Source: Candidatus Poribacteria bacterium
GTDB taxonomy: Bacteria; Poribacteria; WGA-4E; WGA-3G
Length of the DNA: 64,000 bases
Assembly: GCA_022828145.1 (NCBI GenBank)
Contig: JAJEJA010000015.1
Coordinates: 9,298-73,297, forward strand
Direction of reading: 5' to 3'
The notes under the pieces were generated by a model. That model was not told the DNA's origin. It made no database searches and saw nothing but the letters and a program-made list of their open reading frames with translations. Below, in pieces: positions 1-64,000 of the stretch. Positions within the stretch are counted from its first letter, which is position 1; every line of letters begins with the position of its first letter. Position numbers and translations under genes: made by a program.

Positions 1-1688
1 AGCTCCTCAAGACTCCGCTTTTCACTGTATGAACTGTCATAGAGCGGTGCGACTTCCGGGTATTCTGCAGTTACGAGTTTGTATATGGCAGAGATTACCT
101 CGTCTTTCTGGATGAGTCGAATTGCTTGACCGAGTGGAATATTATCTTTGCTGTTTACGATGATGCGTGGCTTAAAACTCTCATTAAGGTAACTGAGCCA
201 AACCAAATGTCGCGTTGGTAACGAAATCTCCGATTCGCCTGCAAAGAGTGTAAACTGAGTCCTTTCGAGCGCGTTAGAAGGAAGCGTCTGTGCAACCCGC
301 CAAAGAGTATACTGCACTTGTCCAATCTTTTCTGACACGGGTGCTGAACCTACAAAATCATTGCACTTAATCAGTAAATACCGTCCGGCAATTAGGTTCA
401 ATTCACCAAGTGTCAGCATTTGAAGGTATTTTTCAGTGGAAACCAATTTGTCCTCTTCGTCGAGATACGAAAGGCAAACGATGATCGATCCCTCTGCAAA
501 TTTAATCGGACAACCGAAAGCGACAGCCAGGCAATCAAAGCATATAGAGGGTTGAGCTTGTCCAGTGCCAGACTGCAATCTTTGTGAAGGATCTGAGAAA
601 ACAAACCTGTTTGCCTCCAATTTACCCTCAAAACCCCGGGTTTCGATTTTGGGAGGCAAATGTCTGCCGCAGCTGTAGCACCGATTTTTAGCTGTATCTC
701 CAGCAGTATGTACGGAATCTTGTTCGATCTCGTCAATTGAAGCAAGTGGGCACTTTAGGGGTCGAATATGTTCGCTTAGAATGCCAATAATCTTATCTTC
801 AATTTTTCCTTTTTGGGAGCGAAGTTTTACTGTGCCGTAAGAAAATTGGGTTGAGCCAGTTCGGTTAAACCGGAGAGAAAGCCTCAAAGCCTCATCAAAA
901 AGCCTTACTAATTTATCAGAACCTTGAGCATTTGTCTGCATTTCATTACGCAATTCGGTTAAAAGTCGCTTTAGTTCTTTTCTGTTTTCTATTGCAGCAG
1001 CCTTCCGATCTTCGTCCGTTTTGGCTTTTCTATAGTTGTCAGGGTACCGAACAACTCTTTCTTCAAGCGTAGCAATATAAAACGCAGCTTGCCAAAGTTT
1101 CATATCCTCTGTCACCGATGGAAAGTGAACATAGCCAAAACCTCTGTTAGTTAGTTTCATGCTATTCATGAACAGCGTAAAAGATTTATATAATTCCTCT
1201 TCCGAGTAAGCAAATTGAATGAATCGCTGCCATGCCTCTTCAAGTTGAAAATCTGTGTCCGGAATAAACAAAATGAACATCAGACGGTTTTCAGAAAGAC
1301 GAATAGCAAATTTATTTTTTTGTAGGTATTCTACGAACCGCTCAATTAGCGTGTCATAAGCAAGCCGAATCTGCATCTCTTGTGGTAGCACGGTGCGGTG
1401 ATAATTAAAAATTTTACCAATTGGATTTCCCCCAAACTGGATAACCTCGTTTTCATCTACAACAAGCTCTTTAATTGGATCTGTAGATTGTTTCTTATCA
1501 TAATGCTCCGCATCCCGGATTACCCGCAGGGCGTCCATATCGTTCCACCACCATTTAAGTTGATCATACTTGTTCTCGCGGTCCATCCGATGAACGAATG
1601 CCTTAAAATCCAATGTAGACTCACTTAGGTGTGTTGCCGCAAAGTGAGCAGCTAAAATTTTATCTCTTTGTTGATCATCTATAATCAT
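1..1688 (-). CDS. Large protein, 3'-partial (>562 aa), with CxxC..CxxC zinc finger; putative type I CRISPR large subunit (Cas10d/Cas8-like)
   Basis: Not in the ORF track because it runs off the window. Manual translation from ATG 1688 (GAGG SD 7 nt upstream) shows no stop for 562 codons: MIIDDQQRDKILAAHF...RCYSCGR(669-680)...NRFVFSDPSQRLQSG..PSICFDC(531-542)...YLQMLTLGELNLIAGRYLL. The ORF is secure; the Cas call rests on the Zn-finger layout and the WYL neighbour. Confidence 0.6.
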   Translation of the reverse strand, partial: MIIDDQQRDKILAAHFAATHLSESTLDFKAFVHRMDRENKYDQLKWWWNDMDALRVIRDAEHYDKKQSTDPIKELVVDENEVIQFGGNPIGKIFNYHRTVLPQEMQIRLAYDTLIERFVEYLQKNKFAIRLSENRLMFILFIPDTDFQLEEAWQRFIQFAYSEEELYKSFTLFMNSMKLTNRGFGYVHFPSVTEDMKLWQAAFYIATLEERVVRYPDNYRKAKTDEDRKAAAIENRKELKRLLTELRNEMQTNAQGSDKLVRLFDEALRLSLRFNRTGSTQFSYGTVKLRSQKGKIEDKIIGILSEHIRPLKCPLASIDEIEQDSVHTAGDTAKNRCYSCGRHLPPKIETRGFEGKLEANRFVFSDPSQRLQSGTGQAQPSICFDCLAVAFGCPIKFAEGSIIVCLSYLDEEDKLVSTEKYLQMLTLGELNLIAGRYLLIKCNDFVGSAPVSEKIGQVQYTLWRVAQTLPSNALERTQFTLFAGESEISLPTRHLVWLSYLNESFKPRIIVNSKDNIPLGQAIRLIQKDEVISAIYKLVTAEYPEVAPLYDSSYSEKRSLEE

Positions 1689-1813
1689 CTTAAAACCTCA
1701 CTTCCAATTCGCATTATTTTTTAAGTATACCACACCACCAGTCACACAAACCTGTGTCTGTTCAAAAAAATCGCGCTTAATTTTTGTACAATTGCCTTTT
1801 TTTCCCAAAAAAC

Positions 1814-1842
1814 TTGACACCACGTGCAAAAAAGTATATACT
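1814..1842 (+). promoter_or_regulatory. sigma70-type promoter pointing into the tandem structured-RNA units
   Basis: TTGACA (1814-1819), 17-nt spacer, TATACT (1837-1842). Predicted start is ~1848-1850, just before unit 1 at 1852. Confidence 0.75.
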
Positions 1843-1851
1843 ATAACAGAC

Positions 1852-2061
1852 ACCAGAAGTAAAATAGCAGCCGAAAACTGTTGCGTATGCCATGCTGCTT
1901 GCTGACCGTTCAGCAAGATAGGTTGCCCACCTTTTTTCATGGTGGTTTTCTGTCGAAGACCAGAAGTAAAAGCGTAGCCGAAAACTGTTGCGTATGCCGT
2001 GCTGTCTCCCAGACGGCTGGGAGAATAGGTTACCCACCTCTACACCGAGGTGGTTTTCTGT
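1852..2061 (+). ncRNA. Tandem pair of ~107-nt structured RNA units of unknown family
   Basis: Units start at 1852 and 1959. Linkers are conserved (accagaagtaaaa; agccgaaaactgttgcgtatgcc; ataggtt; ggtggttttctgt). Stems change sequence but keep pairing: cttgctga/tcagcaag vs tctcccag/ctgggaga, and gcagcc/ggttgc vs gtagcc/ggttac. Confidence 0.65.
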
Positions 2062-2101
2062 TTTAAACTTTTTCATCCATCCTTCCATTATCTTCCACCC
2101 T

Positions 2102-3073
2102 TCAATCTTCCGTATACAATGCCACCATCTCGCGTGCTGTTCGAGCAACCCATTCTCGTAATGCCTTCGGTTTAACGACTTCAGCTTCATGTCCCCAACG
2201 CAACACCCACCATCCGATTTCGTGCCAGCCAGCGACGGTTGCCTCAAAACGAAGCGTGCCATTATCCAATTCCTGCAGCTGCTGCGTCGGATGCCAATTC
2301 ACCTCCCGAATCAGCGGAGCGATACGTGGGGCAAACAGGATGACAACATGTGTGTCCGGTCCGAGCATAACATCCCAACTTTTATCAAGATATTTCTGCA
2401 CAGAGAAATCTTCAGGGATAGTATAACCCGCATGTGTCATATTAAGTGAATCAATACGGTTGATACGAAAGGTGAGAATCTGTTCGAACGTTTCAGATCG
2501 TCCAATGACATACCACGCCCGTTTGCGAAACAACACAGCATAAGGTGCAAGCCGATGGCGAACCTTCGTGCCACTGCTAAAAGAATTATACTCTATAGTG
2601 ACCCGTGTCTTTTCTCGGATTGCTTGGTATAGCATCTCTTTACACTGATCATCTTCATCAGTCGGACTAACTTGTTGTGGTGGTACTTCAATCTGTGAGA
2701 CAATTTGGTTTAAGGTATCGTTTGTCTGTTTCGGTAAACCGGAAGTAATCTTATGAATTGCACTATTCAGCATCTCAATTGATTGTTTACCCTCCGTTGC
2801 CCGATAAAAACTCGCTGCGGTAACCAGTGCAAGTGCTTCTTTAAGATCAAGGTTGAGTGGGGGCAGGAAAAACTCGGATATCATCTCGTATCCTTGTTTA
2901 CCACGTGGCACAATCATGATTTCCATATCGCGCAAAAGGTCAATATCACGCTGGATGGTCGTTTTGTTGACTTCAAAACGTTCTGCTAACCGAGGACGGG
3001 TCCATTTACAAGGTTGACTATGGATAAGACGCGCAACTTCAATGATGCGCGCCATCTGTTTTTTGCGGTACAT
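2102..3073 (-). CDS. HTH-WYL-WCX transcriptional regulator (PafB/PafC/YafY family)
   Basis: N-terminal wHTH (LAERFEVNKTTIQRDIDLL), WYL core (APYAVLFRKRAWYVIG...TFRINRI) and C-terminal WCX (WVLRWGHEAEVVKP). ATG 3073 is preferred over TTG 3085. Confidence 0.9.
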   Translation of the reverse strand: MYRKKQMARIIEVARLIHSQPCKWTRPRLAERFEVNKTTIQRDIDLLRDMEIMIVPRGKQGYEMISEFFLPPLNLDLKEALALVTAASFYRATEGKQSIEMLNSAIHKITSGLPKQTNDTLNQIVSQIEVPPQQVSPTDEDDQCKEMLYQAIREKTRVTIEYNSFSSGTKVRHRLAPYAVLFRKRAWYVIGRSETFEQILTFRINRIDSLNMTHAGYTIPEDFSVQKYLDKSWDVMLGPDTHVVILFAPRIAPLIREVNWHPTQQLQELDNGTLRFEATVAGWHEIGWWVLRWGHEAEVVKPKALREWVARTAREMVALYTED

Positions 3074-3145
3074 AATGTCTCTCAAATATAGTCATATTAA
3101 AATAGTATACACCATTTCATAAAGATGCATAAGTCCTGATTAACT

Positions 3146-4243
3146 TTATTGCATCCGCCTAATCCGTGCAGGTGTATCATCACCCCGAATCTCAGATGAA
3201 AGGATACGCAAACTCCTATCCTCAATCGGTAATGCCACCTTCACACCACCACGGCGATGCGACTCACGCAGGGCAATAGCGACCTCTAACGCTGCCCGAC
3301 CATCTTCACCGGAACATTTCGGCGAACCGCCATTCTCAATGGCACTGATGATGTCGTCAAGAATGTCCAACCCCATCCCTTGCATCCGGACCGGATACGG
3401 AAACGGACATGTTGCGGGTATACCCCGTCCTCTCCGACCCCCGGGGAGTATGCGTATCAACTCGAACTTTTCAGCATTATTGATAGAACGAATCCGTCCA
3501 CTTGTACCGATGACATCTACCTCCCACGGTGCTGCGCCACAGGCAGTGCTTCGGAAATATGCTCGGACACCGTTATCAAACACGAGATAGCCGTTTCCCA
3601 TCAGGTCGTTTTCACCTGCTGCTGCGTCGTCAGATTGCATTTCACCGAAGACCCATGCCACATTGCCACCCGCCATATACCGTAGAATATCAATCGCGTG
3701 GCTGCCGTTATGGGATAGACCGCACTGTGCATAAACGGTTACCTGCAGCACATTACCAATTTCACCTTCATCAATGAGTTTTCTCGCCTCGCTAAAGAAG
3801 GGGTTCCAACGTCTTGCACAGTTTATTGCCATCACAACACTGTTCTCTTGACAGGCATCTACCATCGTATCCGCTTCTTCAAGACTGAGCGAAATCGGTT
3901 TTTCTGCCCAGATACCTTTTACACCTGCGCGTGCCACATCCTGCACGATTGTAGAACGCACACGTGCTGTTGTGCATATACTGACAAGATCAAGGTTTTC
4001 CTTTTCTAACATCTCACGATAATCGCTATAGATATGATCCGAACTAAGTCCCCAGCGTTCACCGAAGATTTCAGCCTGTTCAGCGTGTAAATCAGCACCT
4101 GCAACCAATTCGGTTTTCGGTGATGTCACATAACTCGGAGCATGACAGTAAGGTAGAAAGAGGGAACCCCCTTGTGTGATTTCATCGTCAAAAGTACTCC
4201 CCATGCGTCCTAAACCTATTACACCTGCACGATATGTTGACAT
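3146..4243 (-). CDS. Gfo/Idh/MocA family oxidoreductase
   Basis: GVIGLGRMG Rossmann motif, AEKP motif, NGSHAID. Confidence 0.9.
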   Translation of the reverse strand: MSTYRAGVIGLGRMGSTFDDEITQGGSLFLPYCHAPSYVTSPKTELVAGADLHAEQAEIFGERWGLSSDHIYSDYREMLEKENLDLVSICTTARVRSTIVQDVARAGVKGIWAEKPISLSLEEADTMVDACQENSVVMAINCARRWNPFFSEARKLIDEGEIGNVLQVTVYAQCGLSHNGSHAIDILRYMAGGNVAWVFGEMQSDDAAAGENDLMGNGYLVFDNGVRAYFRSTACGAAPWEVDVIGTSGRIRSINNAEKFELIRILPGGRRGRGIPATCPFPYPVRMQGMGLDILDDIISAIENGGSPKCSGEDGRAALEVAIALRESHRRGGVKVALPIEDRSLRILSSEIRGDDTPARIRRMQ

Positions 4244-4276
4244 GTTATTCTCCTTCGTAAAATGTTGTTCCCGTAT

Positions 4277-4915
4277 TTATATATCAAGTAGTTTCTCATA
4301 GACAAGAGCCAGCCATTTGTCTTGTGGCGGTATAAGGTGGGGTTTTGGTTTAAGCGGTGTCCAAAAAGGCTTAAAGATGTAATCTCTATCACTCTTCAAT
4401 TCCCAAGTATCCGCAGTTTTTTCATCTGTGGACAGATGGAAAAAATGCCTTCTTTTCTGATCACTTATATTTTCAGTCGGTACCCACCCATCAATGATGT
4501 AGTCAATGCATTTCGGTTTGAAGTGTTCGTCAAATTCATATTCAATGTAAGTAACGTGTGTGAAGTTATTGTGGGTAGAACGGTAATCAACAGTGAGTCC
4601 TCTTGTCAGTTTTTCTTTGTAAGGCACAGCGTTTAAATCTGGTTTGATATAGACTTCGGTAGTATTTATGATTATCCGTTGATGTGCGTTCAGTTCATTC
4701 TCCATACACCCGAGATATGCTTCAATTTTTACGTGTTGTAATCCAGTTTCTTCATAGGTTTCACGGACTACTGTCGACTGAATATCTTCACCTGGTTCCA
4801 CGCTCCCCGCTGGGATTTGGATACCTGCCGTTGGGTGTTTGAATACAAGCAAGGACTTCACTCCGTTTCTTTCTTGTGTGATGAATGCGGAGACTTTTTC
4901 TATGGATTCATGCAT
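4277..4915 (-). CDS. NUDIX hydrolase
   Basis: Nudix box GSVEPGEDIQSTVVRETYEETGL. Confidence 0.85.
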   Translation of the reverse strand: MHESIEKVSAFITQERNGVKSLLVFKHPTAGIQIPAGSVEPGEDIQSTVVRETYEETGLQHVKIEAYLGCMENELNAHQRIIINTTEVYIKPDLNAVPYKEKLTRGLTVDYRSTHNNFTHVTYIEYEFDEHFKPKCIDYIIDGWVPTENISDQKRRHFFHLSTDEKTADTWELKSDRDYIFKPFWTPLKPKPHLIPPQDKWLALVYEKLLDI

Positions 4916-4931
4916 TGTATTTTTCTAAAGG

Positions 4932-5057
4932 TCAGGACTTACGCAATACTTTCTTTTGTAGCATAACCTGTTAGGTTGTGCTACCAGAACCATCTGTGTT
5001 TTTCCAAGAACTCACATCTAACGGAACGTACTTCGCTCAAAACTGCGTAAGCTCTGA
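4932..5057. repeat. Inverted-repeat-bounded element containing a GTAG palindrome
   Basis: Ends tcaggacttacgca ... tgcgtaagctctga enclose gtagcataacctgttaggttgtgctac. Half ends recur near 3127 and 28437. Confidence 0.6.
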
Positions 5058-5079
5058 AGGTTTTAAGCGTTGTCTAATT

Positions 5080-5181
5080 TAACGTGGGTTTGATAAATCA
5101 GATTTTCCCAGGCCGGTAGGTTTATGCAAGTGATATTTTGGGAAAAATGAAGTCCATATTCCTATTATCAAACTCACGTTA
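5080..5181. mobile_element. MITE-like element (AACGTGAGTTTGATAA terminal inverted repeat family)
   Basis: aacgtgggtttgataa ... ttatcaaactcacgtt. A longer inverted copy lies at 62640-62834. Confidence 0.65.
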
Positions 5182-5199
5182 ATTTATGAGGTAACCTGA

Positions 5200-5670
5200 T
5201 TACGAAACAGAATCAACATCTAACATAGCGCGTGGTCCATCAATATCATTTTGATCCAACATTCTACGGTATCTGCTCTCTTTTCTGATTGGTTCAGTTC
5301 TGTTTGTAGATAGCCAGTGATAACTACTACGATCCTTTAATACTTCAAGGTCTTCTGCTGAAGACTTAAGCCATTGTCTTAACCATTTAACTTTTTTGAT
5401 GATGTTTTCTACTTCACTTGTTTTGCCTTGATGAACTTCAACATAATAAATTTTGTCTTTATAACCGAAAACATAGTCCCAACGAGGTGCATTCGGATAA
5501 CGGTTTTTGAGACAGGTATCTATATCAACACTTCCTTTCAAATCACGTGTCGTGTGAGCTTTTATCTTACTGCTATTTTTGCCTAATGCTTGTAATCCAT
5601 CTTTCAAGCAGTCGCTGATTTCGGTTATACTTTGAACTGCGATGCGAAAACTCACAAATCTGCCCTCCAC
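5200..5670 (-). CDS. Hypothetical protein, possible PD-(D/E)xK-type nuclease partner of the upstream ATPase
   Basis: 156-aa basic ORF with RWDYVFG...YYVEVH, a D...ExH pattern. Overlaps the ATPase gene by 19 nt. Confidence 0.55.
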   Translation of the reverse strand: MEGRFVSFRIAVQSITEISDCLKDGLQALGKNSSKIKAHTTRDLKGSVDIDTCLKNRYPNAPRWDYVFGYKDKIYYVEVHQGKTSEVENIIKKVKWLRQWLKSSAEDLEVLKDRSSYHWLSTNRTEPIRKESRYRRMLDQNDIDGPRAMLDVDSVS

Positions 5671-6803
5671 ATAGCTTCAGAAACGACTTCAGAAACTTTA
5701 GAACTGAATGCTGTTAACCCACCAAAATCTGATACTGCTTCATCAGGATCTTCAGCATCTAACGTTGAAATATCTTTGACATGGACAATCTTGTCTTGCT
5801 GAGCAAAATAATAGGTTTTGAACGTTTTTTCTAACGCCGTTTCTGCTAAAGGTCTTGAAAAGTAATTTGGTTTCAAATCCAACACTTTCAATAGCTGTGT
5901 TGGTTCAGCACCTGCTTTAACCAGATATTGAATTGCCCACACTAATTCCAAAACTTGCGAAGAATGCGTTGACACGATGACTTTATACCCGCGTCTCATA
6001 AGTTCCAAAAAAACAGTGAGTAGTGCTGAAATTGCTTTGGAGTGTAACCCTATTTCAGGTTCCTCAATAACAACCCAATTGATGCTATTTTTTTTCTGTT
6101 CCCCACCCGAGGGCATTAATCGGTATAATCCCATCAACAGTGGCACAAATTCCCGCTGACCAGTTGACCACACCATAAATGGCAATTGGGTACCCGCAAC
6201 GTCTAAGACAATCCGTTTCCGCAAACCGGAACGATCCAATTTTACTTTAGCCCCTTTAAAAATGCTTTCTCCAATTGCATCACGTATCATTTTGTTCATA
6301 CGCCCGGTGTGCGGAAATATATCACCTTTACTAAACTCTAAACTCGTTTCTAATAATAGACGCAGATGTTCACTAAATTGCTTAACAACATAGGGGTCAC
6401 CGATAGCGTAGTCAGTAAAAGGACGGGGCCACCCGTCTTTGAGTGTCATTGCTCGGTGTGCAGGAATCAGGAGGAAGTTTTCCGCTTTTTTCCTGTCTTT
6501 TTTAGACAAAGCTTTGTCAAGTTCAAAATCCTCGTCGTCAACGACAATTTTAGTAGTATTGTCCCAAATACCGTCCATCCCTTCACCGAAATAGAGTGAT
6601 AAAAAATCATTTTTATTCTCATGCCAATCAAAACCGTGTTTTCTAAGGGTCTTCGTAATATCACCGATGTCTAAAACTAACTTTACAAGTTGGAGCAGAA
6701 TGCTCTTTCCACTCGCTTGTTCACCGACAAATACTGTTAGATCCCCGAATGTAATGTCAGCTTCTTGAATTTGTCCTAATGAAGTAACTGTAAGACGTTT
6801 CAT
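5652..6803 (-). CDS. ABC-type/AAA_15/AAA_21 ATPase (defence-associated class)
   Basis: Walker A GEQASGKS, signature-like STGQRE, Walker B IEEPEIGLH, H-loop VSTHS. No transmembrane partner. Confidence 0.85.
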   Translation of the reverse strand: MKRLTVTSLGQIQEADITFGDLTVFVGEQASGKSILLQLVKLVLDIGDITKTLRKHGFDWHENKNDFLSLYFGEGMDGIWDNTTKIVVDDEDFELDKALSKKDRKKAENFLLIPAHRAMTLKDGWPRPFTDYAIGDPYVVKQFSEHLRLLLETSLEFSKGDIFPHTGRMNKMIRDAIGESIFKGAKVKLDRSGLRKRIVLDVAGTQLPFMVWSTGQREFVPLLMGLYRLMPSGGEQKKNSINWVVIEEPEIGLHSKAISALLTVFLELMRRGYKVIVSTHSSQVLELVWAIQYLVKAGAEPTQLLKVLDLKPNYFSRPLAETALEKTFKTYYFAQQDKIVHVKDISTLDAEDPDEAVSDFGGLTAFSSKVSEVVSEAMWRADL

Positions 6804-6827
6804 GGATACCTACTCCTTTTTAGTTGA

Positions 6828-8120
6828 CTACTGACTTTGAGCATTTGCACTAAGAAAGGCTCTACCTGTTTTATTCTCGGCGCGAAAAACTGCAAGGTTA
6901 CGTCCCTTCATATCTTTAACTACCCAGTAATGTCCCACATGAGAGGTTTGACTCATAACATAGTTCGGGGCAATTTGCAAATAAAACTGTTCATTGCCTT
7001 GATAATCTACCCAATAATATGCTATGTTCTCCTCAGTACTATTCACGAAGATAATTGAAGTTTCAGTGTGATTGGGTCTTGATATTAGATTTTTGATTTG
7101 GTTTGGATCCTGTTTCTTCAAGTTAACCCACTTACCATTACCATCGCTATTCGGGTTTAATAATTGCTTATGAAGATCTGCATAAGTCGGAAAACTTGAT
7201 TGCCATTTAAATTTTGGGGACTCTGAGGGATTGAATATCTTCAGGTGTGATAGGTGGGTACGCATTTTTGCTTTTGTGTATCGCCAGTCTGTATCACCAT
7301 AGACCTCGGTTAGCAATACAGCAAGTTCAGGGTCATACTTTTTCAACTGTTCCCGAGTTTTGACATGATTATGTAGACTATCATTTCTCCAATTGGTGTT
7401 AAACCAGGATTGTGACCCTTCAGCCCAATATTCCTCTCTATTTGTTATAGCATAAGTGCCTTTCCACAATCCCTTTTTTCTTGCAGAATCATAAGCTTTC
7501 TTAAGCCGATCATCAAAACTCTGATCAACAGTGTTCAATCCGACTAAATGGATTGCATGACTAAATTCGTGAATTAGTATGTTTTCTCCCTGATAAGGGT
7601 CTCCTGGATAATTGAGCAGGTTTTCTTCACCACAACTCACGATGGAGTTTGGACGTCTTGCCCCTAAACCGCGTGCCCGTAGATCCCAATAAAAATTAGG
7701 ACGTAGGTTTCTATATTCGGGAATTTGTGTTGTCATCTGGTTGTATGCTATGACAACAAAACGCACTTCATTATGAACAAGTGCTTGCAGAATATCCTGA
7801 CGATGTTCAAGCATCTGCCTAATAAGCCAGGCTGCTTCTTTCAAAGCATAAGGACTCACATTTGCTGATGCCAAAACAGGCAATCCTTCTACATCAATCC
7901 ATTGCTGATAAAACGGATCCAGATTATACCCCTTACGGACAAAGTCTGGCGGCGGAGATGGTTCAGGAATGTCAAAGTCTCGCTTAGTTTCTGGATTTTG
8001 GGTAGGATACAAGATTGCACAACCTGATAAAAGGATGGCCACCCATAGCATCAGAGGCATCAACACGACATGCCGCAAAACACTGCGGACCTTGTTGTGA
8101 TTTATCCGCGAAGATTTCAT
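6828..8120 (-). CDS. Lipoprotein with zincin metallopeptidase domain and C-terminal VHL beta-like domain
   Basis: Lipobox LSGC; HEFSH with downstream EYWAE; C-terminal IIFVN...YWVDYQG....Y..I.P......T...H.WVV.D pattern typical of the VHL beta domain. Confidence 0.75.
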   Translation of the reverse strand: MKSSRINHNKVRSVLRHVVLMPLMLWVAILLSGCAILYPTQNPETKRDFDIPEPSPPPDFVRKGYNLDPFYQQWIDVEGLPVLASANVSPYALKEAAWLIRQMLEHRQDILQALVHNEVRFVVIAYNQMTTQIPEYRNLRPNFYWDLRARGLGARRPNSIVSCGEENLLNYPGDPYQGENILIHEFSHAIHLVGLNTVDQSFDDRLKKAYDSARKKGLWKGTYAITNREEYWAEGSQSWFNTNWRNDSLHNHVKTREQLKKYDPELAVLLTEVYGDTDWRYTKAKMRTHLSHLKIFNPSESPKFKWQSSFPTYADLHKQLLNPNSDGNGKWVNLKKQDPNQIKNLISRPNHTETSIIFVNSTEENIAYYWVDYQGNEQFYLQIAPNYVMSQTSHVGHYWVVKDMKGRNLAVFRAENKTGRAFLSANAQSQ

Positions 8121-8170
8121 AAGGATATTCCTCTCATTGGATCATGTAAAAGGTCTATGCAATTGTAGAT

Positions 8171-8336
8171 GTAGCACATTCTGTTAGATTGTGCCTCTTT
8201 GTAGCACATTCATCCTTGCTTGTACTTCTTTCTACAACCCCATTCATACTACATTGTGCCTCTTTGTAGCACATTCTGTTAGATTGTGCCTCTTTGTAGC
8301 ACATTCATCCTTGATTGTGCTTCTTTCTACAACCCC
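8171..8336. repeat. Tandem ~30-nt GTAG palindromic repeats (A-B-partial-A-B)
   Basis: gtagcacattctgttagattgtgcctcttt alternates with a gtagcacattcatcctt... variant. Same family as 23707-23926. Confidence 0.85.
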
Positions 8337-8341
8337 TATAT

Positions 8342-8531
8342 GCGTCAATTTAGTGATTTTCCCAGGCCGGTAGGTTCGGTTTCCTAACCAATTCAGAATA
8401 CCATACGCGTATTCTGACGGATCCTTCACGAAAACCTTTATGAACGCAATTGATGCAAAACCAGTTCGGTTAGGAAACCGAACCTACCGGCCTGGGGGTA
8501 TTATCACTTTCGTATTTCCTTAAATTGATGC
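8342..8531. repeat. Inverted-repeat-bounded element containing an inverted REP-like pair
   Basis: gcgtcaattta ... taaattgatgc encloses cccaggccggtaggttcggtttcctaacc and its reverse complement. Confidence 0.65.
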
Positions 8532-8582
8532 CAATGGGGCGGGCACAGAGACCCACCCTATAGATGATTTATAAGATACGCG

Positions 8583-10139
8583 CTAAGCATAGATATTCTT
8601 CATTTGCCAAGCATCCAACGAAACAAGTTGACTGTCTTGACCTTGGGAACGCAACGACACACCGACACTATCTGCTCTATCGGGATAAACACGCATCGCA
8701 ACGCATTGCAGTCCATTCGCAAAGACCTCAACGACACTCTTGTCTACAAACACACGGAGTTTTAGTGTTTCGTCACCCATAATTGACAATCCACCTGTTT
8801 CAGGGGCACGTGAACGCACATCAGGTGCAACCGACGAATATGAGGAATCTATTGTCAGCATACTCTGACGGACATTCTTCTCTGAATTATGGTTTCGGAT
8901 ACCGCGTTCTCTGAAAAATGCGATACGGGTGAACTCCTCTTTATTCGGTGAACGAAGCACATTGAGTTCAACCATCGGAGCACCTTTCGTGTCAATCTCT
9001 AATTCAAGCTCCATAGCATTGCCGTTTATGTTCTCTAACACAATTTCTTGATTTGCGGGTAACGTCGTCGCATTGACATGTTGATGGTCATGCCGCAAAG
9101 ATTCAATATCACCAGCAGGTTCAACACCGAGTTCGTCTCTTGAGAGAAGTGTCAGACGACGGGGTAAGGTCATTATCTGATTCCAACCCTTCGTAGGTTT
9201 CGCGGGGTTCATGTTGTAGATTACGATGACACCGCCTTCACCATCAGGTGTTGCGGAAGGTGCATGAACACCGGCAGGGGATGCTGGACCGAAATTGTTC
9301 TTCGCACCACCTGTTACGACGAACTTATCGCGGGCTTTATCATAATCACCAAGTAGATATTGTCCACCGCTCATGTGGCTGAAGAATAGGAGGATATGTT
9401 TGTCGCCGATGTGCCAAAAATAGGGACATGCGCCATCATCACCGACCAAGGTATACTGGTCGTCTTCAACGAATGGATGTAAATAAACCCAGTTCGCCAA
9501 GTCGGCAGAACGGAGCAAGAAATTTGCTCTGACAGGTCTACCCCCTGGTCCGTGAGGCAGTGTTCCGCCAGATAAGGAATAGTACATATCATCCTTTTTC
9601 CAGATACACGGATCAAAGACACGATAAACAGGAGCTGTACCATCTGCATGCCTGGAAGGGATGACAGCTTTACCTGAGACCTTTTCCCAATTCAGCAGGA
9701 GCGGATCGCTGGACACTGCAACCATGTTACCGACTACCGTACCGTGATACATCGCAATCACACGGTCCTCTTCAACAAGCGTTGAACCGGAGAAGCAGCA
9801 CCGTTCGGGATTGGGATAAATGGCATAAGGTAGGTCACGCCAGTGGATGAGGTCATCACTGATTGCGTGTCCCCAGTGTTGTCGTGTATCTTCGGGTGGA
9901 TATGCTTGGTAGAATAGATGCCATCTTCCCTGCCAGAAGCAGAGTCCATTGGGATCGTTTAGCATCGCTTCAGGGTTGATGTAATGATAGATGGGACGGT
10001 GTGGATCCCCTTCGTACGTTTTCCTATAGGCGATCAACCGTTGCATCAACGGATTTGTCTTGAGTTGTTCTTCCTGTTCTTCCAACGTTTCCGCGAAGGT
10101 ATAGTGCGGCACTTTGGATGTGAAATCTTCGTTAGCCAT
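8583..10139 (-). CDS. Glycoside hydrolase family 32 protein with atypical catalytic motifs
   Basis: NDPNG, WGHAISDDLIHW, FSGS, FDP and C-terminal DKSVVEVFAN. The usual EC motif reads GACP. ATG 10139 has an AGAGGA SD. Confidence 0.85.
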   Translation of the reverse strand: MANEDFTSKVPHYTFAETLEEQEEQLKTNPLMQRLIAYRKTYEGDPHRPIYHYINPEAMLNDPNGLCFWQGRWHLFYQAYPPEDTRQHWGHAISDDLIHWRDLPYAIYPNPERCCFSGSTLVEEDRVIAMYHGTVVGNMVAVSSDPLLLNWEKVSGKAVIPSRHADGTAPVYRVFDPCIWKKDDMYYSLSGGTLPHGPGGRPVRANFLLRSADLANWVYLHPFVEDDQYTLVGDDGACPYFWHIGDKHILLFFSHMSGGQYLLGDYDKARDKFVVTGGAKNNFGPASPAGVHAPSATPDGEGGVIVIYNMNPAKPTKGWNQIMTLPRRLTLLSRDELGVEPAGDIESLRHDHQHVNATTLPANQEIVLENINGNAMELELEIDTKGAPMVELNVLRSPNKEEFTRIAFFRERGIRNHNSEKNVRQSMLTIDSSYSSVAPDVRSRAPETGGLSIMGDETLKLRVFVDKSVVEVFANGLQCVAMRVYPDRADSVGVSLRSQGQDSQLVSLDAWQMKNIYA

Positions 10140-10219
10140 AGTTCTCCTCTGCAAAATTTCTATGAGATTTATAGTGCTTAATATAGCAGGTTATGCGTTG
10201 CTTGTCCAGAAAATCTGAA

Positions 10220-11080
10220 TCACGGAAGGGTGGAAGAGTGGAAGGATGGAAGGGCGGAATGTAGATATTGTGTTGGCGTAATATTCTCTTTCGCAACCTT
10301 GTAATACTCAGGCATTATCTCAATACCGACAGAATTCCGTGATAACTTTTGAGCGACCTGACAAGTCGTCCCAGAACCGGCAAATGGGTCAAGCACCCAA
10401 TCGTTCTCTTTCGTGAACAACTTAATAAACCACTCAGGCAGCGTCTTTGGAAAAACGGCACTATGATTGCGATTACCCGTTTCTGTTGCTAAATGCAGAA
10501 CATTCGTCGGATACGCCATCTTTCTGTCTAACCAGTTTGAAACATTCTTACCAAAACCGCTCCCGACCTTTGATATATCACGGTTTTTATCAGTTTCACT
10601 GAGGTTCTTTAGTCTCTTCTTTGCCCAATCTCCCATCGGAACCATAACGGACTCTTGATACATATTGAATTTCTTGTCCTTGTTAAATTGCAAACATCTT
10701 TCCCATGCGTCTCTAAATCGGTTTGGCCATTTTCCTGGATAACTGTTTTTCTTGTGCCAGATGAACTCTTCAGTCCACAACCATCCCTGCTTTTTCATCT
10801 CAAGTATCAGCTCAATTACGTATGTATGTCGTTCCCCGTTGACAGCTTTCTCCTTAATGTTCAAAATGAATGTCCCAGACGGTTTCAGTACCCTAAGAAA
10901 CTGTTCAGCGCGGGGCATGAACCAATCCACATATTCATTCGGATTTATACCACCGTAAGTCTTGGTTCGACGGTCTGCATAAGGTGGAGATGTTACAATC
11001 AGGTCAAATGAATCTGCGTCACAATCGGAGAGAATCTCTAAACAGTCTCCAAGATAAAGGTTCGTGTCAATTGTTTCCAT
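10220..11080 (-). CDS. Site-specific DNA methyltransferase (beta class, probably N4-cytosine), orphan
   Basis: Catalytic TSPPY precedes SAM-binding DPFAGSGTT; HSAVFP motif. Confidence 0.9.
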   Translation of the reverse strand: METIDTNLYLGDCLEILSDCDADSFDLIVTSPPYADRRTKTYGGINPNEYVDWFMPRAEQFLRVLKPSGTFILNIKEKAVNGERHTYVIELILEMKKQGWLWTEEFIWHKKNSYPGKWPNRFRDAWERCLQFNKDKKFNMYQESVMVPMGDWAKKRLKNLSETDKNRDISKVGSGFGKNVSNWLDRKMAYPTNVLHLATETGNRNHSAVFPKTLPEWFIKLFTKENDWVLDPFAGSGTTCQVAQKLSRNSVGIEIMPEYYKVAKENITPTQYLHSALPSFHSSTLP

Positions 11081-11283
11081 CAAACGATTTTACCTTTGTA
11101 TATCTTACTGAAAATGACATAAAAACGTTCACAAAATGTTTTCAGATCATCACTTGTAAGTGATAGAGATATAGTATCATATTTACGCCAAGTATTCAAT
11201 TCTAATTGACCTAATATTCAGGATATGATACGATTTTGAAAACGAATAAATGAATAGACCCAGTCATCAAAGGAGAACGAACA

Positions 11284-12279
11284 GTGAATACTGCAGGAAC
11301 AGAGTCAAACGGAAAGGGAAAAATGCATGTCGGTGTTCAAGGAATTGGAACATCTACGAAAGAGTTGGAATTCCTCGTTAGGCACGGTGTGACGCACATG
11401 GATGCGTCTGTCAAAAACACCGAACCTGATACTTTGATACAACATAAAAAGGAAGCAGCAGAGGCGGGAGTAAGTCTTGAAATGATCCATATCGGACTTT
11501 CCAGAAACATCACCCTCGCTAATGACCCGCAACGTGACCAGGATATTGACAAGGTGTGCCAAACAATTGAGAATGCTGGAAAGGCGGGGCTGCGAGGATT
11601 GAACTATAACTTTTGCATCCTTAACCATCAGCGAACCGGCAGAACACCCGGTCGTGGCGGGTCTACTTATAGCAGTTTTGACATCTCCAAATTTGATAAC
11701 GAAACCCTATCAGATGCAGGTGAAGTAAGTCGCGAAGAAGCATTTGACAGGATCGCCTATTTCATTGAACGTGTTATACCTGTTGCAGAAGAGAGTAAGG
11801 TACAGTTAGCGTGTCACCTTAATGACCCGCCAGCCCCCATCTTGAAAGGTGTTGAACGGTGGAATTATCCCGTTTTTGAAGGATTGAAACGCTTTATAGA
11901 AATATCAGATAGTCCATATCACGGCTTTAATTTCTGCTGTGGAACAGCCTCTGAAGGTTTAGAGGATCCGGGAACAGAGCTCTACGAGATAATTCACTAC
12001 TTCGGTCAGAAAAAGAGGATATTCAACGTTCATTTTCGGAACATTCGAGGTGGATTGCACAATTTTCAAGAAGTTTGGCCCGATGAAGGCGATGTGGATA
12101 TGCACAAGGTCATGCAAACACTGCATGATGTGGAATACCCCTATATGGTCATGCCGGACCACGCACCTTCACACCCAGACGACACATCGCCACCCGGTGT
12201 TGCCGGACGTGTGCGACAAGCATGGGCATTTCAATTCGGATATATCATTGCGCTAATTCAGGCCGTGAAATCGGAATAG
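11284..12279 (+). CDS. Mannonate dehydratase (UxuA) family protein
   Basis: LACHLNDPP, VHFRNIRG, DEGDVDM and MPDHAP motifs; AGGAG SD before GTG. Confidence 0.8.
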   Translation: MNTAGTESNGKGKMHVGVQGIGTSTKELEFLVRHGVTHMDASVKNTEPDTLIQHKKEAAEAGVSLEMIHIGLSRNITLANDPQRDQDIDKVCQTIENAGKAGLRGLNYNFCILNHQRTGRTPGRGGSTYSSFDISKFDNETLSDAGEVSREEAFDRIAYFIERVIPVAEESKVQLACHLNDPPAPILKGVERWNYPVFEGLKRFIEISDSPYHGFNFCCGTASEGLEDPGTELYEIIHYFGQKKRIFNVHFRNIRGGLHNFQEVWPDEGDVDMHKVMQTLHDVEYPYMVMPDHAPSHPDDTSPPGVAGRVRQAWAFQFGYIIALIQAVKSE

Positions 12280-12391
12280 TCCATAGTTCAATCAACTTGA
12301 ATTTCCTAATATGTATCAACGCGATCACCGCTGCAGACTGCACAAGAAATTCGCTGTCAAATGCTTCGCTGAATGAAACGGAAAATAGCAC

Positions 12392-12481
12392 AATCTGGAA
12401 GAATGTGCTACAATAAAGAAAAAATGAAAGAGAATGGCAAAATCTGGAAAAATGTGCTACAATAAAGAAAAAATGAAAGAG
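12392..12481 (+). repeat. 41-bp direct repeat (2 copies), each containing an extended -10-like TGcTACAAT
   Basis: aatctggaa(g/a)aatgtgctacaataaagaaaaaatgaaagag at 12392 and 12441, upstream of the Rpn gene. Confidence 0.75.
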
Positions 12482-12549
12482 GCAGAAAATCCTGAAACTT
12501 TTGTCCCTACGAGTGATTGATAATAGGTGATTTCCAGTTTAGGAGCTAA

Positions 12550-13572
12550 ATGTCAAAAGATTCAAGTACTCAAGAACCGGAAAAACTTAGTTTTTCCGAT
12601 ATCCCGATTAAACATTTTCCTGACCGAAGCACGCGCTGGTTGTTCGAAGACAAAGAGTACGTCCGGGACTTGGTAGAAATCGTTGCGAGTGAACTAGCGG
12701 TGCGTATTGATTTTAGACGTCTTTCACAGATAGATAGGACTTTTATCCCTGACACTTTACGCGCGCACCAGTCTGATGTAGTGTTTACCGCGCCGTTTCA
12801 GACTGAATCGGGAACAGATGAACTGCTAATTTATATTCTTATTGAACATCAGTCCACGGTTGACCCGATAATGGGGTTCCGGGTCCTGTTTTACATGATG
12901 CAGATTTGGGATACCCAACGTAGAGAATGGGAGGCAAATAAAGTTCCCAAAAGTCAGTGGCGTTTCCGTCCGATCATTCCAATAGTATATTATACGGGCG
13001 AAGATCGGTGGAGCAACCCACTTACACTTGAGGCAATAATGGATATTCCCGATGTGCTTGCGCGGTTTGTTCCAAAATATGATACGCTGTTTCTCAGTGT
13101 GAATGAGACGGAGGCAGCAGACCTAAAGGAAACTGACCTTCCATTAGGATGGTTGTTAACAGTTCTTCAACAGAAAAATGCTGATATTGAAACGATAAGC
13201 ACTACTCTGCTTGAGGCGGTGCCGCACGTTAAGCATCTACATAAGGCGATCACCTATTTGGTTCTGTTTATCTTACATCAGCGACCTGCTGCAGAACACA
13301 AAGACTTGATACGACTTGTTGAACAACAGGCACAAGATATGGAGGTAGAAAACATGGCACAATCAATCATTGAAATTTCCAAAGAGGAAGGTATAGAAGA
13401 AGGCAGAGAAGAAACAAAACGAGAGGTTATTATCAAGCTGCTGGAAATAAAGTTTGATAATGTCCCCGAATCCATTATCAATAAAATTAACGGCATACAG
13501 AGTCTTTCACGTCTTAATTCACTCTTTGAGAAAGCCGCAACCATTGAAACACTTGATGATTTTGAGGCATAA
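12550..13572 (+). CDS. Rpn/YhgA-like (transposase_31, PD-(D/E)xK) family protein
   Basis: SDVVF...LIYILIEHQS...MGFRVLFYM...PIIPIVYYTG..W, plus a C-terminal EEGIEEGREE helical tail. Confidence 0.9.
   Translation: MSKDSSTQEPEKLSFSDIPIKHFPDRSTRWLFEDKEYVRDLVEIVASELAVRIDFRRLSQIDRTFIPDTLRAHQSDVVFTAPFQTESGTDELLIYILIEHQSTVDPIMGFRVLFYMMQIWDTQRREWEANKVPKSQWRFRPIIPIVYYTGEDRWSNPLTLEAIMDIPDVLARFVPKYDTLFLSVNETEAADLKETDLPLGWLLTVLQQKNADIETISTTLLEAVPHVKHLHKAITYLVLFILHQRPAAEHKDLIRLVEQQAQDMEVENMAQSIIEISKEEGIEEGREETKREVIIKLLEIKFDNVPESIINKINGIQSLSRLNSLFEKAATIETLDDFEA
13354..13572 (+). CDS. Putative intragenic small protein (RpnS-like antitoxin, 72 aa) nested in-frame in Rpn
   Basis: GGAGGT at 13341-13346 lies 7 nt before in-frame ATG 13354 (MAQSIIEISKEEG...). 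Confidence 0.55.
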   Translation: MAQSIIEISKEEGIEEGREETKREVIIKLLEIKFDNVPESIINKINGIQSLSRLNSLFEKAATIETLDDFEA

Positions 13573-13765
13573 AACTAGCATAGTGAACAACAAGCACACG
13601 ATAAGACAACTTTAGCAACATTATACAGATGAGATTTGGCGTGTATGATTGAGGCTTGGGCAAATTTTTATACACCCCAATGTTAATGAGCGTGCCGGTA
13701 ACAGGGTGTGAGATAGCGGCTCAACCACACAACCTATAATCAAGAATATAAAAAAGGAGATAACT

Positions 13766-15058
13766 ATGGCACAAACACCGAACATTGTACTTATTCTCGC
13801 TGACGATCACGGCTATGGCGATATTTCCGCACACAACGGTCCCTCAATACAAACACCAAACATTGATAGAATCGCTTCAGAAGGCACAAGATTTACACAA
13901 TTCTACGCCAATTCCTCTGTCTGTTCTCCGAGTCGCGCATCGCTTATGACTGGACGGTACCCCGATAGAGTCGGTGTTCCCGGTGTCATTCGTACCCATG
14001 CACACAACAACTGGGGATATTTTCACCAAGACGCGATCACACTACCTTCAATGCTAAAACAGAGAGATTATCGCACATCACTCATCGGTAAATGGCACTT
14101 GGGACTTGAGGATGAAAACCATCCCTGCAAACGAGGTTTTGACCACTTTCACGGCTTCCTCGGCGATATGATGGATGACTATTACACACATCTGCGACAT
14201 CAAAATAACTATATGCGACACGGATTTGATACGATTGATCCAAGAGGACACGCGACCGACCTCTTCACAGATTGGAGCGTGGATTTTATTCGGACGCATG
14301 CACACACATCCCATCCTTTCTTTCTCTATCTTGCATATAACGCACCGCATACACCGATTCAACCCCCCGAAGACTGGATTGCACGCGTGATGGAACGGGA
14401 TCCGGATATTTCTCCGCAACGCGCAAAATATATCGCACTCGTTGAGCACATGGACCACGGTATAGGACGCGTGCTGGATACACTCAAAGAAACAGACCAA
14501 CTCTCTAACACGCTCGTGATTTATACATCTGATAACGGTGGGGCAATGCAAGTCGGCGCACATAACGGTCCACTACGCGGGCAGAAAGGTGAGATGTACG
14601 AAGGGGGCATACGCGTGCCTACTTGTGCTATGTGGGAAGGACACATCCCCCAAGGACATGTTACGGATCAGGTGGCAATGCTGATGGATATTTACCCAAC
14701 GCTATGCGATATTGCTGATATACCCATCAATCACGAAATTGAGGGACACTCAATTTGGAATACGTTACAAGGTGAGAAACAAGACCTTTCTGAACGACTT
14801 ATTTACTGGCTACGTAGAGAAGGAGGAAACCAGTGGATCGGAGAATGCCAACACGCTGTCCGTCGCGGCGATATAAAACTATTGCACAATAGACCTTTTC
14901 AACCCTTGGAACTTTATGATCTTTCCAGCGATTCTTTAGAGGCAACTGATATTTCGCAGACAAACAAGAAAGCCTATACAGAGATGAGCCGTTCATTGCA
15001 GGAAGAGATACAACAGGCGGGTAGTGTGCCGTGGCAAAAAGGAAATACAGATGGGTAA
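13766..15058 (+). CDS. Formylglycine-dependent (Cys-type) sulfatase
   Basis: PNIVLILADD, CSPSRASLMTG, GKWHLG, YTSDNG. Confidence 0.95.
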   Translation: MAQTPNIVLILADDHGYGDISAHNGPSIQTPNIDRIASEGTRFTQFYANSSVCSPSRASLMTGRYPDRVGVPGVIRTHAHNNWGYFHQDAITLPSMLKQRDYRTSLIGKWHLGLEDENHPCKRGFDHFHGFLGDMMDDYYTHLRHQNNYMRHGFDTIDPRGHATDLFTDWSVDFIRTHAHTSHPFFLYLAYNAPHTPIQPPEDWIARVMERDPDISPQRAKYIALVEHMDHGIGRVLDTLKETDQLSNTLVIYTSDNGGAMQVGAHNGPLRGQKGEMYEGGIRVPTCAMWEGHIPQGHVTDQVAMLMDIYPTLCDIADIPINHEIEGHSIWNTLQGEKQDLSERLIYWLRREGGNQWIGECQHAVRRGDIKLLHNRPFQPLELYDLSSDSLEATDISQTNKKAYTEMSRSLQEEIQQAGSVPWQKGNTDG

Positions 15059-16646
15059 AGTTATCGGAATTGATTTTGGCACAACATTTTCTGTTATCGC
15101 GCACGTCAATGAGCACGGTCAACCTGAGATTATCCCCAATTTAGAAAGTGAACGCATCACCCCATCGGTCATCCTGTTTGAGGACAACCTTGTGACAGTC
15201 GGTAAAATTGCCAAGCAGAGTGCAAGGGCGGTTCCTGAACAAATTGTAGAATTTGTCAAACGTGAGATGGGTAAATCTAAAGCAGAGTTCTTTCGTGCAT
15301 TCAATCAAAAGGAGTATTCCCCTGAGGAACTCTCCGCCCTTGTCTTGAGGAAGCTCAAACAGGATGCTGAAACCTATCTGAATGAAGAGGTTACTGATGC
15401 GGTTATCACTGTGCCTGCTTATTTTCACGATGCTGAACGCGAAGCCACACGCAACGCAGGTAAAATCGCTGGACTCAATGTGCTACATGTCATGAATGAA
15501 CCGACTGCAGCAGCACTCGCTTACGGTATAGACCAGTTAGGTAGCAACCAGAATGTGTTCGTTTTTGACCTTGGTGGTGGAACATTTGATGGAACGATAA
15601 TGCGGGTGTCAGACTCTGAAATACAGATGCTCGCAACGAACGGGGACCATAGACTCGGCGGTAAGGATTGGGACGATAAAATCATCACACACGTTGCTGA
15701 GATGTTTGAAATTGAACACGGAGAAAATCCTTTAGAAGACCTACACACATATCAAGACCTGCAATTGGATGCGATCGGTGCAAAAGAATCTCTGTCATTG
15801 CGACAGCGGGCGTTAATCGTTTGCGGCTATAATGGAAAGACAACTCGCGTGGAACTGGAGCGGGGGAAATTTGAGGAACTCACAACCGACCTCCTTGAAA
15901 GATGTCGCACTTTATGTGAAGTTGTCCTATCGGAAGCGGAAATGACATGGGAAAACATTGACAAGATACTACTGGTCGGCGGTTCTACGCGTATGCCTAT
16001 GGTGCAAAATATGATCGCTTCAATTAGTGGAAAGGAGATAAATCCTCATGAAGTCAATCCCGATGAGGTCGTCGCAATAGGCGCAGCAATTCAGGGAACA
16101 CTCCGCCAAATATCCGAAGGCAACACCGAGACAGAAGATATGCCGGAAGCAGTCATTGAACGGTTCATTGGACCGGACGGTGCACCGAAGGTGACCGTCA
16201 CGGATGGGGCGACACATAACCTTGGACTCGTCGTCCTAAATGCACTACGCGAGTATATCATACACGTTATGATCCCAAAAATGACACCTGTTCCGTGCGA
16301 AATATCTGATAGATTCCTAACGGTAGACCATAATCAACCATCCGTACTGATTGAGGTTGTGCAAGGACTTGAACAGGACCAACCAAGAGACACAATTGAG
16401 TTTTTTGAGGAATACAAATTGGGTGAATGTACTTTGGAACTCCCACCCGGTCTGCCGCAAGGTTCTCCAATTGAGGTGAACTATAGCTACAACATAGACC
16501 AGAACCTTGAGGTGACAGCAAAATCACTCAACGACGATTCGCCTACTGCTGTATACGATATTTTCTCAATTATCGACAGACCCACTCTCAATGAAGAAGA
16601 GGTTGCACAAGCGCAAACCGATCTACGAGACCTTGTCGTTGAATAG
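15051..16646 (+). CDS. Hsp70-family protein (specialised DnaK paralog, lid truncated)
   Basis: GIDFGTT, VITVPAYF, NEPTAAALAYG, DLGGGTFD, LVGGSTRMP; 531 aa. ATG 15051 overlaps the sulfatase gene by 8 nt. Confidence 0.92.
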   Translation: MGKVIGIDFGTTFSVIAHVNEHGQPEIIPNLESERITPSVILFEDNLVTVGKIAKQSARAVPEQIVEFVKREMGKSKAEFFRAFNQKEYSPEELSALVLRKLKQDAETYLNEEVTDAVITVPAYFHDAEREATRNAGKIAGLNVLHVMNEPTAAALAYGIDQLGSNQNVFVFDLGGGTFDGTIMRVSDSEIQMLATNGDHRLGGKDWDDKIITHVAEMFEIEHGENPLEDLHTYQDLQLDAIGAKESLSLRQRALIVCGYNGKTTRVELERGKFEELTTDLLERCRTLCEVVLSEAEMTWENIDKILLVGGSTRMPMVQNMIASISGKEINPHEVNPDEVVAIGAAIQGTLRQISEGNTETEDMPEAVIERFIGPDGAPKVTVTDGATHNLGLVVLNALREYIIHVMIPKMTPVPCEISDRFLTVDHNQPSVLIEVVQGLEQDQPRDTIEFFEEYKLGECTLELPPGLPQGSPIEVNYSYNIDQNLEVTAKSLNDDSPTAVYDIFSIIDRPTLNEEEVAQAQTDLRDLVVE

Positions 16647-16696
16647 TGTATATTGGATTTATTTTCCAGTACTACTGCTGAAAAACGGGTAAACGG

Positions 16697-18037
16697 ATGT
16701 CAAAACGTGACGAATTCATTACTATTATCACAGCATTCAGAGCAGCGTCTGCAACTATTTCAGATGAACAACGCAAAGGTCTGCTACGTCAAGCAGTACA
16801 CAACTACGGACTCTCTGTTGAGGAAGCAACAGAAATCCTACAGTTTTTGGGATTAGTCGTTGGTAGAGAGATAGACTATTTTGATGTGTTAGGTATCTCA
16901 GTTGATGCAATACATGGCTTAGATGAAACCACAATCGTGGGGCGTGTTGAAACGGCACACAAGAAACTTTACCGAGAGTCTTTGAACGCTGGTGGACGAC
17001 CACGTCCAGACGGTCGAACTGAAAACGAATGGCGAACACTTCTAAACCAAGCAAGAGATACACTCATAGATGCAGAAAAACGAAACGCACATATCGCATC
17101 GCTGAAGGATGATATACCGCTTGATACTGAAACTTTTTCAAGAGAAGTATCAACAACACCAGAACAGACACCTTCGCTCCCAACGGACTCTATTTCTGAT
17201 GAAGAACTCTCTCCTACAGAACCAACCCCGAACCTCCCTTTAGAAAAGGATGGTATGGTACTCATTCCTGCCGGCAATTTTCAGATGGGTAGTGAAGAGT
17301 TTATAGCGTATAACAACGAAGATCCGATACATACTGTATATCTTGATGCCTTTTATATGGACAAATACCCGGTGACAAATGAAGAATATAAGGAATTTAT
17401 TGATGCAAATCCACAATGGCATAAACCTCAAAAGTGGTACGAGCGAAGTAGACCAAGTGAAGCTATTCTTAAACAATATCACGATGGGGATTACTTGCAC
17501 GATTGGAAGTGGGAAGATTATCCACCTGGAAAAGTAGACCATCCAGTAACTTGGGTTAGTTGGTATGCTGCCCTGGCATACTCACAGTGGAAAGGTAAGC
17601 GGTTGCCGACTGAAGCTGAATGGGAGAAAGCTGCACGTGGTGGATTAGTGGGGAAAAAGTATCCGTGGGGAAATACTTTAGATATGGAATTTCTTGATAA
17701 AGTTCTAAATCTCAATAAGACAACACCCGTTGGTTCATATCCAGCAAATGACTACGGATTGTATGATGTCATAGGGAATGTGTTTGAGTGGTGTCTTGAT
17801 AGGTGGGATCAAGATTTCTATAAGAACTCACCACAGCAGAATCCTCTTTCAGGTGGCAATATTTCTGATTTAATCAACAATTATAAAAACATTAAGGAAA
17901 CGCGTGTACTAAGAGGGGGTTCTTGGCCCAAAAATGAACGGGTTGCAGCTCGTTTTAGCTGTTCTCCTCAGTATACATCCTACAACATCGGGTTTCGCTG
18001 TGTTAAACCTGTTTCAATAGACGATTATGAGAAGTAG
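16697..18037 (+). CDS. Degenerate J-domain + FGE-sulfatase (SUMF1/EgtB-like) domain protein, paralog 1
   Basis: N-terminal DYFDVLG...AHKKLYR...RPDG...LNQARDTLIDAEKRNAH. C-terminal F.MGS, RLPTEAEWEKAARGG, GLYD..GNV.EW, RGGSW, GFRC. Confidence 0.85.
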   Translation: MSKRDEFITIITAFRAASATISDEQRKGLLRQAVHNYGLSVEEATEILQFLGLVVGREIDYFDVLGISVDAIHGLDETTIVGRVETAHKKLYRESLNAGGRPRPDGRTENEWRTLLNQARDTLIDAEKRNAHIASLKDDIPLDTETFSREVSTTPEQTPSLPTDSISDEELSPTEPTPNLPLEKDGMVLIPAGNFQMGSEEFIAYNNEDPIHTVYLDAFYMDKYPVTNEEYKEFIDANPQWHKPQKWYERSRPSEAILKQYHDGDYLHDWKWEDYPPGKVDHPVTWVSWYAALAYSQWKGKRLPTEAEWEKAARGGLVGKKYPWGNTLDMEFLDKVLNLNKTTPVGSYPANDYGLYDVIGNVFEWCLDRWDQDFYKNSPQQNPLSGGNISDLINNYKNIKETRVLRGGSWPKNERVAARFSCSPQYTSYNIGFRCVKPVSIDDYEK

Positions 18038-19373
18038 ATTATTGAATTCTAAACACCAGGACTTTTTAGCTTTCATCAATGCGTTTAAAGCAGTTTCACC
18101 AACTATTTCTGAGGCGCAACGCAAAGGGCTCCTCCGAAGAGGTATAGAGGAACACGGTCTCTCTGTTGATGAAGCTGTTGAAATACTTGACACATCAGGG
18201 TTAGTCATCGGAGAACAGGTCAATTACTTAGAAGTGTTAGGTCTGTCAATCTCAGACATTGAAAATCAGAGTGAAGATGAAATAGCACATAAGATCAATG
18301 CGGCACACAAAGAACGTTATCGTACTTCGCTAAATGCTGGAGGTCGTCCGCGTGCTGATGGTAAAACAGAGGAACAGTGGCGAATACTCCTAAACCAAGC
18401 ACACGAAGTCTTGATTGATTCTAAGAGGAGAGATGAACATATTGCAATTCTTCAATACGAAGTCGCAGAACAGTATTCAGCTATTGACGAAACGTCTTCA
18501 CAAGAATTAACTGACGATGACAAAACTATTCATGAAATATCAGATGTTGACAGGACATCGCTTCAGCAAACAACCCATCAGACTGTTCCGCTTGATATAG
18601 ATGTACCTCAGGACATGGTTTACATTCCCGCAGGTGAATTCCTGATGGGAAGTGATGTAAAGGAAGCAAAGAAATCTGAGAAACCTGTGCATAATGTCTA
18701 CACAGATGCATTCTTTATGGACAGATACTTGGTAACAAATGCACAGTTCAAAGCGTTCATTGATGCTAACCCACAGTGGCGTAAACCGCAGCCGTCAACA
18801 GATCATATAGATGAAAGATACCATGATGGGGCTTACTTGGAACATTGGCATCAAGATAATTATCCGAGAGGAAAAGATGAACATCCGGTCACAAAAGTGA
18901 GTTGGTATGCTGCTACAGCGTATGCACAGTGGATTGGTAAACGCTTGCCAACAGAAGCAGAGTGGGAGAAAGCCGCTCGGGGTGGGTTGGAAAGAATGAA
19001 ATATCCCTGGGGGAACGCAATTGATACGACAAAGGCTAACTATCTATTCCATAACGGCAGTACAACTCCAGTCGGTCAATATCCTCCAAATAGATATGGA
19101 CTATATGACATGTGTGGGAATGTTTGGGAATGGTGTCTTGATGCGTATCACGCGAGATTCTATGTAAAGTCACCATCACATAATCCATTTTCTGATAGTA
19201 TTAGTATGGAAAACGTAATATATTATTTTAGAGAAATCAATACACCTCGTGTATTACGGGGTGGTGCGTGGGGAGTTGAGCCTCAGCGTGTAAGGGTTGC
19301 ATCTCGGCTAAAGGGGCAACCAGAATACACGATTCAGACCTTCGGTTTTCGTTGCGTAATGGATATTGATTAG
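18027..19373 (+). CDS. Degenerate J-domain + FGE-sulfatase domain protein, paralog 2
   Basis: Same architecture (NYLEVLG..RADG..; RLPTEAEWEKAARGG). Overlaps paralog 1 by 11 nt. Confidence 0.85.
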   Translation: MRSRLLNSKHQDFLAFINAFKAVSPTISEAQRKGLLRRGIEEHGLSVDEAVEILDTSGLVIGEQVNYLEVLGLSISDIENQSEDEIAHKINAAHKERYRTSLNAGGRPRADGKTEEQWRILLNQAHEVLIDSKRRDEHIAILQYEVAEQYSAIDETSSQELTDDDKTIHEISDVDRTSLQQTTHQTVPLDIDVPQDMVYIPAGEFLMGSDVKEAKKSEKPVHNVYTDAFFMDRYLVTNAQFKAFIDANPQWRKPQPSTDHIDERYHDGAYLEHWHQDNYPRGKDEHPVTKVSWYAATAYAQWIGKRLPTEAEWEKAARGGLERMKYPWGNAIDTTKANYLFHNGSTTPVGQYPPNRYGLYDMCGNVWEWCLDAYHARFYVKSPSHNPFSDSISMENVIYYFREINTPRVLRGGAWGVEPQRVRVASRLKGQPEYTIQTFGFRCVMDID

Positions 19374-19400
19374 CGCAGTACAGATTAGGATAAGACTGAT

Positions 19401-20660
19401 ATGAATAAACACGATACGTATAAAACCCTAATTCAGGAATTTAAAGCAGTATCTCCATCCATCACCGAGGCGCAACGCAAAGGGATCCTCCGAAGAGGTA
19501 TAGAGGAACACGGTCTCTCTGTTGATGAAGCTGTTGAATTACTTGACACATCAGGGTTAGTCATCGGAGAACAGGTCAATTACTTTGAAGTGTTAGGTCT
19601 ATCAATCTCAGACATTGAAAATCAGAGTGAGGATGAAATTAAGCATCACATCAATGCGGCACACAAAGAACGTTATCGTACTTCGCTAAGTGCTGGAGGT
19701 CGTCCGCGTGCTGATGGTAAAACAGAGGAACAGTGGCGAATGCTCCTCAATCAAGCACACGAAATCTTGCTTGATCCGAAGAGAAGAGAGGAACATATTG
19801 CATTTCTTCAAAACGAAGTCGCAGAACAGTATTCCGATATTGAGAGGACATCGTTTCAACAAACAACACATCAGACTGTTTCACATGATGTGCCTGATGA
19901 TATGGTTTACATTCCTGCAGGTGAATTCCTGATGGGGAGTGATGAAAAGGAGGCAGATAACTCTGAAAAACCTGTGCATAGTGTCTACACAGATGCATTC
20001 TTTATGGACAGATACTTGGTAACAAATGCACAATTCAAGGATTTCATTGATGCTAACCCAAAGTGGCAAGTTCCCAGGTGGTTAAGAAATACACTTTTTC
20101 TGAAATATTGTGATCAGGATTATTTGAAAGACTGGTATACAAGCAACTATCCAAACGGGAAAGCCAACCATCCGGTAAAATGGGTGAGTTGGTATGCAGC
20201 AATGGCTTATGCACAATGGGTGGGTAAACGTCTACCAACAGAGGCGGAATGGGAGAAAGCTGCCCGCTGCGGCGTGTCAGGACAAAAATATCCATGGGGT
20301 AATACGATTCATGTGAGCAGCGCAAACTACGATAAACATGTAGGTGAAACAACACCTATAGATGCATATCCTCCAAACAAAAACGGTCTATACGATATGG
20401 TGGGGAACGTCGCTGAATGGTGCCTTGATGAATGGGATAGCGAATTCTATGTGTCTTCACAAAGTCGTAATCCTATTGCAGGTGGTAGTATAAGTGACAT
20501 CATAGAAAACCTGAGAAAAACAAGAAAGTCGCGGGTGATACGGGGTGGTTCATGGTACTCTTCAGCGTATGAAGTGAGCATGTCATCGAGAGACAGATTA
20601 GAACCTTGGAAAACAGCCAGTACCACCGGATTCCGTTGTGTGAAACCTATTGAATCTTAA
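19401..20660 (+). CDS. Degenerate J-domain + FGE-sulfatase domain protein, paralog 3
   Basis: Same architecture; 5' half nearly identical in DNA to paralog 2. Confidence 0.85.
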   Translation: MNKHDTYKTLIQEFKAVSPSITEAQRKGILRRGIEEHGLSVDEAVELLDTSGLVIGEQVNYFEVLGLSISDIENQSEDEIKHHINAAHKERYRTSLSAGGRPRADGKTEEQWRMLLNQAHEILLDPKRREEHIAFLQNEVAEQYSDIERTSFQQTTHQTVSHDVPDDMVYIPAGEFLMGSDEKEADNSEKPVHSVYTDAFFMDRYLVTNAQFKDFIDANPKWQVPRWLRNTLFLKYCDQDYLKDWYTSNYPNGKANHPVKWVSWYAAMAYAQWVGKRLPTEAEWEKAARCGVSGQKYPWGNTIHVSSANYDKHVGETTPIDAYPPNKNGLYDMVGNVAEWCLDEWDSEFYVSSQSRNPIAGGSISDIIENLRKTRKSRVIRGGSWYSSAYEVSMSSRDRLEPWKTASTTGFRCVKPIES

Positions 20661-20714
20661 CGCCTTATTTTGATATAATTTTATAATAAGTCGAATTTAA
20701 GAAGAGATTAAACT

Positions 20715-22106
20715 ATGCAAGATCGAGAATCATATATTGACTTCATCAATGCATTTACGACGGTCTCTCCAACGATTTCTGACGAACAACACAAAAGGCT
20801 TCTCAATAGAGCGGTGCAATATCACGGTCTTTCTATTGATGAAGCAGTTGAAATCCTCAATGCTGCGGGATTAAGAATTGGTGAAACGGAGAACTATTTT
20901 GAGATACTGGGATTCTCCATAGAGGATTTTCAGAACCGTGATAAATTAGAAATTAAGGAACTTGTTGAAGCATCACACAATCAACTTTATCGTACTTCGC
21001 TAAATGCCGGAGGTCGTCCGCGTGCTGATGGTAAAACAGAAGAACAGTGGCGAATGCTCCTCAATCAAGCAAGAGATACACTTATTGATCCACAGAAACG
21101 CGAAGCACATATTAACATGCTTGGAGATGCTGTATTACCTGTTACCGAACCTGTTCCCCATGAGGAGCTTTCCACCTCAAATCCAATAGATTCAGAACTT
21201 ACCGATTTACCTTCTGAGGAGGAAGTTGCGGACCCAGAACCAACAGTTTCGCAACGCATAGAAAAAATCTCTGATGAACAGTTTCCTATACCAGAGTCTA
21301 CCCTGCATCTTCCATCAGAACAGGACGGTATGGTACTGATTCCAGCAAGTGCTTTTGACATGGGCAGCAATGATATTGAGGCGAACAGTGATGAGAAACC
21401 TGTCCATACTGTCTACGTCGATTCATTTTATATGGATAAACATCCAGTGACAAATGCAGAATATAAAGCGTTTATTGATGTGAATCCACATTGGCGAAAA
21501 CCGAATAAATGGTTTGAACGATACAATAATCAAACCGCTACTATTGATGATAGCCATCATGATGGGGACTATTTGAGACATTGGAAAGCGAATATATATC
21601 AATATGGGGATGCGGACCATCCAGTTACTTGGGTGAGTTGGTATGCTGCAATGGCTTATGCGCAATGGGTGGGTAAACGTCTACCGACAGAAGCAGAATG
21701 GGAAAAAGCTGCCCGCGGCGGGTTAACTGCTCAGAAATATCCTTGGGGACAATCAAGTGATATTAGCAGAGCCAACTACAACTTAATTGCAAATAAGACA
21801 ACTGCTGTAAATACATATCCACCCAATGAATTCGGATTATATGATATGGTAGGAAATGTCAGAGAATGGTGTCTTGACAAATGGGACAAAGGATTCTATC
21901 AAATATCTCCAAACATTAATCCGATCACAGATGGTACTATCAATGAAGTCATGGAACAATTTGAGAGCATACGCACATCCCGCGTCTTACGTGGTGGTTC
22001 TTGGGTAAGCATTCCTAAGAACGCTCGGATTGCATATCGATCGGGAAGTCTACCTTATTATACATGCATGAACATCGGATTCCGTTGTGTTAGATCTGCC
22101 GAATAA
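20715..22106 (+). CDS. Degenerate J-domain + FGE-sulfatase domain protein, paralog 4
   Basis: Same architecture with a long acidic Pro-rich linker. Confidence 0.85.
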   Translation: MQDRESYIDFINAFTTVSPTISDEQHKRLLNRAVQYHGLSIDEAVEILNAAGLRIGETENYFEILGFSIEDFQNRDKLEIKELVEASHNQLYRTSLNAGGRPRADGKTEEQWRMLLNQARDTLIDPQKREAHINMLGDAVLPVTEPVPHEELSTSNPIDSELTDLPSEEEVADPEPTVSQRIEKISDEQFPIPESTLHLPSEQDGMVLIPASAFDMGSNDIEANSDEKPVHTVYVDSFYMDKHPVTNAEYKAFIDVNPHWRKPNKWFERYNNQTATIDDSHHDGDYLRHWKANIYQYGDADHPVTWVSWYAAMAYAQWVGKRLPTEAEWEKAARGGLTAQKYPWGQSSDISRANYNLIANKTTAVNTYPPNEFGLYDMVGNVREWCLDKWDKGFYQISPNINPITDGTINEVMEQFESIRTSRVLRGGSWVSIPKNARIAYRSGSLPYYTCMNIGFRCVRSAE

Positions 22107-22175
22107 TGCCATTTTAAAACCTAAAAACGCACTCTAACGGATGGATAATGCAATCTAATCCATATCATATTGCAC

Positions 22176-22203
22176 TTGACAAAAGTCAGGAAATATCTAT
22201 AAT
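22176..22203 (+). promoter_or_regulatory. sigma70 promoter
   Basis: TTGACA-16 nt-TATAAT upstream of the gene at 22322. Confidence 0.7.
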
Positions 22204-22321
22204 AGAGATAGATTTCACCATCTATCAATCCTCAAAAATCTACGACATAGATGGCGAGAACGAAGTCGTTATAGGTTTATGTCTATAGCAAAATTTTGAA
22301 CAAGACTAAGGAGCATAAAAA

Positions 22322-23575
22322 ATGGCAAAACGGATAAAGATCGGGTTGATCGGTTGCGGTATGATATCCGGTTCACACATCAACGGATATCTTGCACACC
22401 CACAACATGCGGAAATCGTCGCTGTCTGCGATACAGTTGACGAAAACGCCAAGCGGAGAGCAGAACAGGTGCTTGCAGGTGCAGAAACACGTGCCGAAGA
22501 GGCGGCTGCCAACGCAAAGAAAACCGAAAACCCTGAATCACGTGAAAGTTTAAAAGAAAACGCAGCACGATGGTCTGAATATAAAGATAACGGTGTAAAA
22601 GTATTCAACGACTTTAATGAGATGATAAAGACATGTGAATTAGATGCCGTTAGTCTTGCTACGCCACCCTTTGTCCATGAAGCACCAACACTCGCAGCTG
22701 CAAACGCAGGAAAACATGTCTTCTGTGAAAAACCGATGGCACGCACAGCAACTGAAGCAAGAAATATGCGTGAAGCATGCGACAAAGCAGGCGTCAAACT
22801 GGCATACCAGAGCGGCGGAACATGTCTAAATCCTACCAGCTACGCTATACGAGACTACGTTACATCCGGAAAAATCGGTGATGTCCACTACGGCAGGCTC
22901 ACCAGTTACCGTCTACGCGGCAGACCTAATGTCGACATGTTCGGTTTCGGCAGATGGTTCCTGAATTCCGCCTACAGTGGCGGTGGTACGATATACGACA
23001 CAGGTGTTTACGACATCAACCGTTCCATCTATCTACTCGGTTCACCTCAACCCGCAACGATTAGTGGGATCGCCTATCGTGGTATGCTCCCAGAATACAC
23101 TGGAGATGAAATCAACGATGTTGAGGAATTCGCATCTGTTTTCGTCCGATTTACAAACGGTATGTCCTTTACTTATGAACACGGGTGGTCAAGTAACATG
23201 GCAGGACAGCCCCAAGGCATCTTCATTTTCGGTTCTAAAGGATCATTCAGTGGGGATAGACTCTTCCTTGAGAAAGGAAAATGGGAAACCGATGACCAAG
23301 GGAATCGCAGACGTTATCAAGGGAATCTTGAAGAAACACCGTTAGAATTGCCTGATAGACATTTCCCCGACAAGTTCCGTGATTTTCTCAATGCCTGTAG
23401 CAGCGACGCACAACCTGTCAGCAATGGCGATGTTGGTCAGAAGGTCACAGAGATTATGAGTGGTGCCCTACTGTCAGCAAAACTGGGTCGTGAAATTAGC
23501 GTGGAAGAGCTTTATGAAATTGAAGCACTCCGGACCGAACCAACGCCAGGTTGGCCCATACCGTTGGGAATTTAA
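22322..23575 (+). CDS. Gfo/Idh/MocA family oxidoreductase
   Basis: GLIGCGMIS, GKHVFCEKPMA, GGGTIYDTG; helical insertion at about aa 45-90. Confidence 0.9.
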   Translation: MAKRIKIGLIGCGMISGSHINGYLAHPQHAEIVAVCDTVDENAKRRAEQVLAGAETRAEEAAANAKKTENPESRESLKENAARWSEYKDNGVKVFNDFNEMIKTCELDAVSLATPPFVHEAPTLAAANAGKHVFCEKPMARTATEARNMREACDKAGVKLAYQSGGTCLNPTSYAIRDYVTSGKIGDVHYGRLTSYRLRGRPNVDMFGFGRWFLNSAYSGGGTIYDTGVYDINRSIYLLGSPQPATISGIAYRGMLPEYTGDEINDVEEFASVFVRFTNGMSFTYEHGWSSNMAGQPQGIFIFGSKGSFSGDRLFLEKGKWETDDQGNRRRYQGNLEETPLELPDRHFPDKFRDFLNACSSDAQPVSNGDVGQKVTEIMSGALLSAKLGREISVEELYEIEALRTEPTPGWPIPLGI

Positions 23576-23685
23576 CTGAAAGTTATTAAGTAAGGTTGCG
23601 TAGATATTAAATCCCAGTTCGGTAGGTTCGGTTTCCTAATCAAGGCAGAATACCACACGCGTATTCTGCCTTATGCGTCAATTTA

Positions 23686-24002
23686 GCGATTCCCAAGACT
23701 ATGACTGTAGCACATTCATCCTTGATTGTGCTTCTTTGAGCATCATTCTGTTAGATTATGCCTCTTTTGTAGCACATTCTGTTAGATTGTGCCTCTTTTT
23801 GTAGCACATTCTGTTAGATTGTGCCTCTTTTGTAGCACATTCTGTTAGATTATGCCTCTTTTGTAGCACATTCTGTTAGATTGTGCCTCTTTTGTAGCAC
23901 ATTCTGTTAGATTGTGCCTCTATCTACAACATTCATCATTCATTGCCATTCTCTGTCCAACATACATATTGGTAGTGCTACAGTCATGGTCTTTGGAATC
24001 GC
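23686..24002. mobile_element. MITE-like element: 28-bp terminal inverted repeats enclosing 7 tandem ~31-nt palindromic units
   Basis: gcgattcccaagactatgactgtagcac (23686-23713) and gtgctacagtcatggtctttggaatcgc (23975-24002) pair with 2 mismatches. The array of gtagcacattctgttagattgtgcctctttt spans 23707-23926. Confidence 0.75.
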
Positions 24003-24070
24003 TTGGTGCTGAAGAAACCTGAGATAGCGTTCTTTCCTTTTCCTAATCGCACCATAGGCAACATTTTAGG

Positions 24071-24142
24071 TTGACAATTTCGTTATAATTTAGTATCCTT
24101 TTAATTAAGGAAATAATCAGATTAATTAAGGAAATAATCAGA
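24071..24142 (+). promoter_or_regulatory. Promoter of the molybdoenzyme operon followed by a perfect 21-bp tandem duplication
   Basis: TTGACA(24071)-17-TATCCT, then ttaattaaggaaataatcaga twice (24101-24142). Confidence 0.6.
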
Positions 24143-24199
24143 CGTTCACGGAACAAAAGAATATTTACCTTAAAAAAACTATGATGTGGAGGAACAGAT

Positions 24200-25054
24200 G
24201 TGAAGAATTTTGAGTATTTTGAACCGAACACCCTTGCAGAAGCATCCCGCCTGTTTGCAGAAGAACACGCGCAGCTGCTTGCAGGTGGAACAGACCTTAT
24301 TATCGGCATGAAGGCATACACCGAAACACCGCAGTCTGTCATCAGCCTACAGAACATTCCAGGATTGACCGGTATCACCAAAGATTCAGATGAGAGTATC
24401 ACCATCGGGGCAATGACGAAAGTACGAGAAGTTGAGTTGTCAGAAGATATACTAAAACACCATACGGCATTGGCAGAAGGCGCATCTGAAATCGGTTCTA
24501 TCCAGATCCGAAACCTTGCAACTATCGGTGGAAACATTGCACATGCTTCTCCTGCTGCAGACACAGTTGCTGGTCTGCTTGCTGCTGACGCACAAGTCCA
24601 CATATCAGGTGCTGATGGTGAAAGAACTGTACCGATTAATGAACTTTTCACAGGTCCAGGTCAGACCGTTTTAACACCGGGTGAAATTATAACGCAATTT
24701 CGTCTGCCGAGTCCCGCATCTGGTTCCCACTATATTAAACATAAAATCCGTGAAGTGATGGATCTCGCGTTTATAGGTGTAGCTTCCGCTGTTAATGTAG
24801 ACAATGGCACAATAACAGATGCACGAATTGGACTTGCTGCCGTTGCACCGACCCCGATCCGCGCTATAGCAGCTGAAGAACTACTTAAAGGAAATGAACC
24901 TACTGACGAACTTCTGACGCAAGCAGGTGAAGCCGCAGCAGCAGCGAGCAGTCCGATATCCGACCTACGATGCTCTGCTGAACACCGCAAAGAGATGGTT
25001 AATGTCCTGACACGGAGAACGCTGCAATACGCATTGGAAAGAGCAAGAAACTAA
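24200..25054 (+). CDS. Xanthine dehydrogenase family FAD-binding subunit (CoxM/XdhB-like)
   Basis: LAGGTDL, IRNLATIGGN, ASPAAD. Confidence 0.92.
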   Translation: MKNFEYFEPNTLAEASRLFAEEHAQLLAGGTDLIIGMKAYTETPQSVISLQNIPGLTGITKDSDESITIGAMTKVREVELSEDILKHHTALAEGASEIGSIQIRNLATIGGNIAHASPAADTVAGLLAADAQVHISGADGERTVPINELFTGPGQTVLTPGEIITQFRLPSPASGSHYIKHKIREVMDLAFIGVASAVNVDNGTITDARIGLAAVAPTPIRAIAAEELLKGNEPTDELLTQAGEAAAAASSPISDLRCSAEHRKEMVNVLTRRTLQYALERARN

Positions 25055-25120
25055 AAGCATTGATATCTATGATGAGGATAACTCTATCCCACTCACTATA
25101 AATAAGGTAAGGAGAAGTAT

Positions 25121-25600
25121 ATGACAAAACATCCTGTCAATTTAAAAGTTAACGGAGATGAACACGATCTACTCATAGAACCACGCAAAACCCTTCTTGC
25201 GGTGTTACGCGATACAATCGGTTTGACAGGTACTAAAGAAGGATGTAGTACTGGTGATTGTGGTGCATGCACCGTCATCGTTGATGGCAAAGCCGTCACA
25301 TCATGCATGGTTCTCGGCGTTACCGTCTCTGGAAAAGAAATTACTACCATTGAAGGTTTAGCCAGTGATGGAGAACTTCATCCTATTCAACAAGCATTTA
25401 TTGATACAGGGGGATATCAGTGTGGATTCTGTACCCCAGGTTTCATTATGGCATCAAAGGTACTTGTAGATGAGAACCCGAACCGAACCGAAGAAGAATT
25501 CAGACATGCACTCGGAGGAAACATCTGCCGCTGTACCGGCTACACAAAGATTCTTGAAGCAGTGATACAAGCTGCAGAAGAGATACGGACTGCCTCATAG
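25121..25600 (+). CDS. Xanthine dehydrogenase family [2Fe-2S] subunit (CoxS-like)
   Basis: GCSTGDCGAC...SC, QCGFCTPG, NICRCTGY. Confidence 0.95.
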   Translation: MTKHPVNLKVNGDEHDLLIEPRKTLLAVLRDTIGLTGTKEGCSTGDCGACTVIVDGKAVTSCMVLGVTVSGKEITTIEGLASDGELHPIQQAFIDTGGYQCGFCTPGFIMASKVLVDENPNRTEEEFRHALGGNICRCTGYTKILEAVIQAAEEIRTAS

Positions 25601-25646
25601 AGAAGGCACCGATTCTTTATATACAATAAAACAATAAGGAGAAAAC

Positions 25647-25889
25647 ATGGCAAAAACACATCGTGGAAAAGGCATAAGACATCTATATGTAGACCCGAAC
25701 GGCACAGTTCATGAAGGTCTTTATAATAACGGACGAGGTACTTGTCCCATATCTGGTCGCACAGGTGTGAAGTTATTATATGAACATGAGGTTGATGGAA
25801 AAACCATTCGTGTTTGCAAAAGAGTTCATGCCGCGATAAAACGTGGAAAAATAGTCCTCTCATCTGCCAACACTGAAACTGAAGAATAG
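25647..25889 (+). CDS. Small basic protein with degenerate zinc-ribbon pattern (possibly ribosomal-protein-like)
   Basis: AAGGAG SD; MAKTHRGKGIR...GRGTCPISGRTGVKLLYE...VCKRV. Confidence 0.7.
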   Translation: MAKTHRGKGIRHLYVDPNGTVHEGLYNNGRGTCPISGRTGVKLLYEHEVDGKTIRVCKRVHAAIKRGKIVLSSANTETEE

Positions 25890-25939
25890 CAGATACCAAG
25901 TGTTAAACATATTGAAAGTCAATTCCTACAAATAGCCCT

Positions 25940-26060
25940 TAACGTGAGTTTGATAAATTAGAACAAATAACTTACGTAGGTTGGGTTGAGGAACGAAACC
26001 CAACATCTTAACCCATTATAGAGCAATACATGTCGGGTTTCGTGCCTCAACCCGACCTAC
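25940..26060. repeat. Composite repeat: AACGTGAGTTTGATAA end plus inverted GTAG-REP pair
   Basis: gtaggttgggttgaggaacgaaacccaaca ... tgtcgggtttcgtgcctcaacccgacctac. Inverted copy at 58335-58455. Confidence 0.75.
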
Positions 26061-26129
26061 AAACATAGCACTTAACAAAGCACTAGGTTTTAATATATTA
26101 AAAGTTACTCAGAGTGAAAGGAGACTTGC

Positions 26130-28430
26130 ATGTCAGAATATAGTGTTGTCGGTCAAAAATTACCGCGCGTTGATGCGGTTGAAAAGGTTACAGGTGCAGC
26201 ACAATACGGTGCCGATGTCCATCCGCCAGGGATGCTCTACGGCAAAATCGTCCGAAGCAAACATCCACACGCGAACATCCTTAGCATTGACACAAGCGAA
26301 GCAGAAAAACTGCCCGGTGTCAGAGCGATAATTACGCAAGACGATGTTCCCAGCGGACGCCGAGTCTTTGCAACGCATAAAGTGCTATATTTAGGTGAAC
26401 CCCTCGCCGCCATCGCTGCGACCGACCCGGATATAGCCGAAGAAGCTGCTGAACTGATCAAGATTGAATATGAAATCTTACCGAGCGTGCAAGACGTTAC
26501 GGAATCGATTAAGTCTTCCGCGCCACGTCTACACGGTGATGAAACAAAGGACGGTCCAAATCGTCGCTCTATCAATGCCAAGATCAAAGAACTATCAAGT
26601 GATCAAGAGAATAACAGTGCTGAAATCCGAAAACTTGAGGTAGAATTAGAGAAATATACTGATGAAGTCTATTATAATATCTCCGCAGAGACGCACACCG
26701 AAGCGGGAGATGTAGAAAAAGGATTTGAAGAATGTGATGTCGTCGTTGAAGACACCTACGTAATTCCGCGTGTCCACCAGACCTATATGGAACCGCATGT
26801 ATCCGTTGCAAGTGCAGACTCCTCTGGTAAGATTACCGTCTGGGCATCTACGCAAGGTCCGTTCGCTATCCGTTCAGGTATTGCTGGCACACTTGGCATT
26901 CCGCTAACACAAATTAATGTCATCGGCACAACGATGGGTGGTGGTTTTGGCGGTCGCTTTGGTGTGATTATCACACACGTTCCCGCAGTCTTGCTATCTC
27001 AGAAATCCGGAAGACCTGTCCGTGTGCAAATGACCCGTGAAGAGGAATTTCTTGATGGTAGACCCGCACCCGGATGTGTTATCAAACTGAAAACCGGTGC
27101 TACAAAAGAAGGACATATCCTTGCCCGACAGGCACTTGCATTTTGGGATTCCGGTTCTGTGTCAGGTGCATCCATAGGAAGCACGATTCGCGTTCGTGGT
27201 GTCTACAAGATTCCAAATATCAAAGTAGACGCTTACGGCGTACATACGAACAAATCTGGCACTGCTGCCTATAGGGCACCCGGTGCACCACAAGCAATTT
27301 TCGCTGGTGAATCACAACTTGATGAGATCGCTGAACGTATCGGAATGGATCCAGTAGAATTCCGACTGATGAATATGCGTGAAGAAGGAGACTCTGTCCC
27401 TGCAGGTGGAACCGAACCGAAAGTCGGATACAAAGAAACTTTGGAAGCAGTCGCTAACGCTGCAGGATGGTGGGAGCGTGAAGCAGATGAAAACCAAGGT
27501 TGGGGTGTCGCTGTTGGTGATTGGACCAACGGTTGTGGTCCAGGTGGCGTCTATGTCTCTGTCCACGAAGATGGAAGCGTGCGAATTTTCCACGGATCAA
27601 TGGACATCACGGGAACGGATACAGCCATCACACAAATTATTGCAGAAATCTTGACCGTCCCATATCAAAGCGTAACAATTCGGCGCGGAGACACAGATTC
27701 AGCACCCTATTCAACAGGTTCTGGTGGAAGTGTCGTTACATTCACGATGGGTAACACCGCAAAACTCGCTGCCGAAGACGCGCATAGGCGGATTCTTGAA
27801 CTCGCAGCGGAAAGACTCAACACTGACCAGGATAACCTTGAACTGAAAGATGGTGCTGTTCATGTTGTCACAGCAGATCCCCCGAAGTCAATCTCTTTAG
27901 GTGAACTGGCAGCATATAGCCTTTCAACAACAGGGGGTCCCATCGTTGGGAAAGGTTCTTTTGCACGGCAACCGAGTACACCTGCACTCGCAGCACAGAT
28001 AGCAAAAGTAGAAGTAGACCCCGATACCGGTAGGACAAGGGTGTTAAAACTCGTTGCTTCTCAGGATGTCGGATTCGCTATCAATCCGATGGCAGTTGAA
28101 GGACAAATTGAAGGCGGGGTAGTGCAAGGGTACGCATGGGCAATGATGGAAGAGATGCAATACAACGAGAACGGAAACGTCAATCCAGGATTCGTTGATT
28201 ACCGTGTTCCAACCTCTGCAGACCTGCCGACAGTGGAATCGGTTATTGTTGAAGTGCCAGCACCGAATGGTCCCTACGGTGCCAAAGGTGTTGGAGAACC
28301 CCCTATCACGCCGACATTGGCAACAATGGCAAACGCTGTCAAAGATGCCATCGGTATCCGTGTTAGCGAACTGCCGATTAAACCTGAAAAGGTCGTTGAA
28401 GCCTTGAAAAACAACGGACATGGTGCGTAA
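26130..28430 (+). CDS. Xanthine dehydrogenase family molybdopterin-binding subunit (CoxL-like)
   Basis: MGGGFGG, AYRAPG, AINPMAVEGQIEGG, GAKGVGEP. Confidence 0.93.
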   Translation: MSEYSVVGQKLPRVDAVEKVTGAAQYGADVHPPGMLYGKIVRSKHPHANILSIDTSEAEKLPGVRAIITQDDVPSGRRVFATHKVLYLGEPLAAIAATDPDIAEEAAELIKIEYEILPSVQDVTESIKSSAPRLHGDETKDGPNRRSINAKIKELSSDQENNSAEIRKLEVELEKYTDEVYYNISAETHTEAGDVEKGFEECDVVVEDTYVIPRVHQTYMEPHVSVASADSSGKITVWASTQGPFAIRSGIAGTLGIPLTQINVIGTTMGGGFGGRFGVIITHVPAVLLSQKSGRPVRVQMTREEEFLDGRPAPGCVIKLKTGATKEGHILARQALAFWDSGSVSGASIGSTIRVRGVYKIPNIKVDAYGVHTNKSGTAAYRAPGAPQAIFAGESQLDEIAERIGMDPVEFRLMNMREEGDSVPAGGTEPKVGYKETLEAVANAAGWWEREADENQGWGVAVGDWTNGCGPGGVYVSVHEDGSVRIFHGSMDITGTDTAITQIIAEILTVPYQSVTIRRGDTDSAPYSTGSGGSVVTFTMGNTAKLAAEDAHRRILELAAERLNTDQDNLELKDGAVHVVTADPPKSISLGELAAYSLSTTGGPIVGKGSFARQPSTPALAAQIAKVEVDPDTGRTRVLKLVASQDVGFAINPMAVEGQIEGGVVQGYAWAMMEEMQYNENGNVNPGFVDYRVPTSADLPTVESVIVEVPAPNGPYGAKGVGEPPITPTLATMANAVKDAIGIRVSELPIKPEKVVEALKNNGHGA

Positions 28431-28454
28431 TTTCTTTCAGAACTTACGCACTCC

Positions 28455-28490
28455 CCTGGTAGGTGCGGTTTCCTAACCGCACCTACCAGG
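28455..28490. repeat. REP-like perfect hairpin
   Basis: cctggtaggtgcggtt-tcct-aaccgcacctaccagg. Confidence 0.7.
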
Positions 28491-28513
28491 TTGGGCTTAT
28501 TGAGGAGATCAAA

Positions 28514-28777
28514 ATGAAAGAAAAACCTGAACCCCAAACCGATCCTGTCCTTGAAGAAATCTATCGAATGAAAGAAGAATTTAATGCCCAATTCAATTCA
28601 TTGGAAGAACTCAATGCTTATCTGAAAGAAATCAATGCACAGGAAAAAGCACGTGGCAGGAAATATATCCCCGCACCACCACCGCCCCCTGACTTTGAAG
28701 AAAGAATAGAAAAAGCTTATAAAGAACTTGGAATCGTAAGGAAATCTGAAAATAAAGTTTCTGATGAGCAGTTGTAA
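28514..28777 (+). CDS. Small helical hypothetical protein (DPVLEEIYRMKEEF type; antitoxin-like)
   Basis: GAGGAG SD before ATG 28514; related in pattern to 34876-35058. Confidence 0.65.
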   Translation: MKEKPEPQTDPVLEEIYRMKEEFNAQFNSLEELNAYLKEINAQEKARGRKYIPAPPPPPDFEERIEKAYKELGIVRKSENKVSDEQL

Positions 28778-28832
28778 ATCTGCCTCTTACACATTATATA
28801 TAGATCATCCATATTAGGAAAACAAGGAACTT

Positions 28833-29549
28833 ATGTTTGGTGAAATTAGAAACGAACACGGCGAACACCTTGACTACACATATCACAAAGGTAAAGACAA
28901 CAGGATCGTAGTAATAGGACACGGTGTTACTGGCAATAAAGATAGACCTGCTCTCATCGCTTTAGCAGAAGGACTCGCGGATGCTGGTATCTCTGCTTTA
29001 CGTTTCTCATTCTCCGGTAACGGTGAATCAGAAGGTAAATTCACAGACTCCACTATCACAAAGGAGGTGGCAGACCTCGGCAGTGTCCTCGATGTTCTCA
29101 ACGACTACAAAGTCTGCTACGTTGGACATAGTATGGGTGGGGCAGTCGGTGTGCTACGTGCCGCTACCGATGAACGCATTCAAGTCCTCGTCTCTTTAGC
29201 AGGGATGGTACATACAAAAGAGTTTGCTAAACGAGAATTCGGAGATGTGACACCCGATAAAGGCTTTATGTGGGATGAACCCGATTGTCCACTCTCAAAA
29301 GCCTATATGGACGACATGGCAACGATTGATAGTGTTGCAAAAAAAGCAAGTAAATTCGCTGTTCCGTGGTTATTAGTTCACGGTACAGAAGACGATATCG
29401 TTCCGCTTCAGGATAGCATTGATATTCTTAATTACGCAAACGAACCGACAGAACTTCTTGAACTTCCCGGTGTAGACCACGTTTTTTCTGGTGATTCATC
29501 CACTATTATGGTAGAAAAAGTTGTCACGTGGATTAGCAAAAAGTTATGA
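28833..29549 (+). CDS. Alpha/beta fold hydrolase
   Basis: GHSMGG nucleophile elbow, HGTEDDIV, DHVF. Confidence 0.9.
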   Translation: MFGEIRNEHGEHLDYTYHKGKDNRIVVIGHGVTGNKDRPALIALAEGLADAGISALRFSFSGNGESEGKFTDSTITKEVADLGSVLDVLNDYKVCYVGHSMGGAVGVLRAATDERIQVLVSLAGMVHTKEFAKREFGDVTPDKGFMWDEPDCPLSKAYMDDMATIDSVAKKASKFAVPWLLVHGTEDDIVPLQDSIDILNYANEPTELLELPGVDHVFSGDSSTIMVEKVVTWISKKL

Positions 29550-29578
29550 GGAATCAGTAATGAATTGGAGGAATTGTG

Positions 29579-29680
29579 ATGCATTGGATGGAGTGGGTTA
29601 TAGTTGGTACGCTTGTAACATTCTTTGTTGGCCTTGGAATAGTAATAGGTACTGCTATTAGACATGCCAAGAAAGGTTAA
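29579..29680 (+). CDS. Small single-pass membrane protein (33 aa)
   Basis: GGAGG SD; MHWMEWVIVGTLVTFFVGLGIVIGTAIRHAKKG. Below the ORF-track size cutoff. Confidence 0.55.
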   Translation: MHWMEWVIVGTLVTFFVGLGIVIGTAIRHAKKG

Positions 29681-29768
29681 CTAAAACACATTATTTAAGA
29701 CTGGCAATGGTGAGACATAAGGCACTTACTGTTTTCTACGGTCTTATTGCGATTTTGGAGAATTTATT

Positions 29769-30593
29769 ATGTCAACACCCCGTATCTCAGTATCAAGTTG
29801 GAGTTTGCATCGGCAACTCGGTAAACCTGGATTTACAGGTCCAGCACACGACATGCAAATCCCTGCTGAAACACATAACAAGGGTCCCATTCCACTCTTA
29901 GACTTACCCAAACACATAGCCGAATTTGGTATAAATACTATGGAGTTGTGCCATTTTCATCTGCCATCAGTTGAGAAAACGTACCTATTAGAATTACGTG
30001 CTGCACTCCAAGATGCAGACGTTGAACTATTCTCTTTGCTAATTGACGAAGGTGATATTACGCATCCATCTAATGCAGAACGTGACATTGCTTGGATAGA
30101 AAAATGGATTGACATCGCTGGGGAACTCGGTGCAAAGTGTGCACGCGTGATCGGTGGCAAAGCAGAACCGACTAAGGAAACATTGACACAAAGTCAAAAC
30201 GTATTATCTAAACTCACAGAACGTGCTGATACGGCAGGTATCCGCTTGATGACTGAAAACTGGTTCTCTATCTTTTCTACACCAGAAAATGTGATGACTA
30301 TTTTAGACCAATTAGATGGTAAAGTTGGACTCTGTTTAGATTTTGGGAACTGGCGGGGTGAAACAAAGTATACGAACCTTGCTGAAATCGCCCCTTTAGC
30401 AGAATCGTGTCATACGAAAGCACATTTCACGGCACCGCGCGAAATAGACAAAGAAGATTATATCCAATGCCTTGAACTCACAAAGAATGCCGGTTTCTCG
30501 GGCCCACACACCCTCATCTACGACGGACCTGGTGATGATGAATGGGAAGGTCTGGCAATTGAACGCGAGGTAGTGAACCCATACCTTGACTAA
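29769..30593 (+). CDS. Sugar phosphate isomerase/epimerase (xylose-isomerase-like TIM barrel)
   Basis: LMTENW, LCLDFGNW and CHTK pattern. Confidence 0.8.
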   Translation: MSTPRISVSSWSLHRQLGKPGFTGPAHDMQIPAETHNKGPIPLLDLPKHIAEFGINTMELCHFHLPSVEKTYLLELRAALQDADVELFSLLIDEGDITHPSNAERDIAWIEKWIDIAGELGAKCARVIGGKAEPTKETLTQSQNVLSKLTERADTAGIRLMTENWFSIFSTPENVMTILDQLDGKVGLCLDFGNWRGETKYTNLAEIAPLAESCHTKAHFTAPREIDKEDYIQCLELTKNAGFSGPHTLIYDGPGDDEWEGLAIEREVVNPYLD

Positions 30594-30616
30594 ATTGGAG
30601 GATTTGCGGAAAAAAT

Positions 30617-31459
30617 ATGTTCTCACTGACAAAAACACGACACAGTCTAACAATCGCCTGGCATGACCAACAGGTATTAGGATACCACTTTCCTGAAGAT
30701 GGCAACCGTCCCTTTTGTCATCCACTGAACCTACCCGGCGCACCCCCTCTCACCATGAACGAACCCGGAGATCACGTCCATCATCAAGGTTTATGGGTCG
30801 CGTGGAAAATGGTAAACGATGTTAATTTCTGGGAACAACCCGCACCAAGTGCTGACCCGAGAGGTTTCGGTAAAATCGTTCATCAACGCATTGTTTCGCT
30901 AAACACCGCTCCCGACAGTGCAAGTATATTAACAGAAAACGCATGGATAGATTGGCAAGGTAGAACACACCTCAATGAGACAAGAAGAATAACCGTTCAT
31001 TCTCCATCTGACAATAGTATGCAAATGGCTGTAGGTTTGACACTTCGTGCGACCGAACGTGATGTAGTGCTTGATCTCCGTCGCGGTGATCCTGGTGGGA
31101 TGGGTAGATACTACAGCGGTATGGCAATCCGATTTGACAATAGCATCACACCCGGTAAACTCTTAGATGCTGATGGACGCACCGAACCGATGGACATCTT
31201 CGGTAAACAGAGCAAATGGTGCAGTTTCACATCGCAACATCCCGCTGACAATGAAACCTACGGTATTGCTATCATAGACCACCCCGACAATCCCCGTCAT
31301 CCGACACCGTGGTGGGTCCGCAACCGGGAAAACTACTGCTTAATCCATCCCTCACCTGTCTATCATGAACCGTTTCGGCTTGCTCCTGATGAGTCTTTGA
31401 CGTTGCGGTATCGCGTTGTTCTTTACCGTGGGCAACCTGATTCAGCATTGTTTGAGTAA
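30617..31459 (+). CDS. DUF6807 / 'PmoA-family' beta-sandwich protein (not methane monooxygenase)
   Basis: RPFCHPL, DHVHHQGLW, NFW and DHPDNPRHPTPWWVR motifs; soluble. Confidence 0.7.
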   Translation: MFSLTKTRHSLTIAWHDQQVLGYHFPEDGNRPFCHPLNLPGAPPLTMNEPGDHVHHQGLWVAWKMVNDVNFWEQPAPSADPRGFGKIVHQRIVSLNTAPDSASILTENAWIDWQGRTHLNETRRITVHSPSDNSMQMAVGLTLRATERDVVLDLRRGDPGGMGRYYSGMAIRFDNSITPGKLLDADGRTEPMDIFGKQSKWCSFTSQHPADNETYGIAIIDHPDNPRHPTPWWVRNRENYCLIHPSPVYHEPFRLAPDESLTLRYRVVLYRGQPDSALFE

Positions 31460-31493
31460 ATGCCTACTTGTGAAATCCCCGGTGTAAATAGTC

Positions 31494-34400
31494 ATGGCAA
31501 ACAGCGAAAATACAATTACCAGCGCCTTTGTAAACGTGCTACGTCCGATGAGAGATGCATGGCGTGTTAACGAACAAATTACAAGACCTTTCCTAAATGC
31601 GACAACGAAACCTGATGTAATTGTCACCGAAACAGGACGAAACCCAATCGTCATTGAAGTGAAAATTGACGGTAACACTCCAAATCTTACCGGAATGACA
31701 CAGGCAACAGCACATTTTGGAATGATGCTTGATCCCAACGTTTTCTCCGGTCTTACCTATGATACCGTTGAGAATGTCCTACGAGTCCGCATGCCTGTCC
31801 GATTCAAAACGATGCCACAAGGAAACATTGACGCAGAAATGCGAACTGCTGAAGATATTGCTTACATGCTTATCAACAGACCAAAACCTGAAAACGAAGC
31901 AGAACCTGATTCAGATCTATTCATCTATGAAGCGAAAGAAACAGAACAGGATAACGAAGCAGAACCTGAACGTTTTCCAAAAAAAGGATGGTTAAAAGGT
32001 AGTGTAGCCGACATCGCAACCGCTATTCGTGTTGGAGCAACCCCTATCTCTAAAATTAATGCCGCAGCGAATCTGTTAGAAGCACGGATAGAGATTGCCG
32101 CGCAGCAGCTTGAGGAAGCAATTTCAGAACGCCCTGGTATCGGCGAAGAAATTGAGGGGATTCTCTTTCAAAAATCTGGTGAACAAACTTCTCGGATGGC
32201 AATGCTAATTATTACCAACGCCTTTGTGTTTCAGAGCGCACTTGCCGGTAAATCCGAAATGAAAGATGTTCTATCCCTTAAACGGATGCTGTCCAACAAT
32301 GCAAAACGGCTCCGTTATGACCAAGTCCTTGCAGGATGGAACGTTATTCTCAACGTAAACTATCGTCCGATTTTCTATGTTGCGAAACGACTCATTGAAG
32401 CAATCGCAACCGATGACGAACTGGTTGATAGAGTGTTAGGGACGCTTTGTCGTGCAGCAAAGGAATTAGTTGACCAACGACTCACGCAGGTCCACGAACT
32501 CGCTGGCACTGTTTTTCAACGACTTATTGTTGACAGAAAGTATGTTAAAGCAAACTATACGCGCCTTGAATCCGTTTCCTTATTGTCTGCTCTGGTACTG
32601 CCGAAGACACAAGAGAACGTAAGCGAATTGAAGGTCGCTGATTTTGCTTGTGGGACAGGTTCACTGCTCAACGGTACATACCAACGCATCCTTGAACTTC
32701 ACGAACAAGCTGGCGGAAAAGGCAGCCGCATTCACACAAAGATGGTAGAGAATAATCTTGTTGGATGTGATATTATGCCAAATGCAAGCCACTTAACCGC
32801 TTCTCTCTTGACAAGTACCTACCCTGACCTGAAAATCGGTAACACCCGAATCTATACAATGCCTTACGGAAGACAAATAGATGGAATTTACGCCCTCGGT
32901 GCACTCGATCTATTTGATGAACCTGAAGCAACGATACCCCTTCCAATGATGGGTACTGAGATTCAACAAATCGGTGGAGAAGACGACATGACTGTGGTAA
33001 CAGAACACGAGTTTCAACATAATGAATTTGATATTGTTGTCCTAAATCCTCCGTTTACCAGACCCGACTCCGATCCGAACACCAGTATACCGAAAGCCGT
33101 ATTCAAAGGAAGTAACAGAACCAAAGAAGATGAACAGAATATGCGAAAAGCACGCAAGCGAAAAAAGTGGCGAGTCGGTAACGGCAATGCTGGACTCCCT
33201 TCTGACTTTGTTGATCTTGCAGACAAGATGTTGAAAGAAAATGAGAAAAGCAAAATGGGATTCATCTTGCCTGTGACTTGTCTTATGTCTCCACACTGGC
33301 AGAAAGTGCGTGATATGTGGGCGACCGAATATCACGACGTGGTTGTTCTTACCATCGCGGATGCAGAGGGTGAAAATTGCGCGTTTTCCGCAGATACTAC
33401 CATGGCAGAATGCATGGTAATAGCAACAAAGGGTAAGAAAGTTAACAATACAGGACGCGGTACGTTTATGTCCTTGAATCGTCGTCCTCAAAGCGTGTTA
33501 GAAGCAATTGTAGTAGCAAATTCTATCCAAATGCATGATAGTGTTCGTCGGTTAGAAGATGAACCGAGTGGGGGTGATATGCTTAAAGTTGGTGATGATT
33601 TAATCGGACATGTACTCAATTGTCCGTTAAAGACCGACAGCGCGTGGCAGGCCGTTCGAATTAAGGAGATGGCGTTAATCCAATCCGCACACCGTTTGTC
33701 GCTTGGGGAAATGTGGTTACCTACACAAGCTAAACCCTTAAAAATTCAAATGTGTAGTGTAGGTGATATTGCAGGAGTAAGCGCGCATCATCGGGACATT
33801 CATGAAAAAGGACCGCGGGGTGCGTTTGATGTAGAAAAAAGTTACACTGATACTGACTTATATCCAGGATTGTGGCACCTTAATGCCCCAGCACAACGGG
33901 CAATGTTGGTAAAACCAGATTGTCATCTTACACCTCGTCCCAACCGTCACGAAAAAGCGCGAGCTATCCTCGTGTGTAATGGACGTGTTCATTTTAATGT
34001 TATCATGGGTTTTAATGCCAATTCTCTCGGAGTTCTTTTTACGGAAAAACCTACACTCGGTATAAGTTCCTTACCCAACGTTGTTTTTGAAAAACCGATT
34101 TACGATTATGTTTGGACACTCTGGGGTAATTCAACTTTAGGACTATTACTACATTAGGCTCACAGCAGTAAACAACAACCAGGTAGAGGAGCAAGTTCAA
34201 GAACCTTCTTACTCCAAATGCCTACGCTTGATGTGCGGTGTCTATCAGATAAAGCATTGGCAAATGCTGAACGTATTTTCCACGACTTGAAACATCAGCG
34301 TATGTTCCCTTTCAATGAGTCAGATCATGACCCAGTCCGTCACGAACTTGACCTTCGTTTGCTCAACGAAGTGCTGGACATCACAAGTGAAGATGCACAT

Positions 34401-34505
34401 AATGCTGTTCATCGCCTCCGCGAACTGTTATGTGCCGAACCGAGTATCCACGGAGGGAAAAAATCTAAATGTAATCTTGAAAAGGAATGGGAGAAATTGA
34501 AGTAG
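31494..34505 (+). pseudogene. Type IIG-like restriction-modification fusion (nuclease + N6-adenine MTase + TRD) interrupted by one in-frame TAG
   Basis: PD...IEVK nuclease motif, DFACGTG, NPPF. TAG at 34155-34157, after which the frame continues through ORF 34218-34505 (1003 codons plus the terminal stop). Confidence 0.75.
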
Positions 34506-34588
34506 TGAAAACCTCTGATAAATCTAAAAACAACGCAATTAATCGTTTTGGACATAAATTAAATTGATTTTTTTTTGTAGGATTATCA

Positions 34589-34805
34589 GGATAAGGGGCT
34601 TCTCATGAAGGGTGCCTTATCCTGGTGGTTGTCTGAACCAGGATTATAGGATTTTCGGGATTTTACCAGGATAAGATGTATCTTCTCGTATTTTCTTTTT
34701 CTGAAAATGAGAAACATTGTGTGTTTCATTCTTTTGTCTTATCCTGGTGAAATCTTGGTAATCCTGAAAATCCAGGTTCAGACAAGTAACCAGAGCTTTA
34801 CACCC
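34589..34805. repeat. ~215-bp dispersed repeat, copy 1 (TTGTCTGAACCAGGAT inverted ends)
   Basis: Near-identical direct copy at 35286-35503; internal ttgtctgaaccaggat ... ggttcagacaa. Confidence 0.85.
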
Positions 34806-34875
34806 CCATTATAAGGCAGCCCAAAACGTTTGCACCAAAGCGTCTTTTATGTTATCATTTACTGGAGGAACTCTC

Positions 34876-35058
34876 ATGAATGATAAAATTTTGAACGAAT
34901 GCCAACAAGCGAAGGAGCGGATTGCAGCTCTGTTTGGGGATGTGGACACCCTTATGGATTTTTTGATGAAACGTCGGGAACAACATCTGAAACAGGATAA
35001 AAAGTACATAGATTTCTCACCCTATCGGAAAAAGAAACAAAGCAACCGCAAATCTTAA
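34876..35058 (+). CDS. Small helical hypothetical protein (60 aa)
   Basis: GGAGG SD; MNDKILNECQQAKERIAALFGDVDTLMDFLMKRREQH, similar in pattern to 28514-28777. Confidence 0.6.
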   Translation: MNDKILNECQQAKERIAALFGDVDTLMDFLMKRREQHLKQDKKYIDFSPYRKKKQSNRKS

Positions 35059-35285
35059 CTCTGCTTAGGGGAGTGCTTTGTAAGCAAGATTTCTTTCCAA
35101 AGGTATATCATGTTGGGGAATTAAATACCCACGTTCTATACACCTTTCGCACCGCTGGTGCTTGTTTCTGGGAAATGCATGATTCATTCTCATAAGTCTA
35201 TAGTATTCTCCTTTGTCTGAACCAGGATTAACAGGATTATAGGATTTTCAAATCAACGGTATGAATGCCATTTAGGCATTCCCCG

Positions 35286-35503
35286 GGATAAGAGGCATCT
35301 CAGGAAGGGTGTTCTATCCTGGTGGTTGTCTGAACCAGGATTATAGGATTTTCGGGATTCTACCAGGATAAGATGTATCTTCTCGTATTTTCTTTTTCTG
35401 AAAATGAGAAACATTGTGTGTTTCATTTCTTTGTCTTATCCTGGTGAAATCCTGAAAATCCTGGTCAATCCTGGTTCAGACAAGTAAACAAAACTTTACA
35501 CCC
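35286..35503. repeat. ~215-bp dispersed repeat, copy 2
   Basis: Direct copy of 34589-34805; an extra left end at ~35213. Confidence 0.85.
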
Positions 35504-35615
35504 AACCTATCTTTTTCCTTTACATCTTGCGGAAAATTGAATATACTTTTAAGAGTACACCAAAATGTCCTCTATCCAACAATGAGAAATAAATATCTTC
35601 AATAGGAGGTCCACA

Positions 35616-37460
35616 ATGCAAACGCCAACTTCTTTCCCTGAAGAAACCGGTATGGGTTCCATAAGTGTTGACCCAATACCATTACCAGAAATAGATGAAA
35701 CTCAACTTATCTACCATCAACTCTGTCCCGCTGAGGATTTTGAGGAACTGGAAGGTAAACCCTTCCACGTCAAAGGCACGCATCTGGCTGTCTTCAAAAA
35801 CAATGGTGGCTTTTACGCCGTAGACAACCGTTGTCCACACATGGGATACCCCATGTCTAAAGGAAGTATCCGAGACGGTGTGCTGATCTGTCATTGGCAT
35901 CACTGGGAATTCGATCTAAAATCCGGCGCATGCTTCTTAGCATCCGGTGATGACCTTAAAGCATTCCCTGTTGAAGTCCGAGATGATGGCTATTTATACG
36001 TCGGATTAGCAAAAGGTGAACGTGAGGCAGCAAAGAAACGTGTTATTGCAAATGGCAAACGTGCACTTGAACGCGGACTCAAAGACCGCAGCACGTTCTT
36101 CATCGCTAAAGCCGTCACTGCACTGCGTGACGCAGGGGCACCACCTGCAGAGATTATCCATCAAGGACTACATTACGGGGCACACAAAAGCAGTGACGGA
36201 TGGTCGTCAGGTGTAGCAATACTTACACTCGCAGCGAATCTCTGGGATGATATCCATCCAGATGACCATAACCTGTTTCTCGTACACGGATTAAGTCAAA
36301 TCAGTCGCAGAACTTCCGGCAGTGCCAGACCATACCGATCCCCGTTCCCACGCGTTAAAGATGACCATGACCTTGATACACTAAAGAGATGGTTCCGTTA
36401 TTTCGTTAATAAACGACATCGTGGTGCAGCTGAACGTATCCTGCTAACGCTAAATGACCGAGATTACGATAAATCTGTCATCGCTGACTTCATCTACACG
36501 GCAGCAACAGACTTTTACTTCACTGGAGATGGACACGCACTCGATTTCGCGAACAAGATGTTTGAAGCATTAGAATATGTCAACTGGGAAGGATCACACG
36601 AGATTTTAAGACCCATCGTCGTTGACCTTGTCAATAGAACACGACATGAGGAGACATCACGATGGGCAGACGCTGTGCCTGTTCTACGACCTATCCTACG
36701 AAGAATTGATAGTATCTGGGAGGACAATCAAGCGAACAGTGCTGAGCTTGATATATCAGAATTTACGCAACTCCTACTCGCTGATGAATTTGAACCTACA
36801 GTAGAGATAGTTGAAGAACAACTTCGCAAAGGCGTTGAACCAACCGACATCTGTCGTGCGATGACGTATGCCTCCGCGATCCGCACTGCACGGTTCCATC
36901 TGAAAAACGAAGGTGACTGGCACGACGTCGCGAACATCTACTCGTATTCACACGCGTTGTATAAAGCGTTTCAATATTCACCGAGTGCTAACCTATTACG
37001 GGGTATATTTCACGGTGTTGTCTACTTGGCATATCTGAGGTGGTTGAACATGCCAGCTGCACGTATTCCAAAACCGGGTCAACGTATACCTGATGAAACC
37101 TACGCCTCTGTTGATAAAATGTTAGAGAGACTCCAAGAATTTGCTGACTTCCAGAAGGTCTACGAAGCAGAGATTCTCGTCAATCAATATCTTGAAGAAG
37201 GACATGACGTTGATGCACTGAAGCGGACACTTGCTCATATCCTACTACGTGAAGACGCAGAACTTCACATGTTCCAGGTGCTTGAAGTCGCCTTCCGACA
37301 TTACGACCTGTCAGATGATTTTGAGGAACAACGGATGCATCTATTGGCAGCCACACGTTACATTACGGCACAGAAACTGATGAAGAACATCTTATGGTCA
37401 ACTGAGAACGCTGAACGTCTGGCACGAGGTGAATTGCTGAGTGAACGCGACGATGATTGA
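35616..37460 (+). CDS. Rieske [2Fe-2S] domain protein with large helical C-terminal region
   Basis: NRCPHMG ... ICHWHHWEFDL; AGGAGG SD. Confidence 0.85.
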   Translation: MQTPTSFPEETGMGSISVDPIPLPEIDETQLIYHQLCPAEDFEELEGKPFHVKGTHLAVFKNNGGFYAVDNRCPHMGYPMSKGSIRDGVLICHWHHWEFDLKSGACFLASGDDLKAFPVEVRDDGYLYVGLAKGEREAAKKRVIANGKRALERGLKDRSTFFIAKAVTALRDAGAPPAEIIHQGLHYGAHKSSDGWSSGVAILTLAANLWDDIHPDDHNLFLVHGLSQISRRTSGSARPYRSPFPRVKDDHDLDTLKRWFRYFVNKRHRGAAERILLTLNDRDYDKSVIADFIYTAATDFYFTGDGHALDFANKMFEALEYVNWEGSHEILRPIVVDLVNRTRHEETSRWADAVPVLRPILRRIDSIWEDNQANSAELDISEFTQLLLADEFEPTVEIVEEQLRKGVEPTDICRAMTYASAIRTARFHLKNEGDWHDVANIYSYSHALYKAFQYSPSANLLRGIFHGVVYLAYLRWLNMPAARIPKPGQRIPDETYASVDKMLERLQEFADFQKVYEAEILVNQYLEEGHDVDALKRTLAHILLREDAELHMFQVLEVAFRHYDLSDDFEEQRMHLLAATRYITAQKLMKNILWSTENAERLARGELLSERDDD

Positions 37461-38694
37461 AACGTCAACAAACTCAAGACGAGACTTTCTTGCCAAAGCA
37501 GGTAAAGTTGCATTACTCGCGAGTCTCGGTATTTTTGGTGCTGGCTGCGAAGCCGTCAACCGCGGTCTATTGGATAGAGGTTTAGTCCCCGTTGTTTTGG
37601 AAGATTTGAAGGCAGCAGGTTTGCCGAAGATGGATATGCTTGTCCATTCGGAGAATCCTTTCAACGGGGAATTTCCTCCGCATCTTCTGAATGACAACGT
37701 TACACCAACATCACGACATTTTGTTAGAAACAACAACGGTATCCCAGAACGCGCAATAAAGGAAGATCTCAGTGGATGGCAATTGGCAGTAGACGGTGAA
37801 GTGCATAAAGAACTTGCACTAACGATGGATGAACTGCTTCAGTTCCCACAGGTTACGATGGATGTGGTGCTGGAATGCGCCGGAAACGGAAGAAGTCTAT
37901 TCGTGCCAGAAGTAGATGGCACTCCCTGGCGACGTGGTGCCGTTGCTTGTAGCGAATGGACAGGTGTACGTTTGCGCGATGTCCTACAAGCAGCAGGTGT
38001 AAAACCGACTGCTGTCTATACCGGGAACTATGGAGATGATATTCCTGCTGATGGTAGCGAACAATTTTCGCGCGGAATTCCGATTGGGAAGGCAATGGAT
38101 GAACGGACACTCATCGCATTGAAAATGAACGGAGAGGTCTTACCTGCAGCACACGGATTTCCCGCAAGGTTAATCGTACCCGGATGGATTGGGAGCTCCA
38201 TGCAGAAATGGCTCAACCGCATCTGGGTGAAAGATAAAGTGCACGATTCAGAGAAAATGAGCGGGTATGCCTACCGTATACCTGCGTATCAGGTAGAACC
38301 GGGACATAAACCACCCGTTGAAGATATGCGTATTGCTACTTCATTACGGGTTAAATCTCTCATCACACGACCTGACCCGCATTCAGGTTTCAGTGCTGGA
38401 AACACGATAGAGGTTCGAGGACACGCGTGGGCAGGAGAAAACCGGATCAGTAAAGTCCAGGTCTCAACTGATTTTGGCATCAATTGGCGAGAAACAGAGT
38501 TGATCCTTCCATCAAATAGATATGCTTGGTATCACTGGGAGACCGATATAACACTTGCAAACAGAGGTTATTATGAGATATGGGCACGCGCTTATGATGA
38601 TATAGGTAACGCACAGCCTTTTACACAACCGTGGAACCCTAAAGGATACCTCGGAAATGTCATTCATAGAGTCCCTATTTCTATAACCGCATAA
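37453..38694 (+). CDS. Sulfite oxidase family molybdoenzyme, Tat-exported (possible lipoprotein)
   Basis: SRRDFL twin-arginine motif, GAGC, HFVRNN, LECAGNGR, HGFPARLIVPGWIG, WNPKGY. Confidence 0.9.
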   Translation: MIETSTNSRRDFLAKAGKVALLASLGIFGAGCEAVNRGLLDRGLVPVVLEDLKAAGLPKMDMLVHSENPFNGEFPPHLLNDNVTPTSRHFVRNNNGIPERAIKEDLSGWQLAVDGEVHKELALTMDELLQFPQVTMDVVLECAGNGRSLFVPEVDGTPWRRGAVACSEWTGVRLRDVLQAAGVKPTAVYTGNYGDDIPADGSEQFSRGIPIGKAMDERTLIALKMNGEVLPAAHGFPARLIVPGWIGSSMQKWLNRIWVKDKVHDSEKMSGYAYRIPAYQVEPGHKPPVEDMRIATSLRVKSLITRPDPHSGFSAGNTIEVRGHAWAGENRISKVQVSTDFGINWRETELILPSNRYAWYHWETDITLANRGYYEIWARAYDDIGNAQPFTQPWNPKGYLGNVIHRVPISITA

Positions 38695-38712
38695 AAAGAG
38701 AGGAATTACAGA

Positions 38713-39195
38713 ATGAAACTCGGTGTCATGTCAGATAGTCACGACAATATCCCTAACGTCAAACGGGCAGTAGAACTTTTCAATAAGCTTGGTGTGGACC
38801 TCGTTGTTCATGCGGGTGATTTCATATCACCATTTGCTATTGACCCGTTAGCCGATCTCAATTGCCGTGTCGTTGGTGTTTTTGGTAACAATGATGGTGA
38901 ACGCGTTGTGCTTGCGAAAAAGTTTGAAGCGATCGGTGAGGTGCATCCCAATCTCGCCAGCGTAACACTTAGCGACAAGAGCATCGCAGTCATGCACTAT
39001 CCAGAACTTGCTATACCCATATCCAAAAGTGGTGATTACGATATTGTCGTCTATGGACACACCCATAAGATAGATGTCAATACGGACAATTCGCTCCTGC
39101 TAAATCCAGGGGAAACAGGCGGATGGACAACGGGAAAAGCAACAGTCGCTGTTGTGGATCTGGCAGTCCAGGACGCCAAGATATATGAACTTTAA
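38713..39195 (+). CDS. Metallophosphoesterase (YfcE/MJ0936 family)
   Basis: SDSHDN, HAGD, GNND, GHTH, NPGE. Confidence 0.92.
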   Translation: MKLGVMSDSHDNIPNVKRAVELFNKLGVDLVVHAGDFISPFAIDPLADLNCRVVGVFGNNDGERVVLAKKFEAIGEVHPNLASVTLSDKSIAVMHYPELAIPISKSGDYDIVVYGHTHKIDVNTDNSLLLNPGETGGWTTGKATVAVVDLAVQDAKIYEL

Positions 39196-39203
39196 TAGAA
39201 ATC

Positions 39204-40013
39204 ATGAATGACCATTTATCCGTAGAAACCCCTGAACAGATCGCCCTGAATTTTCAGAAAGCAGGTATTGGCTCCCGTTTTTATGCTGCCTTGATAGACA
39301 CAAGTTTGATCTTACTGATTGTTTTCATTGGAAGATACTTCAATGAGAAGCTTATATTTGAATTGCAAGGTGTCTTTGGGAATTGGCTTGCTGCGATTGG
39401 TGGTATCGTTGTCTTTGCTCTATTTTGGGGATATTATATGGCATTTGAGATCATTACAAATGGTCAATCACCTGGAAAACGGTTACTCGGATTAAGGGTG
39501 ATGAAAGTCGGCGGGTATCCCATAAGTTTTGCAGATTCGGCAATCCGCAACTTAGTCAGAATCGTTGATTTTCTACCATTCTGTTATTGTATAGGGATGA
39601 CCACTATGCTGATAAATGGCAACTGGCAACGATTAGGGGACTTGGCGGCAGGAACACTTGTGGTAAAAACATCAAGAAACAAACTCACACTCACTGATGC
39701 TGGTACAAAAGAAGTCGTACCAGATATCAACATTTCCCCCCAAGAATTTCTCTATGTTGAATGGATACAACCTGATCTCATCACTGATACGGAGTTAAGT
39801 ATGATACGGGAGTATCTATCACGTCGTTCTGCACTTTCAGTCCCACGAAAGATTGAGCTGGCAGAGACGATCGGTAGTCCCATCGTTGAAAAGATGGGGG
39901 GAGACGGTTCTATCCTATACGATAAGTTTTTAGAGGAAGTTTACGCACTCAAGACATCAGAGATCCCTCAGACTGATACTGAAAAAACACAGATTTCTTC
40001 GTCTAAAGAATAA
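39204..40013 (+). CDS. RDD family membrane protein
   Basis: AGIGSRFYAALID, GQSPGKR, QRLGDLAAGT. Confidence 0.9.
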   Translation: MNDHLSVETPEQIALNFQKAGIGSRFYAALIDTSLILLIVFIGRYFNEKLIFELQGVFGNWLAAIGGIVVFALFWGYYMAFEIITNGQSPGKRLLGLRVMKVGGYPISFADSAIRNLVRIVDFLPFCYCIGMTTMLINGNWQRLGDLAAGTLVVKTSRNKLTLTDAGTKEVVPDINISPQEFLYVEWIQPDLITDTELSMIREYLSRRSALSVPRKIELAETIGSPIVEKMGGDGSILYDKFLEEVYALKTSEIPQTDTEKTQISSSKE

Positions 40014-40048
40014 AGCCATTTTTAACTATCAAACTCACGGAAGAAACA

Positions 40049-41062
40049 ATGAACACATTAACAGATAGAAACATAGTCGGTGTGACAGGAACTTTTAGCA
40101 GGATCATAAGGTTCTATCTAAACCATTTCGGCTTGTTTTGGAAAGTGATGATACCAGTTGTTCTACTGTGTTTTCTCATTGATGTCGCGGTACTTCTCTA
40201 CTATTATAACTATGTTGTCGAGCCTTTTTGGACTGTCGAAACATCGGGTGGTTTTTATGTGACCCATAATGTTACACCAGAAGCAAATACGGTGAAAAAA
40301 TCAATGGGATATTCGTCCTTCATTGCACTTTTCCTCTGGTTTGCTATGTGTCCTCTCGTACTCACGGCTTACAGACTACATCGTGGTATGGATGTATCGT
40401 TCCAAGATGTCTGGCGGCAAACGTTACGGAGAAGTTTATCAATTATCGGAGCGTCATTGCTATTGATTGTATTGTTCATTTTTCTGACTTTTCTGGTTTT
40501 CGCTATCTCTCAGCTCATTACATTTTCGATTGATTTTTCACCTATTTATATTTTAACCGTCCTTGTCTTTCTTGGTGTTATCGTCTATTTTGCTGTGAGA
40601 TGGAGTCTGCTAAATCAAGGCATCATCATTGAAGGTTTATCCGTAATTAAGGCTTATCGTAGAAGTTATGCGCTTGTCAAAGGTAGAATAGTTAGTTTTT
40701 TTGGCAGATACCTGTTACTATTATGGGGTTCAGGTGTAATTATTGGTTTGGTCTTTGCTCTAACGTTCTTGATGCTTTCTACTATTGCACCTGAATTAAA
40801 ACCGATGCAGGAAAAGTTGTTGTCTGTAGAAATCTATAATATCTTGTTGGGAATTGAAGTTTCATGGCAATACAAAGACTATATTGTAGACATTGGCAAT
40901 ATAGAAGTAACTTTATCAACAGTGCCTACTTTTTGGGTCATTATGGTCATACTGATACAAAAAATAATTCTCTATGCGGTTTTCACACCTCTTTGGGCAA
41001 TATTGACAACACATCTGTATTTGGAGCAGACTGATGGAGAATCCGATACGGATGCGGTTTAG
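40049..41062 (+). CDS. Multi-pass membrane protein of unknown function
   Basis: Six or more hydrophobic segments; downstream of the RDD gene. Confidence 0.7.
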   Translation: MNTLTDRNIVGVTGTFSRIIRFYLNHFGLFWKVMIPVVLLCFLIDVAVLLYYYNYVVEPFWTVETSGGFYVTHNVTPEANTVKKSMGYSSFIALFLWFAMCPLVLTAYRLHRGMDVSFQDVWRQTLRRSLSIIGASLLLIVLFIFLTFLVFAISQLITFSIDFSPIYILTVLVFLGVIVYFAVRWSLLNQGIIIEGLSVIKAYRRSYALVKGRIVSFFGRYLLLLWGSGVIIGLVFALTFLMLSTIAPELKPMQEKLLSVEIYNILLGIEVSWQYKDYIVDIGNIEVTLSTVPTFWVIMVILIQKIILYAVFTPLWAILTTHLYLEQTDGESDTDAV

Positions 41063-42252
41063 TTGTAATGTGAATTAGTACTTTTGTTAGTGCCTAAGTT
41101 CTTGTCGTTGCTGTTTTGTAGTGCATCTTGGATTTCTGAGATTACTTCTGCGTCATTTTCCTGTTGTAATTGTGCATGCAGTGCCTGTTCGGCTTGCTTT
41201 CCGCCGATTTGTCCTAATGCCCAAGCAGCATGTCCACGGATTAAGGGTTCGTCATCTACTAATGCTTTTCTGAGTGCTGGTACTGCAGCGCGTGATCCCC
41301 AATTTCCTATGGCAACGATGACGTTTCGTAAAAATCCTCTCCGCTTTGCACGTTTGATAGGACTCCCTCTATACTTTTCGCTAAACTCAGCTTGTGTCAT
41401 GTTGACAAGTGAGAGCAATTCAGGTGCAAGGTTGCCATCTCGTGGTTGAAATGCGGGTTCACCTGTTGATACTGCCTTGCTGTTCCACGGACATACCTCT
41501 TGGCAGATATCGCATCCGAAAATCAGATTACCCATTTTGGAACGGAGTTCCTTTGGTATGCTGTCCTTGAGTTCAATTGTCAGATATGAAATGCATAGTC
41601 TGGAATCCAGCACATTCGGTTCAATGAATGCGTCTGTTGGACACGCCTCAAGACACTTGGTGCATGTACCACAACTGCCACGTAAGGTTTCTGTTTCCCC
41701 GCCTAAATCTTTGCTGACTAAATCTATGCTGACAAGCACTTCTGCGAGGAAATACCATGACCCTGAACGCCAATTAATAAGGTTAGTGTTTTTCCCTATC
41801 CAACCGAGTTTGGCTTTCTGTGCATATTCTCTTTCTAAGACCGGGCCCGAATCAACAAAGACACGACTTTTGAGTTGATCCTCTCCCGTGGTTTTGATGA
41901 AATCAACAAGGTCTAAAAGCCGTTCACGGATAACATCGTGGTAATCGTCCCCCCAAGCATATCGTGAAATCTGTCCACGGCTCGGATTCTCTGCGAGTGC
42001 TTTTGGTGTATCAATCGTGTAATAGTTCATCGCAAGACTTATGATAGATTTAGCCTCTTGAAGGAGTCTACGCGTGTCTTCCTTTAGCGGTAGGTGTCTT
42101 TCGAGGTATCCCATTTTACCGGCGTATCCATTTTCAATCCATTGTCGGTAACGTTGTATGGTTTGGCTCTGTTCGGCTGGTGTAATACCGACAAGTTCAA
42201 ACCCGAGATCGCGTGCCCGCTTCTGGATTTGTTGGGATAGTGTGTTATTCAT
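41059..42252 (-). CDS. queG: tRNA epoxyqueuosine(34) reductase
   Basis: ISRYAWGDDYH, DSGPVLER, GWIGKN, CGTCTKCLEACPT, GCDICQEVCPWN, HEAT-repeat tail. Confidence 0.95.
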   Translation of the reverse strand: MNNTLSQQIQKRARDLGFELVGITPAEQSQTIQRYRQWIENGYAGKMGYLERHLPLKEDTRRLLQEAKSIISLAMNYYTIDTPKALAENPSRGQISRYAWGDDYHDVIRERLLDLVDFIKTTGEDQLKSRVFVDSGPVLEREYAQKAKLGWIGKNTNLINWRSGSWYFLAEVLVSIDLVSKDLGGETETLRGSCGTCTKCLEACPTDAFIEPNVLDSRLCISYLTIELKDSIPKELRSKMGNLIFGCDICQEVCPWNSKAVSTGEPAFQPRDGNLAPELLSLVNMTQAEFSEKYRGSPIKRAKRRGFLRNVIVAIGNWGSRAAVPALRKALVDDEPLIRGHAAWALGQIGGKQAEQALHAQLQQENDAEVISEIQDALQNSNDKNLGTNKSTNSHYN

Positions 42253-42326
42253 GGCTCTCTACTTGGAATTATCGGGAGTTATTCAATAGAGAAGTTCAAT
42301 CGATAATGGGACATCAGATTTATAGG

Positions 42327-43394
42327 CTATTTTTCACCCCGTGGGTATGAACCGAGGATTTTCACATTACGACATATATCTTCCAAGGATTCAAGGGCGA
42401 AGCGCACGTTCTCATCGTCTGTATGTGCTTCAATATCCGCGTAAAAGATATATTCCCACGGCTTTGTGCGAGAAGGGAGTGATGCTATTTTGCTCAAGTT
42501 CAATTGATGTTTATCCAACACACCCAACATTTCGTACAGCGCACCGATTTTGTCTTTGATAGCAAAGAAGATGGATGTGCAGTCGTTCCCTGTTTTGCCA
42601 TAAGTTTGATTGCCAATAACAAAGAAGCGAGTAGTGTTATCTGGGTCATCCATAATGGAATCTGCTATGATAGGAACCTCATAGATTTCACTTGCAAGTC
42701 GGCTTGCGATAGCAGCTGAATTCGGTTCTGCTGCGGCGCGTTGTGCAGCATCGGATGTACTTACCACCTCAATCTGTTCCACCGATTTCATGAATTTGTT
42801 CAACCATAGTCTACACTGTGCAAAGGTTTGACTGTGTGAGTAGATACGTTGAATTTTTGAGAGCGGAAACCTTGAGATAAGATTATGTTTGATGGGTTGG
42901 TATATCTCTGCACAGATATTGAGTCGTGTGTGTAAGAAACGTTCTAAGACGTCTCTGACGGTGCCGTGCACAGAGTTTTCTATGGCAACCACGCCAAAAT
43001 CAGCGCGTCCTGTTTCAACTTCAGTGAAGATATCTGTCTGCGGTGTGATGGGAATTAATTCTGCTTTAGGACCGAAAAATGCATCACTTGCGGTGTGTCC
43101 GAAACTTCCCACTGGTCCGAGATATGCGATACGGTTTTTTGGTATTTGCACATTTCGTGATGCCGAAAAGATTTCCGCCCAAATTTTCTCAATAGCGTCT
43201 TCAGGGTATATACCGAAATTCTGCTTTATGAGACGAGTTATGATTTCGTACTCACGATGCGGCACATGGATATCCGATCCTTCATCTGCTTTTAGGCTTC
43301 CCACTTGCTTTGAGAGCTGGGCACGTTCATGCAGTAGTCTTAGAAGTTGGTCATCAATGCGATTTATTTCATCGCGTAATTCTTTTAGTTCCAA
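42327..43394 (-). CDS. pheA: Chorismate mutase / prephenate dehydratase
   Basis: LRDEINRID..LL.LL.ER (CM), AYLGPVGSF, ENSVHG, NTTRF, ACT domain SLPSR. TTG 43394 with GGAG SD is preferred over 43484. Confidence 0.93.
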   Translation of the reverse strand: MELKELRDEINRIDDQLLRLLHERAQLSKQVGSLKADEGSDIHVPHREYEIITRLIKQNFGIYPEDAIEKIWAEIFSASRNVQIPKNRIAYLGPVGSFGHTASDAFFGPKAELIPITPQTDIFTEVETGRADFGVVAIENSVHGTVRDVLERFLHTRLNICAEIYQPIKHNLISRFPLSKIQRIYSHSQTFAQCRLWLNKFMKSVEQIEVVSTSDAAQRAAAEPNSAAIASRLASEIYEVPIIADSIMDDPDNTTRFFVIGNQTYGKTGNDCTSIFFAIKDKIGALYEMLGVLDKHQLNLSKIASLPSRTKPWEYIFYADIEAHTDDENVRFALESLEDICRNVKILGSYPRGEK

Positions 43395-43490
43395 TGCAGT
43401 GATCTCCGAAAAAACGTTCAATATCACGGTATCGGGCAGACGATTGCCTACCGGATACCGTGAGATTGTGGTGTTATGTAGCATGAAAAT

Positions 43491-43736
43491 CTAACTGTTC
43501 AATTTTCTCATAGCAGCAATCATCTCATCATCTGAGGGATTGTTTTTTACCATTTCAACAAAATCGTCAGCAGATATGTTATGTTCCTCCAGGAACATTT
43601 TATCTTGTGGTCATGGATATATGTATTCACCGATGATACCTTGCAGTTTTGCGCTTGCTTTATCTGAGATTCTGGCTAACCAGGGGATTCCACCGATGAT
43701 CATATCACGATGTCGTGGTTTCCAATCAAGTGACAT
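43491..43736 (-). CDS. DUF5069-like small protein with in-frame UGA (candidate selenoprotein, 81 aa)
   Basis: AGGAGG SD; MSLDWKPRHRDMIIGGIPWLARISDKASAKLQGIIGEYIYP-UGA-PQDKMFLEEHNISADDF...; hairpin immediately 3' of the UGA. Confidence 0.7.
43571..43610 (-). promoter_or_regulatory. Putative bacterial SECIS element
   Basis: 12 nt after the UGA: AUGUUCC-UGGA-GGAACAU (43581-43598), plus a lower AGAUA/UAUCU stem. The loop is 19 nt from the UGA and has G at position 2. Confidence 0.6.
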
Positions 43737-43771
43737 GTGTTTCACCTCCTTCTATAGATTCAATACCGAAT

Positions 43772-46700
43772 TTACTCCTTACTATTTTCTTGAAGTTGTT
43801 TTAATGTTTGCTCTAAACGTTCGAGATGTTGTCCGTATTCTGCCCAGTTGCCGTTGCGTCGTGCGTTTTGAGCGTTGGTAAAGTGGTCGTTTGCCTGCTC
43901 AATTAACGTCTGCAGTGAACTATCAAGAGTGGGGAGAGCAGAGGTATCAAGTGTACCGTCAACGGTAGGTGTCGTTCCTTCGCTCTGTAACCCCAATCTC
44001 GTCAAAAACATCTCTCGGAGTGCTACATCAAGACTCTCACCCCAGACGACCTCATTCCCATATCCGATAACGACCCGTCGCAATTCAGGAATAGCAGTCT
44101 TTTCATCTTCAGCTTGGATATAGATTGGTTCAACATAGAGTAGAGAGTCGTTCATAGGTAGAATAAGCAGATTTCCGCGCAGGACACGAGAACCTTGCGT
44201 ATTCCAGAGGCTAATCTGTTGTGAGATCTCTGGTTCTTGACTGATGAAGTTTTCAACCTGCATGGGACCTGCGACCTGTTTCCCTTTCGGAAAACGATAG
44301 ACGAGGAGTTGACCGTATTGCGGCAGGTCACATCGTGCTGCGATCCAGGCAGTAAGATTTGGTTTGTTGTACGGCACATAAGGTAACATCAACATAAATT
44401 CAGCTTTTTCTTGTCCTGGTAACTTTATAACGACATAATAGGGTTCAACAGGTTGTCCATCTACACCTGAGCTTTGAACAGGTTGCTGTGTTGTACCAAA
44501 ACGTTGTGTCGGTTGTGTTGTCTGGACTTGGCTTGTTTGAGCATCTGTATGGTCATAAAGTTCCTTGCCGATTTCCCATCTATCCTCAGCAGCATAAAAC
44601 GTAACCGGATCGTTCATGTGGTAATCTTCGTATACGCGTGCTTGTATAAGAAACATCGATGTTGGGTATCGAATATGTGCTTTGAGTTCTTCAGGCATTT
44701 CGGAGAAGGGCTTAAACAGGTCAGGAAAGATTTTTCGATAACATTCTGCTATTGGGTCCTTTTCCCGTTCTACCAGATAGAATTCAACAGTGCCATCATA
44801 AGCATCTACCACCACTTTGACAGAGTTTCGGATGTAGTTTCCCCAAGGTTCACCGTTTCGTTGTGTGCTTGCGCCTTGTTGCCTTCTATTGTCAACAAAG
44901 TTTTGCATAGAAACAGCATAAGGATAACGGTGTGTGATGGTATAAGCATCAATCATCCATACAATTCTCCCGTTATGAATTATGATGTAAGGATCGCCAT
45001 CATAGCGTAAGAAGGGTGCGATTTTCTGAACACGTTTATTGATATTTCGATTGTATAGGATTTTGCTGTTGTGTGCTGATTGAATCTCCCCTGGTAGTAC
45101 AAAGTTTATCTGGTTATCAAATTTGAGCATATACAGAAATTTACGCCAGAAAGAGTTTAGTGGGACGCCGCCCTTTCCTTTATATGCGTATTCGGCGTAT
45201 TGTTGCCCCTCAATTGGATAATCGAATTCAAGTGGTCCTTTACTACGGTCAGGGTGTACGATCACATATCGGTTTGTCCGTTCACCATAGTAGATGCGAG
45301 GACCGGGTATTTCTGCAAACCTGTGTTGCCACTGTGTATCGTATTCAGGGGGTAGTCCTTTGATGTACATATTCGGTTTGCCGCTGTTAATTTCATTCAC
45401 GGGACTAATGACGGCACCGTAGCCGTGTGTATAGACATAGGTTTCCTTATACCAATCATTTCTGTTTTCTATGGGGAGTTGATCAATATTCAGTTCCCGA
45501 CCTGACAACATCACTTGCCTAATTTCATCATCAACGATGTATCTGTCGATGTCAACATCCACGAAGTCGTATTGGGTTCGGAGTTCTTGTAGTTGTCGGA
45601 ACGTTCGACGTAAAGGTCGCCAATCCCATAGACGTATGCTATTGAAAACAGGTGCGTTTTCTTCACTTATGATCTCTTCGTAACTAATTTCTTCTGTCAA
45701 CGGATATTCCTCTACTAATACCTTGTTTTCCGCTAAACCGTAAGCTTGTAGCGTTGCTCTGATGTTGTAATTGATAAACTGTGTCTCTAATACCTGTTTA
45801 TTCGGTTCAACACGCCATTTCTGTATAATCTGAGGATATAGATTACCGAGAAGTCCTGCGGCGATGAAAAAGATCAATCCCCCAAAAGCATAAGTGTTCT
45901 TACGGATAAAGATGCTGACGATAAAAATAAGAGCAACCAATACCGTAATAACGAGCATTATCCACAGTATAGGTAGCCGCGCGTTTATTGCAGCGAATCC
46001 ACCACCTCCACGGACGACATCATTCGTTCCATATAACAGGTCATACATGACAAACCGGTAATTCCAGGCGCGGAAGAGGAGCGTTATACCAGCAAGCGTA
46101 AATAGATGTACCTTCACCTTGAAAGGGGGTTGGAATCGGAATTGGTTTGTATCTCCTGTGATCAATCCGTGAAAAAAGTAGATGAGAATTGCGAAAATTG
46201 TTACCAGCATGAACATCCCAAAAAATGTGCCGCATATATACCGCAACATCGGCATTTTGAATATGTAATAGGCGTTATCCTTTTTGAAAATTGGGTCTCG
46301 GGCAATTGATGTAAAGAACGCCTTCTGTCCCGACTCAATTTGCACCGTTGTGTTTAGACCTAATCCGATAGGTATGTCAACTGCTTTACCGTCCTCTGTC
46401 CTTTCCTCGGTCAGAATACTCTCAACTTGTGCAGTTTGTTCGTTCCCATCAACATTAATTGTTATCTGATCACCGATCTGTATTTTTTTCGCGTTTAATT
46501 CTAATGTTGAAACGGGGAGTTCGGTTGAGTCGATACCTTCACCTACAGCGATAGGTGTTGCAGCCTGAAAGTTCAAGGTATCGGCGTGTGTATATCGTAG
46601 ATAGACTTCCCATCTGTCAGTTGCAGTATATCCCATTAGCACGCTGTATAGAACTGCAAGCAGTGTGAGTCCTCCATAAATCATCTTTCGTGTGTTGGTT

Positions 46701-46984
46701 TCTCCGCCAGTGAATTCAGTGCCGCCTAAGAAAGCAGGACTGAGGTGTGCTGGTGTGAATTTATATACTATGAATAAATTCGTTAAGAGAACGATGAGAT
46801 AGACTAACCCTACGATAACGCCAACGAAAATCTTAGTGGTGAGTATTTTGGTGTAGACGCTGAGGTGTTCCACCATCCCGAACCATAGTACATCAGGATA
46901 GATATTGACCCATGCGGCAATAATCCCTGCCAGTACGGCTAAAACGGCGGCAATTATGATAAACTTCTTTACCCGTGGTTCCAT
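43772..46984 (-). CDS. UPF0182 family membrane protein
   Basis: IRLWDWRPL, DVDIDRY, YTHGYG, PRIYYGE, APFLRYDGDPY, NYIRNSVK, LLYVEPIY. Confidence 0.92.
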   Translation of the reverse strand: MEPRVKKFIIIAAVLAVLAGIIAAWVNIYPDVLWFGMVEHLSVYTKILTTKIFVGVIVGLVYLIVLLTNLFIVYKFTPAHLSPAFLGGTEFTGGETNTRKMIYGGLTLLAVLYSVLMGYTATDRWEVYLRYTHADTLNFQAATPIAVGEGIDSTELPVSTLELNAKKIQIGDQITINVDGNEQTAQVESILTEERTEDGKAVDIPIGLGLNTTVQIESGQKAFFTSIARDPIFKKDNAYYIFKMPMLRYICGTFFGMFMLVTIFAILIYFFHGLITGDTNQFRFQPPFKVKVHLFTLAGITLLFRAWNYRFVMYDLLYGTNDVVRGGGGFAAINARLPILWIMLVITVLVALIFIVSIFIRKNTYAFGGLIFFIAAGLLGNLYPQIIQKWRVEPNKQVLETQFINYNIRATLQAYGLAENKVLVEEYPLTEEISYEEIISEENAPVFNSIRLWDWRPLRRTFRQLQELRTQYDFVDVDIDRYIVDDEIRQVMLSGRELNIDQLPIENRNDWYKETYVYTHGYGAVISPVNEINSGKPNMYIKGLPPEYDTQWQHRFAEIPGPRIYYGERTNRYVIVHPDRSKGPLEFDYPIEGQQYAEYAYKGKGGVPLNSFWRKFLYMLKFDNQINFVLPGEIQSAHNSKILYNRNINKRVQKIAPFLRYDGDPYIIIHNGRIVWMIDAYTITHRYPYAVSMQNFVDNRRQQGASTQRNGEPWGNYIRNSVKVVVDAYDGTVEFYLVEREKDPIAECYRKIFPDLFKPFSEMPEELKAHIRYPTSMFLIQARVYEDYHMNDPVTFYAAEDRWEIGKELYDHTDAQTSQVQTTQPTQRFGTTQQPVQSSGVDGQPVEPYYVVIKLPGQEKAEFMLMLPYVPYNKPNLTAWIAARCDLPQYGQLLVYRFPKGKQVAGPMQVENFISQEPEISQQISLWNTQGSRVLRGNLLILPMNDSLLYVEPIYIQAEDEKTAIPELRRVVIGYGNEVVWGESLDVALREMFLTRLGLQSEGTTPTVDGTLDTSALPTLDSSLQTLIEQANDHFTNAQNARRNGNWAEYGQHLERLEQTLKQLQENSKE

Positions 46985-47138
46985 TTTTTCTCCTTATCTG
47001 GATTTTTTCTTTATATAGTAAAGTTAACTTGTGTACGGCACACGGAGTGTGCCTACTACTTTTAAGAGCATGTTTTACATCAATATTTTTATGCACACCC
47101 CTCATTTTAAAGAATTTCTTAACACAACATTATGCAGA

Positions 47139-50051
47139 TTAAAACGCTTGCCCTAAACCGAAGTGATATTTGACTCCTGGTTTGATGCTTGCTAAATCGG
47201 TGTGACGGGCAGCTGCGAAATCTAAAGAGAATAAGCCGAGACGTAGTCGCAGCCCAAGACCGATTGATCCTTGCACATCTGCCAGACGGTAACGTCTACC
47301 TTCACGCCGTATGATTCTGAAAGGATTTTCTGAGCTGTATAATTCATCGTTCCACGTTCCGCCAATGTCCGTAAATAGAACACCGCCAATGCCACCAATT
47401 GACCAACGGAAGGGCCAACCGAAATAGAGAACATCTATGAAAGGCACACGCAGCTCAATGTTGAATAGTCCAACCCGAGAACCGACAAAGTCTTCGTAAT
47501 CATAGCCTCGGAGTGAGTCTATGCCACCCAGATAGAAGAGCGATTTGTCCGCGCCGAAACTACCACCAAGTAGTAACCGAGTAGCGATCGTTGAACGTCT
47601 GCCTAAACCGATATATTTACGAATATCAAAAATAGCATTTGTTAGTGCTAACTCGCTACCCAGGACAGGAAATGAACGTTCTACTTCAAAACGGTAGCGT
47701 GTACCTCTATAAGGGGCAAACTCTCGCCACATTGTATTATCACTCACGAAAGCGAGGGAACCCATTGAGAGAAATCCACGATCATAGAACTCCACAGGAT
47801 TAACCGTGTCAAAATTGTAAGAGAACGGTGTCGTATACATAGAATACTGAAGATCTAATCTGTTGTACCGATTAAAGGGATAACTGAGATAAGCACCGCC
47901 TCCAGTAATGCGTTGTAAAATACCAGTTTGATTTCGAAGTGAACCGAGTAGATGGTATTGATGATAGTTGTAGACAACTACCCCGACATCAGCGCGATTC
48001 GTTAAGTATCCGTATTGTGCGATAAAATCCGGGACGAGATACCCACCAGACTGATTTATGACGCTGAGTTCAACGCGATGATTACCTAACATATCACTGG
48101 CACTCATCTGAATTTGACTACGTAACAGCCCGTCAGCTCCATAACTAAATTGTGGAAAAATAGCATCAAACCGGAAAGAATTGCGTGTACTGTACTTCCG
48201 TCTTGCAATTCTATAGTTTCGCTGAGAGGCATCTGAATCAATATTTATAGCAATCGGCTCTGACGCAAACTCAGGTATTTCGACTTTTTCGTTTAGTATT
48301 TTGTCTGAGTTCATCACACAGATATCATATTTCCCATCCTGATATGCGCTAAAGAGCAATCTTTTTCCATCTGGTGAGAAACTTGGATTGGAACACCCGG
48401 TTATTAGGTTCGTAAGACGTGTCGTCTCCCCGGTGGCGATGTGGAGTTTATAAGCATCGTATACACCTGACCTATCAGCACAAAACAGCACGGATTCTCC
48501 ATCTGACATCCATATAGGACTGATAGCGTTTGTAGCATTATCCGTAAGTTTCTGTTCCGTTCTTTGATCCATATCAATAAGAATAAGTCGGTTTTTGTGT
48601 TCACGTTCTGAAGCGTAGACGATCGTATTTCTATTTGGATGCCAAGAGGGGTGCGTATCGTTGAAGGAATCTCTGGTTAATCTGCTAATAGATTCTGTGT
48701 CAAGGTCAATGATGTAAAGGTCTGTTTGTCCTTCCTTCAGAGCAGTAAAAACGATACGGTCACCAGCACCATTATAGCTGGGGGAGTTTGCTGAATCATA
48801 GTCGAGTTTAACGTAATGTGTGAGTTTATGTGTGAGGATATTGACTTCAAAGAGATAATTTGCATCGTGGTGTTTACCGATGAAAGCGATGTGGTCCCCG
48901 TTGGGTGCCCACGCAAGGCTTCTGTCAAAACCGCTGGAATCAGCTCTGATCTCCTCGTATTTATTACGGAAAAACCGCTTTGTAATTCTATCAAGTTTCT
49001 TGCCTGTTTTTGAAGACATCAAGACAATTTCTAAGAAACCTTCATTTGCTGTAACATAAGCGACGATATCGCCACTGGGGGACCAAACAGGTTTAATGTT
49101 ATGAGAAAATCTGGAGTTTTCAGTAAGTTTTCGAGAAACGATATTCGGCAACTCGCGATCTTCTATGAGGGGCCAATAGCGTTTTCGCAGCATCTGTTGA
49201 TAACCGACATCAAATTCTTTCAAACCGATACCCAGTACGTTTTTGAAGACTGCGTCAATATTTTTTGTTCTACTCTGTCGCAATCCACGTAGTATCTCAG
49301 CGATTTTATCTCTTCCATAAGTCGTGACGAGATATTCAACAGCCAACTGTCCCATTTTATAGCCGAGATAAGGAGAACTCAGACGATTGAAGTTCTGCAA
49401 CTCAGTTAATGGAAGGATATTATTGTTGATACTTGCATCTCGTAGCACCATCTCACCCAGAGCGTCTTTATCATTTGCGAAGTAATCTGCCATACCTTCT
49501 ATGAACCATATAGGTGGTGAATAGAGGAACTCTCCGCTATAGATACGGGCATGCGGTTTTTGATAGAGAATGTCAAACTGAAAGATGTGTATGAGTTCAT
49601 GATAGATCACCTCACGAAAAGCTTCAAGTGATCCTGTGAAAGGTATAACAACCCGATGTTTAAAGAGTTCGGCAAAGCCGCCGATACCTTCATGCAGCTC
49701 TTGTAGAATGATGTTAGTTTCTTGAAAATCTTTATGTGATTTGTATAAGATGAGCGGTGTTCTACTCTCAATTTCGTGTTCAAAATCCTCGCTATGTTTT
49801 TCATAAGCTTCTTCAGCGATAGCAGCCATTATCGGAACAAGTTTTGCTTCGCTTGGATAGTAGTGTATATCAAAATGTTCAGTGCGATGGATATGCCAAT
49901 CAAACCTTTGTGCAGTGATTTTGTTCTTGCCGAAACCTTGTGCCCAAACGTTTGCTGAGAAACATATCGTTAAGATCAAAACGGTGAAAAATCGTGCGAG
50001 TCTAATTCCCGATAATGTGTTTTTTGATAAGGTTTTTTTTTCAGTTTTCAT
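47139..50051 (-). CDS. Secreted protein: peptidase MA-like domain + PD40/TolB beta-propeller + Omp85/BamA-type barrel
   Basis: Signal peptide, FGKNKI, HELIH...WFIEG, repeated PxWSPxG, LRGY motif, terminal Phe. Confidence 0.8.
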   Translation of the reverse strand: MKTEKKTLSKNTLSGIRLARFFTVLILTICFSANVWAQGFGKNKITAQRFDWHIHRTEHFDIHYYPSEAKLVPIMAAIAEEAYEKHSEDFEHEIESRTPLILYKSHKDFQETNIILQELHEGIGGFAELFKHRVVIPFTGSLEAFREVIYHELIHIFQFDILYQKPHARIYSGEFLYSPPIWFIEGMADYFANDKDALGEMVLRDASINNNILPLTELQNFNRLSSPYLGYKMGQLAVEYLVTTYGRDKIAEILRGLRQSRTKNIDAVFKNVLGIGLKEFDVGYQQMLRKRYWPLIEDRELPNIVSRKLTENSRFSHNIKPVWSPSGDIVAYVTANEGFLEIVLMSSKTGKKLDRITKRFFRNKYEEIRADSSGFDRSLAWAPNGDHIAFIGKHHDANYLFEVNILTHKLTHYVKLDYDSANSPSYNGAGDRIVFTALKEGQTDLYIIDLDTESISRLTRDSFNDTHPSWHPNRNTIVYASEREHKNRLILIDMDQRTEQKLTDNATNAISPIWMSDGESVLFCADRSGVYDAYKLHIATGETTRLTNLITGCSNPSFSPDGKRLLFSAYQDGKYDICVMNSDKILNEKVEIPEFASEPIAINIDSDASQRNYRIARRKYSTRNSFRFDAIFPQFSYGADGLLRSQIQMSASDMLGNHRVELSVINQSGGYLVPDFIAQYGYLTNRADVGVVVYNYHQYHLLGSLRNQTGILQRITGGGAYLSYPFNRYNRLDLQYSMYTTPFSYNFDTVNPVEFYDRGFLSMGSLAFVSDNTMWREFAPYRGTRYRFEVERSFPVLGSELALTNAIFDIRKYIGLGRRSTIATRLLLGGSFGADKSLFYLGGIDSLRGYDYEDFVGSRVGLFNIELRVPFIDVLYFGWPFRWSIGGIGGVLFTDIGGTWNDELYSSENPFRIIRREGRRYRLADVQGSIGLGLRLRLGLFSLDFAAARHTDLASIKPGVKYHFGLGQAF

Positions 50052-50087
50052 CAGTTTCCTCTGTTTTATGGTGAAATTGGCGGGGAA

Positions 50088-50843
50088 TTACCGCATCAGA
50101 AATCTGTCTTCCTGTTCGTAGTGTGGAGAGATGTCTTGTGTAAATTGAGCAACGGCGCGTTTGCTGAGTTCTCTCAATGTGGTCTCTTGTGGTGCCATTT
50201 GGGAAAAGACGAAGGAACCGATAGAGTGTGCTTCGGCAGCTTTCTGTTGATAAACTTCATCCCAGATAATCTTCTCAGTGTCAACATCTACAATGATGAC
50301 GCGTAAGGCGAGTAGATAGGTCTTTTGCATATAGTCTTGATAATCCATAACATAGCGCTGTTGACTGACTGAATAGCGTTCCCCGTAATACCGTCTCGGT
50401 CGTGTATCGGTGTAAAAACGATAACTCCCGATAATGATTCCTTTTACTTCAAAGTATCCGCCAAACTTGCTTAAGCGTTCGGTATCCGCGAGCAGGTCTT
50501 CTTCAATTTCTTCACCTGTCATGATGCGTTCGGTTTCCTGTTTATCAACGACATCAAAATGCTTCTGTCGTGATAGCCCGCTTCTTAGAATCTGTGCGAC
50601 ATCTTTTCCAATATTAGCGGGAATTTCCCCTATCTTTGATGTGTGTTTTTCACTGACAAACGGCAGCACAGCGAAGTTTGAATAGGTATTGATGTCAATT
50701 TCGGATTGAACTTTAATAGGTATAGAAACGCGCGCGACTTTATTACCGCAAGCACCTAACGTCAAGGAAATGAGCAGTAATAGGCAAGGGACTGCATATT
50801 GCTTGTAAAACTGAGAAAACGTCGGTTGTCTTTTTTTTTGCAT
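50088..50843 (-). CDS. Lipoprotein, CsgG/TolB-N-like fold
   Basis: LGAC lipobox, AVLPF, IVDVDTEKIIW. Confidence 0.65.
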   Translation of the reverse strand: MQKKRQPTFSQFYKQYAVPCLLLLISLTLGACGNKVARVSIPIKVQSEIDINTYSNFAVLPFVSEKHTSKIGEIPANIGKDVAQILRSGLSRQKHFDVVDKQETERIMTGEEIEEDLLADTERLSKFGGYFEVKGIIIGSYRFYTDTRPRRYYGERYSVSQQRYVMDYQDYMQKTYLLALRVIIVDVDTEKIIWDEVYQQKAAEAHSIGSFVFSQMAPQETTLRELSKRAVAQFTQDISPHYEQEDRFLMR

Positions 50844-50859
50844 CGGGAGGATACCAAGG

Positions 50860-51300
50860 TTAATCGTCTTCAGGTTTTTCTAAGTTCTCAGGTTCTTTTA
50901 AGTTTTCAGATTCTTCTAAAGGTTCATCAGATATATTTTCGCTGTCCAGTCCACTTCGTCGAATATGAAGTCGACATCTACGATAATTGATTCTGTAATA
51001 TTTGCTATTCGGTTCGAGTTCAGTTGCGCGTTGATATGCTGACTTTGCCTCCGCTATTTTTCCCATAGCCTCATAGCCGACTCCGAGGTTGTTATAGGCA
51101 GCAGCGTTATCTGGGTCAATATTTACCACCTGTTTCCATCGGAAAACCGCCTCATTCCAAAGCCCGGCTTGTGCAGCTTTTATTGCAAACTGGTTATAGT
51201 CCTTTGTGCTTGTCACATCGTGGGATGCACAACCAATCAGAACCATGGATATGAAGACAGAGCATAGCAGAGTGTTGGTATGTGTTTGTTGCATTTTCAT
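50860..51300 (-). CDS. TPR lipoprotein
   Basis: LIGC lipobox; AYNNLGVGYEAMG..EA..AYQRA.EL.P. Confidence 0.85.
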   Translation of the reverse strand: MKMQQTHTNTLLCSVFISMVLIGCASHDVTSTKDYNQFAIKAAQAGLWNEAVFRWKQVVNIDPDNAAAYNNLGVGYEAMGKIAEAKSAYQRATELEPNSKYYRINYRRCRLHIRRSGLDSENISDEPLEESENLKEPENLEKPEDD

Positions 51301-51352
51301 ATCTCCTTATTCAGTCAATTTTACACTAAAAATGCTTGTGCTGTCAAGGAAA

Positions 51353-51484
51353 TAGTAAACATTGAAATTAAAGAGACACATTTCTGTAGGAGCGATCTCC
51401 GAATCGCGACGAAACTCACGGATAGTCGGGAATCGGAGTTCCCTCCTACAACTCAAAATGTCCCGTTAATTCTAAAGTTCACTA
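51353..51484. repeat. Inverted-repeat-bounded element with a GTAG-REP pair
   Basis: gtaggagcgatctccgaatcgcgac ... gtcgggaatcggagttccctcctac. Related REPs at ~56005-56053 and 59773-59893. Confidence 0.7.
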
Positions 51485-51590
51485 AATATAGTTATGTGCC
51501 GTGATGTGCCATGTTGTAAATACCACTTGGCATTAAACTGTGTATCTGTTATGCTTAATTAGGGGATTGTTGGAAAATAAGGAGGATTTA

Positions 51591-52703
51591 ATGTCAAGTA
51601 TAACCCCAGTACGAACTGTTATTATTGGATGTGGTATGATTGCAGCAGGTGGTTACCAACCGCGTTGTCAAGCGTATCCTAATCAAATTGAATTGGTAGG
51701 TTTCTATGACCAGGATAAGGCACGCGCAGCAGCACTTGCAGATAGAGATGGGGGTAAGGTTTATCCATCGCTTGAGGCAGTTTTGAACGATTCAGAGGTG
51801 GAAGCAATTGTAAATCTGACGCTTCATATTTCACACTATCCTGTTTCGTTAGCTGCACTGAAGGCTGGAAAACATGTCTATTCCGAAAAACCGATCTCTA
51901 TCAAGACCGATGAGGCGAATGAACTTGTTGAGACTGCAGAAACTAACGGGTTGAAGTTGGCGTGTGCTCCATCTGCAATACTCGGTTATGTGCAACAGAA
52001 CGTCTGGCAGCGGATCCGCGATGGTGAAATAGGTGATGTGATTTCTGCAATTGGGAACTTCGGTGGACCCCTGGAGCATTGGCATCCAAGTGCAGATGCG
52101 TTCTTGCAGCACGCGGGTCCCTTCAGAGATGTAGCACCTTACCCGCTAACGGCTATGACGACAATGATAGGACCCGTGAAAACAGTTCACGGATTTGCAA
52201 GGGTGGCTGTACCGAGACGGGTGTTGACACAAGGACCGAAAAAAGGTACTGAATTTGAGGTGAAAGAAAAGGATCACGGTTTTGCAGTGCTCGAGTTTGA
52301 TGTGCCTCAGGATGGAGGTTCACACGGATTCATTTATCACAGTTTTACCGTGACGTCACAAATTCCACCTTATGAGATTCACGGCACAAAAGGTGGTTTT
52401 TCATTGCAGGCACATGATGATGGACGGGGTATTAAGAAGTTTACACCTCAAGCTGGATGGCAAGATGAACCATCACCTCCGAAAGCATTTACAGGATTAG
52501 ACTGGGGAAAAGGTGTAGCAGATTTTGCGGATGCAATCAGGAATGATCGTAATCCAAGATGTAACGGTGCACAAGCACGTCATGTTTTAGAGGTTTGTGA
52601 ACGGGTGCTTGAATCGTCAGGTTTGGGGAGACCTGTTGATGTGTTGAGTCGTTTCCCAGCACCACCCGCAGTGGAGCAAGTGGCACCGTGGGAAACGGGT
52701 TGA
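51591..52703 (+). CDS. Gfo/Idh/MocA family oxidoreductase
   Basis: IIGCGMIA, GKHVYSEKP; AGGAGG SD before ATG 51591. Confidence 0.9.
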   Translation: MSSITPVRTVIIGCGMIAAGGYQPRCQAYPNQIELVGFYDQDKARAAALADRDGGKVYPSLEAVLNDSEVEAIVNLTLHISHYPVSLAALKAGKHVYSEKPISIKTDEANELVETAETNGLKLACAPSAILGYVQQNVWQRIRDGEIGDVISAIGNFGGPLEHWHPSADAFLQHAGPFRDVAPYPLTAMTTMIGPVKTVHGFARVAVPRRVLTQGPKKGTEFEVKEKDHGFAVLEFDVPQDGGSHGFIYHSFTVTSQIPPYEIHGTKGGFSLQAHDDGRGIKKFTPQAGWQDEPSPPKAFTGLDWGKGVADFADAIRNDRNPRCNGAQARHVLEVCERVLESSGLGRPVDVLSRFPAPPAVEQVAPWETG

Positions 52704-52725
52704 TCATAGAACTCTCTACACGGAT

Positions 52726-53550
52726 TTAGATATTCAGGGAGCTCCGTAGCATTTCTACACTCTTCGGAACGCCTGTATGTGCATCCTCTTTACCTTCAAA
52801 TTCAATAGAGATATATCCCTGAAATCCGACATCTCGTAGAATTTCACCGATTTTGGTATAATCAAGGTCTAAGGTGTACCATTCTCCTTCGCCGTAATAA
52901 GTTTTTGCGTGTACAAGCACAGCTTCGGGTGCGATCTGTGCGAGTTTATCGTACGGATCGGTGAGGAAATTTCCGCAATCCATTGTTACCTTCAACCATT
53001 CGGAGTCTATTGCTGATACGATTCTGTTCACACCTTCTGCTGTACATGTCAACCCCCAATGGTTTTCCAGCCCGAGAATTACACCGTATTTCTCTGCATC
53101 CGGGAGGCATTTTTCAATAGAAGCGATCACCCAGTCAAAAGCGTCCTCTTCAGTATAGTCGGGTAGTGCTGGTTCTTTCCCTTCAGTTTTCATCAGGTCG
53201 TCAAAAGATTTTATCGTATTCCATCGTCCTGAGTTTAAGCGAATTGATGGGATGCCGAGTTCATGTGCTAACCGTAGGCAGTGTATGGTGTGATTGATGT
53301 CTTTTTGTCGTTTCTCTGCTTCTGGTGAAACAAAACTTTGATGGATAGAGAGTGCGTATAGGTCAAGCCCGTGAATAAAGGCGTGTCTCTTTAGTTTCTG
53401 TAGATAAGAGGATGCCTCGGATTCCATTTGTCGGTGTAGGATTTCAATGCCATCAAGATCAAGTTTTGCGGCTTCTTCGATGACATGTTCAATTGGCACT
53501 TTCTCAGTTTTGAAATGCCAATACGAATATGTGGATACGCCAAGTTTCAA
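52726..53550 (-). CDS. Sugar phosphate isomerase/epimerase (TIM barrel)
   Basis: LENHWG, MDCGNF, HAK, SIEFEG. Confidence 0.85.
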   Translation of the reverse strand: MKLGVSTYSYWHFKTEKVPIEHVIEEAAKLDLDGIEILHRQMESEASSYLQKLKRHAFIHGLDLYALSIHQSFVSPEAEKRQKDINHTIHCLRLAHELGIPSIRLNSGRWNTIKSFDDLMKTEGKEPALPDYTEEDAFDWVIASIEKCLPDAEKYGVILGLENHWGLTCTAEGVNRIVSAIDSEWLKVTMDCGNFLTDPYDKLAQIAPEAVLVHAKTYYGEGEWYTLDLDYTKIGEILRDVGFQGYISIEFEGKEDAHTGVPKSVEMLRSSLNI

Positions 53551-53578
53551 TTTTTCACCTCATTAAGTGGTCATTAAC

Positions 53579-53629
53579 AAAAGAATCTCCCAATGATGGA
53601 CAGGGTGTCTGTCATCGGGAGATTCTTTT
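53579..53629. terminator. Long hairpin with A/T tails, probable bidirectional intrinsic terminator
   Basis: aaaagaatctccc...gggagattctttt, downstream of the 53668-55149 gene. Confidence 0.6.
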
Positions 53630-53667
53630 AGATTAGGATTAGAGCTGAATAGTCTCAAAGTAGTCTA

Positions 53668-55149
53668 TTATTCAGTTGCTCCGGTTTTTGCTGCTTCAGG
53701 TGCGCGTGTTGGAAGTTCTCTCTTCGCCAAGGTATCTTCTGGCACATAACCGGAATAATCTGAAATGTCTCCGTGTGTCAGTGCATAGACGACGACGTTT
53801 GTCATAAATCGGTAGACACCTGGTGAATAGTGGACACTCCGTGTTGGTAAACTAACAGATTCCATTGCGCACATGTAATCACGTCTGACGACGAGAACGG
53901 ATAATTTATTCTCGATTGAGAAACCTTCAAGGAAGTTCCGTTTCGGAGGCCGTGTGCCCCACCAGAAAATATCGAATCCGACAGGAGGTCCGCCGATTTG
54001 ATAGAAATTATCATAGATTTCGTGTGTGTTATCTACACGTTCTATTTGGTGTTCTGGCATGACATATCGCATCTGTGCGAGGAACAGTCGTATCATTGCC
54101 TGTTGTGCAGCGTTTACACCGCAGTCATCAAAGATGAGGAATCCACCTTTTTCGACGAGGTACTTCCGTAAACCTGCAGCTTCAGCTTGTGTTAAACGGC
54201 TATCCATTTTTCCGCCGCCATATTGTCTTCCGAGCAAGTTTCTGGAGCGTACGAGAGCCGGATCGTGTCCTGTCATAAAGGCGATCGGTGTTTTTAATAG
54301 ATTAGTATCCGTGAACCTTAATGCGCCTCCCTCAACGTTCATGTCGGTTTTGATCTGTGTTTTCTCATTAAGCCATTTGGTAAGAGCGTTTAGTGAAGAA
54401 GCATCAGCCCACCAGTCGGACAGGTTGTGTCGGATACGGGTGAAGCGTAAGACACCGCGTATATCGCGACCTTTACCGATAACGCGTCCGCCGGGTTCAC
54501 CTTTAGGTAATGGTGGCACTTCAACATTACCGAGCGTAATGCTTTCGGCGACATCACCAAGAGCGTCGCGAACGACACCAACGTTCTCAACCATGGCTAA
54601 ACCGGGGGGACGTTGGAAAGTGACTTTGACTTGCACTGGACTACCCGACACGCCGCGAATGATGTTAGCAGGACCAGCGGTAGGTGCACTCGGCGCGGGG
54701 CCAGCAAATGCTAAGGCACTCGGTGAATCCGACACAGGGAGTTCTGTGTGCGTAACCACTTCGGGTATAGGAACATTGGGTTGAACCACTTTCGGGACAT
54801 TTGGATTTATGGGAGCATCAACTTTAACTGCTTGATTTGAAAATTCCAGGACTGTCTGTTGTTGTACGACAGTGGTTTTTGGAGCAAAAGCTGTTGTTAG
54901 ACGGGGTTGCACTTGAACCTGTTCAAGAACAACCGTATCTTCAACAGGAACAATCGGTTTGTTCAGTTGTCTGACAATTGGTTTTCGGACCTTAGGCTTC
55001 GGTGGTTCAGGTGGTTTCGCGAATTGCACACCAACCAAGTCTTTAAAAGTCTCGGTTTGCGTCACAAAATAGACGCCTGCAATTAGTATCAAAACTACGT
55101 GAATCAGCAGTGAAGTCATTAAGGCACCGGAAGTTCTTTTAGCACTCAT
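53668..55149 (-). CDS. DUF4159 domain protein with N-terminal membrane anchor and Pro/Val-rich linker
   Basis: SLLIHVVLI TonB-like anchor; PIAFMTGH, LRKYLVEKGGFLIFDDC, NVVVYALT. Confidence 0.8.
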   Translation of the reverse strand: MSAKRTSGALMTSLLIHVVLILIAGVYFVTQTETFKDLVGVQFAKPPEPPKPKVRKPIVRQLNKPIVPVEDTVVLEQVQVQPRLTTAFAPKTTVVQQQTVLEFSNQAVKVDAPINPNVPKVVQPNVPIPEVVTHTELPVSDSPSALAFAGPAPSAPTAGPANIIRGVSGSPVQVKVTFQRPPGLAMVENVGVVRDALGDVAESITLGNVEVPPLPKGEPGGRVIGKGRDIRGVLRFTRIRHNLSDWWADASSLNALTKWLNEKTQIKTDMNVEGGALRFTDTNLLKTPIAFMTGHDPALVRSRNLLGRQYGGGKMDSRLTQAEAAGLRKYLVEKGGFLIFDDCGVNAAQQAMIRLFLAQMRYVMPEHQIERVDNTHEIYDNFYQIGGPPVGFDIFWWGTRPPKRNFLEGFSIENKLSVLVVRRDYMCAMESVSLPTRSVHYSPGVYRFMTNVVVYALTHGDISDYSGYVPEDTLAKRELPTRAPEAAKTGATE

Positions 55150-55226
55150 TTTTTACCTCACATGATTATTATTAATGTATAGATTTTCAACACATATATG
55201 TTCTTAACAATTACTACTTTTGAAGT

Positions 55227-55979
55227 TTAGCGTAGATTCAAATATTTATAAGCATCTATACCATCTTTTCCAATTTCTAACACAGTAAGTCCCGCGGGCA
55301 CTTCTCCGGTTCTCATTTGCTTTTCTAAAATAAAAGCACTTTTGGAACCTCTCACTCTCGTTATAGGTCTTGTAATAGTACCATCTTTGTTTAATATCGA
55401 ATCACCATATTGAACATATACTGTATTAGGATAATTTAAGTATACGATTCCGTTAACAATAGAAGCTCCGCTAAAACGTACACCTTCATTCCATTTTTTG
55501 ATCACAACCCGTTTCAACAATTCCTGATCCCTATTTTCGGATCCGATAAACGGATTTATAGGTGCACCTTCTGGTATTTCAGGAAAAGCACCAAATCCAT
55601 GTCGTGAAACACGCATATTTTCTGTAGTGTCTGTAGTGTTTTCATTGAGTCGCTTTCCTTCTCTATCCCTTTTGACTTCAAAAAGATCACTGGATTTCAT
55701 TCTGCTAACTACAGTCTTAGTCCTTCCTTCCCTATCTGTATGCGTAATATTTTCAACAGAAGCACCATCTACCTTTTCAGCATTTTTTTGTTTTTTTGCA
55801 AGTTGATGCAGAAATTCGGTGGCACTAGACATGATGTGTTTATGACGTTCTGAATTAGGTTTGTACCAGAAATAACATAATATACCAAACACGACCAAGA
55901 ATCCTAATATCGTAATAGACCACTTATTAATGATTATATCACGATACATGATAACTGTTCCTTCACGCTTAAGCCACAC
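55227..55979 (-). CDS. Hypothetical membrane-anchored protein
   Basis: 250-aa ORF with an N-terminal TM helix; start may be ATG 55949. Confidence 0.65.
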   Translation of the reverse strand: MWLKREGTVIMYRDIIINKWSITILGFLVVFGILCYFWYKPNSERHKHIMSSATEFLHQLAKKQKNAEKVDGASVENITHTDREGRTKTVVSRMKSSDLFEVKRDREGKRLNENTTDTTENMRVSRHGFGAFPEIPEGAPINPFIGSENRDQELLKRVVIKKWNEGVRFSGASIVNGIVYLNYPNTVYVQYGDSILNKDGTITRPITRVRGSKSAFILEKQMRTGEVPAGLTVLEIGKDGIDAYKYLNLR

Positions 55980-56213
55980 CTATTGGACAGTCCAGACTCA
56001 ATATGTAGGTCGCGATTCGGAGATCGCTCCTACTAATACTCTGTTCTGTAGGAGAGAGCTCCGAAACTTACGGTTACGATAATACCTACTCACATCTATG
56101 CAATTTCTATGCCATAAATTAAGTGAGTTGTAGTCGTAATTCTCTACGACATCCGGATAATTTTTGCACAAATTTGTGCAGTCCAGATTTGTAGTTGCAC
56201 AATTTCGTGCATC

Positions 56214-56867
56214 CTATGGGGCTTTAGCAGATTCGTCAGTAAAGTATTTAGAGATTTCAGGATCCCCGCGGCCCATATTAATAACATTTCCTGTTACGCT
56301 GTCAATTTGTTGAAGTTGCCAGTCTTCGTGTTCAGGTTTAATCAAGTAAGCATAAGTTACTCCGGAACCTTGCGACCTATAAGAAGCAGAAGCTCTTGCA
56401 CTCGCTTCTAAAGTATTCGGATCAGACTTTGATCTACGAATCCAAAATTGGCTAAACCGATTACTACCTGTCCAGTTCTGTCCGGAAGTACCTTGTGCAA
56501 CCCACAGTCCCTCTATCGTGGATTCAATCTGTGGCCAACCTGCTGTTGGTCCGACAGGTTCAACGAACCCCCCTGCTACCCATGCCACACGAAATTGTGC
56601 ATGGACAGGATGTTCTTTCCATATTTTCCGAATATCTACTAGCTTTCTTCTGTTGAAAGCTGAAAAGAAAGTACTATAGATTTGGTTTATCTCATTCTTT
56701 TCTGCATCAAAATCGATCGGTTCAGCTGTCGCGACGACTATAGGTACCGATGGGTCTGTAGTTGATGTTCTATCCGTGGGTTCATCACTCCCGCAACTTA
56801 GCATGCCGATGCTTATGATGCCTGTAACGAGAAGTGTGAGAAAGATCCGGATTGATTGCCATTTCAT
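56214..56867 (-). CDS. Hypothetical lipoprotein (possibly NTF2/SnoaL-like)
   Basis: GGAGG SD; MLSC lipobox; IYSTFFSAFN...IW...GWPQI pattern. Confidence 0.6.
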   Translation of the reverse strand: MKWQSIRIFLTLLVTGIISIGMLSCGSDEPTDRTSTTDPSVPIVVATAEPIDFDAEKNEINQIYSTFFSAFNRRKLVDIRKIWKEHPVHAQFRVAWVAGGFVEPVGPTAGWPQIESTIEGLWVAQGTSGQNWTGSNRFSQFWIRRSKSDPNTLEASARASASYRSQGSGVTYAYLIKPEHEDWQLQQIDSVTGNVINMGRGDPEISKYFTDESAKAP

Positions 56868-57061
56868 TTTATTCCTCCATAGACTTGTTGTACATCTCAA
56901 AGATTGTATTCAGTATAATTGTGCTTACGCTCGTAATAAAGAAAAGAAACTTTTCCAAGTTATCCGTTTATCATAAGATGTTGTATGAAGTATATCTTAG
57001 CATCTTTGCAAAAAACTGTCAAGCAAAATACAAGACAAATCATATTATTCTCTAAATTATA

Positions 57062-58171
57062 TCATAAACCGTTGTTTCTGATACACTTAATTACGTCTGT
57101 CACCTGTATCATAGCCATACAACCGTCTGAACCGAATTTACAGACTTTGCCAGGACAAGGGGGACAGTCAAGTTTCTTCCGTATTGTATAACACTTTTCA
57201 CCGACAGGTGCAAACCTTTCTGGATCTCCTGGACCGAACAACCCGATTGTATGCGTACCAACGGCTGCAGCGAGATGCATCGGTCCGCTATCATTTCCGA
57301 TAAATATATCACATTTAAGCAAAATTGATGCCAACTGTGGCACGTTAGTTTCACTCGCGATATTTACTGATTCACCATGCATCTTATCCTGAATTTCGTT
57401 GATGATCGGAATTTCGTCTTTTACACCAACAAACAAGATTCTTGCCTGTTTCTGTGCAATCAACCAATCCGCTAATTCTGCAAAACGTTCAGTTAACCAT
57501 CTTTTTTGCGGTATCGGGGATCCTGGATGAATTGCAATAATAGGACTCTCACCGTCAATTTGATGTGCTTTTAGAAAATCAACTGACCATTCTTGATCTT
57601 CTGCTTTTACGACAAAGGTAGTGTTCTGTATCGGTGTTGAGATACCTGCTTGCTCTAAGACATCAAGATTACGAATCGTCTCATGCTTATCACTGAACGA
57701 TCGAAACCCAAACCTATTTGCTAACTGAAGAGAGGCGCGGTTAATACGTCTTGTCGTGAACCGTAATAATGCGAATATTACAAATCGCCAATCTCCACGC
57801 AGTTCTATTAGTAGATCGTACTTTGCCTGTCGTAACTCACGATAAAGCTGGATTGTTTTCAGTAGTGATGTGGGGTGTCCTGAACGGCAAAACATAGGTG
57901 AATTGTATTCAAACACCCTATTAACATCAGGATGATTTTCCAATATGATACGACTCCAACTACCGGTCAACGCATGTATCTCTACGTCTGGATATGCTTT
58001 TCGTAGATTGGAAAAAACGGGTGTTGCTAAAAGGACATCTCCTATATGATCGAGTTTTATCACAAGGATGCGTATCGGGAAAAAATCTTTCGGCACACGT
58101 TTCCGATAGAAGAGCCACTGCACGATGGCAGAAGCGATTAGCATAAGAATTTCGGATGCGTTTTGAAACAT
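57062..58171 (-). CDS. Glycosyltransferase family 9 (LPS heptosyltransferase-like)
   Basis: HIGDVLLATP, IHPGS, GNDSGPMHLAAA, LFGP. Confidence 0.92.
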   Translation of the reverse strand: MFQNASEILMLIASAIVQWLFYRKRVPKDFFPIRILVIKLDHIGDVLLATPVFSNLRKAYPDVEIHALTGSWSRIILENHPDVNRVFEYNSPMFCRSGHPTSLLKTIQLYRELRQAKYDLLIELRGDWRFVIFALLRFTTRRINRASLQLANRFGFRSFSDKHETIRNLDVLEQAGISTPIQNTTFVVKAEDQEWSVDFLKAHQIDGESPIIAIHPGSPIPQKRWLTERFAELADWLIAQKQARILFVGVKDEIPIINEIQDKMHGESVNIASETNVPQLASILLKCDIFIGNDSGPMHLAAAVGTHTIGLFGPGDPERFAPVGEKCYTIRKKLDCPPCPGKVCKFGSDGCMAMIQVTDVIKCIRNNGL

Positions 58172-58177
58172 TATTTT

Positions 58178-58265
58178 AGTCTATACGATTTGGGAAAATA
58201 TGTCAAGGTGTCCTTTAAATAGCTTAGCAGTATGTCTTGACTTCCTTTACTCATTTTGCTATAAT
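58178..58265. promoter_or_regulatory. Divergent sigma70 promoters
   Basis: Minus strand: TTGACA(58206)-17-TAGACT(58178). Plus strand: TTGACT(58237)-17-TATAAT(58260). Confidence 0.7.
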
Positions 58266-58334
58266 TTTGTTACTCAACAATTAGATATGATACCATTTCG
58301 GATAATTCATTTTTTAAATTTTGTTTGCAGTGTT

Positions 58335-58455
58335 GTAGGTTGGGTTGAGGCACGAAACCCAACATGTATTGCTCTATAATGGGTCAAGATGTTGGGTTTC
58401 GTACCTCAACCCAACCTACGTAAGTTATTTGTTTTGATTTATCAAACTCACGTTA
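58335..58455. repeat. Inverted copy of the 25940-26060 composite repeat
   Basis: gtaggttgggttgaggcacgaaacccaaca...caacctacgtaag...ttatcaaactcacgtt. Confidence 0.75.
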
Positions 58456-58576
58456 ATATGCTATTGAGTGAATTCGTACATGCTAATTGGAATTTGCAAA
58501 ATGCTGCGGCTGTATCCCCAAGTCTAAAACGAACATTAGATAGACTAACGTATATGAAAGAGATTGAAAGTGACAA

Positions 58577-58873
58577 GTGAAAAAACTATTCCAACGCCAC
58601 ATTGAAGATTTTACTTGCGGATATTGCGGTACGTTCGTAAAAGGAGATGGATATACCAATCACTGTCCGAGATGCCTTTGGAGTCAACATGTAGATGTGA
58701 ATCCTGGTGATCGTGCGGAGACATGTCTCGGTTTGATGGAGCCGATAGGGTTTACAATGAAACGCGGGAACTATGTGCTTATCCACCGATGCACTACGTG
58801 CGGGATTACCAAAAAGAACAAAACTTCCAAAGACGATAACTTTGATACGATACTAAGTTTACAAGGAGCATAA
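58577..58873 (+). CDS. RNHCP domain protein
   Basis: FTCGYCG, YTNHCPRCLWSQHVD, PGDRA..C.GLM.P, HRCTTCG. Confidence 0.88.
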   Translation: MKKLFQRHIEDFTCGYCGTFVKGDGYTNHCPRCLWSQHVDVNPGDRAETCLGLMEPIGFTMKRGNYVLIHRCTTCGITKKNKTSKDDNFDTILSLQGA

Positions 58874-58874
58874 A

Positions 58875-59771
58875 ATGGATAAAAAGGTAATCATTTCAGT
58901 CATTTCACTCATTATTGCTGTCATTGCCGTTGTTGTTTTGTCAATTCTGCTTTATACAACTTCTGATACACTCAAACAGACGGAATTAGACCTGTCAACG
59001 ACAAAGACCACGTTACAAGATACTGAAACTGCGAACACAGAACTGGATGAGAAGTTAACAAAAACAGAGAAGGCATTAGGAGAAACGAAAACAGAACTGA
59101 ACAATACAAAAGAGATATTGGAAGATGAAAGCGAAGCAGCGAAGAAGATCGCTGCTGAACGAAATAAACTGCAAGAGGATAAAGCAAGTCTTGAAAGCGA
59201 TAAAGCGAATCTCCGCACAAAACTTACTGAAATTGAATCAGAATTAAAACGGATCCGTGATCAGTCTCAACGTTCAATCGCCGCTATCCAAGACAGATTC
59301 AAAGATTCAGTCGGTGCTGTTTTAGACGAAGCGGGACGACTAACACTTGATGTTAAGGGGAAGATCCTTTTTGAAACAGGCAGTGCAATACTTAGCAAAG
59401 AAGGGAAAACACTTCTTGATGCAATTGCCAAGGAGGTGTTGCTAAATCCAGATTATTCGGAATACGCAATTCGGGTTGAAGGACATACGGATGACAACCC
59501 AATTGCAGGTTCTGCCTTGCGAAACTGGGACCTTTCAACGCAACGTTCAATCGCCGCTGTTAAATACTTACAGGAAAATGCTGACATTGCACCAGAACGT
59601 CTATCGGGAACAGGATATGCTTTCTACCAACCAATTGATACTGCCGATACAGATGATGCAAAAGCGAAAAACCGTCGGATTGAGATTATCCTTGTGCCAC
59701 CACAAGATTTCTCTACAGAATTACTAAAATCACTGCAGAATGTAATGAAATCTATTGAGGTAGAGCAGTAG
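58875..59771 (+). CDS. OmpA/MotB-family peptidoglycan-binding protein with TM anchor and coiled coil
   Basis: ILFETGSA, RVEGHTD, NWDLSTQR, NRRIEI. Confidence 0.88.
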   Translation: MDKKVIISVISLIIAVIAVVVLSILLYTTSDTLKQTELDLSTTKTTLQDTETANTELDEKLTKTEKALGETKTELNNTKEILEDESEAAKKIAAERNKLQEDKASLESDKANLRTKLTEIESELKRIRDQSQRSIAAIQDRFKDSVGAVLDEAGRLTLDVKGKILFETGSAILSKEGKTLLDAIAKEVLLNPDYSEYAIRVEGHTDDNPIAGSALRNWDLSTQRSIAAVKYLQENADIAPERLSGTGYAFYQPIDTADTDDAKAKNRRIEIILVPPQDFSTELLKSLQNVMKSIEVEQ

Positions 59772-59772
59772 T

Positions 59773-59893
59773 GCTTAGTCAACATACTTTTGTAGGTCGC
59801 GATTCGGAGATCGCTTCTACAGAATCTTTTGCATTGTAGGAGGGAACTCCGATTCCCGACTATTTTATGCTATCAAAAGACACTTGACTAAGC
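59773..59893. repeat. Inverted-repeat-bounded element with two GTAG-REPs
   Basis: gcttagtcaa ... ttgactaagc encloses gtaggtcgcgattcggagatcgc and gtaggagggaactccgattcccgac. Confidence 0.7.
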
Positions 59894-59899
59894 CGTAGG

Positions 59900-60706
59900 T
59901 TACTCTGATGTTGTATCTTTTTTGGCTTGACGTGCGAGTTTTGCTGCTTGTTGTGCCAGACGGTTTGCACCTGCTATCTGTTCCATTAACTTAGCATTTG
60001 ACCACGAAATTGCTGCGAAGTAACGGATCTCTTCCGGTCTGTTTAATGTCTCAACACCTAAGGAGATACGTAAACCACTGTTTGCAGTATGTTGTATCCC
60101 CGCATTGATTCCGACCCCGTCAAATTCCAGACTGAGTTTAATATCGTCTCTCGCAAAAACTGGACGAAATACTTTGCTTATACCCACGAACATGCCGATG
60201 GGATTATCGTCAATTGCGAAACGGTTATTACCTATTCCGATGTGTCCTGAAATCAGGTGAACAAGTGGAAGGTTGAAAGTTTTGCTGATAGCAAGGTATG
60301 CGGAATTAGGCTGGTAGGTATCCCACTCTTGAATAACATTATCGCCGAGATTGTCAATACCGATTGCGACATCTGGTATTTTCCCCGATTCTTCCAGAAT
60401 TTGTGCTTTTAGGTGTCCCAAGAAGGATCGTGAAGCGTCATTGTCCTGCGGTAATATGTGTGTGCCACTGATTTCAATCCTATCAAACATGCCGAAGTTG
60501 ACACGGAAAGCGACCGGATCCCGTTTGAAATGCGTTGAATTTTGAAAGGGTGCATATACCCCTACGCCGAATATCCCGTGTTTTAACACTTTGCCTGATG
60601 GGATATCTATTAATCCGCTTTCTGTAAAGATTTCTCCGTTAACAGGCACAACCAATATAAGACAGACAGTAAATACTATAGATAAGACGTATAGTTTCTT
60701 GACCAT
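59900..60706 (-). CDS. Secreted beta-barrel-like protein (YjbH-like)
   Basis: Signal peptide; GLIDIPSG..L..G, P.VAIG, YLAISK pattern. Confidence 0.6.
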   Translation of the reverse strand: MVKKLYVLSIVFTVCLILVVPVNGEIFTESGLIDIPSGKVLKHGIFGVGVYAPFQNSTHFKRDPVAFRVNFGMFDRIEISGTHILPQDNDASRSFLGHLKAQILEESGKIPDVAIGIDNLGDNVIQEWDTYQPNSAYLAISKTFNLPLVHLISGHIGIGNNRFAIDDNPIGMFVGISKVFRPVFARDDIKLSLEFDGVGINAGIQHTANSGLRISLGVETLNRPEEIRYFAAISWSNAKLMEQIAGANRLAQQAAKLARQAKKDTTSE

Positions 60707-60711
60707 TTTTC

Positions 60712-61386
60712 TTACTCCATGTATTTTATGCCTTCTGTTGTTCCGACTATCACCTTGTCTGCGCGTTTTGCAAAGATACCGTTTTCAACGACTCCGGGAA
60801 TGTTGTTCAGTAATAGCTCCATCTTTTCAGGTTCAGGAATTCCATTGAATTTGCAATCTAAGATATAGTTTCTGTTATCTGTAATCAACGGTTTTTGTAT
60901 CCCCCCTCGCAAGTCAGAGTTATCGCAAATTTGATTGACCATGCGTTGTGTCGCTTCCCACCCGAACTGTATTATTTCCACGGGTAGTGCAAATGTTGTT
61001 CCGATGACTTGAGAGACCTTGCTTTGATCAACAACAATGAGGAGTCGTTCTGATGCGTTTGCGATGATTTTCTCTCTAACCAAAGCTGCACCACCTCCTT
61101 TGATTAAATTGAGGTGTGGGTCTACTTCATCTGCCCCATCTATCGTTAATTCTATTGTGGCATGGTGTGCAAGTGTTGAAAGTCTGATACCTTGTTCAGT
61201 TGCGATCTTCTCTGTGTCTTCGGAGGTAGGAATTCCGATGATATCAAGACCGTTTCGCACCATGCCGCCGAGTTTTAAGAGTGCGTAGTAAACAGTTGAA
61301 CCGGTTCCCAATCCGACAACCATTCCGTTTTGTATCTCTTCTGTCGCTTTTTCAGCAGCAATTTTTTTTAGGTGTTCTGTGTTCAT
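60712..61386 (-). CDS. rpiA: Ribose-5-phosphate isomerase A
   Basis: [36 protein letters not shown]. Confidence 0.96.
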
Positions 61387-62600
61387 GCCCATCCTTGGCT
61401 TTCACCACCGATACGCGCTTTACTAATTTTTTCATAATAGCCACTTTTTCGGTATGCTGTCAATGGATGCGGATCACGTCCCATCTCTAAACGCACCTGT
61501 TCAAGGAGTGGGTTCACATCGGTTTCATAGGCATTCTGAAGTATGCTTTCCGCTTCAATAAGGTCAGTTGAATCTTGTGCTGCTGCTAATGCGTCTCGGT
61601 CTACCAATAGTGCCTTCGCATAAGCCTTTTGCAGGTTACATACGGACTGTATGCTTGCTGCCACCTTCGGTTTTAGGTTATGACTCTGGTCAATCATATA
61701 AGCGATGTCAGTTTCTGTTTCTGGATCAAGTTCAGCTGCGACGAGTTCGTTATAAATGAGGAAGAGTTCCTGTGGATTGATAGAACCTACCGTCAGGTCA
61801 TCATCTGCATATTTTCGGCAATTGAAGTGGAAACCACCGAGTTTTCCTTCATCTATAAGGTATGCGACGATAAACTCAATATTTGTCCCTTGCGGATGAT
61901 GCCCGAGATCTACAAGTACTTGTGCTTTCGGTCCCAATTTAGTTGCCATGAGGTAAGCGGTACCCCAATCGGCTAAATCGGTGTGGTAAAATGCGGGTTC
62001 AAAGAACTTGTATTCAATGAGCATACGGGTGTCATTAGGGAGTACGTCATAAACTTCGCTTAGTGCTTCTGTCATCCACTGCTTACGTTTTCGGAAGTTT
62101 GCTTGTCCGGGGAAGTTTGTGCCATCAGCAAACCAGAGGCTCAGTAAATCTGAACCTGTTTTCTGCATGATGTCAACACATTCTAACATGTGGTCAATTG
62201 CGAGACGTCGTATATCTGCATAAGGGTTGCAGACGCTTCCGAGTTTATATTCTTGGTCTTGAAAGACGTTTGGGTTAATTGCCCCGATTCCAATACCGAC
62301 ATCTGCTGCATATTGTTTCAATGCCCTCCAGTCATCGGTTTTATCCCATGGAATGTGAAGTGCGACAGTTGGTGAAACACCTGTAAATCTGTGGACGGTT
62401 GCTGCATCTTCCAGACGTTCTGCTGCGTTCCTTGCGGCGCCGGGTTGTTCAAACACGCCGAATCGTGTGCCGGAATTTCCGTAACCCCATGAGGGTGTTT
62501 CTATATGCTGCTGTTTGAGGAGTTCCTTAATCGTCTCAACTTGAACTCCCTGTTTTTCTAATTTCTCGACTAATATACGATAAGATGGACTGCTACTCAT
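61383..62600 (-). CDS. rhaI: L-rhamnose isomerase (RhaI-type)
   Basis: [45 protein letters not shown]. Confidence 0.88.
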
Positions 62601-62639
62601 ATAATCTTCTCCTGATCACAGGTCAAATTTTTATTATTA

Positions 62640-62834
62640 TAACGTGAGTTTGATAATAGGTATATGGACTTCATTTTGCCCAAAATATCACTTGAATAAA
62701 CGCGGTAGGTTCGGTTTCCTAACCGAACCGGCTTTGTGTCACTTGTGTTCATAAAGGTTTTTGGGTAGGATCCGGTTCGGTTAGGAAACCGAACCTACCG
62801 GCCTGGGGAAATCTGATTTATCAAGCTCACGTTA
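62640..62834. mobile_element. MITE-like element (AACGTGAGTTTGATAA ends) carrying an inverted REP pair
   Basis: Inverted, longer copy of 5080-5181 with an internal gtaggttcggtttcctaaccgaacc pair. Confidence 0.7.
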
Positions 62835-62873
62835 TTATATCACATTTTTTGTATTTGTGTCAGGACTTTTGTT

Positions 62874-64000
62874 CTACATTCGCTGCCGCAGTTTGAGGAG
62901 ATTTAGCCATCTACGGGCATTCGGTAGGCTGGTGTCAAGGGGTTCTTTCATCTCATAACATTCGGTTTGTCCGGCATAGATGTGATGCCAGTCTACTATA
63001 CACTGCATCTTTTGCCTCTTCAGATTTCGCATGAGATATCCGCGGACCCTTGCGCGCGTGTTGATGGGTGGGTTAGTGATGGCATGACTTATCTGGTGGT
63101 CGGTAATCACGCGACGCATACACCCTTCGGATTGGAGTGCATAGAATATCCCCGTATCAGGGTCAATGTTGTGGTATTCTAAGTCAAGGCTCTTGAGCCA
63201 CTGGTCATCCCAATCCAAACCTTCTTCTTCAACTAATGCATCAAGAAACCATTTTTTTGCAGCCCAGTCGAGTCGGGTGGTAAGACGTGTCCAGTCTGTT
63301 TCTAAGTCATCAAGGACATTTTCCCATTCAGTGAGTACCCACTGAGTTATCTCATTAGGACGTGTAATTATGTCTTGAACAAAGTTTAGGTATTTGCGTT
63401 GAATATCAATGGCAGTGACAGTTTGGCCGTTCTGTAGGTCAACATCCCATGTCAGTGTGGTGTCCCGTGAGATGTATCTGATTGCGGCGATTGGGTCAAC
63501 AAGTTCAAGGTTTGGGATTGGTAGTTTTTCTCCGTATCGTTCGTAATGTCTCTCAATAGCATCAAGGACGAGTACGGTTGTTCCGATTTTGAGTGCTGAT
63601 GCATATTCAGACATGTTTGTGTCGCCGACAAGGAGGTGTAGTCTACGATATTTTGTGTAATCGCTGAGCGGTTCGTCTCGGGTATTGATTATTGCGCGAC
63701 TGAACTGAATCCATTCATAGATTTCAGTGACGATGTGATCCGCGCGTTGTGATATCTGGTACCCGATAAAGTCGTCTTGACTGTATTGTCCATCTCCGAA
63801 TTCCATGATGTCATCATAAGCACCGACGCGACCTGCCCCAGCGTATATTTGTCGGGTAACGAAAAATGGGAGGAGGGTTGGGATTACGATTCTATAGAAT
63901 GGCACATCACGTCGTGCTTGATAATTTTCGTGGCAGCCGAAAGTTGCCCCTGTGTAGTGGTCTATGTTATTTTTGTAAAAGGCGACGTGTGACTCAAGTC
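62874..64000 (-). CDS. Pup/UBact ligase-deamidase (PafA/Dop) family protein, 5'-partial
   Basis: Frame is open to the window edge: FYKNNIDHYTGATFGCHENY, ISQRAD, IINTRDEP, YRRLHLLVGDTNMSE, LDWAAK, LDLEYH. Confidence 0.9.
   Translation of the reverse strand, partial: LESHVAFYKNNIDHYTGATFGCHENYQARRDVPFYRIVIPTLLPFFVTRQIYAGAGRVGAYDDIMEFGDGQYSQDDFIGYQISQRADHIVTEIYEWIQFSRAIINTRDEPLSDYTKYRRLHLLVGDTNMSEYASALKIGTTVLVLDAIERHYERYGEKLPIPNLELVDPIAAIRYISRDTTLTWDVDLQNGQTVTAIDIQRKYLNFVQDIITRPNEITQWVLTEWENVLDDLETDWTRLTTRLDWAAKKWFLDALVEEEGLDWDDQWLKSLDLEYHNIDPDTGIFYALQSEGCMRRVITDHQISHAITNPPINTRARVRGYLMRNLKRQKMQCIVDWHHIYAGQTECYEMKEPLDTSLPNARRWLNLLKLRQRM

Follow-up and report, generated by a model that had tools for sequence, protein, structure and literature searches.

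An unlisted reading frame in Poribacteria DNA very probably encodes the zinc-finger large subunit of a complete type I CRISPR-Cas locus

Results

An open frame at the edge of the window

A minus-strand reading frame absent from the ORF track of a 64,000-nucleotide stretch of Poribacteria DNA (hereafter the window) is, with high confidence, the first part of a zinc-finger large-subunit gene belonging to a complete type I CRISPR-Cas locus. The ORF listing places it at window positions 3..1688 as a frame of 562 aa with an ATG start and an open 3′ end, confirming the stop-free run from ATG 1688 to the window edge described in an earlier, sequence-only reading. At the local GC content of 0.42, with a stop probability of 0.062 per codon, 562 open codons would arise by chance with a probability of 2.6e-16; the track omitted the frame because open-ended ORFs of this kind appear in it only on request. 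In the contig the full gene encodes 737 aa and extends 525 bases past the left edge of the window (8772-10985 in L001), with start, ribosome-binding site and stop all present. The host genome is that of a sponge-associated member of the Poribacteria, and window positions 1-1712 are covered neither by the contigs of the RNA run nor by DNA contigs from the same sample.

A word-index search recovered 188 homologues, most of those among the matches listed being full length, and the representative library holds 114 clusters of them; every named homologue seen in public records is called 'hypothetical protein'. It is scarcely credible that the frame is a decayed, non-functional remnant: the lack of a Pfam or NCBIfam match and the hypothetical status of its homologues could be read that way, but the 737-codon frame is intact, its relatives are numerous across many clusters, its structural model is confident, its operon partners are undamaged and the repeats of the array are identical.

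Table 1 Positions of the features discussed, in window coordinates
Feature	Position	Strand	Basis or remark
Large-subunit gene, 5′ 562 codons of 737 aa	1..1688	-	Cas8b-family, Cas10d-like fold
Second ferredoxin-like (palm-like) domain, residues 400-492	213..491	-	without GGDD motif
Split zinc finger, CYSC 337-340 ... CFDC 383-386	531..680	-	homologue alignment
First palm-like (ferredoxin or cyclase-like) domain with long helical insertion, ~residues 75-321	726..1466	-	
N-terminal four-helix region, residues 1-66	1491..1688	-	model secondary structure; without HD motif
RBS GGAAGTGAGG, 7 nt ahead of ATG 1688	1696..1705	-	read from sequence
Extended -10 TGGTATACT of the cas operon	1724..1732	-	sequence and conservation in related loci
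Conserved block CAGGTTTGTGTGACTGGTGGTGTG, overlapping and just upstream of the -10	1731..1754	-	candidate operator
Promoter-like site of the RNA, TTGACA-17-TATACT	1814-1842	+	
Tandem structured RNA, two ~109-nt copies	1850-1958 and 1959-2066	+	opposite strand to the cas operon
HTH-WYL-WCX transcription regulator, upstream of the cas operon	2102..3085	-	Pfam

Domain plan of the large subunit

The protein follows a Cas10-like plan without catalytic motifs, running from an N-terminal helical region through a palm-like domain, a four-Cys zinc finger and a second palm-like domain to a helical, Cas11-like C-terminus. The CYSC and CFDC knuckles noticed earlier are separated by exactly 42 residues, NRFVFSDPSQRLQS among them, and are conserved across homologues: in an alignment of 45, all four cysteines are kept in 44, with C337 invariant and C340, C383 and C386 nearly so, and the finger would be expected to bind zinc. 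The reported lack of an N-terminal HD motif was borne out, as neither an HD dipeptide nor a GGD motif occurs anywhere in the 737-aa protein, and the invariant and nearly invariant columns include no conserved His or Asp before residue 331.

The last 157 residues of the protein appear Cas11-like, and the search for an internal Cas11 start that had been proposed yielded a candidate, AAGGAG-N8-ATG, at codon 581 just beyond the window (AAAGGAGAT-AAACTG-ATG). This internal Shine-Dalgarno sequence and its ATG are identical in at least five of the eight loci compared, a Met falls at or beside the position in all eight, and several separately called proteins of ~160 aa (P0163, P0170 and P0223 among them) begin there; a Cas11 small subunit of ~157 aa is probably translated from this site.

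Family assignment by profile and by fold

The large subunit matches the PADLOC model PDLC01527 ('Cas8b, CAS-I-B effector_LS') in two stretches with an E-value of 4.2e-118 and 393.7 bits, the better stretch pairing residues 311-734 with positions 364-753 of the 759 in the profile. Neither the large subunit nor the Cas7 and HD proteins of the operon are matched by any Pfam or NCBIfam model. In particular, the NCBIfam model for Cas10d/Csc3, TIGR03174, gave no match to the large subunit at E <= 0.01, whereas a Poribacteria Cas10d used as a positive control matched it at 4.3e-117. Profile comparison with hhalign was likewise not significant, whether a 45-sequence large-subunit profile was set against a 19-sequence Cas10d profile (Prob 0.13, E 0.45) or against a single Cas10d (Prob 0.22); the sole aligned region placed the split zinc finger on the CxxC...CxxC of Poribacteria Cas10d (Prob 0.13-0.22). 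Sequence searches of the PDB with the large subunit and its partners as single proteins returned zero CRISPR chains, and searches with profiles A1 and A3 turned up nothing beyond low-complexity or coiled-coil hits, led by a fragment of RNA polymerase beta′ at 7e-4.

Structure prediction gave a model with a pLDDT of 89.3, and we compared it with solved chains, as had been suggested for Cas10d and Cas8. Foldseek ranked Cas10d first (7sba_I, E 2e-4; 6thh_C, 9.5e-4; both prob 1.00), followed by the Cas8 of a type I-B CAST (8fcj_I, 8e-3) and type I-B Cas8b (8h67_L, 0.13), and the best VIA-align matches were also Cas10d. By predicted structure, then, the fold appears nearest to that of type I-D Cas10d, at moderate scores. 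The original Cas10d/Cas8-like reading thus stands insofar as this is an HD-less type I large subunit with a Cas10d-like fold; it does not extend to a Cas10d/Csc3 profile match, and the family carries a Cas8b label.

A complete operon with an array

The gene heads a Cascade operon that continues leftwards out of the window, as anticipated, in the order cas8, cas7, cas5, a stand-alone HD gene (cas3′′), cas3′ helicase, cas6, a cas4-cas1 fusion, cas2 and an array; csc2 and csc1, also sought there, gave no profile match. Cas7 and Cas5 are assigned by PADLOC to Cas7b (PDLC01388, 8.2e-111) and Cas5b (PDLC01389, 3.5e-79). The 626-aa Cas3′ helicase ORF matches TIGR01587 cas3_core (4.4e-51, 174.1 bits against a cutoff of 102.45), Cas6 exceeds the cutoff of TIGR01877 (2.9e-20), the Cas4-Cas1 fusion matches NF049935 (5.7e-187, 622.5 bits against a cutoff of 560) and Cas2 matches TIGR01573 (4.7e-19). 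The best PADLOC models for Cas3′ and Cas6 are those of type I-D (Cas3d, 1.7e-66; Cas6d, 5e-39), and Cas1 scores 392.8 bits with the I-D model TIGR04093, above its cutoff of 385. The array comprises 18 full, identical 37-nt repeats and one partial repeat where the contig starts, and its period is ~73; since the array reaches the contig end, its count of at least 19 is a lower bound.

The HD domain that the large subunit lacks is supplied by the separate gene between cas5 and cas3′, and this cas3′′ provides the HD nuclease that a complete type I locus needs. Its 264-aa ORF is distinct from the helicase ORF and overlaps it slightly, and 28 homologues of the protein all share H34, H71-D72, H101, H119-H120 and D159, one homologue being named Cas3 by one source. 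Foldseek found no match to the HD model at E <= 0.001, and VIA-align wide was used instead. A split Cas3 is not the usual arrangement in type I-B, where a single fused HD and helicase protein is typical.

The order WYL-cas8-cas7-cas5-HD-cas3′-cas6 is conserved in all seven related Poribacteria loci, with cas4-cas1 in six of them and cas2 in all. The sequence-only reading had envisaged a derived operon and had held that the adjacent RNA would gain significance were the array and cas1/2 lacking; with cas3′, the HD gene, cas6, cas4-cas1, cas2 and at least 19 repeats all present, neither the proposal nor that reason for weighting the RNA holds. The locus is an ordinary, complete type I system with an effector family of known kind, and no exotic array-less role is therefore needed. 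A literature search combining Poribacteria, CRISPR and type I-B found no reports.

Surroundings shared with type I-D

In one Poribacteria type I-D locus the tandem RNA recurs, together with a distantly related WYL paralogue (24% identity); this locus encodes Cas3′ (TIGR03158), Cas10d (TIGR03174, about 4e-117), Csc2 and Csc1, and then Cas6. Its Cas6 is 64% identical to that of the studied locus, and the CRISPR repeats of the two are alike at 31 of their 37 positions, the stems differing by compensatory changes. Its Csc2 and Csc1 match TIGR03157 at 1e-80 and TIGR03159 at 3e-56, whereas neither model matched anything in the studied operon at E <= 0.01, and BLASTP gave no significant match of Cas7 to the Poribacteria Csc2 or of Cas5 to Csc1. 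The frame common to both kinds of locus consists of WYL regulator, tandem RNA, Cas6, Cas4-Cas1, Cas2 and repeat type. Judged by sequence, the locus reads as an effector cassette that is type I-B-like by profile, set in the canonical Poribacteria I-D frame.

One may postulate instead that the large subunit is a true Cas10d orthologue whose HD domain was lost to a separate gene, which would make the locus a variant of type I-D rather than I-B. The structural ranking under both Foldseek and VIA-align favours this, as do the I-D assignments of Cas3′, Cas6 and Cas1, the similarity of the repeats, the tandem RNA and WYL-family regulators that flank both kinds of locus, and the fact that the only hhalign alignment pairs both CxxC motifs with those of Cas10d. 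Against it, TIGR03174, TIGR03157 and TIGR03159, which the canonical Poribacteria proteins match strongly, are all unmatched here, the profile-profile comparison with Cas10d and the BLASTP comparisons with Csc2 and Csc1 fall short of significance, and I-B-labelled profiles fit at E-values of 1e-79 to 1e-118; we consider an I-D variant unlikely.

Promoter, regulator and tandem RNA

Upstream of the large-subunit gene, GGAGG or GGGGG directly precedes the aligned ATG in four of six aligned relatives, and in the other two GAGGAG or GGAGG stands a few bases farther from it, on the upstream side. The extended -10 that had been pointed out is present, at 1732-1724 rather than at 1733-1725, one base away; across seven aligned upstream regions of related loci TATAnT is invariant, and TGn precedes the hexamer in six. 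A sigma-70 consensus scanner did not report this minus-strand cas promoter because it also requires a -35 hexamer. The block CAGGTTTGTGTGACTGGTGGTGTG, conserved in five of the seven regions, is a candidate operator to which the WYL regulator might bind. That regulator, of a kind said in the earlier reading often to flank type I-D loci, is an HTH-WYL-WCX protein (WCX 3.3e-19, WYL 6.8e-15, HTH_11 4.7e-7), has a homologue upstream of cas8 in all seven related loci, and probably controls the extended -10 promoter.

Rfam returned no match at E <= 1 in window positions 1-3300, which include the tandem RNA, and a literature search for 'Poribacteria-1' found nothing. The RNA shows no similarity to the CRISPR repeat, with which its best local alignment is weak, and no degenerate repeat with up to 11 substitutions occurs in window positions 1-4000; the relatives L002 and L003 do carry degenerate repeat copies. 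Relatives of the tandem RNA appear abundant in one sponge metatranscriptome. In two related loci, crRNA-like mini-arrays adjoin the WYL gene and are aimed at a DUF3800 gene; these appear to direct Cascade to the promoter of the neighbouring gene.

That a structured RNA with its own promoter adjoins the gene, and that the mini-arrays of two relatives appear promoter-directed, might suggest a derived, array-less Cascade with a non-immune role (transposon guidance or pure regulation) and the adjacent RNA as its guide. We regard this as very improbable given the full set of cas3′, HD nuclease, cas6, cas4-cas1 and cas2 genes and the array of at least 19 repeats; moreover, the tandem RNA is unlike the CRISPR repeat, and no transposase genes were noted within the 12.5 kb inspected.

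Discussion

Our analysis identifies an unlisted frame as the effector large subunit of a complete CRISPR-Cas locus that looks to be in working order. By analogy with known type I systems, the large subunit would assemble with Cas7, Cas5, Cas6 and a Cas6-processed crRNA bearing the ATTGAAAC handle into Cascade, where, as in solved type I complexes, it may recognise the PAM and open the R-loop; Cascade would then recruit the separate Cas3′ helicase and Cas3′′ HD nuclease, leading to degradation of the target DNA. Because homologues are named only as hypothetical proteins and lack Pfam and NCBIfam models, standard pipelines under-call this CRISPR type in sponge symbionts.

In the Poribacteria, a single frame for regulation, processing and adaptation accommodates either of two effector cassettes, a clean example from nature of how effector modules are exchanged, and the large subunit is of evolutionary interest in that its fold is nearest Cas10d, yet its profile says Cas8b. 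A more speculative interpretation, tentative and less likely than not, is that the Cas8b-labelled family is a surviving Cas10d-Cas8 intermediate, HD-less but otherwise retaining the Cas10 architecture, whose cassette (cas8-cas7-cas5-cas3′′-cas3′) is interchangeable with that of I-D in the shared frame, making the locus a distinct I-B/I-D hybrid subtype with I-D-type crRNAs and probably a GTN PAM. The tandem RNA and the mini-arrays aimed at a DUF3800 gene merit separate study.

Comparison with known systems

Type I-A loci have the gene order cas3′ then cas3′′. The studied locus has HD then helicase, like a fused Cas3 cut in two, and so departs from type I-A with its Cas8a and split Cas3 (7TR6, 7TR8, 7R2K); its Cas11, moreover, is not a separate csa5-like gene, and I-A profiles are never the best match. 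Relative to type I-B Cas8b (PDLC01527; PDB 8H67, Synechocystis PCC 6714; CAST 8FCJ), the protein is matched by profile but its sequence shows no detectable resemblance to those of the solved Cas8b chains, Cas10d being the better structural match. It differs further in its conserved four-Cys zinc finger, the word 'zinc' being absent from the main text of PMC11096372, and its locus differs from type I-B in a Cas3 split into HD and helicase genes and in an I-D-like Cas6, Cas1 and repeat. Compared with Cas10d/Csc3 (7SBA, 6THH, 6YES; TIGR03174), it is without HD, ~250-300 residues shorter and unmatched by TIGR03174, and its Cas7 and Cas5 partners are not the Csc2 and Csc1 of type I-D. Type III Cas10 is set apart by the GGDD/GGD and HD motifs that the studied protein lacks, and the context here is that of type I, with a Cas3 helicase.

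Cas operon and array

From the sequence of the window alone, the large-subunit gene at its left edge (cas8) had been taken to head a derived Cascade-like operon running leftwards, possibly one without an array and cas1/2. In the 9.3 kb adjoining the window on its left, retrieved as contig stretch L001, the frame extends to 737 aa and is followed by the expected Cascade genes, adaptation genes and an array, all cas genes lying downstream of cas8 on its strand. As the cas genes, the array and a WYL regulator were all found, this type I system is complete rather than a derivative without an array, and that part of the initial proposal is overturned. The Cas4-Cas1 fusion also clears the type I-D Cas1 model TIGR04093 (392.8 vs 385). 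On the cas-gene strand the repeat ends in ATTGAAAC, which we take to be the usual Cas6-generated 8-nt handle.

Features of the locus, of the large-subunit model and of related Poribacteria loci
Feature	Location	Strand	Size	Match or basis
cas8, large subunit	window, ATG 1688 to base 3; L001 8772-10985	−	562 aa in window, 737 aa in L001	
N-terminal helical region	residues 1-66			AlphaFold2 model
beta-alpha-beta domain with long helical insertion	about residues 75-321			AlphaFold2 model
zinc-finger loop region	residues 337-386			AlphaFold2 model, lower confidence
second ferredoxin-like domain	residues 400-492			AlphaFold2 model
helical C-terminus	after second ferredoxin-like domain			AlphaFold2 model
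cas7		as cas8	326 aa	PADLOC Cas7b, 8.2e-111
cas5		as cas8	267 aa	PADLOC Cas5b, 3.5e-79
HD gene	L001 6243-7109	as cas8	264/288 aa	no family match
cas3′ helicase	L001 4402-6282	as cas8	626 aa	TIGR01587, 4.4e-51, above cutoff
cas6		as cas8		TIGR01877, 2.9e-20
cas4-cas1 fusion		as cas8	552 aa	NF049935, 622.5 bits vs cutoff 560
cas2		as cas8		TIGR01573
CRISPR array	after cas2		18 full, 1 partial repeat (at contig start)	identical 37-nt full repeats
cas-operon −10, TGGTATACT	window 1732-1724	−		
conserved block, CAGGTTTGTGTGACTGGTGGTGTG	window 1731-1754	−		CACA...TGTG symmetry
promoter-like TTGACA-17-TATACT	window 1814-1842			before tandem RNA
tandem structured RNA	window 1850-1958 and 1959-2066	+, opposite to cas8 and WYL gene	~109-nt units	
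HTH-WYL-WCX regulator	window 2102-3085, upstream of cas operon			
ORF	window 5200-5670	−	156 aa	
ORF	window 5652-6803	−	383 aa	P-loop-like motif GEQASGKS
promoter, degenerate mini-array, DUF3800 gene	L002 8790-9626; L003 8790-9679, between WYL gene and cas8			
L029 Cas3′				TIGR03158, 1e-74
L029 Cas10d				TIGR03174, 4.3e-117
L029 Csc2				1.1e-80
L029 Csc1				3.4e-56
L029 Cas6				present

The stop-free frame reported at the window edge was recovered in the ORF listing with an open 3′ end; 562 stop-free codons have a chance of 2.6e-16 at the local composition (GC 0.42), and the frame was missing from the ORF track because open-ended frames are listed only on request. Most other features of the sequence-only reading also held: the CYSC and CFDC knuckles (residues 337-340 and 383-386) lie 42 residues apart, a WYL regulator flanks the gene, and the 737 aa are HD-less, with neither an HD dipeptide nor a GGD motif. 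The extended −10 is likewise present, one base from where it had been placed. Across seven aligned upstream regions from related loci its TATAnT core is invariant, and TGn stands before it in six. The conserved block abuts this −10 in 5/7 aligned relatives and is a candidate operator. Elsewhere in the window, the 383-aa ORF and the 156-aa ORF that follows it may be another defence-type ATPase pair.

Family and fold of the large subunit

Pfam and NCBIfam searches returned no family for the large subunit, and a 759-position PADLOC profile named Cas8b, for the CAS-I-B large subunit, fits it at E 4.2e-118. A word-index search gave 188 homologues, those named being "hypothetical protein" of Candidatus Poribacteria, while an exhaustive search of the representative library gave 114 clusters at E <= 1e-3. 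Ten of these clusters were looked up; five were named, all "hypothetical protein", and two carried an organism name (Acidobacteriota and Myxococcales/Deltaproteobacteria MAGs). All four zinc-finger cysteines are retained in 44 of 45 aligned sequences.

An AlphaFold2 model built on the 45-sequence alignment was confident (pLDDT 89.3, pTM 0.86). The suggested resemblance to Cas10d/Cas8 was borne out by Foldseek against the PDB, in which type I-D Cas10d ranked first (7sba_I, E 2e-4; 6thh_C, 9.5e-4; both prob 1.00), followed by the I-B CAST Cas8 8fcj_I (8e-3), Cas10d 6yes_B (2.6e-2) and I-B Cas8b 8h67_L (0.13). Sequence-level homology to Cas10d was not demonstrable: TIGR03174 gave no match, and hhalign gave Prob 0.22 against one Poribacteria Cas10d and 0.13 against a 19-sequence Cas10d profile, the sole region aligned being the CxxC...CxxC finger. 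The protein is unlikely to be Cas10d itself, since it lacks an HD domain, does not match TIGR03174 and is not partnered by Csc2 or Csc1.

Split Cas3 and a probable internal Cas11

HD function comes from the gene between cas5 and cas3′. Its protein has no match among Pfam, NCBIfam and PADLOC models, and of 207 homologues found by word-index search one is named Cas3 in one source; H34, H71-D72, H101, H119-H120 and D159 do not vary across an alignment of 28 homologues. The structural model is of moderate confidence (pLDDT 73) and gave no significant Foldseek match. The 264-aa HD and helicase frames overlap slightly and are ordered as in fused Cas3, with HD first. We read the protein as a stand-alone Cas3″, with its HD fold and motifs seen directly and its nuclease role drawn from context.

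In cas8, a short way beyond the left edge of the window, AAAGGAGAT-AAACTG stands before an ATG at codon 581. The same Shine-Dalgarno and ATG are printed for 5/8 Poribacteria loci and a Met lies at or beside this position in all eight, the exact column holding Met in just 13 of 45 family members. The representative library also contains several proteins of ~160 aa, called separately (P0163, P0170, P0223), whose first residue is exactly that Met, and the region from codon 581 onwards resembles Cas11 of type I-A (VIA-align). Cas11 is probably made from this internal start, judging from sequence. In type I-B (PMC11096372), and likewise in type I-D (bioRxiv 10.1101/2020.04.18.045682), the large-subunit gene is reported to yield Cas11 by internal translation.

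Two effector cassettes in a shared frame

The order WYL-cas8-cas7-cas5-HD-cas3′-cas6 is kept in 7/7 related Poribacteria loci, with cas2 in all seven and cas4-cas1 in six. In the seventh, L005, the interval from cas6 to cas2 gave no match to cas4-cas1, which may reflect a deletion or a divergent gene.

Among 151 sampled genomes of the phylum, this large subunit occurs in 23 and the tandem RNA in 46, usually as 2-4 tandem copies; in the 11 genomes that have both, cas8 always has an RNA copy no more than about 2.1 kb away. A further 20 RNA loci were retrieved from genomes that lack this cas8. A WYL homologue lies beside the RNA in 18, a Cas6 60-83% identical to that of the window locus lies within 8 kb in 12, and a distant Cas3-like helicase is found in six. 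One of these loci, L029, is a canonical type I-D locus, and its repeat is identical to ours at 31/37 positions, with compensatory stem changes. Given these I-D genes and the shared surroundings, there are therefore two alternative effector cassettes in one frame in this phylum. The regulator, RNA, Cas6, adaptation genes and repeat class are common to both, I-D being fully annotated in L029 alone; for the remaining RNA loci we infer it from spacing and partial matches.

Tandem RNA and crRNA-like mini-arrays

Each tandem-RNA unit is closed by a terminator-like hairpin, and across 7 sequences 12 of the 29 pairs in the consensus structure show compensatory changes; Rfam gave no match at E <= 1. 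Sponge metatranscriptome contigs of 85-103 nt that cover one RNA unit have depths of 168 and 772, whereas depth is no more than about 11 on the neighbouring WYL gene and about 7-8 on the unit in DNA sequenced from that sample. Since depth taken from contigs is a poor guide and says nothing about strand, these figures only hint at high expression of related RNA copies. The RNA may act on the WYL regulator as its ligand or partner, or belong to the cas locus as an sRNA.

Two relatives, L002 (Cas8 99% identical) and L003, carry a segment absent from the window in which a roughly 31-nt pseudo-spacer lies between two pseudo-repeats, with a DUF3800 gene (Pfam 2e-8 and 7.8e-13). The pseudo-spacer matches a nearby site directly after the DUF3800 promoter. 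Over its first 20 positions the L002 spacer departs from a GTT-flanked target only at 6 and 18 (18 matches); the L003 spacer, over its first 15, departs from a GTG-flanked target only at position 6 (14 matches). The two spacers differ and so do their targets, yet each spacer fits its own target. These mini-arrays resemble the crRNA-like regulators CreA and CreR, and by analogy the DUF3800 gene looks like a Cascade-repressed gene of this type. The flanks at these two loci hint that the PAM may be 5′-GTN. The type I-D PAM is GTH.

Proposed mechanism and comparison with known systems

The genes present, the domain layout of the large-subunit model, its conserved zinc finger, HD motifs carried by another protein, a conserved promoter element and an internal Shine-Dalgarno-ATG were observed directly, and the steps of the mechanism are modelled on solved type I complexes. 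Cas6 would cleave the repeat, and Cas5, several Cas7, Cas6, the large subunit and Cas11 copies would assemble on the crRNA. The PAM would be read by the large subunit, possibly together with Cas5, and once the R-loop has formed Cas3′ and Cas3″ would be recruited for DNA degradation.

In a literature search of incomplete coverage, no publication on Poribacteria CRISPR subtypes turned up. On profile evidence, the large subunit and its partners Cas7 and Cas5 belong to families that PADLOC-DB already treats as type I-B variants, which makes this a known kind of system, and the locus would operate like a type I-B or type I-D Cascade-Cas3. It nevertheless differs from textbook type I-B in that Cas3 is split, the fold of the large subunit is closest to Cas10d, a zinc finger is conserved in that subunit, and Cas6, Cas1 and the repeat are I-D-like.

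Follow-up and report, generated by a model that had tools for sequence, protein, structure and literature searches.

J-like domains without the HPD motif, such as that of Pam16/Tim16, usually fail to stimulate Hsp70, and true FGEs bind unfolded sulfatase peptides. In canonical pairs, R167 and Q378 of the Hsp70 contact D35 of HPD while the linker contacts H33, as reviewed by Mayer (2021, PMC8215388). Specialised Hsp70s with J-proteins of their own are exemplified by E. coli HscC, which is 32% identical to DnaK in alignment. FGS (FGE-sulfatase fold) domains have been described as accompanying WD40, caspase and repeat domains (Kaur, Burroughs, Iyer and Aravind 2020, 2021; PMC7159879, PMC8195603); in the portions of the conflict-system literature available, the only partners of HSP70 together with GrpE and DnaJ are GAP1-N2 GTPases and FNIII proteins. 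We found no published description of the architecture reported here, which is apparently undescribed.

The window, a stretch of 64,000 nucleotides from a Candidatus Poribacteria contig, belongs to a sponge symbiont, and the Hsp70 at the locus is an extra copy beside a full DnaK. As the earlier note had stated, a sulfatase, an Hsp70 overlapping it and four paralogs are co-oriented, with all ORFs on the plus strand (Table 1). The sulfatase stop and Hsp70 start overlap by 8 nt (15051-15058), and paralogs 1 and 2 by 11 nt; paralogs 2-4 are 49-55% identical to paralog 1, and PF03781 (FGE-sulfatase) was matched in all four (E 1e-62 to 1e-68). PADLOC gave no match in the window locus; 3-11 kb upstream lie a PADLOC candidate defence ATPase, a WYL regulator and a methylase.

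Table 1. Features of the locus, in window coordinates.
Feature	Coordinates	Strand	Basis
Sulfatase	13766..15058	+	PF00884, E 2.4e-65; CSPSR motif (Cys-type)
Deletion scar, last sulfatase codons …KG-NTDG-stop	15040..15058	+	Comparison with relatives
Hsp70, 531 aa	15051..16646	+	ATG at 15051; PF00012, E 9e-121
Adaptor paralog 1, 446 aa	16697..18037	+	PF03781; AF2 model; structure searches
Adaptor paralog 2, 448 aa, same architecture, loop GGRPRADG	18027..19373	+	ORF call, PF03781
Adaptor paralog 3, 419 aa, same architecture, short linker	19401..20660	+	ORF call, PF03781
Adaptor paralog 4, 463 aa, same architecture, longest linker of the four	20715..22106	+	ORF call, PF03781

Judged by its sequence, the Hsp70 appears to be of a type distinct from DnaK, HscA and HscC. 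It is 40% identical to E. coli DnaK and falls under both the DnaK and HscA equivalog cut-offs (423 bits against a DnaK cut-off of 648); the same genome separately encodes a full DnaK and 4-5 canonical J-proteins. The ATPase domain is intact, with all nucleotide-binding motifs, and the beta substrate-binding domain is present (AF2 model pLDDT 78.8). An insertion, a VTVTD linker and a truncated lid had been noted earlier, and alignments to DnaK, HscA and HscC bear them out: about 26 residues follow AIQGT, between the Q378 position and the linker, which reads KVTVTD versus VLLLD, and the protein ends some 18 residues past LNEEEV, so that the lid is only a 12-residue stub. The position of DnaK R167 is occupied by H in the window Hsp70 and by Q in the 16 other family members aligned; R167 is kept by DnaK, HscA, HscC and the DnaK of the same genome. 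The R167 change, like the GrpE-like partner and the array turnover described below, had been overlooked in the earlier note.

Related loci were fetched from 20 genomes, one per genome, picked to span 74-96% Hsp70 identity. In 14 of the 20, a GrpE-like gene (PF01025, E 4e-11 for a paralogous copy) lies between sulfatase and Hsp70, directly upstream of the latter, and the system in these relatives is therefore a full Hsp70, J-like and exchange-factor triad; in one genus a stand-alone ankyrin protein takes the place of the GrpE-like gene. The sulfatase of relatives ends …PWQKG-stop and the GrpE-like protein ends …KGGNTDG-stop, overlapping the Hsp70 ATG, and the window sulfatase, ending …PWQKG+NTDG-stop, carries the GrpE-like C-terminus. 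Two sponge metatranscriptome runs from one study yielded contigs (of relatives 90-95% alike) that cover the locus and have 646 additional letters precisely between 15043 and 15044; one RNA-library contig of a relative runs from the sulfatase through the 646-nt GrpE-like stretch into the Hsp70. We read the junction in the window as the scar of a GrpE-like gene deletion; the 8-nt overlap exists because that gene was deleted and its 3' end retained. The gene is also deleted in locus L051, and the GrpE-like exchange factor is dispensable.

Paralog 1 comprises a three-helix bundle (residues 1-56), a J-fold (57-140), an acidic/Pro-rich linker (141-183) and an FGE/C-lectin domain (184-446). HPD is absent from the adaptor modules; the loop, GGRPRPDG in paralog 1 and GGRPRADG in paralogs 2-4, is 5 residues longer than usual, with P-R-x-D-G invariant. 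The earlier note had seen this loop in place of HPD in a J-domain pattern, and the AlphaFold2 helix pattern is J-like: the model of residues 1-150 (pLDDT 87.3) places helices at 3-17, 23-37 and 41-50, followed by the J-like series 61-65, 77-98, loop 99-108, 109-124 and 126-139. In the Foldseek comparison with the PDB, the top rows were nearly all J-domains (probability ~1.0, TM 0.5-0.73 on target), with E-values of only 0.07-1.5, all above 0.05. An independent VIA-align search with model residues 58-140 gave Z 6.7-8.9, 12 of the top 16 rows being titled J-domain, HscB, ERdj5, CSP or RAC; note that Z 8-9 is moderate for helical folds. By sequence, hhalign matched the module to the genome's own four canonical J-domains (probability 61%, E 8e-5, J positions 1-62), paralog 3 matched PF00226 DnaJ weakly on helices III/IV (E 0.015) and paralog 4 matched Pfam Pam16 weakly (E 0.027); the Pfam DnaJ score of the module was 15.8 bits against a cut-off of 27.8, and a PDB profile search with the module found no J-domain. 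The N-terminal module (N-module) is thus modelled as a J-like fold without HPD. The residues equivalent to HPD differ by method, since sequence aligners put R-E/T-S (93-95) opposite HPD and the model sets these in helix II and R-P/A-D in the loop. Across 83 adaptors, conservation is strongest at residues 91-120, from the last part of helix II through the loop and helix III. The first 56 residues had been called TerB-like, but they match only generic three-helix bundles (VIA-align Z 5-6), and none of the 50 rows shown was a TerB.

The acidic linker and the FGE-sulfatase domain that the earlier note placed next were seen in each paralog, and the loss of both catalytic Cys that it described was likewise found in all four, which read RGGSW-PKNE-RVAAR where the solved FGE 2q17 has RGGSYLCHDSYCNRYRVAAR. 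The domain also matches TvpA (2y3c) in sequence (E 9e-12), and it is predicted to be catalytically dead and to serve in binding.

The N-module is restricted to Poribacteria, where it occurs in 59 of the 112 genomes of one family, and its co-occurrence with this Hsp70 type is almost perfect: reading two surveys together, the atypical Hsp70 is also present in 59/59 of these genomes, and 52 of the 53 genomes without the module show only a DnaK-level Hsp70 match. The system is dispensable, because it is missing from those 53 genomes, including 6/39 same-genus relatives. In all 20 fetched loci, N-module genes directly follow the Hsp70, in arrays of 1 to 8 (or more) genes in which a WD40 binding domain also occurs. 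Among 80 representative proteins, the N-module is fused to FGE (21), Ank (11), WD40 (3), PG-binding (3) or HEAT (2) domains; fusions with TPR, PEGA and TM also exist, and some family members are membrane-embedded. Elsewhere in the same genome, a canonical HPD J-domain is fused to an FGE domain, two N-module/FGE genes lie away from any Hsp70 (contig C122), and a second Hsp70 locus encodes a GrpE-like protein, an Hsp70 and a J-like/TM/FGE protein together with a caspase-PEGA-FGE protein and large WD40 proteins. The J fold, the shared 59 genomes, the constant adjacency and the swappable fusions uphold the idea, put forward in the earlier note, of a private Hsp70 circuit with J-like adaptors.

The two halves of this circuit evolve at different rates. 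Hsp70 orthologs are 74-96% identical across the fetched genomes; the best match to a window adaptor is <65% identical or absent in 18 of 20 other genomes (47-63% in the 17 of those having any adaptor match). Orthologs of paralog 1 persist in L051 (91%) and L052 (74%). In the closest fetched genome, orthologs are lacking for two of the four paralogs (best matches 65% and 52%). Against that genome, dN/dS was 0.19 and 0.25 for adaptors and 0.06-0.07 for Hsp70, sulfatase and flanking genes; by this measure the adaptor rate is 3 to 5 times that of Hsp70, and the overall adaptor range of 0.16-0.25 reflects purifying selection and is not evidence of positive selection. Transposases and foreign ORFs occur inside the arrays.

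We consider it probable that the locus encodes a lineage-specific, self-contained Poribacteria Hsp70 machine made of a lid-less Hsp70, a GrpE-like factor and tandem targeting co-chaperones. Each co-chaperone would join a three-helix bundle and J-fold domain through a flexible linker to a binding domain, a dead FGE/C-type-lectin in all four window genes and WD40, ankyrin, HEAT or TPR in relatives. From binding through ATPase stimulation to the nature of the target, the cycle is one that we infer: the binding domain would capture a particular protein or glycoconjugate; the J-like domain would dock on a reshaped NBD/linker site of the private Hsp70, formed by H/Q in place of R167 and the 26-aa insert just before the linker; docking would set off ATP hydrolysis, with the Hsp70 clamping the captured target; and the GrpE-like protein, present in most relatives and deleted in the window copy, would reset the cycle. 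Variable or foreign (phage or host) proteins are more likely targets than one housekeeping client, because the adaptor repertoire differs between close relatives and the Hsp70 is constant. The role is possibly surveillance of foreign proteins; a conflict function is conjectural, because the window locus contains no effector gene and no PADLOC match.

Alternatively, a silent J-like domain resembling Pam16 might tether sensor domains to the Hsp70, which would act as a nucleotide-dependent switch or sensor in immune-type signalling, with output through effectors elsewhere, e.g., the caspase-PEGA-FGE protein. We regard this as doubtful, even though HPD is absent, the second locus has the composition given above, candidate defence genes lie upstream, lid-less DnaK-like domains are described as fused to protease-effector defence modules (PMC12642450) and FGS domains have been proposed as intracellular invader sensors (PMC8195603). 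The dedicated GrpE-like factor and intact ATPase motifs point instead to a turning chaperone cycle, conservation within the module peaks at the loop, as expected of a working Hsp70 interface, and the queries run against the 20 fetched loci turned up no effector. A purely housekeeping role, in which the adaptors would supply a specialised Hsp70 with the bacterium's own proteins (envelope proteins, for example, or the numerous eukaryote-like repeat proteins) to be folded or assembled and would take no part in conflict, is unlikely. Purifying selection, the persisting orthologs, the membrane-embedded members and the analogy with HscA/HscB and HscC/DjlB-DjlC, as these are presented in PMC8215388, would suit such a specialisation; the dispensability of the system, the range in copy number, the orthologless paralogs and the foreign insertions in the arrays argue against it.

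The sulfatase is probably a syntenic bystander outside the functional system. The earlier note had coupled it to the Hsp70 and suggested a neighbourhood survey of the link; the sulfatase is upstream in 16 of the 20 fetched loci and missing from four, as well as from the second Hsp70 locus of the same genome. Coupling as a designed feature finds no support, given these losses, the GrpE-like gene intervening in relatives and the origin of the overlap. The sulfatase sequence stays 90-96% identical between genomes whose array content changes, and the flanks (UxuA, GH95, GFO) suggest plain synteny within a carbohydrate-use region. It is predicted to be cytoplasmic, with neither a TM segment nor a signal peptide. 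The genome has 48 sulfatase homologs, and the catalytic Cys pair was found in 0/23 of its FGE-domain ORFs. Sulfatase maturation, in which the Cys-less domains would hold the CxPxR segment, still unfolded, of the neighbouring sulfatase or of others while the J-like domain recruited Hsp70 until formylglycine was made, would draw on these counts, on peptide binding by true FGEs, on the frequent linkage and on the joint RNA contig, but is very improbable because a radical-SAM sulfatase maturase is encoded elsewhere in the genome (527.7 bits versus a curated cut-off of 349), and also in view of the inherited overlap, the missing sulfatases, the WD40, Ank, HEAT and TPR forms, the varying arrays and the syntenic flanks.

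Returning to the Hsp70 machine with targeting co-chaperones, one close counterpart is HscC-DjlB/DjlC, likewise a specialised, non-housekeeping Hsp70 adjoining its own dedicated variant-motif J-proteins. [quoted passage not shown] Like the window system, the DnaK-DnaJ-GrpE triad pairs a J-fold protein with an Hsp70 ATPase that has every nucleotide-binding motif, and the relatives also have a GrpE-family gene translationally coupled to Hsp70; the window Hsp70, however, is lid-less with R167 changed to H/Q, and its partner lacks HPD. Pam16/Tim16 also has a J fold without HPD, and the Tim14-Tim16 structure 2guz was among the structural matches (Z 6.1); the window adaptors differ in that conservation within the module is highest in their longer loop, their partner Hsp70 is altered at the contact positions and no HPD-bearing partner J-protein is encoded alongside. 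In FGS sensor domains and DGR variable proteins, an inert FGE/C-lectin similarly forms a variable binding module (PMC7159879, PMC8195603), although those systems have STAND, MoxR-vWA or GTPase cores, often with reverse transcriptase; the window locus has no NTPase core besides Hsp70, and the only reverse transcriptases of the genome are on other contigs. Finally, the DnaK-like/EACC1-protease modules share the absence of lid helices and a presumed defence context (bioRxiv 2025.11.14.688446), but they are fusions to a protease-effector pair, whereas the window Hsp70 stands alone with its J-like adaptors, at a locus that has no protease.

The locus is best read as a self-contained Hsp70 system, comprising the Hsp70, an exchange factor of its own (lost in the window) and J-like targeting adaptors, a set that can be enlarged. 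The genes concerned are listed in the table, where p1-p4 are the four adaptor paralogs that follow the Hsp70; p2-p4 are 49-55% identical to p1. The six proteins (sulfatase, Hsp70 and the four adaptors) all lack hydrophobic segments that would point to secretion or a place in the membrane. The Hsp70 locus is flanked upstream by UxuA-like and Rpn/YhgA-type genes and downstream by a GFO/IDH/MocA oxidoreductase gene.

Features of the window, of other contigs of its genome and of related loci
Feature	Position	Strand	Remarks
WYL/WCX regulator	window 2102-3085	-	
PDC-M56A match (PADLOC)	window 5652-8120	-	full-length; adjoins a 430-aa ORF without a family match
Type II DNA methylase	window 10220-11083	-	
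Rpn/YhgA-type (Transposase_31) gene	window 12550-13572	+	between UxuA-like gene and sulfatase; different ORFs there in relatives
Cys-type sulfatase	window 13766-15058	+	CSPSR motif; PF00884, E 2.4e-65
Hsp70	window 15051 (ATG) to 16646	+	8-nt overlap with sulfatase stop; PF00012, E 9e-121
Adaptor p1	window 16697-18037	+	C-terminal PF03781 (p1-p4, E 1e-62 to 1e-68)
Adaptor p2	window 18027-19373	+	C-terminal PF03781
Adaptor p3	window 19401-20660	+	C-terminal PF03781
Adaptor p4	window 20715-22106	+	C-terminal PF03781
887-aa ORF	window 31494-34157	+	no Pfam match at E 1e-8
Second atypical-Hsp70 locus	contig C103 (L009) 4278-16729	-	six genes on one strand, the next six rows
WD40 protein	C103	-	1138 aa
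Caspase-PEGA-FGE protein	C103	-	634 aa; signal anchor
GrpE-like protein	C103	-	290 aa
Second atypical Hsp70	C103	-	70% identical to that of the window
J-like/FGE protein	C103	-	1018 aa; J-like domain at extreme N-terminus, ~7 TM segments, C-terminal FGE domain
Further WD40 protein	C103	-	382 aa
HPD J-domain/FGE protein	contig C12 (L018) ~1438-2496	+	352 aa; canonical HPD J-domain directly fused to FGE-sulfatase domain
Insert in adaptor array	relative L051 12040-13965	+	
Insert in adaptor array	relative L062 4181-5335	+	
Insert in adaptor array	relative L062 7014-8306	-	

The Hsp70 retains its actin-like ATPase domain (GIDxGTT, K70, E171 and DLGGGTFD are all kept) and scores 423 bits against the NCBIfam equivalog for DnaK (NF001413, cut-off 648) and 326 bits against that for HscA (TIGR01991, cut-off 708), reaching neither cut-off. 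An earlier note on this DNA had described the protein as altered, with a changed linker after an insertion and a truncated lid, and this was confirmed: ~26 residues are inserted after AIQGT, which holds the equivalent of DnaK Q378, the interdomain linker reads KVTVTD as against VLLLD, and the protein ends ~18 residues past the beta-domain, a 12-residue terminal helix being the sole remnant of the lid (AlphaFold2, pLDDT 78.8). DnaK position 167 is Arg in E. coli DnaK, HscA and HscC and in the DnaK of the same genome; it is His in the window Hsp70 and Gln in 16 other family members of the alignment. Besides the atypical Hsp70, the genome encodes a normal DnaK and 4-5 canonical J-proteins.

The first ~140 residues of the adaptors gave no Pfam family above threshold; the best score for DnaJ (PF00226), obtained for one of the four paralogs and covering helices III/IV, was 15.8 bits against a gathering cut-off of 27.8. 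When the alignment of this N-terminal module was used as a profile against PDB sequences, a single chance-level match resulted, to FosB (E 1.1). The AlphaFold2 model of p1 residues 1-150 (pLDDT 87.3, 98 aligned family members) begins with a three-helix bundle (3-50); one short helix and a long one (77-98) come next, then the loop GGRPRPDGRT (99-108) and two further helices (109-124 and 126-139), and this predicted structure contains the four-helix J fold with its hairpin of helix II, loop and helix III. When the model was compared with the PDB by Foldseek, nearly all top rows were J-domains (probability ~1.0, TM 0.5-0.73 normalised on targets of ~70 residues, E 0.07-1.5); VIA-align, which is independent of Foldseek, gave Z 6.7-8.9 over model residues 58-140, with 12 of its best 16 rows titled J-domain, HscB, ERdj5, CSP or RAC; and hhalign against the four canonical J-domains that this genome encodes placed J positions 1-62 on residues 60-132 (probability 61%, E 8e-5). 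Because the AlphaFold2 model and these three comparisons agree, we accept, at moderate scores and on a predicted structure, that the module probably has the J fold that had been claimed for it. The segment before it (residues 1-56) had been called TerB-like, a label that found no support: it matched only generic three-helix bundles (Z 5-6), with no TerB among 50 VIA-align rows. Many family members lack residues 1-56 altogether and start straight at the J-like domain.

HPD had correctly been noted as missing. It is absent from all seven copies of the module in the genome, all of which share an invariant P-R-x-D-G, and the loop is five residues longer than that of DnaJ. Sequence aligners set R-E/T-S (93-95) opposite HPD; in the AlphaFold2 model, R-E/T-S lies inside helix II and R-P/A-D in the loop. 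Over 83 adaptors, the most conserved stretch of the module is residues 91-120, which run from the last part of helix II through the loop and helix III. Part of Mayer 2021 (PMC8215388) describes D35 of HPD as bonding R167 and Q378, and H33 as bonding the linker backbone; since R167, Q378 and the linker are, in that part of the source, the canonical contacts of HPD, both partners appear from their sequences to be altered precisely at the canonical J/Hsp70 interface. Prediction of a complex between the Hsp70 and the N-terminal module (score 0.10/0.06, mark 0.32) was counted neither for nor against an interaction. The module may alternatively serve as a pseudo-J scaffold. If the J-like module drives the Hsp70, this would be a natural case of a rewired, insulated J/Hsp70 interface, and a rewired interface would be useful for studies of chaperone-network specificity and for orthogonal chaperone engineering. 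A metagenome protein of 536 aa (P0157) joins an Hsp70 ATPase domain directly to the module, the loop of which has lost PRxDG; as a single representative, it could be a true fusion or a gene-calling artefact.

When 1.84 billion representative proteins were scanned in full with HMMER, the module turned up in only 137 clusters, every named source of which was Candidatus Poribacteria; a scan of genome contigs with one narrow pattern gave 72 loci, the titles of which were all Candidatus or uncultured Poribacteria or "uncultured bacterium". The module occurs in 61 of 176 Poribacteria genomes, nearly all of one family (58/111 plus the genome of the window). All 59 module-bearing genomes of that family also carry the atypical Hsp70 (≥65% identity; one partial), and 52 of the 53 without the module show only a DnaK-level match (~45% identity), a co-occurrence that is descriptive only because the relatives are not independent. 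Twenty loci were fetched, one per genome, spanning the 74-96% identity of the Hsp70 orthologs in these 20 genomes, and their ORFs were labelled with phmmer. Genes with the module lie directly 3' of the Hsp70 in all 20, numbering one to eight within the fetched stretch; their C-termini are mostly FGE-like, with WD40 in seven ORFs across six loci. A GrpE-like gene is immediately 5' of the Hsp70 in 14 of the 20 loci, and 16 of them have the sulfatase. In a set of 80 family representatives, the domains at the C-terminus were FGE (21), ankyrin (11), WD40 (3), PG-binding (3) and HEAT (2), and TPR, PEGA and multi-TM forms also occur. In one genus (L064, L065 and L067, three of the four such loci scanned), a stand-alone ankyrin protein of ~300 aa replaces the GrpE-like protein between sulfatase and Hsp70, and GH95 flanks the array downstream.

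The adaptor C-termini have the FGE-sulfatase fold, and solved FGEs in the PDB match at E 1e-36. The catalytic-Cys loop, RGGSYLCHDSYCNRYRVAAR in the FGE 2q17, is shortened to RGGSW-PKNE-RVAAR in the adaptors, and the loss of the two catalytic (copper-binding) cysteines after RGGS that had been noted holds for all four paralogs, none of which has a Cys in that loop; genome-wide, all 23 ORFs with an FGE domain lack the pair. By their sequences, these domains are probably binding folds rather than enzymes, which agrees with the use of inert "FGS" domains in conflict systems, as described in part of PMC8195603. The variable stretches of 83 adaptors map to surface loops of the fold, including the former active-site loop. 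The adaptors were considered as targets of a diversity-generating retroelement and rejected as such, RVT_1 matches being confined to contigs C6 and C32 and missing from the window contig (C7).

The window adaptors have no match above 63% in 18 of the 20 other genomes; the best matches are 47-63% in 17 and none exists in the most distant loci, and matches of this level are no better than those between paralogs inside one array. In the two closest genomes, the best matches of p1-p4 are 91/65/88/52% and 74/70/56/68%. Relative to the closest fetched genome, the Hsp70, the sulfatase and the two genes that flank the locus had dN/dS values of 0.06-0.07. Two adaptors have orthologs in that genome, with values of 0.19 and 0.25, and the other two have none; within p1, dN/dS was 0.06 for the N-terminal module, 0.19 for the FGE-like domain and 0.56 for the linker. 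The tempo of the adaptors is one of gene turnover and relaxed constraint. Positive selection found no support in the gene- and domain-wide values, all of which were below 0.6 with the linker the maximum. The arrays of some relatives are interrupted by transposases and unrelated ORFs; the inserts in L051 and L062 comprise two DDE transposases as well as two coiled-coil-like ORFs that start with hydrophobic segments and match no family.

Elsewhere in the genome, contig C122 has two more module/FGE genes adjoining a GH95 gene, with no Hsp70; this looks like a split array because GH95 flanks the array in other genera. The 352-aa protein of contig C12 indicates that classical J/FGS fusions coexist with the HPD-less family. 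Six relatives (G087, G094, G096, G112, G120 and G129) have a third form of Hsp70, ~48-52% identical and encoded by ORFs of ~600-710 aa, that lies 1.5-3 kb from a C103-type Hsp70, suggesting two-Hsp70 loci. Against PADLOC-DB 2.0 (2023 library, E≤1e-3), the Hsp70, adaptor 1, the sulfatase and the GrpE-like, caspase-FGE and 1018-aa J-like proteins had no match; the one hit was that of the large WD40 protein encoded at the second locus, to a HEAT-ARM model.

We lean towards variable or foreign targets for the adaptors because they turn over from strain to strain, because of the kinds of binding domain used, because caspase and WD40 proteins accompany the sister locus on C103, and because a gene matching the candidate defence ATPase PDC-M56A (E 7e-154) lies nearby, together with genes for a WYL regulator and a methylase; these three, 3-11 kb 5' of the Hsp70 locus, lend the region a defence-island flavour. 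The system may alternatively have a housekeeping role. A more specific reading, which we consider rather doubtful, is a chaperone-based recognition system in which strain-variable, germline receptor-like adaptors feed one insulated Hsp70 against phage/host proteins. Each FGS lectin-fold, WD40 or ankyrin domain would have its own phage or host protein as target, the adaptors would reach the Hsp70 via a re-invented J interface (PRxDG loop, R167 to H/Q, linker insert), and the Hsp70 would unfold, hold or disassemble the bound invader component or, alternatively, pass it to the caspase-type effectors of the sister locus. Were this true, an innate-immunity-like system in sponge symbionts would have the Hsp70 itself as its executive arm, and this Hsp70 would count as a fourth class among the bacterial ones. 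If the adaptors do recognise foreign proteins, prokaryotic immunity or symbiosis would gain a logic centred on chaperones.

The adjacency of sulfatase and Hsp70 had been taken as functional coupling, possibly sulfatase maturation, and here the earlier note was probably misled. In relatives, the sulfatase ends in ...PWQKG* and the GrpE-like protein, the gene of which overlaps the Hsp70 ATG, in ...KGGNTDG*; the sulfatase of the window and that of L051 end in ...PWQKGNTDG*. It thus appears from these sequences that the GrpE-like gene was deleted, that the sulfatase-Hsp70 link is a scar, and that the overlap and the last sulfatase codons were inherited from the deleted gene. This deletion fits the 646 extra letters found exactly at 15043/15044 in sponge metatranscriptome contigs of relatives 90-95% alike; this RNA evidence consists of contigs only, from two runs of one study, and proves neither transcription nor a single transcript. 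The sulfatase may still be tied to the Hsp70 and adaptors, as its synteny is retained, but against maturation stand a radical-SAM sulfatase maturase on contig C17 (527.7 bits, curated cut-off 349), the lack of the Cys pair in every FGE-domain ORF of a genome with 48 sulfatase homologs, and the WD40 adaptors that share arrays with FGE-like ones. The link between sulfatase and FGE-like domain was a tempting false lead, now corrected.

Barriot et al. 2020 is reportedly a survey of bacterial J-proteins. No description of the architecture was found in the full-text literature, a scope outside which lie that work and the supplements of Kaur et al. and PMC10410713, the tables of which might list J/FGE architectures. 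The logic of the Poribacteria system is analogous to that of HscC with DjlB/DjlC and of the specialised J-proteins of eukaryotes, whereas its interface appears rewired. To our knowledge, DnaK, HscA and HscC are all driven by HPD or HPE J-domains. They are the three types of bacterial Hsp70 given in part of PMC8215388, to which the atypical Hsp70, apparently confined to one clade, would add a fourth. The Poribacteria system differs from them in that its J-like partner lacks the H and P of the motif, its Hsp70 lacks the motif-reading arginine, and its putative co-chaperones are encoded in multi-gene arrays with exchangeable binding domains.

Follow-up and report, generated by a model that had tools for sequence, protein, structure and literature searches.

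A probable selenoprotein gene of the short DUF5069 type in Poribacteria, with a conserved in-frame UGA and a SECIS-like hairpin

A UGA-containing gene in the gap upstream of pheA

The window, i.e. the whole stretch of 64,000 nucleotides analyzed here, belongs to a genome assembly of 5.06 Mb in 123 contigs (94% complete) and carries a short minus-strand gene in the gap between a UPF0182 gene and pheA (Table 1). The gene with a preceding Shine-Dalgarno sequence that the initial annotation had placed in this gap can be read directly from the sequence, with AGGAGG at 43750-43745 and an ATG start codon at 43736-43734 on the minus strand. The positions given there for the in-frame stop were likewise exact: codon 42 is TGA (43613-43611), found in the context GEYIYP-U-PQD, and 39 further codons follow before the TAG. 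The downstream gene pheA begins 6 nt past this stop codon and is itself followed by queG on the same strand. In all the Poribacteria families that were examined, pheA directly follows the gene on the same strand, including those genomes where the UGA is replaced by a Cys codon; UPF0182 is the upstream neighbor only within the order of the window genome. As TGA serves as the stop of six of the 29 stop-to-stop frames of at least 300 codons in the window, the codon has not undergone a genome-wide reassignment. The window furthermore encodes, at 47139-50051 on the minus strand, a 970-residue protein with Peptidase_MA, PD40/WD40-like beta-propeller repeats and a C-terminal Omp85 domain, an architecture that looks unusual for an outer-membrane protein.

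Table 1. Positions of the gene, its elements and its neighbors in the window.
Feature	Position	Strand	Basis
pheA (chorismate mutase / prephenate dehydratase / ACT domains)	42327..43484	-	Pfam
Short DUF5069 CDS, 81 codons, TAG stop 43491-43493 included	43491..43736	-	Translation with TGA=U and Pfam
SECIS-like hairpin, 7-bp stem, UGGA loop	43581..43598	-	Comparison and bSECIS geometry
UGA codon 42, read as selenocysteine (probable)	43611..43613	-	TGA in orthologs; aligned with Cys of the YPCP motif
Shine-Dalgarno AGGAGG, 8 nt 5' of the ATG	43745..43750	-	Sequence
UPF0182 gene, upstream	43772..46984	-	Pfam PF03699, E 1e-237

Domain assignment and predicted fold

When translated through the UGA, the gene product matched the Pfam family DUF5069 (PF16798) with an E-value of 1.1e-13 and a score of 52 bits (cut-off 27), and no match at E <= 1 was obtained for the read-through protein in NCBIfam. 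The Pfam match covers profile positions 4-75 of 133, i.e. less than a full-length domain, and the window protein is a short-form DUF5069 corresponding to the domain's N-terminal half. Many DUF5069 representatives of about 80-100 residues exist. An AF2 model computed from an alignment of 96 sequences (pLDDT 88.4), which supersedes a poor model from a shallow alignment of 27 sequences (pLDDT 56.8), places a beta-hairpin (residues 13-18) ahead of four helices (20-32, 43-51, 56-65 and 69-80). This model is closely similar to PDB entry 3omd, with an E-value of 6.3e-4, a TMq of 0.85 and an rmsd of 1.0 A in Foldseek, and in VIA-align 79 residues (3-81 of the model, 4-82 of the chain) superpose with a Z of 13.0 and an rmsd of 1.3 A. 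Other structural relatives were not usable (Foldseek E >= 4.7, VIA Z <= 3.8), and since the fold searches were empty beyond 3omd, the fold provides no functional lead. At the sequence level, the profile of our protein alignment A1 matched 3omd with an E-value of 1.9e-16, placing a Cys (in YNCPLD) at the Sec column.

In the model, Sec42 ends a conserved loop, G-x-Y-x-Y-P-U-P-x-D, directly before the helix 43-51. Residues P7, R8, R22, D25, K26, A29, D45 and D69 are near-invariant. The protein is devoid of Cys, and there is consequently no CxxU or UxxC pair. The C-P-hydrophobic-D motif may resemble heme-regulatory Cys-Pro motifs.

Conservation of the UGA among Poribacteria

In a first draw of relatives, comprising four families and eight genera of one order, all 61 genomes had an ortholog with exactly one TGA, at identities from 99 down to 60%. 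Extending the search to the phylum, we found the gene in 168 out of 176 genomes at E <= 1e-10. The genomes lacking a match at this threshold were three in family f5, two in f10, one in f11 and two in genus g13 (both 81% complete); in one of the latter, G123, a looser search recovered only a protein with three DUF5069 repeats, and no ortholog. Outside family f8, every ortholog listed has exactly one in-frame TGA, and the claim that the UGA is kept in relatives, as opposed to being a lone nonsense mutation, was thereby borne out both by the first draw and across the phylum. From the orthologous loci, 164 were extracted, with some genomes fetched twice, and the 163 coding sequences without N were counted; one locus cut by a contig end and another with N at the site were left out of the extracted set. 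Codon 42 is TGA in 155 of these 163 and TGC or TGT in the remaining 8. Since the relatives share kinship and are not independent, fewer evolutionary events took place than these counts suggest.

The Cys codons are confined to family f8, where they occur in all eight genomes (five genera) as part of the motif YPCP. Loss of the selenocysteine machinery is not the explanation of these Cys forms, as selA was found above the cut-off in seven of the eight genomes, the eighth being 61% complete. In family f5, none of the three genomes has selA and the DUF5069 gene is absent as well.

Searching 1.84 billion representative proteins with a profile, we identified 635 relatives at E <= 0.001. Among the best 150 of these, 109 have Cys and 18 have Ser at the Sec column. 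Three full-length DUF5069 repeats make up another protein of the window genome, about 427 residues long (G000:C84:163560-164843; L019-L021), and two- or three-repeat proteins of this type recur across the phylum. All three of its repeats lack a Cys/Sec site, having G-x-x-S-G-x-D there, and the site is consequently a feature of one DUF5069 subfamily. The proposal that the UGA falls on the conserved Cys of DUF5069 is thus upheld with regard to the position, by the eight f8 genomes and the 109 relatives with Cys, but not with regard to universality, given the Ser-containing relatives and the three-repeat protein.

Translation past the UGA

Selection on either side of the UGA was quantified with the Nei-Gojobori method (NG86) on 400 random pairs from 115 unique Sec coding sequences, after excluding three sequences with a one-codon insertion and keeping pairs with dS between 0.05 and 3. 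The dN/dS was 0.050 for the upstream part (229 pairs) and 0.097 for the part downstream (294 pairs), the latter changing to 0.089 (230 pairs) when the codons of the hairpin described below were removed, with dS at approximately 1.2-1.3 throughout the gene. A downstream ratio of about 0.09 denotes purifying selection on the protein in this reading frame, and hence translation of the part 3' of the UGA. A motif conserved in this downstream part is NPSD.EMI.

Contigs from RNA libraries also bridge the UGA, namely X1 record 3 (43426-43888), X2 record 13 (43421-43757) and X4 record 19 (43528-43701). These libraries, from two studies, are labelled 'sponge metagenome' and may contain DNA. X1 record 3 differs from the window at 20 positions, all of them listed, and none lies in the UGA or the hairpin. 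The contigs are consistent with transcription, of which they are not proof, as DNA can occur in libraries of this kind. In run X1, a 40-nt contig with a very high word depth (2900) was also seen at 43717-43751, where the Shine-Dalgarno sequence and the start codon lie, depth being an unreliable measure here.

A SECIS-like hairpin that accompanies the UGA

Beginning 12 nt past the UGA, the arms AUGUUCC (43598-43592) and GGAACAU (43587-43581) enclose a UGGA loop (43591-43588), and within these lies a conserved core consisting of GUUCC (43596-43592), UGGA and GGAAC (43587-43583). The 57-nt context has an MFE of -11.2 kcal/mol, with a z of -2.13 and nine out of 200 shuffles folding as well; the hairpin alone reaches -6.9 and its core -4.2 kcal/mol. 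The single-sequence fold is by itself weakly unusual and only suggestive, and the significance of the hairpin instead derives from the comparison with other genomes. The 14-nt core occurs once in the whole genome, and an Rfam search of 43300-43900 yielded no match at E <= 1.

For this comparison, Sec fragments of 57 nt were aligned (A2; 106 distinct sequences). All 106 can form the five core pairs, and the departures are G-U wobbles together with one compensatory change from G-C to A-U. For the five pairs in turn, the types are GC 104, AU 1 and GU 1; UA 104 and UG 2; UA 106; CG 106; and CG 105 and UG 1. The two outer pairs are less constant, forming in 68 and 87 of the 106 sequences, with the outermost being AU in 60 and GC in 8. 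In none of 500 column shuffles was the observed percentage of pairing or the covariation score reached, and the pairing of 92% in register dropped to 28-70% when the partners were slid by 1-3 columns. As the core is nearly invariant, RNAalifold yields only a tiny covariation term (-0.06).

Stronger evidence for the hairpin than covariation is the synonymous freezing of the codons that it covers. In the 115 coding sequences, codons 48-51 (F48, L49, E50 and E51) are TTC in 115, CTG in 114, GAG in 115 and GAA in 113, which corresponds to normalized synonymous entropies of 0.00, 0.03, 0.00 and 0.13, respectively, compared to mostly 0.4-1.0 for other conserved codons. The same amino acids are encoded freely elsewhere in the gene, e.g. 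F59 by TTT (66) or TTC (49), and E71 by GAG (59) or GAA (44). This is a constraint at the RNA level and it is tied to the UGA: the eight Cys forms have other codons at 48-51 and their predicted folds contain no such hairpin there. The expectation that the hairpin would be kept in relatives therefore holds for the Sec sequences, all 106 with core pairs, and the hairpin is absent from the Cys forms. Low synonymous variation was also seen for codons D4 (GAT in 113 of 115) and K6 (AAA in 111 of 114), which may reflect a constraint on translation initiation.

A 2026 review (PMC13188914, section 5 and the legend of Fig. 2) gives constraints for bacterial SECIS elements (bSECIS), i.e. a loop of 3-9 nt, a stem of 4-16 bp, a distance from UGA to loop of 16-37 nt, a G in the first two loop positions and an MFE of at most -7.5 kcal/mol. 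The window hairpin falls within these as they are given there, with a 4-nt loop that has G at position 2 followed by another G, a stem of 5-7 bp, a loop starting 19 nt past the UGA and, for the 57-nt context, an MFE of -11.2 kcal/mol. To the published N-G-[G/U]-N-N loop pattern, UGGA is only a loose fit. The SECIS-like geometry initially described, a 7-bp stem with a UGGA loop 12 nt past the UGA, was thus correct in its positions and agrees with these bSECIS constraints.

Selenocysteine machinery in the genome

The genome carries what the decoding of a UGA as selenocysteine requires, and this was a check that had been proposed for the locus: selA, selB, the gene for tRNA-Sec and a TGA-containing selD were all detected. 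The protein matches all exceed the curated cut-offs, with selA at 593 bits and selB at 354 bits, and tRNA-Sec, for which the gathering score is 47, reached 75.7 bits. The tRNA-Sec gene is located about 110 nt 3' of selB on the same strand (G000:C64:70240-72338; L002, L011), and the two may constitute a selB-selC unit. The selD match (G000:C75:22875-23801; L010) is itself a selenoprotein gene: its one in-frame TGA stands in KCAG-U-ASK, and a mini-hairpin, AGCUC-CGGGU-GAGCU, lies 11 nt past this UGA. Two oddities were noted for selA in relatives, i.e. a match containing TAA in one genome and a second copy split into two overlapping frames in another (G077:C45:3723-5078 and G074:C3:1436-2801); these could be pseudogenes or assembly errors. 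According to PMC5649159, selA and selB are enriched in bins of sponge symbionts.

Relatives outside the phylum set and the evolution of the Sec/Cys site

Scanning metagenomes with P0002 as the query, we obtained 40 loci, with TGA at the site in 21 and a Cys codon in 19. Fifteen of the TGA loci make up a divergent lineage (DFRPRSR...YPU[GP]ADKKFLEEL) with the hairpin AAGUUCC-UGGA-GGAACUU, including one U-G wobble variant, and a sixteenth locus of this lineage, L226, is on a contig that ends 5 nt past the UGA. The sole Cys member of the lineage, L207, has AAATTCCTGGAAAAACTC at the place of the hairpin, which is thereby lost. Another four TGA loci can be assigned to the Poribacteria orthologs, either from neighboring pheA and UPF0182 genes or from the tree. 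The last one, L225 (631-861), has TGA at the same codon and a different 7-bp stem, CGGUUUC-UGGAU-GAAGCCG, also starting 12 nt past the UGA. In the tree it adjoins rows of Cys forms with weak support, and it may represent an independent gain of Sec, a lead only, as it is a single contig.

In a quick maximum likelihood tree (64 rows, 83 columns, with the Sec/Cys column masked), the Poribacteria and the divergent lineage fall in one clade of 37 Sec and 9 Cys sequences with an SH-aLRT of 100, and the tree needs at least three Sec/Cys changes. Given this single clade, the shared hairpin is most simply homologous, with one origin and reversions in f8 and L207. The Sec form would accordingly have arisen once, in an ancestor of Poribacteria and the divergent metagenomic lineage, and would have reverted to Cys at least twice, with a separate origin of Sec in the L225 contig.

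Gene neighborhoods outside of Poribacteria vary. In the divergent Sec lineage, the gene is flanked by an SBP_bac_5 or RsmD-like gene and, at its opposite end, by an HDOD response regulator; pheA was not found beside it in the stretches examined, some of which extend only a few hundred bases past it. Cys forms elsewhere neighbor a Cys/Met-PLP enzyme fused to a CoA-binding domain, FabF/MaoC, or a GDP-mannose dehydratase. With no common partner among these neighborhoods, the context gives no function.

Alternative explanations

The first alternative concerns the residue that enters the protein at codon 42. Translation through the UGA could in principle yield something other than Sec, if the hairpin stimulates near-cognate read-through (with Trp or Cys) or another form of recoding, and such an explanation draws on the shortness of the hairpin and on the fact that the residue at UGA 42 is assigned by comparison. 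Against this, the genome has the full Sec machinery, UGA alternates with Cys codons only, which is the classic Sec/Cys pair, and the hairpin both fits the published bSECIS geometry and resembles the hairpin of the genome's own selD; we consider non-Sec read-through improbable. Even less probable is that the UGA is a true stop ending a 41-residue peptide, e.g. a leader of pheA, with the downstream conservation being due to regulation of pheA at the RNA level. The gene does lie 6 nt 5' of pheA, this adjacency is shared by all Poribacteria families examined, and gene callers do emit peptides ending in ...YIYP. However, the downstream part evolves with a dN/dS of about 0.09 at saturated synonymous sites (dS about 1.2), it aligns with full-length Cys homologs and is included in the match to 3omd residues 4-82, and UGA and hairpin both persist in the divergent lineage, where no adjoining pheA was found in the stretches examined, some of them short. 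The leader peptide was rejected on the grounds of this downstream dN/dS and of the homology to full-length relatives.

Two further explanations concern the nature of the stop codon and of the palindrome, respectively. A bare in-frame stop codon, with nothing more, could be the product of a nonsense mutation, a decaying pseudogene, a sequencing error or a genome-wide reassignment of TGA. The probability of this is practically nil, as the same TGA recurs in 155 out of 163 loci of separately assembled genomes as well as in metagenome contigs, and as TGA stops six of the 29 long frames of the window; the conservation of the TGA and its use as a normal stop refute the entire group. The palindrome, in turn, might be an intrinsic terminator or some other element of the plus strand, since a consensus scan flags 43581-43598 followed by TTTATCTTGT on that strand, one of two sites against 0.8 expected from shuffles. 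The neighboring genes with a Pfam match are all on the minus strand, though, the hairpin accompanies the UGA and disappears where the site has become Cys, and the T-rich tail represents Q, D and K codons with third positions that vary among relatives. A plus-strand terminator was rejected on account of this unconserved tail, and we regard it as extremely unlikely.

Proposed decoding mechanism and function

With a high degree of confidence, although by way of sequence comparison, we propose that this is a genuine bacterial selenoprotein gene in which the UGA of codon 42 is decoded as Sec by means of an intragenic hairpin. The Sec-containing DUF5069 member that had been suggested for the locus is supported by the machinery, the conservation of the UGA, the Sec/Cys pair and the restriction of the hairpin to Sec forms. 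The hairpin, with its stem of 5-7 bp and its UGGA loop 19 nt past the UGA, would act as the bacterial SECIS and recruit SelB-GTP-Sec-tRNA(Sec), upon which the ribosome would insert Sec and translate the 39 further codons. The product is predicted to be a cytoplasmic single domain of four helices and a beta-hairpin, with the sole Sec/Cys residue, in the invariant Y-P-U-P-x-D loop, as its likely functional center.

A functional role of Sec42 is suggested by its position at the N-terminus of a helix and by a ring of invariant charged residues, both as predicted in the model. It is plausible, and we place middling confidence in it, that Sec42 is a redox-active or nucleophilic selenol acting together with an external thiol or substrate. 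That the selenolate instead binds a metal or cofactor is conceivable but less likely. The adjacency to pheA in all examined Poribacteria families might hint at a link to aromatic amino-acid synthesis, a lead that is weakened by the finding of no pheA beside the gene in the divergent lineage. Lastly, the most far-reaching proposition is that short DUF5069 is a selenoenzyme or redox switch in which Sec marks the active site of the DUF5069 superfamily, possibly serving as a redox regulator or accessory of PheA in the sponge symbiosis; this we hold to be doubtful.

Annotation state and novelty

Standard ORF calling misses the gene, just as the initial annotation had stated, with public gene calls either stopping at ...YIYP or placing W at the UGA. 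At least 11 of the best 150 relatives end exactly at ...Y[IV]YP, i.e. they are cut at the UGA, and P0002 has W at the Sec column. A collection of 5.8 billion proteins contained 16 near matches, none of them named. Ten of the 16 were read, and these comprise seven full-length or near-full-length proteins with W at the Sec column, two Cys forms and one ending in ...YIYP; three further near matches also end in ...YIYP. Two wrong forms are hence in public circulation, namely proteins with W at the Sec column, resulting from translation of TGA as W on short contigs, and ...YIYP fragments with spurious N-terminal extensions (wrong calls: P0002, P0173-P0181; P0009-P0012, P0185).

A search for 'DUF5069' in the paper collection used here found no paper, and one for '3OMD' returned, among the matches listed, other meanings only (3-O-methyldopa, 3-O-methylglucose). 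The passages retrieved on Poribacteria and selenocysteine concern other matters than the DUF5069 gene. PF16798 is not in Table 1 of the 2026 review (PMC13188914), which covers 119 prokaryotic selenoprotein families or subfamilies, and the main text of the BSepDB paper (PMC13326102), whose family list is a supplement, mentions neither 'DUF' nor 'Poribacteria'. Table 4 of PMC2398784 describes GOS_A with two Sec sequences, 155 Cys homologs and no conserved domain. Short DUF5069 is very probably an undescribed selenoprotein family, with GOS_A, known by description only, being possibly the same family.

As such, it would add a well-supported family to the approximately 119 known for prokaryotes, and one that is nearly universal (168 of 176 genomes) in an uncultivated phylum of sponge symbionts, with Sec in all but one family. 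Sec would moreover mark a probable functional residue of DUF5069, for which a solved structure (3omd) and a Cys variant are at hand. For the Sec machinery that PMC5649159 reports from sponge symbionts, the gene would be one concrete use. The finding should be of interest to the selenoprotein and sponge-symbiont fields alike.

Comparison with known systems

The gene has in common with known bacterial selenoprotein genes the in-frame UGA, an intragenic stem-loop with G in the loop, a Sec/Cys pair, and selA, selB, selC and selD in the genome. It differs from genes with known bSECIS elements, as summarized in section 5 of the review cited above, in having a stem at the short end (five conserved pairs), a UGGA loop and an element that is predicted from sequence. 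The closest structural counterpart, 3omd from Leptospirillum rubarum (145 residues), shares the fold and the motif R..DKARA...G..G.Y.Y.CP.D; the window protein is shorter, at 81 residues, matches residues 4-82 only, and has Sec in place of the Cys of 3omd. Unlike thioredoxin-fold and CxxU/UxxC selenoproteins, it lacks a second redox Cys, and its model is helical with a best unrelated Z of 3.8.

Among metagenomic families, GOS_A is likewise a selenoprotein family with many Cys homologs, a comparison made by description only from the table cited above. GOS_B, in contrast, corresponds to NF041374 ('GDCCVxC', 58 positions) and is a different family from short DUF5069. The predicted families DUF523, DUF3179, DUF166, DUF1573, DUF1858 and the hypothetical proteins DG/DW/DF (PMC13188914, Table 1) rest on a like type of evidence, namely a Sec/Cys pair, flanks that are conserved and a SECIS-like hairpin. 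Short DUF5069 is set apart from them in that PF16798 is unlisted and in that its one Sec lacks a CxxU/UxxC partner.
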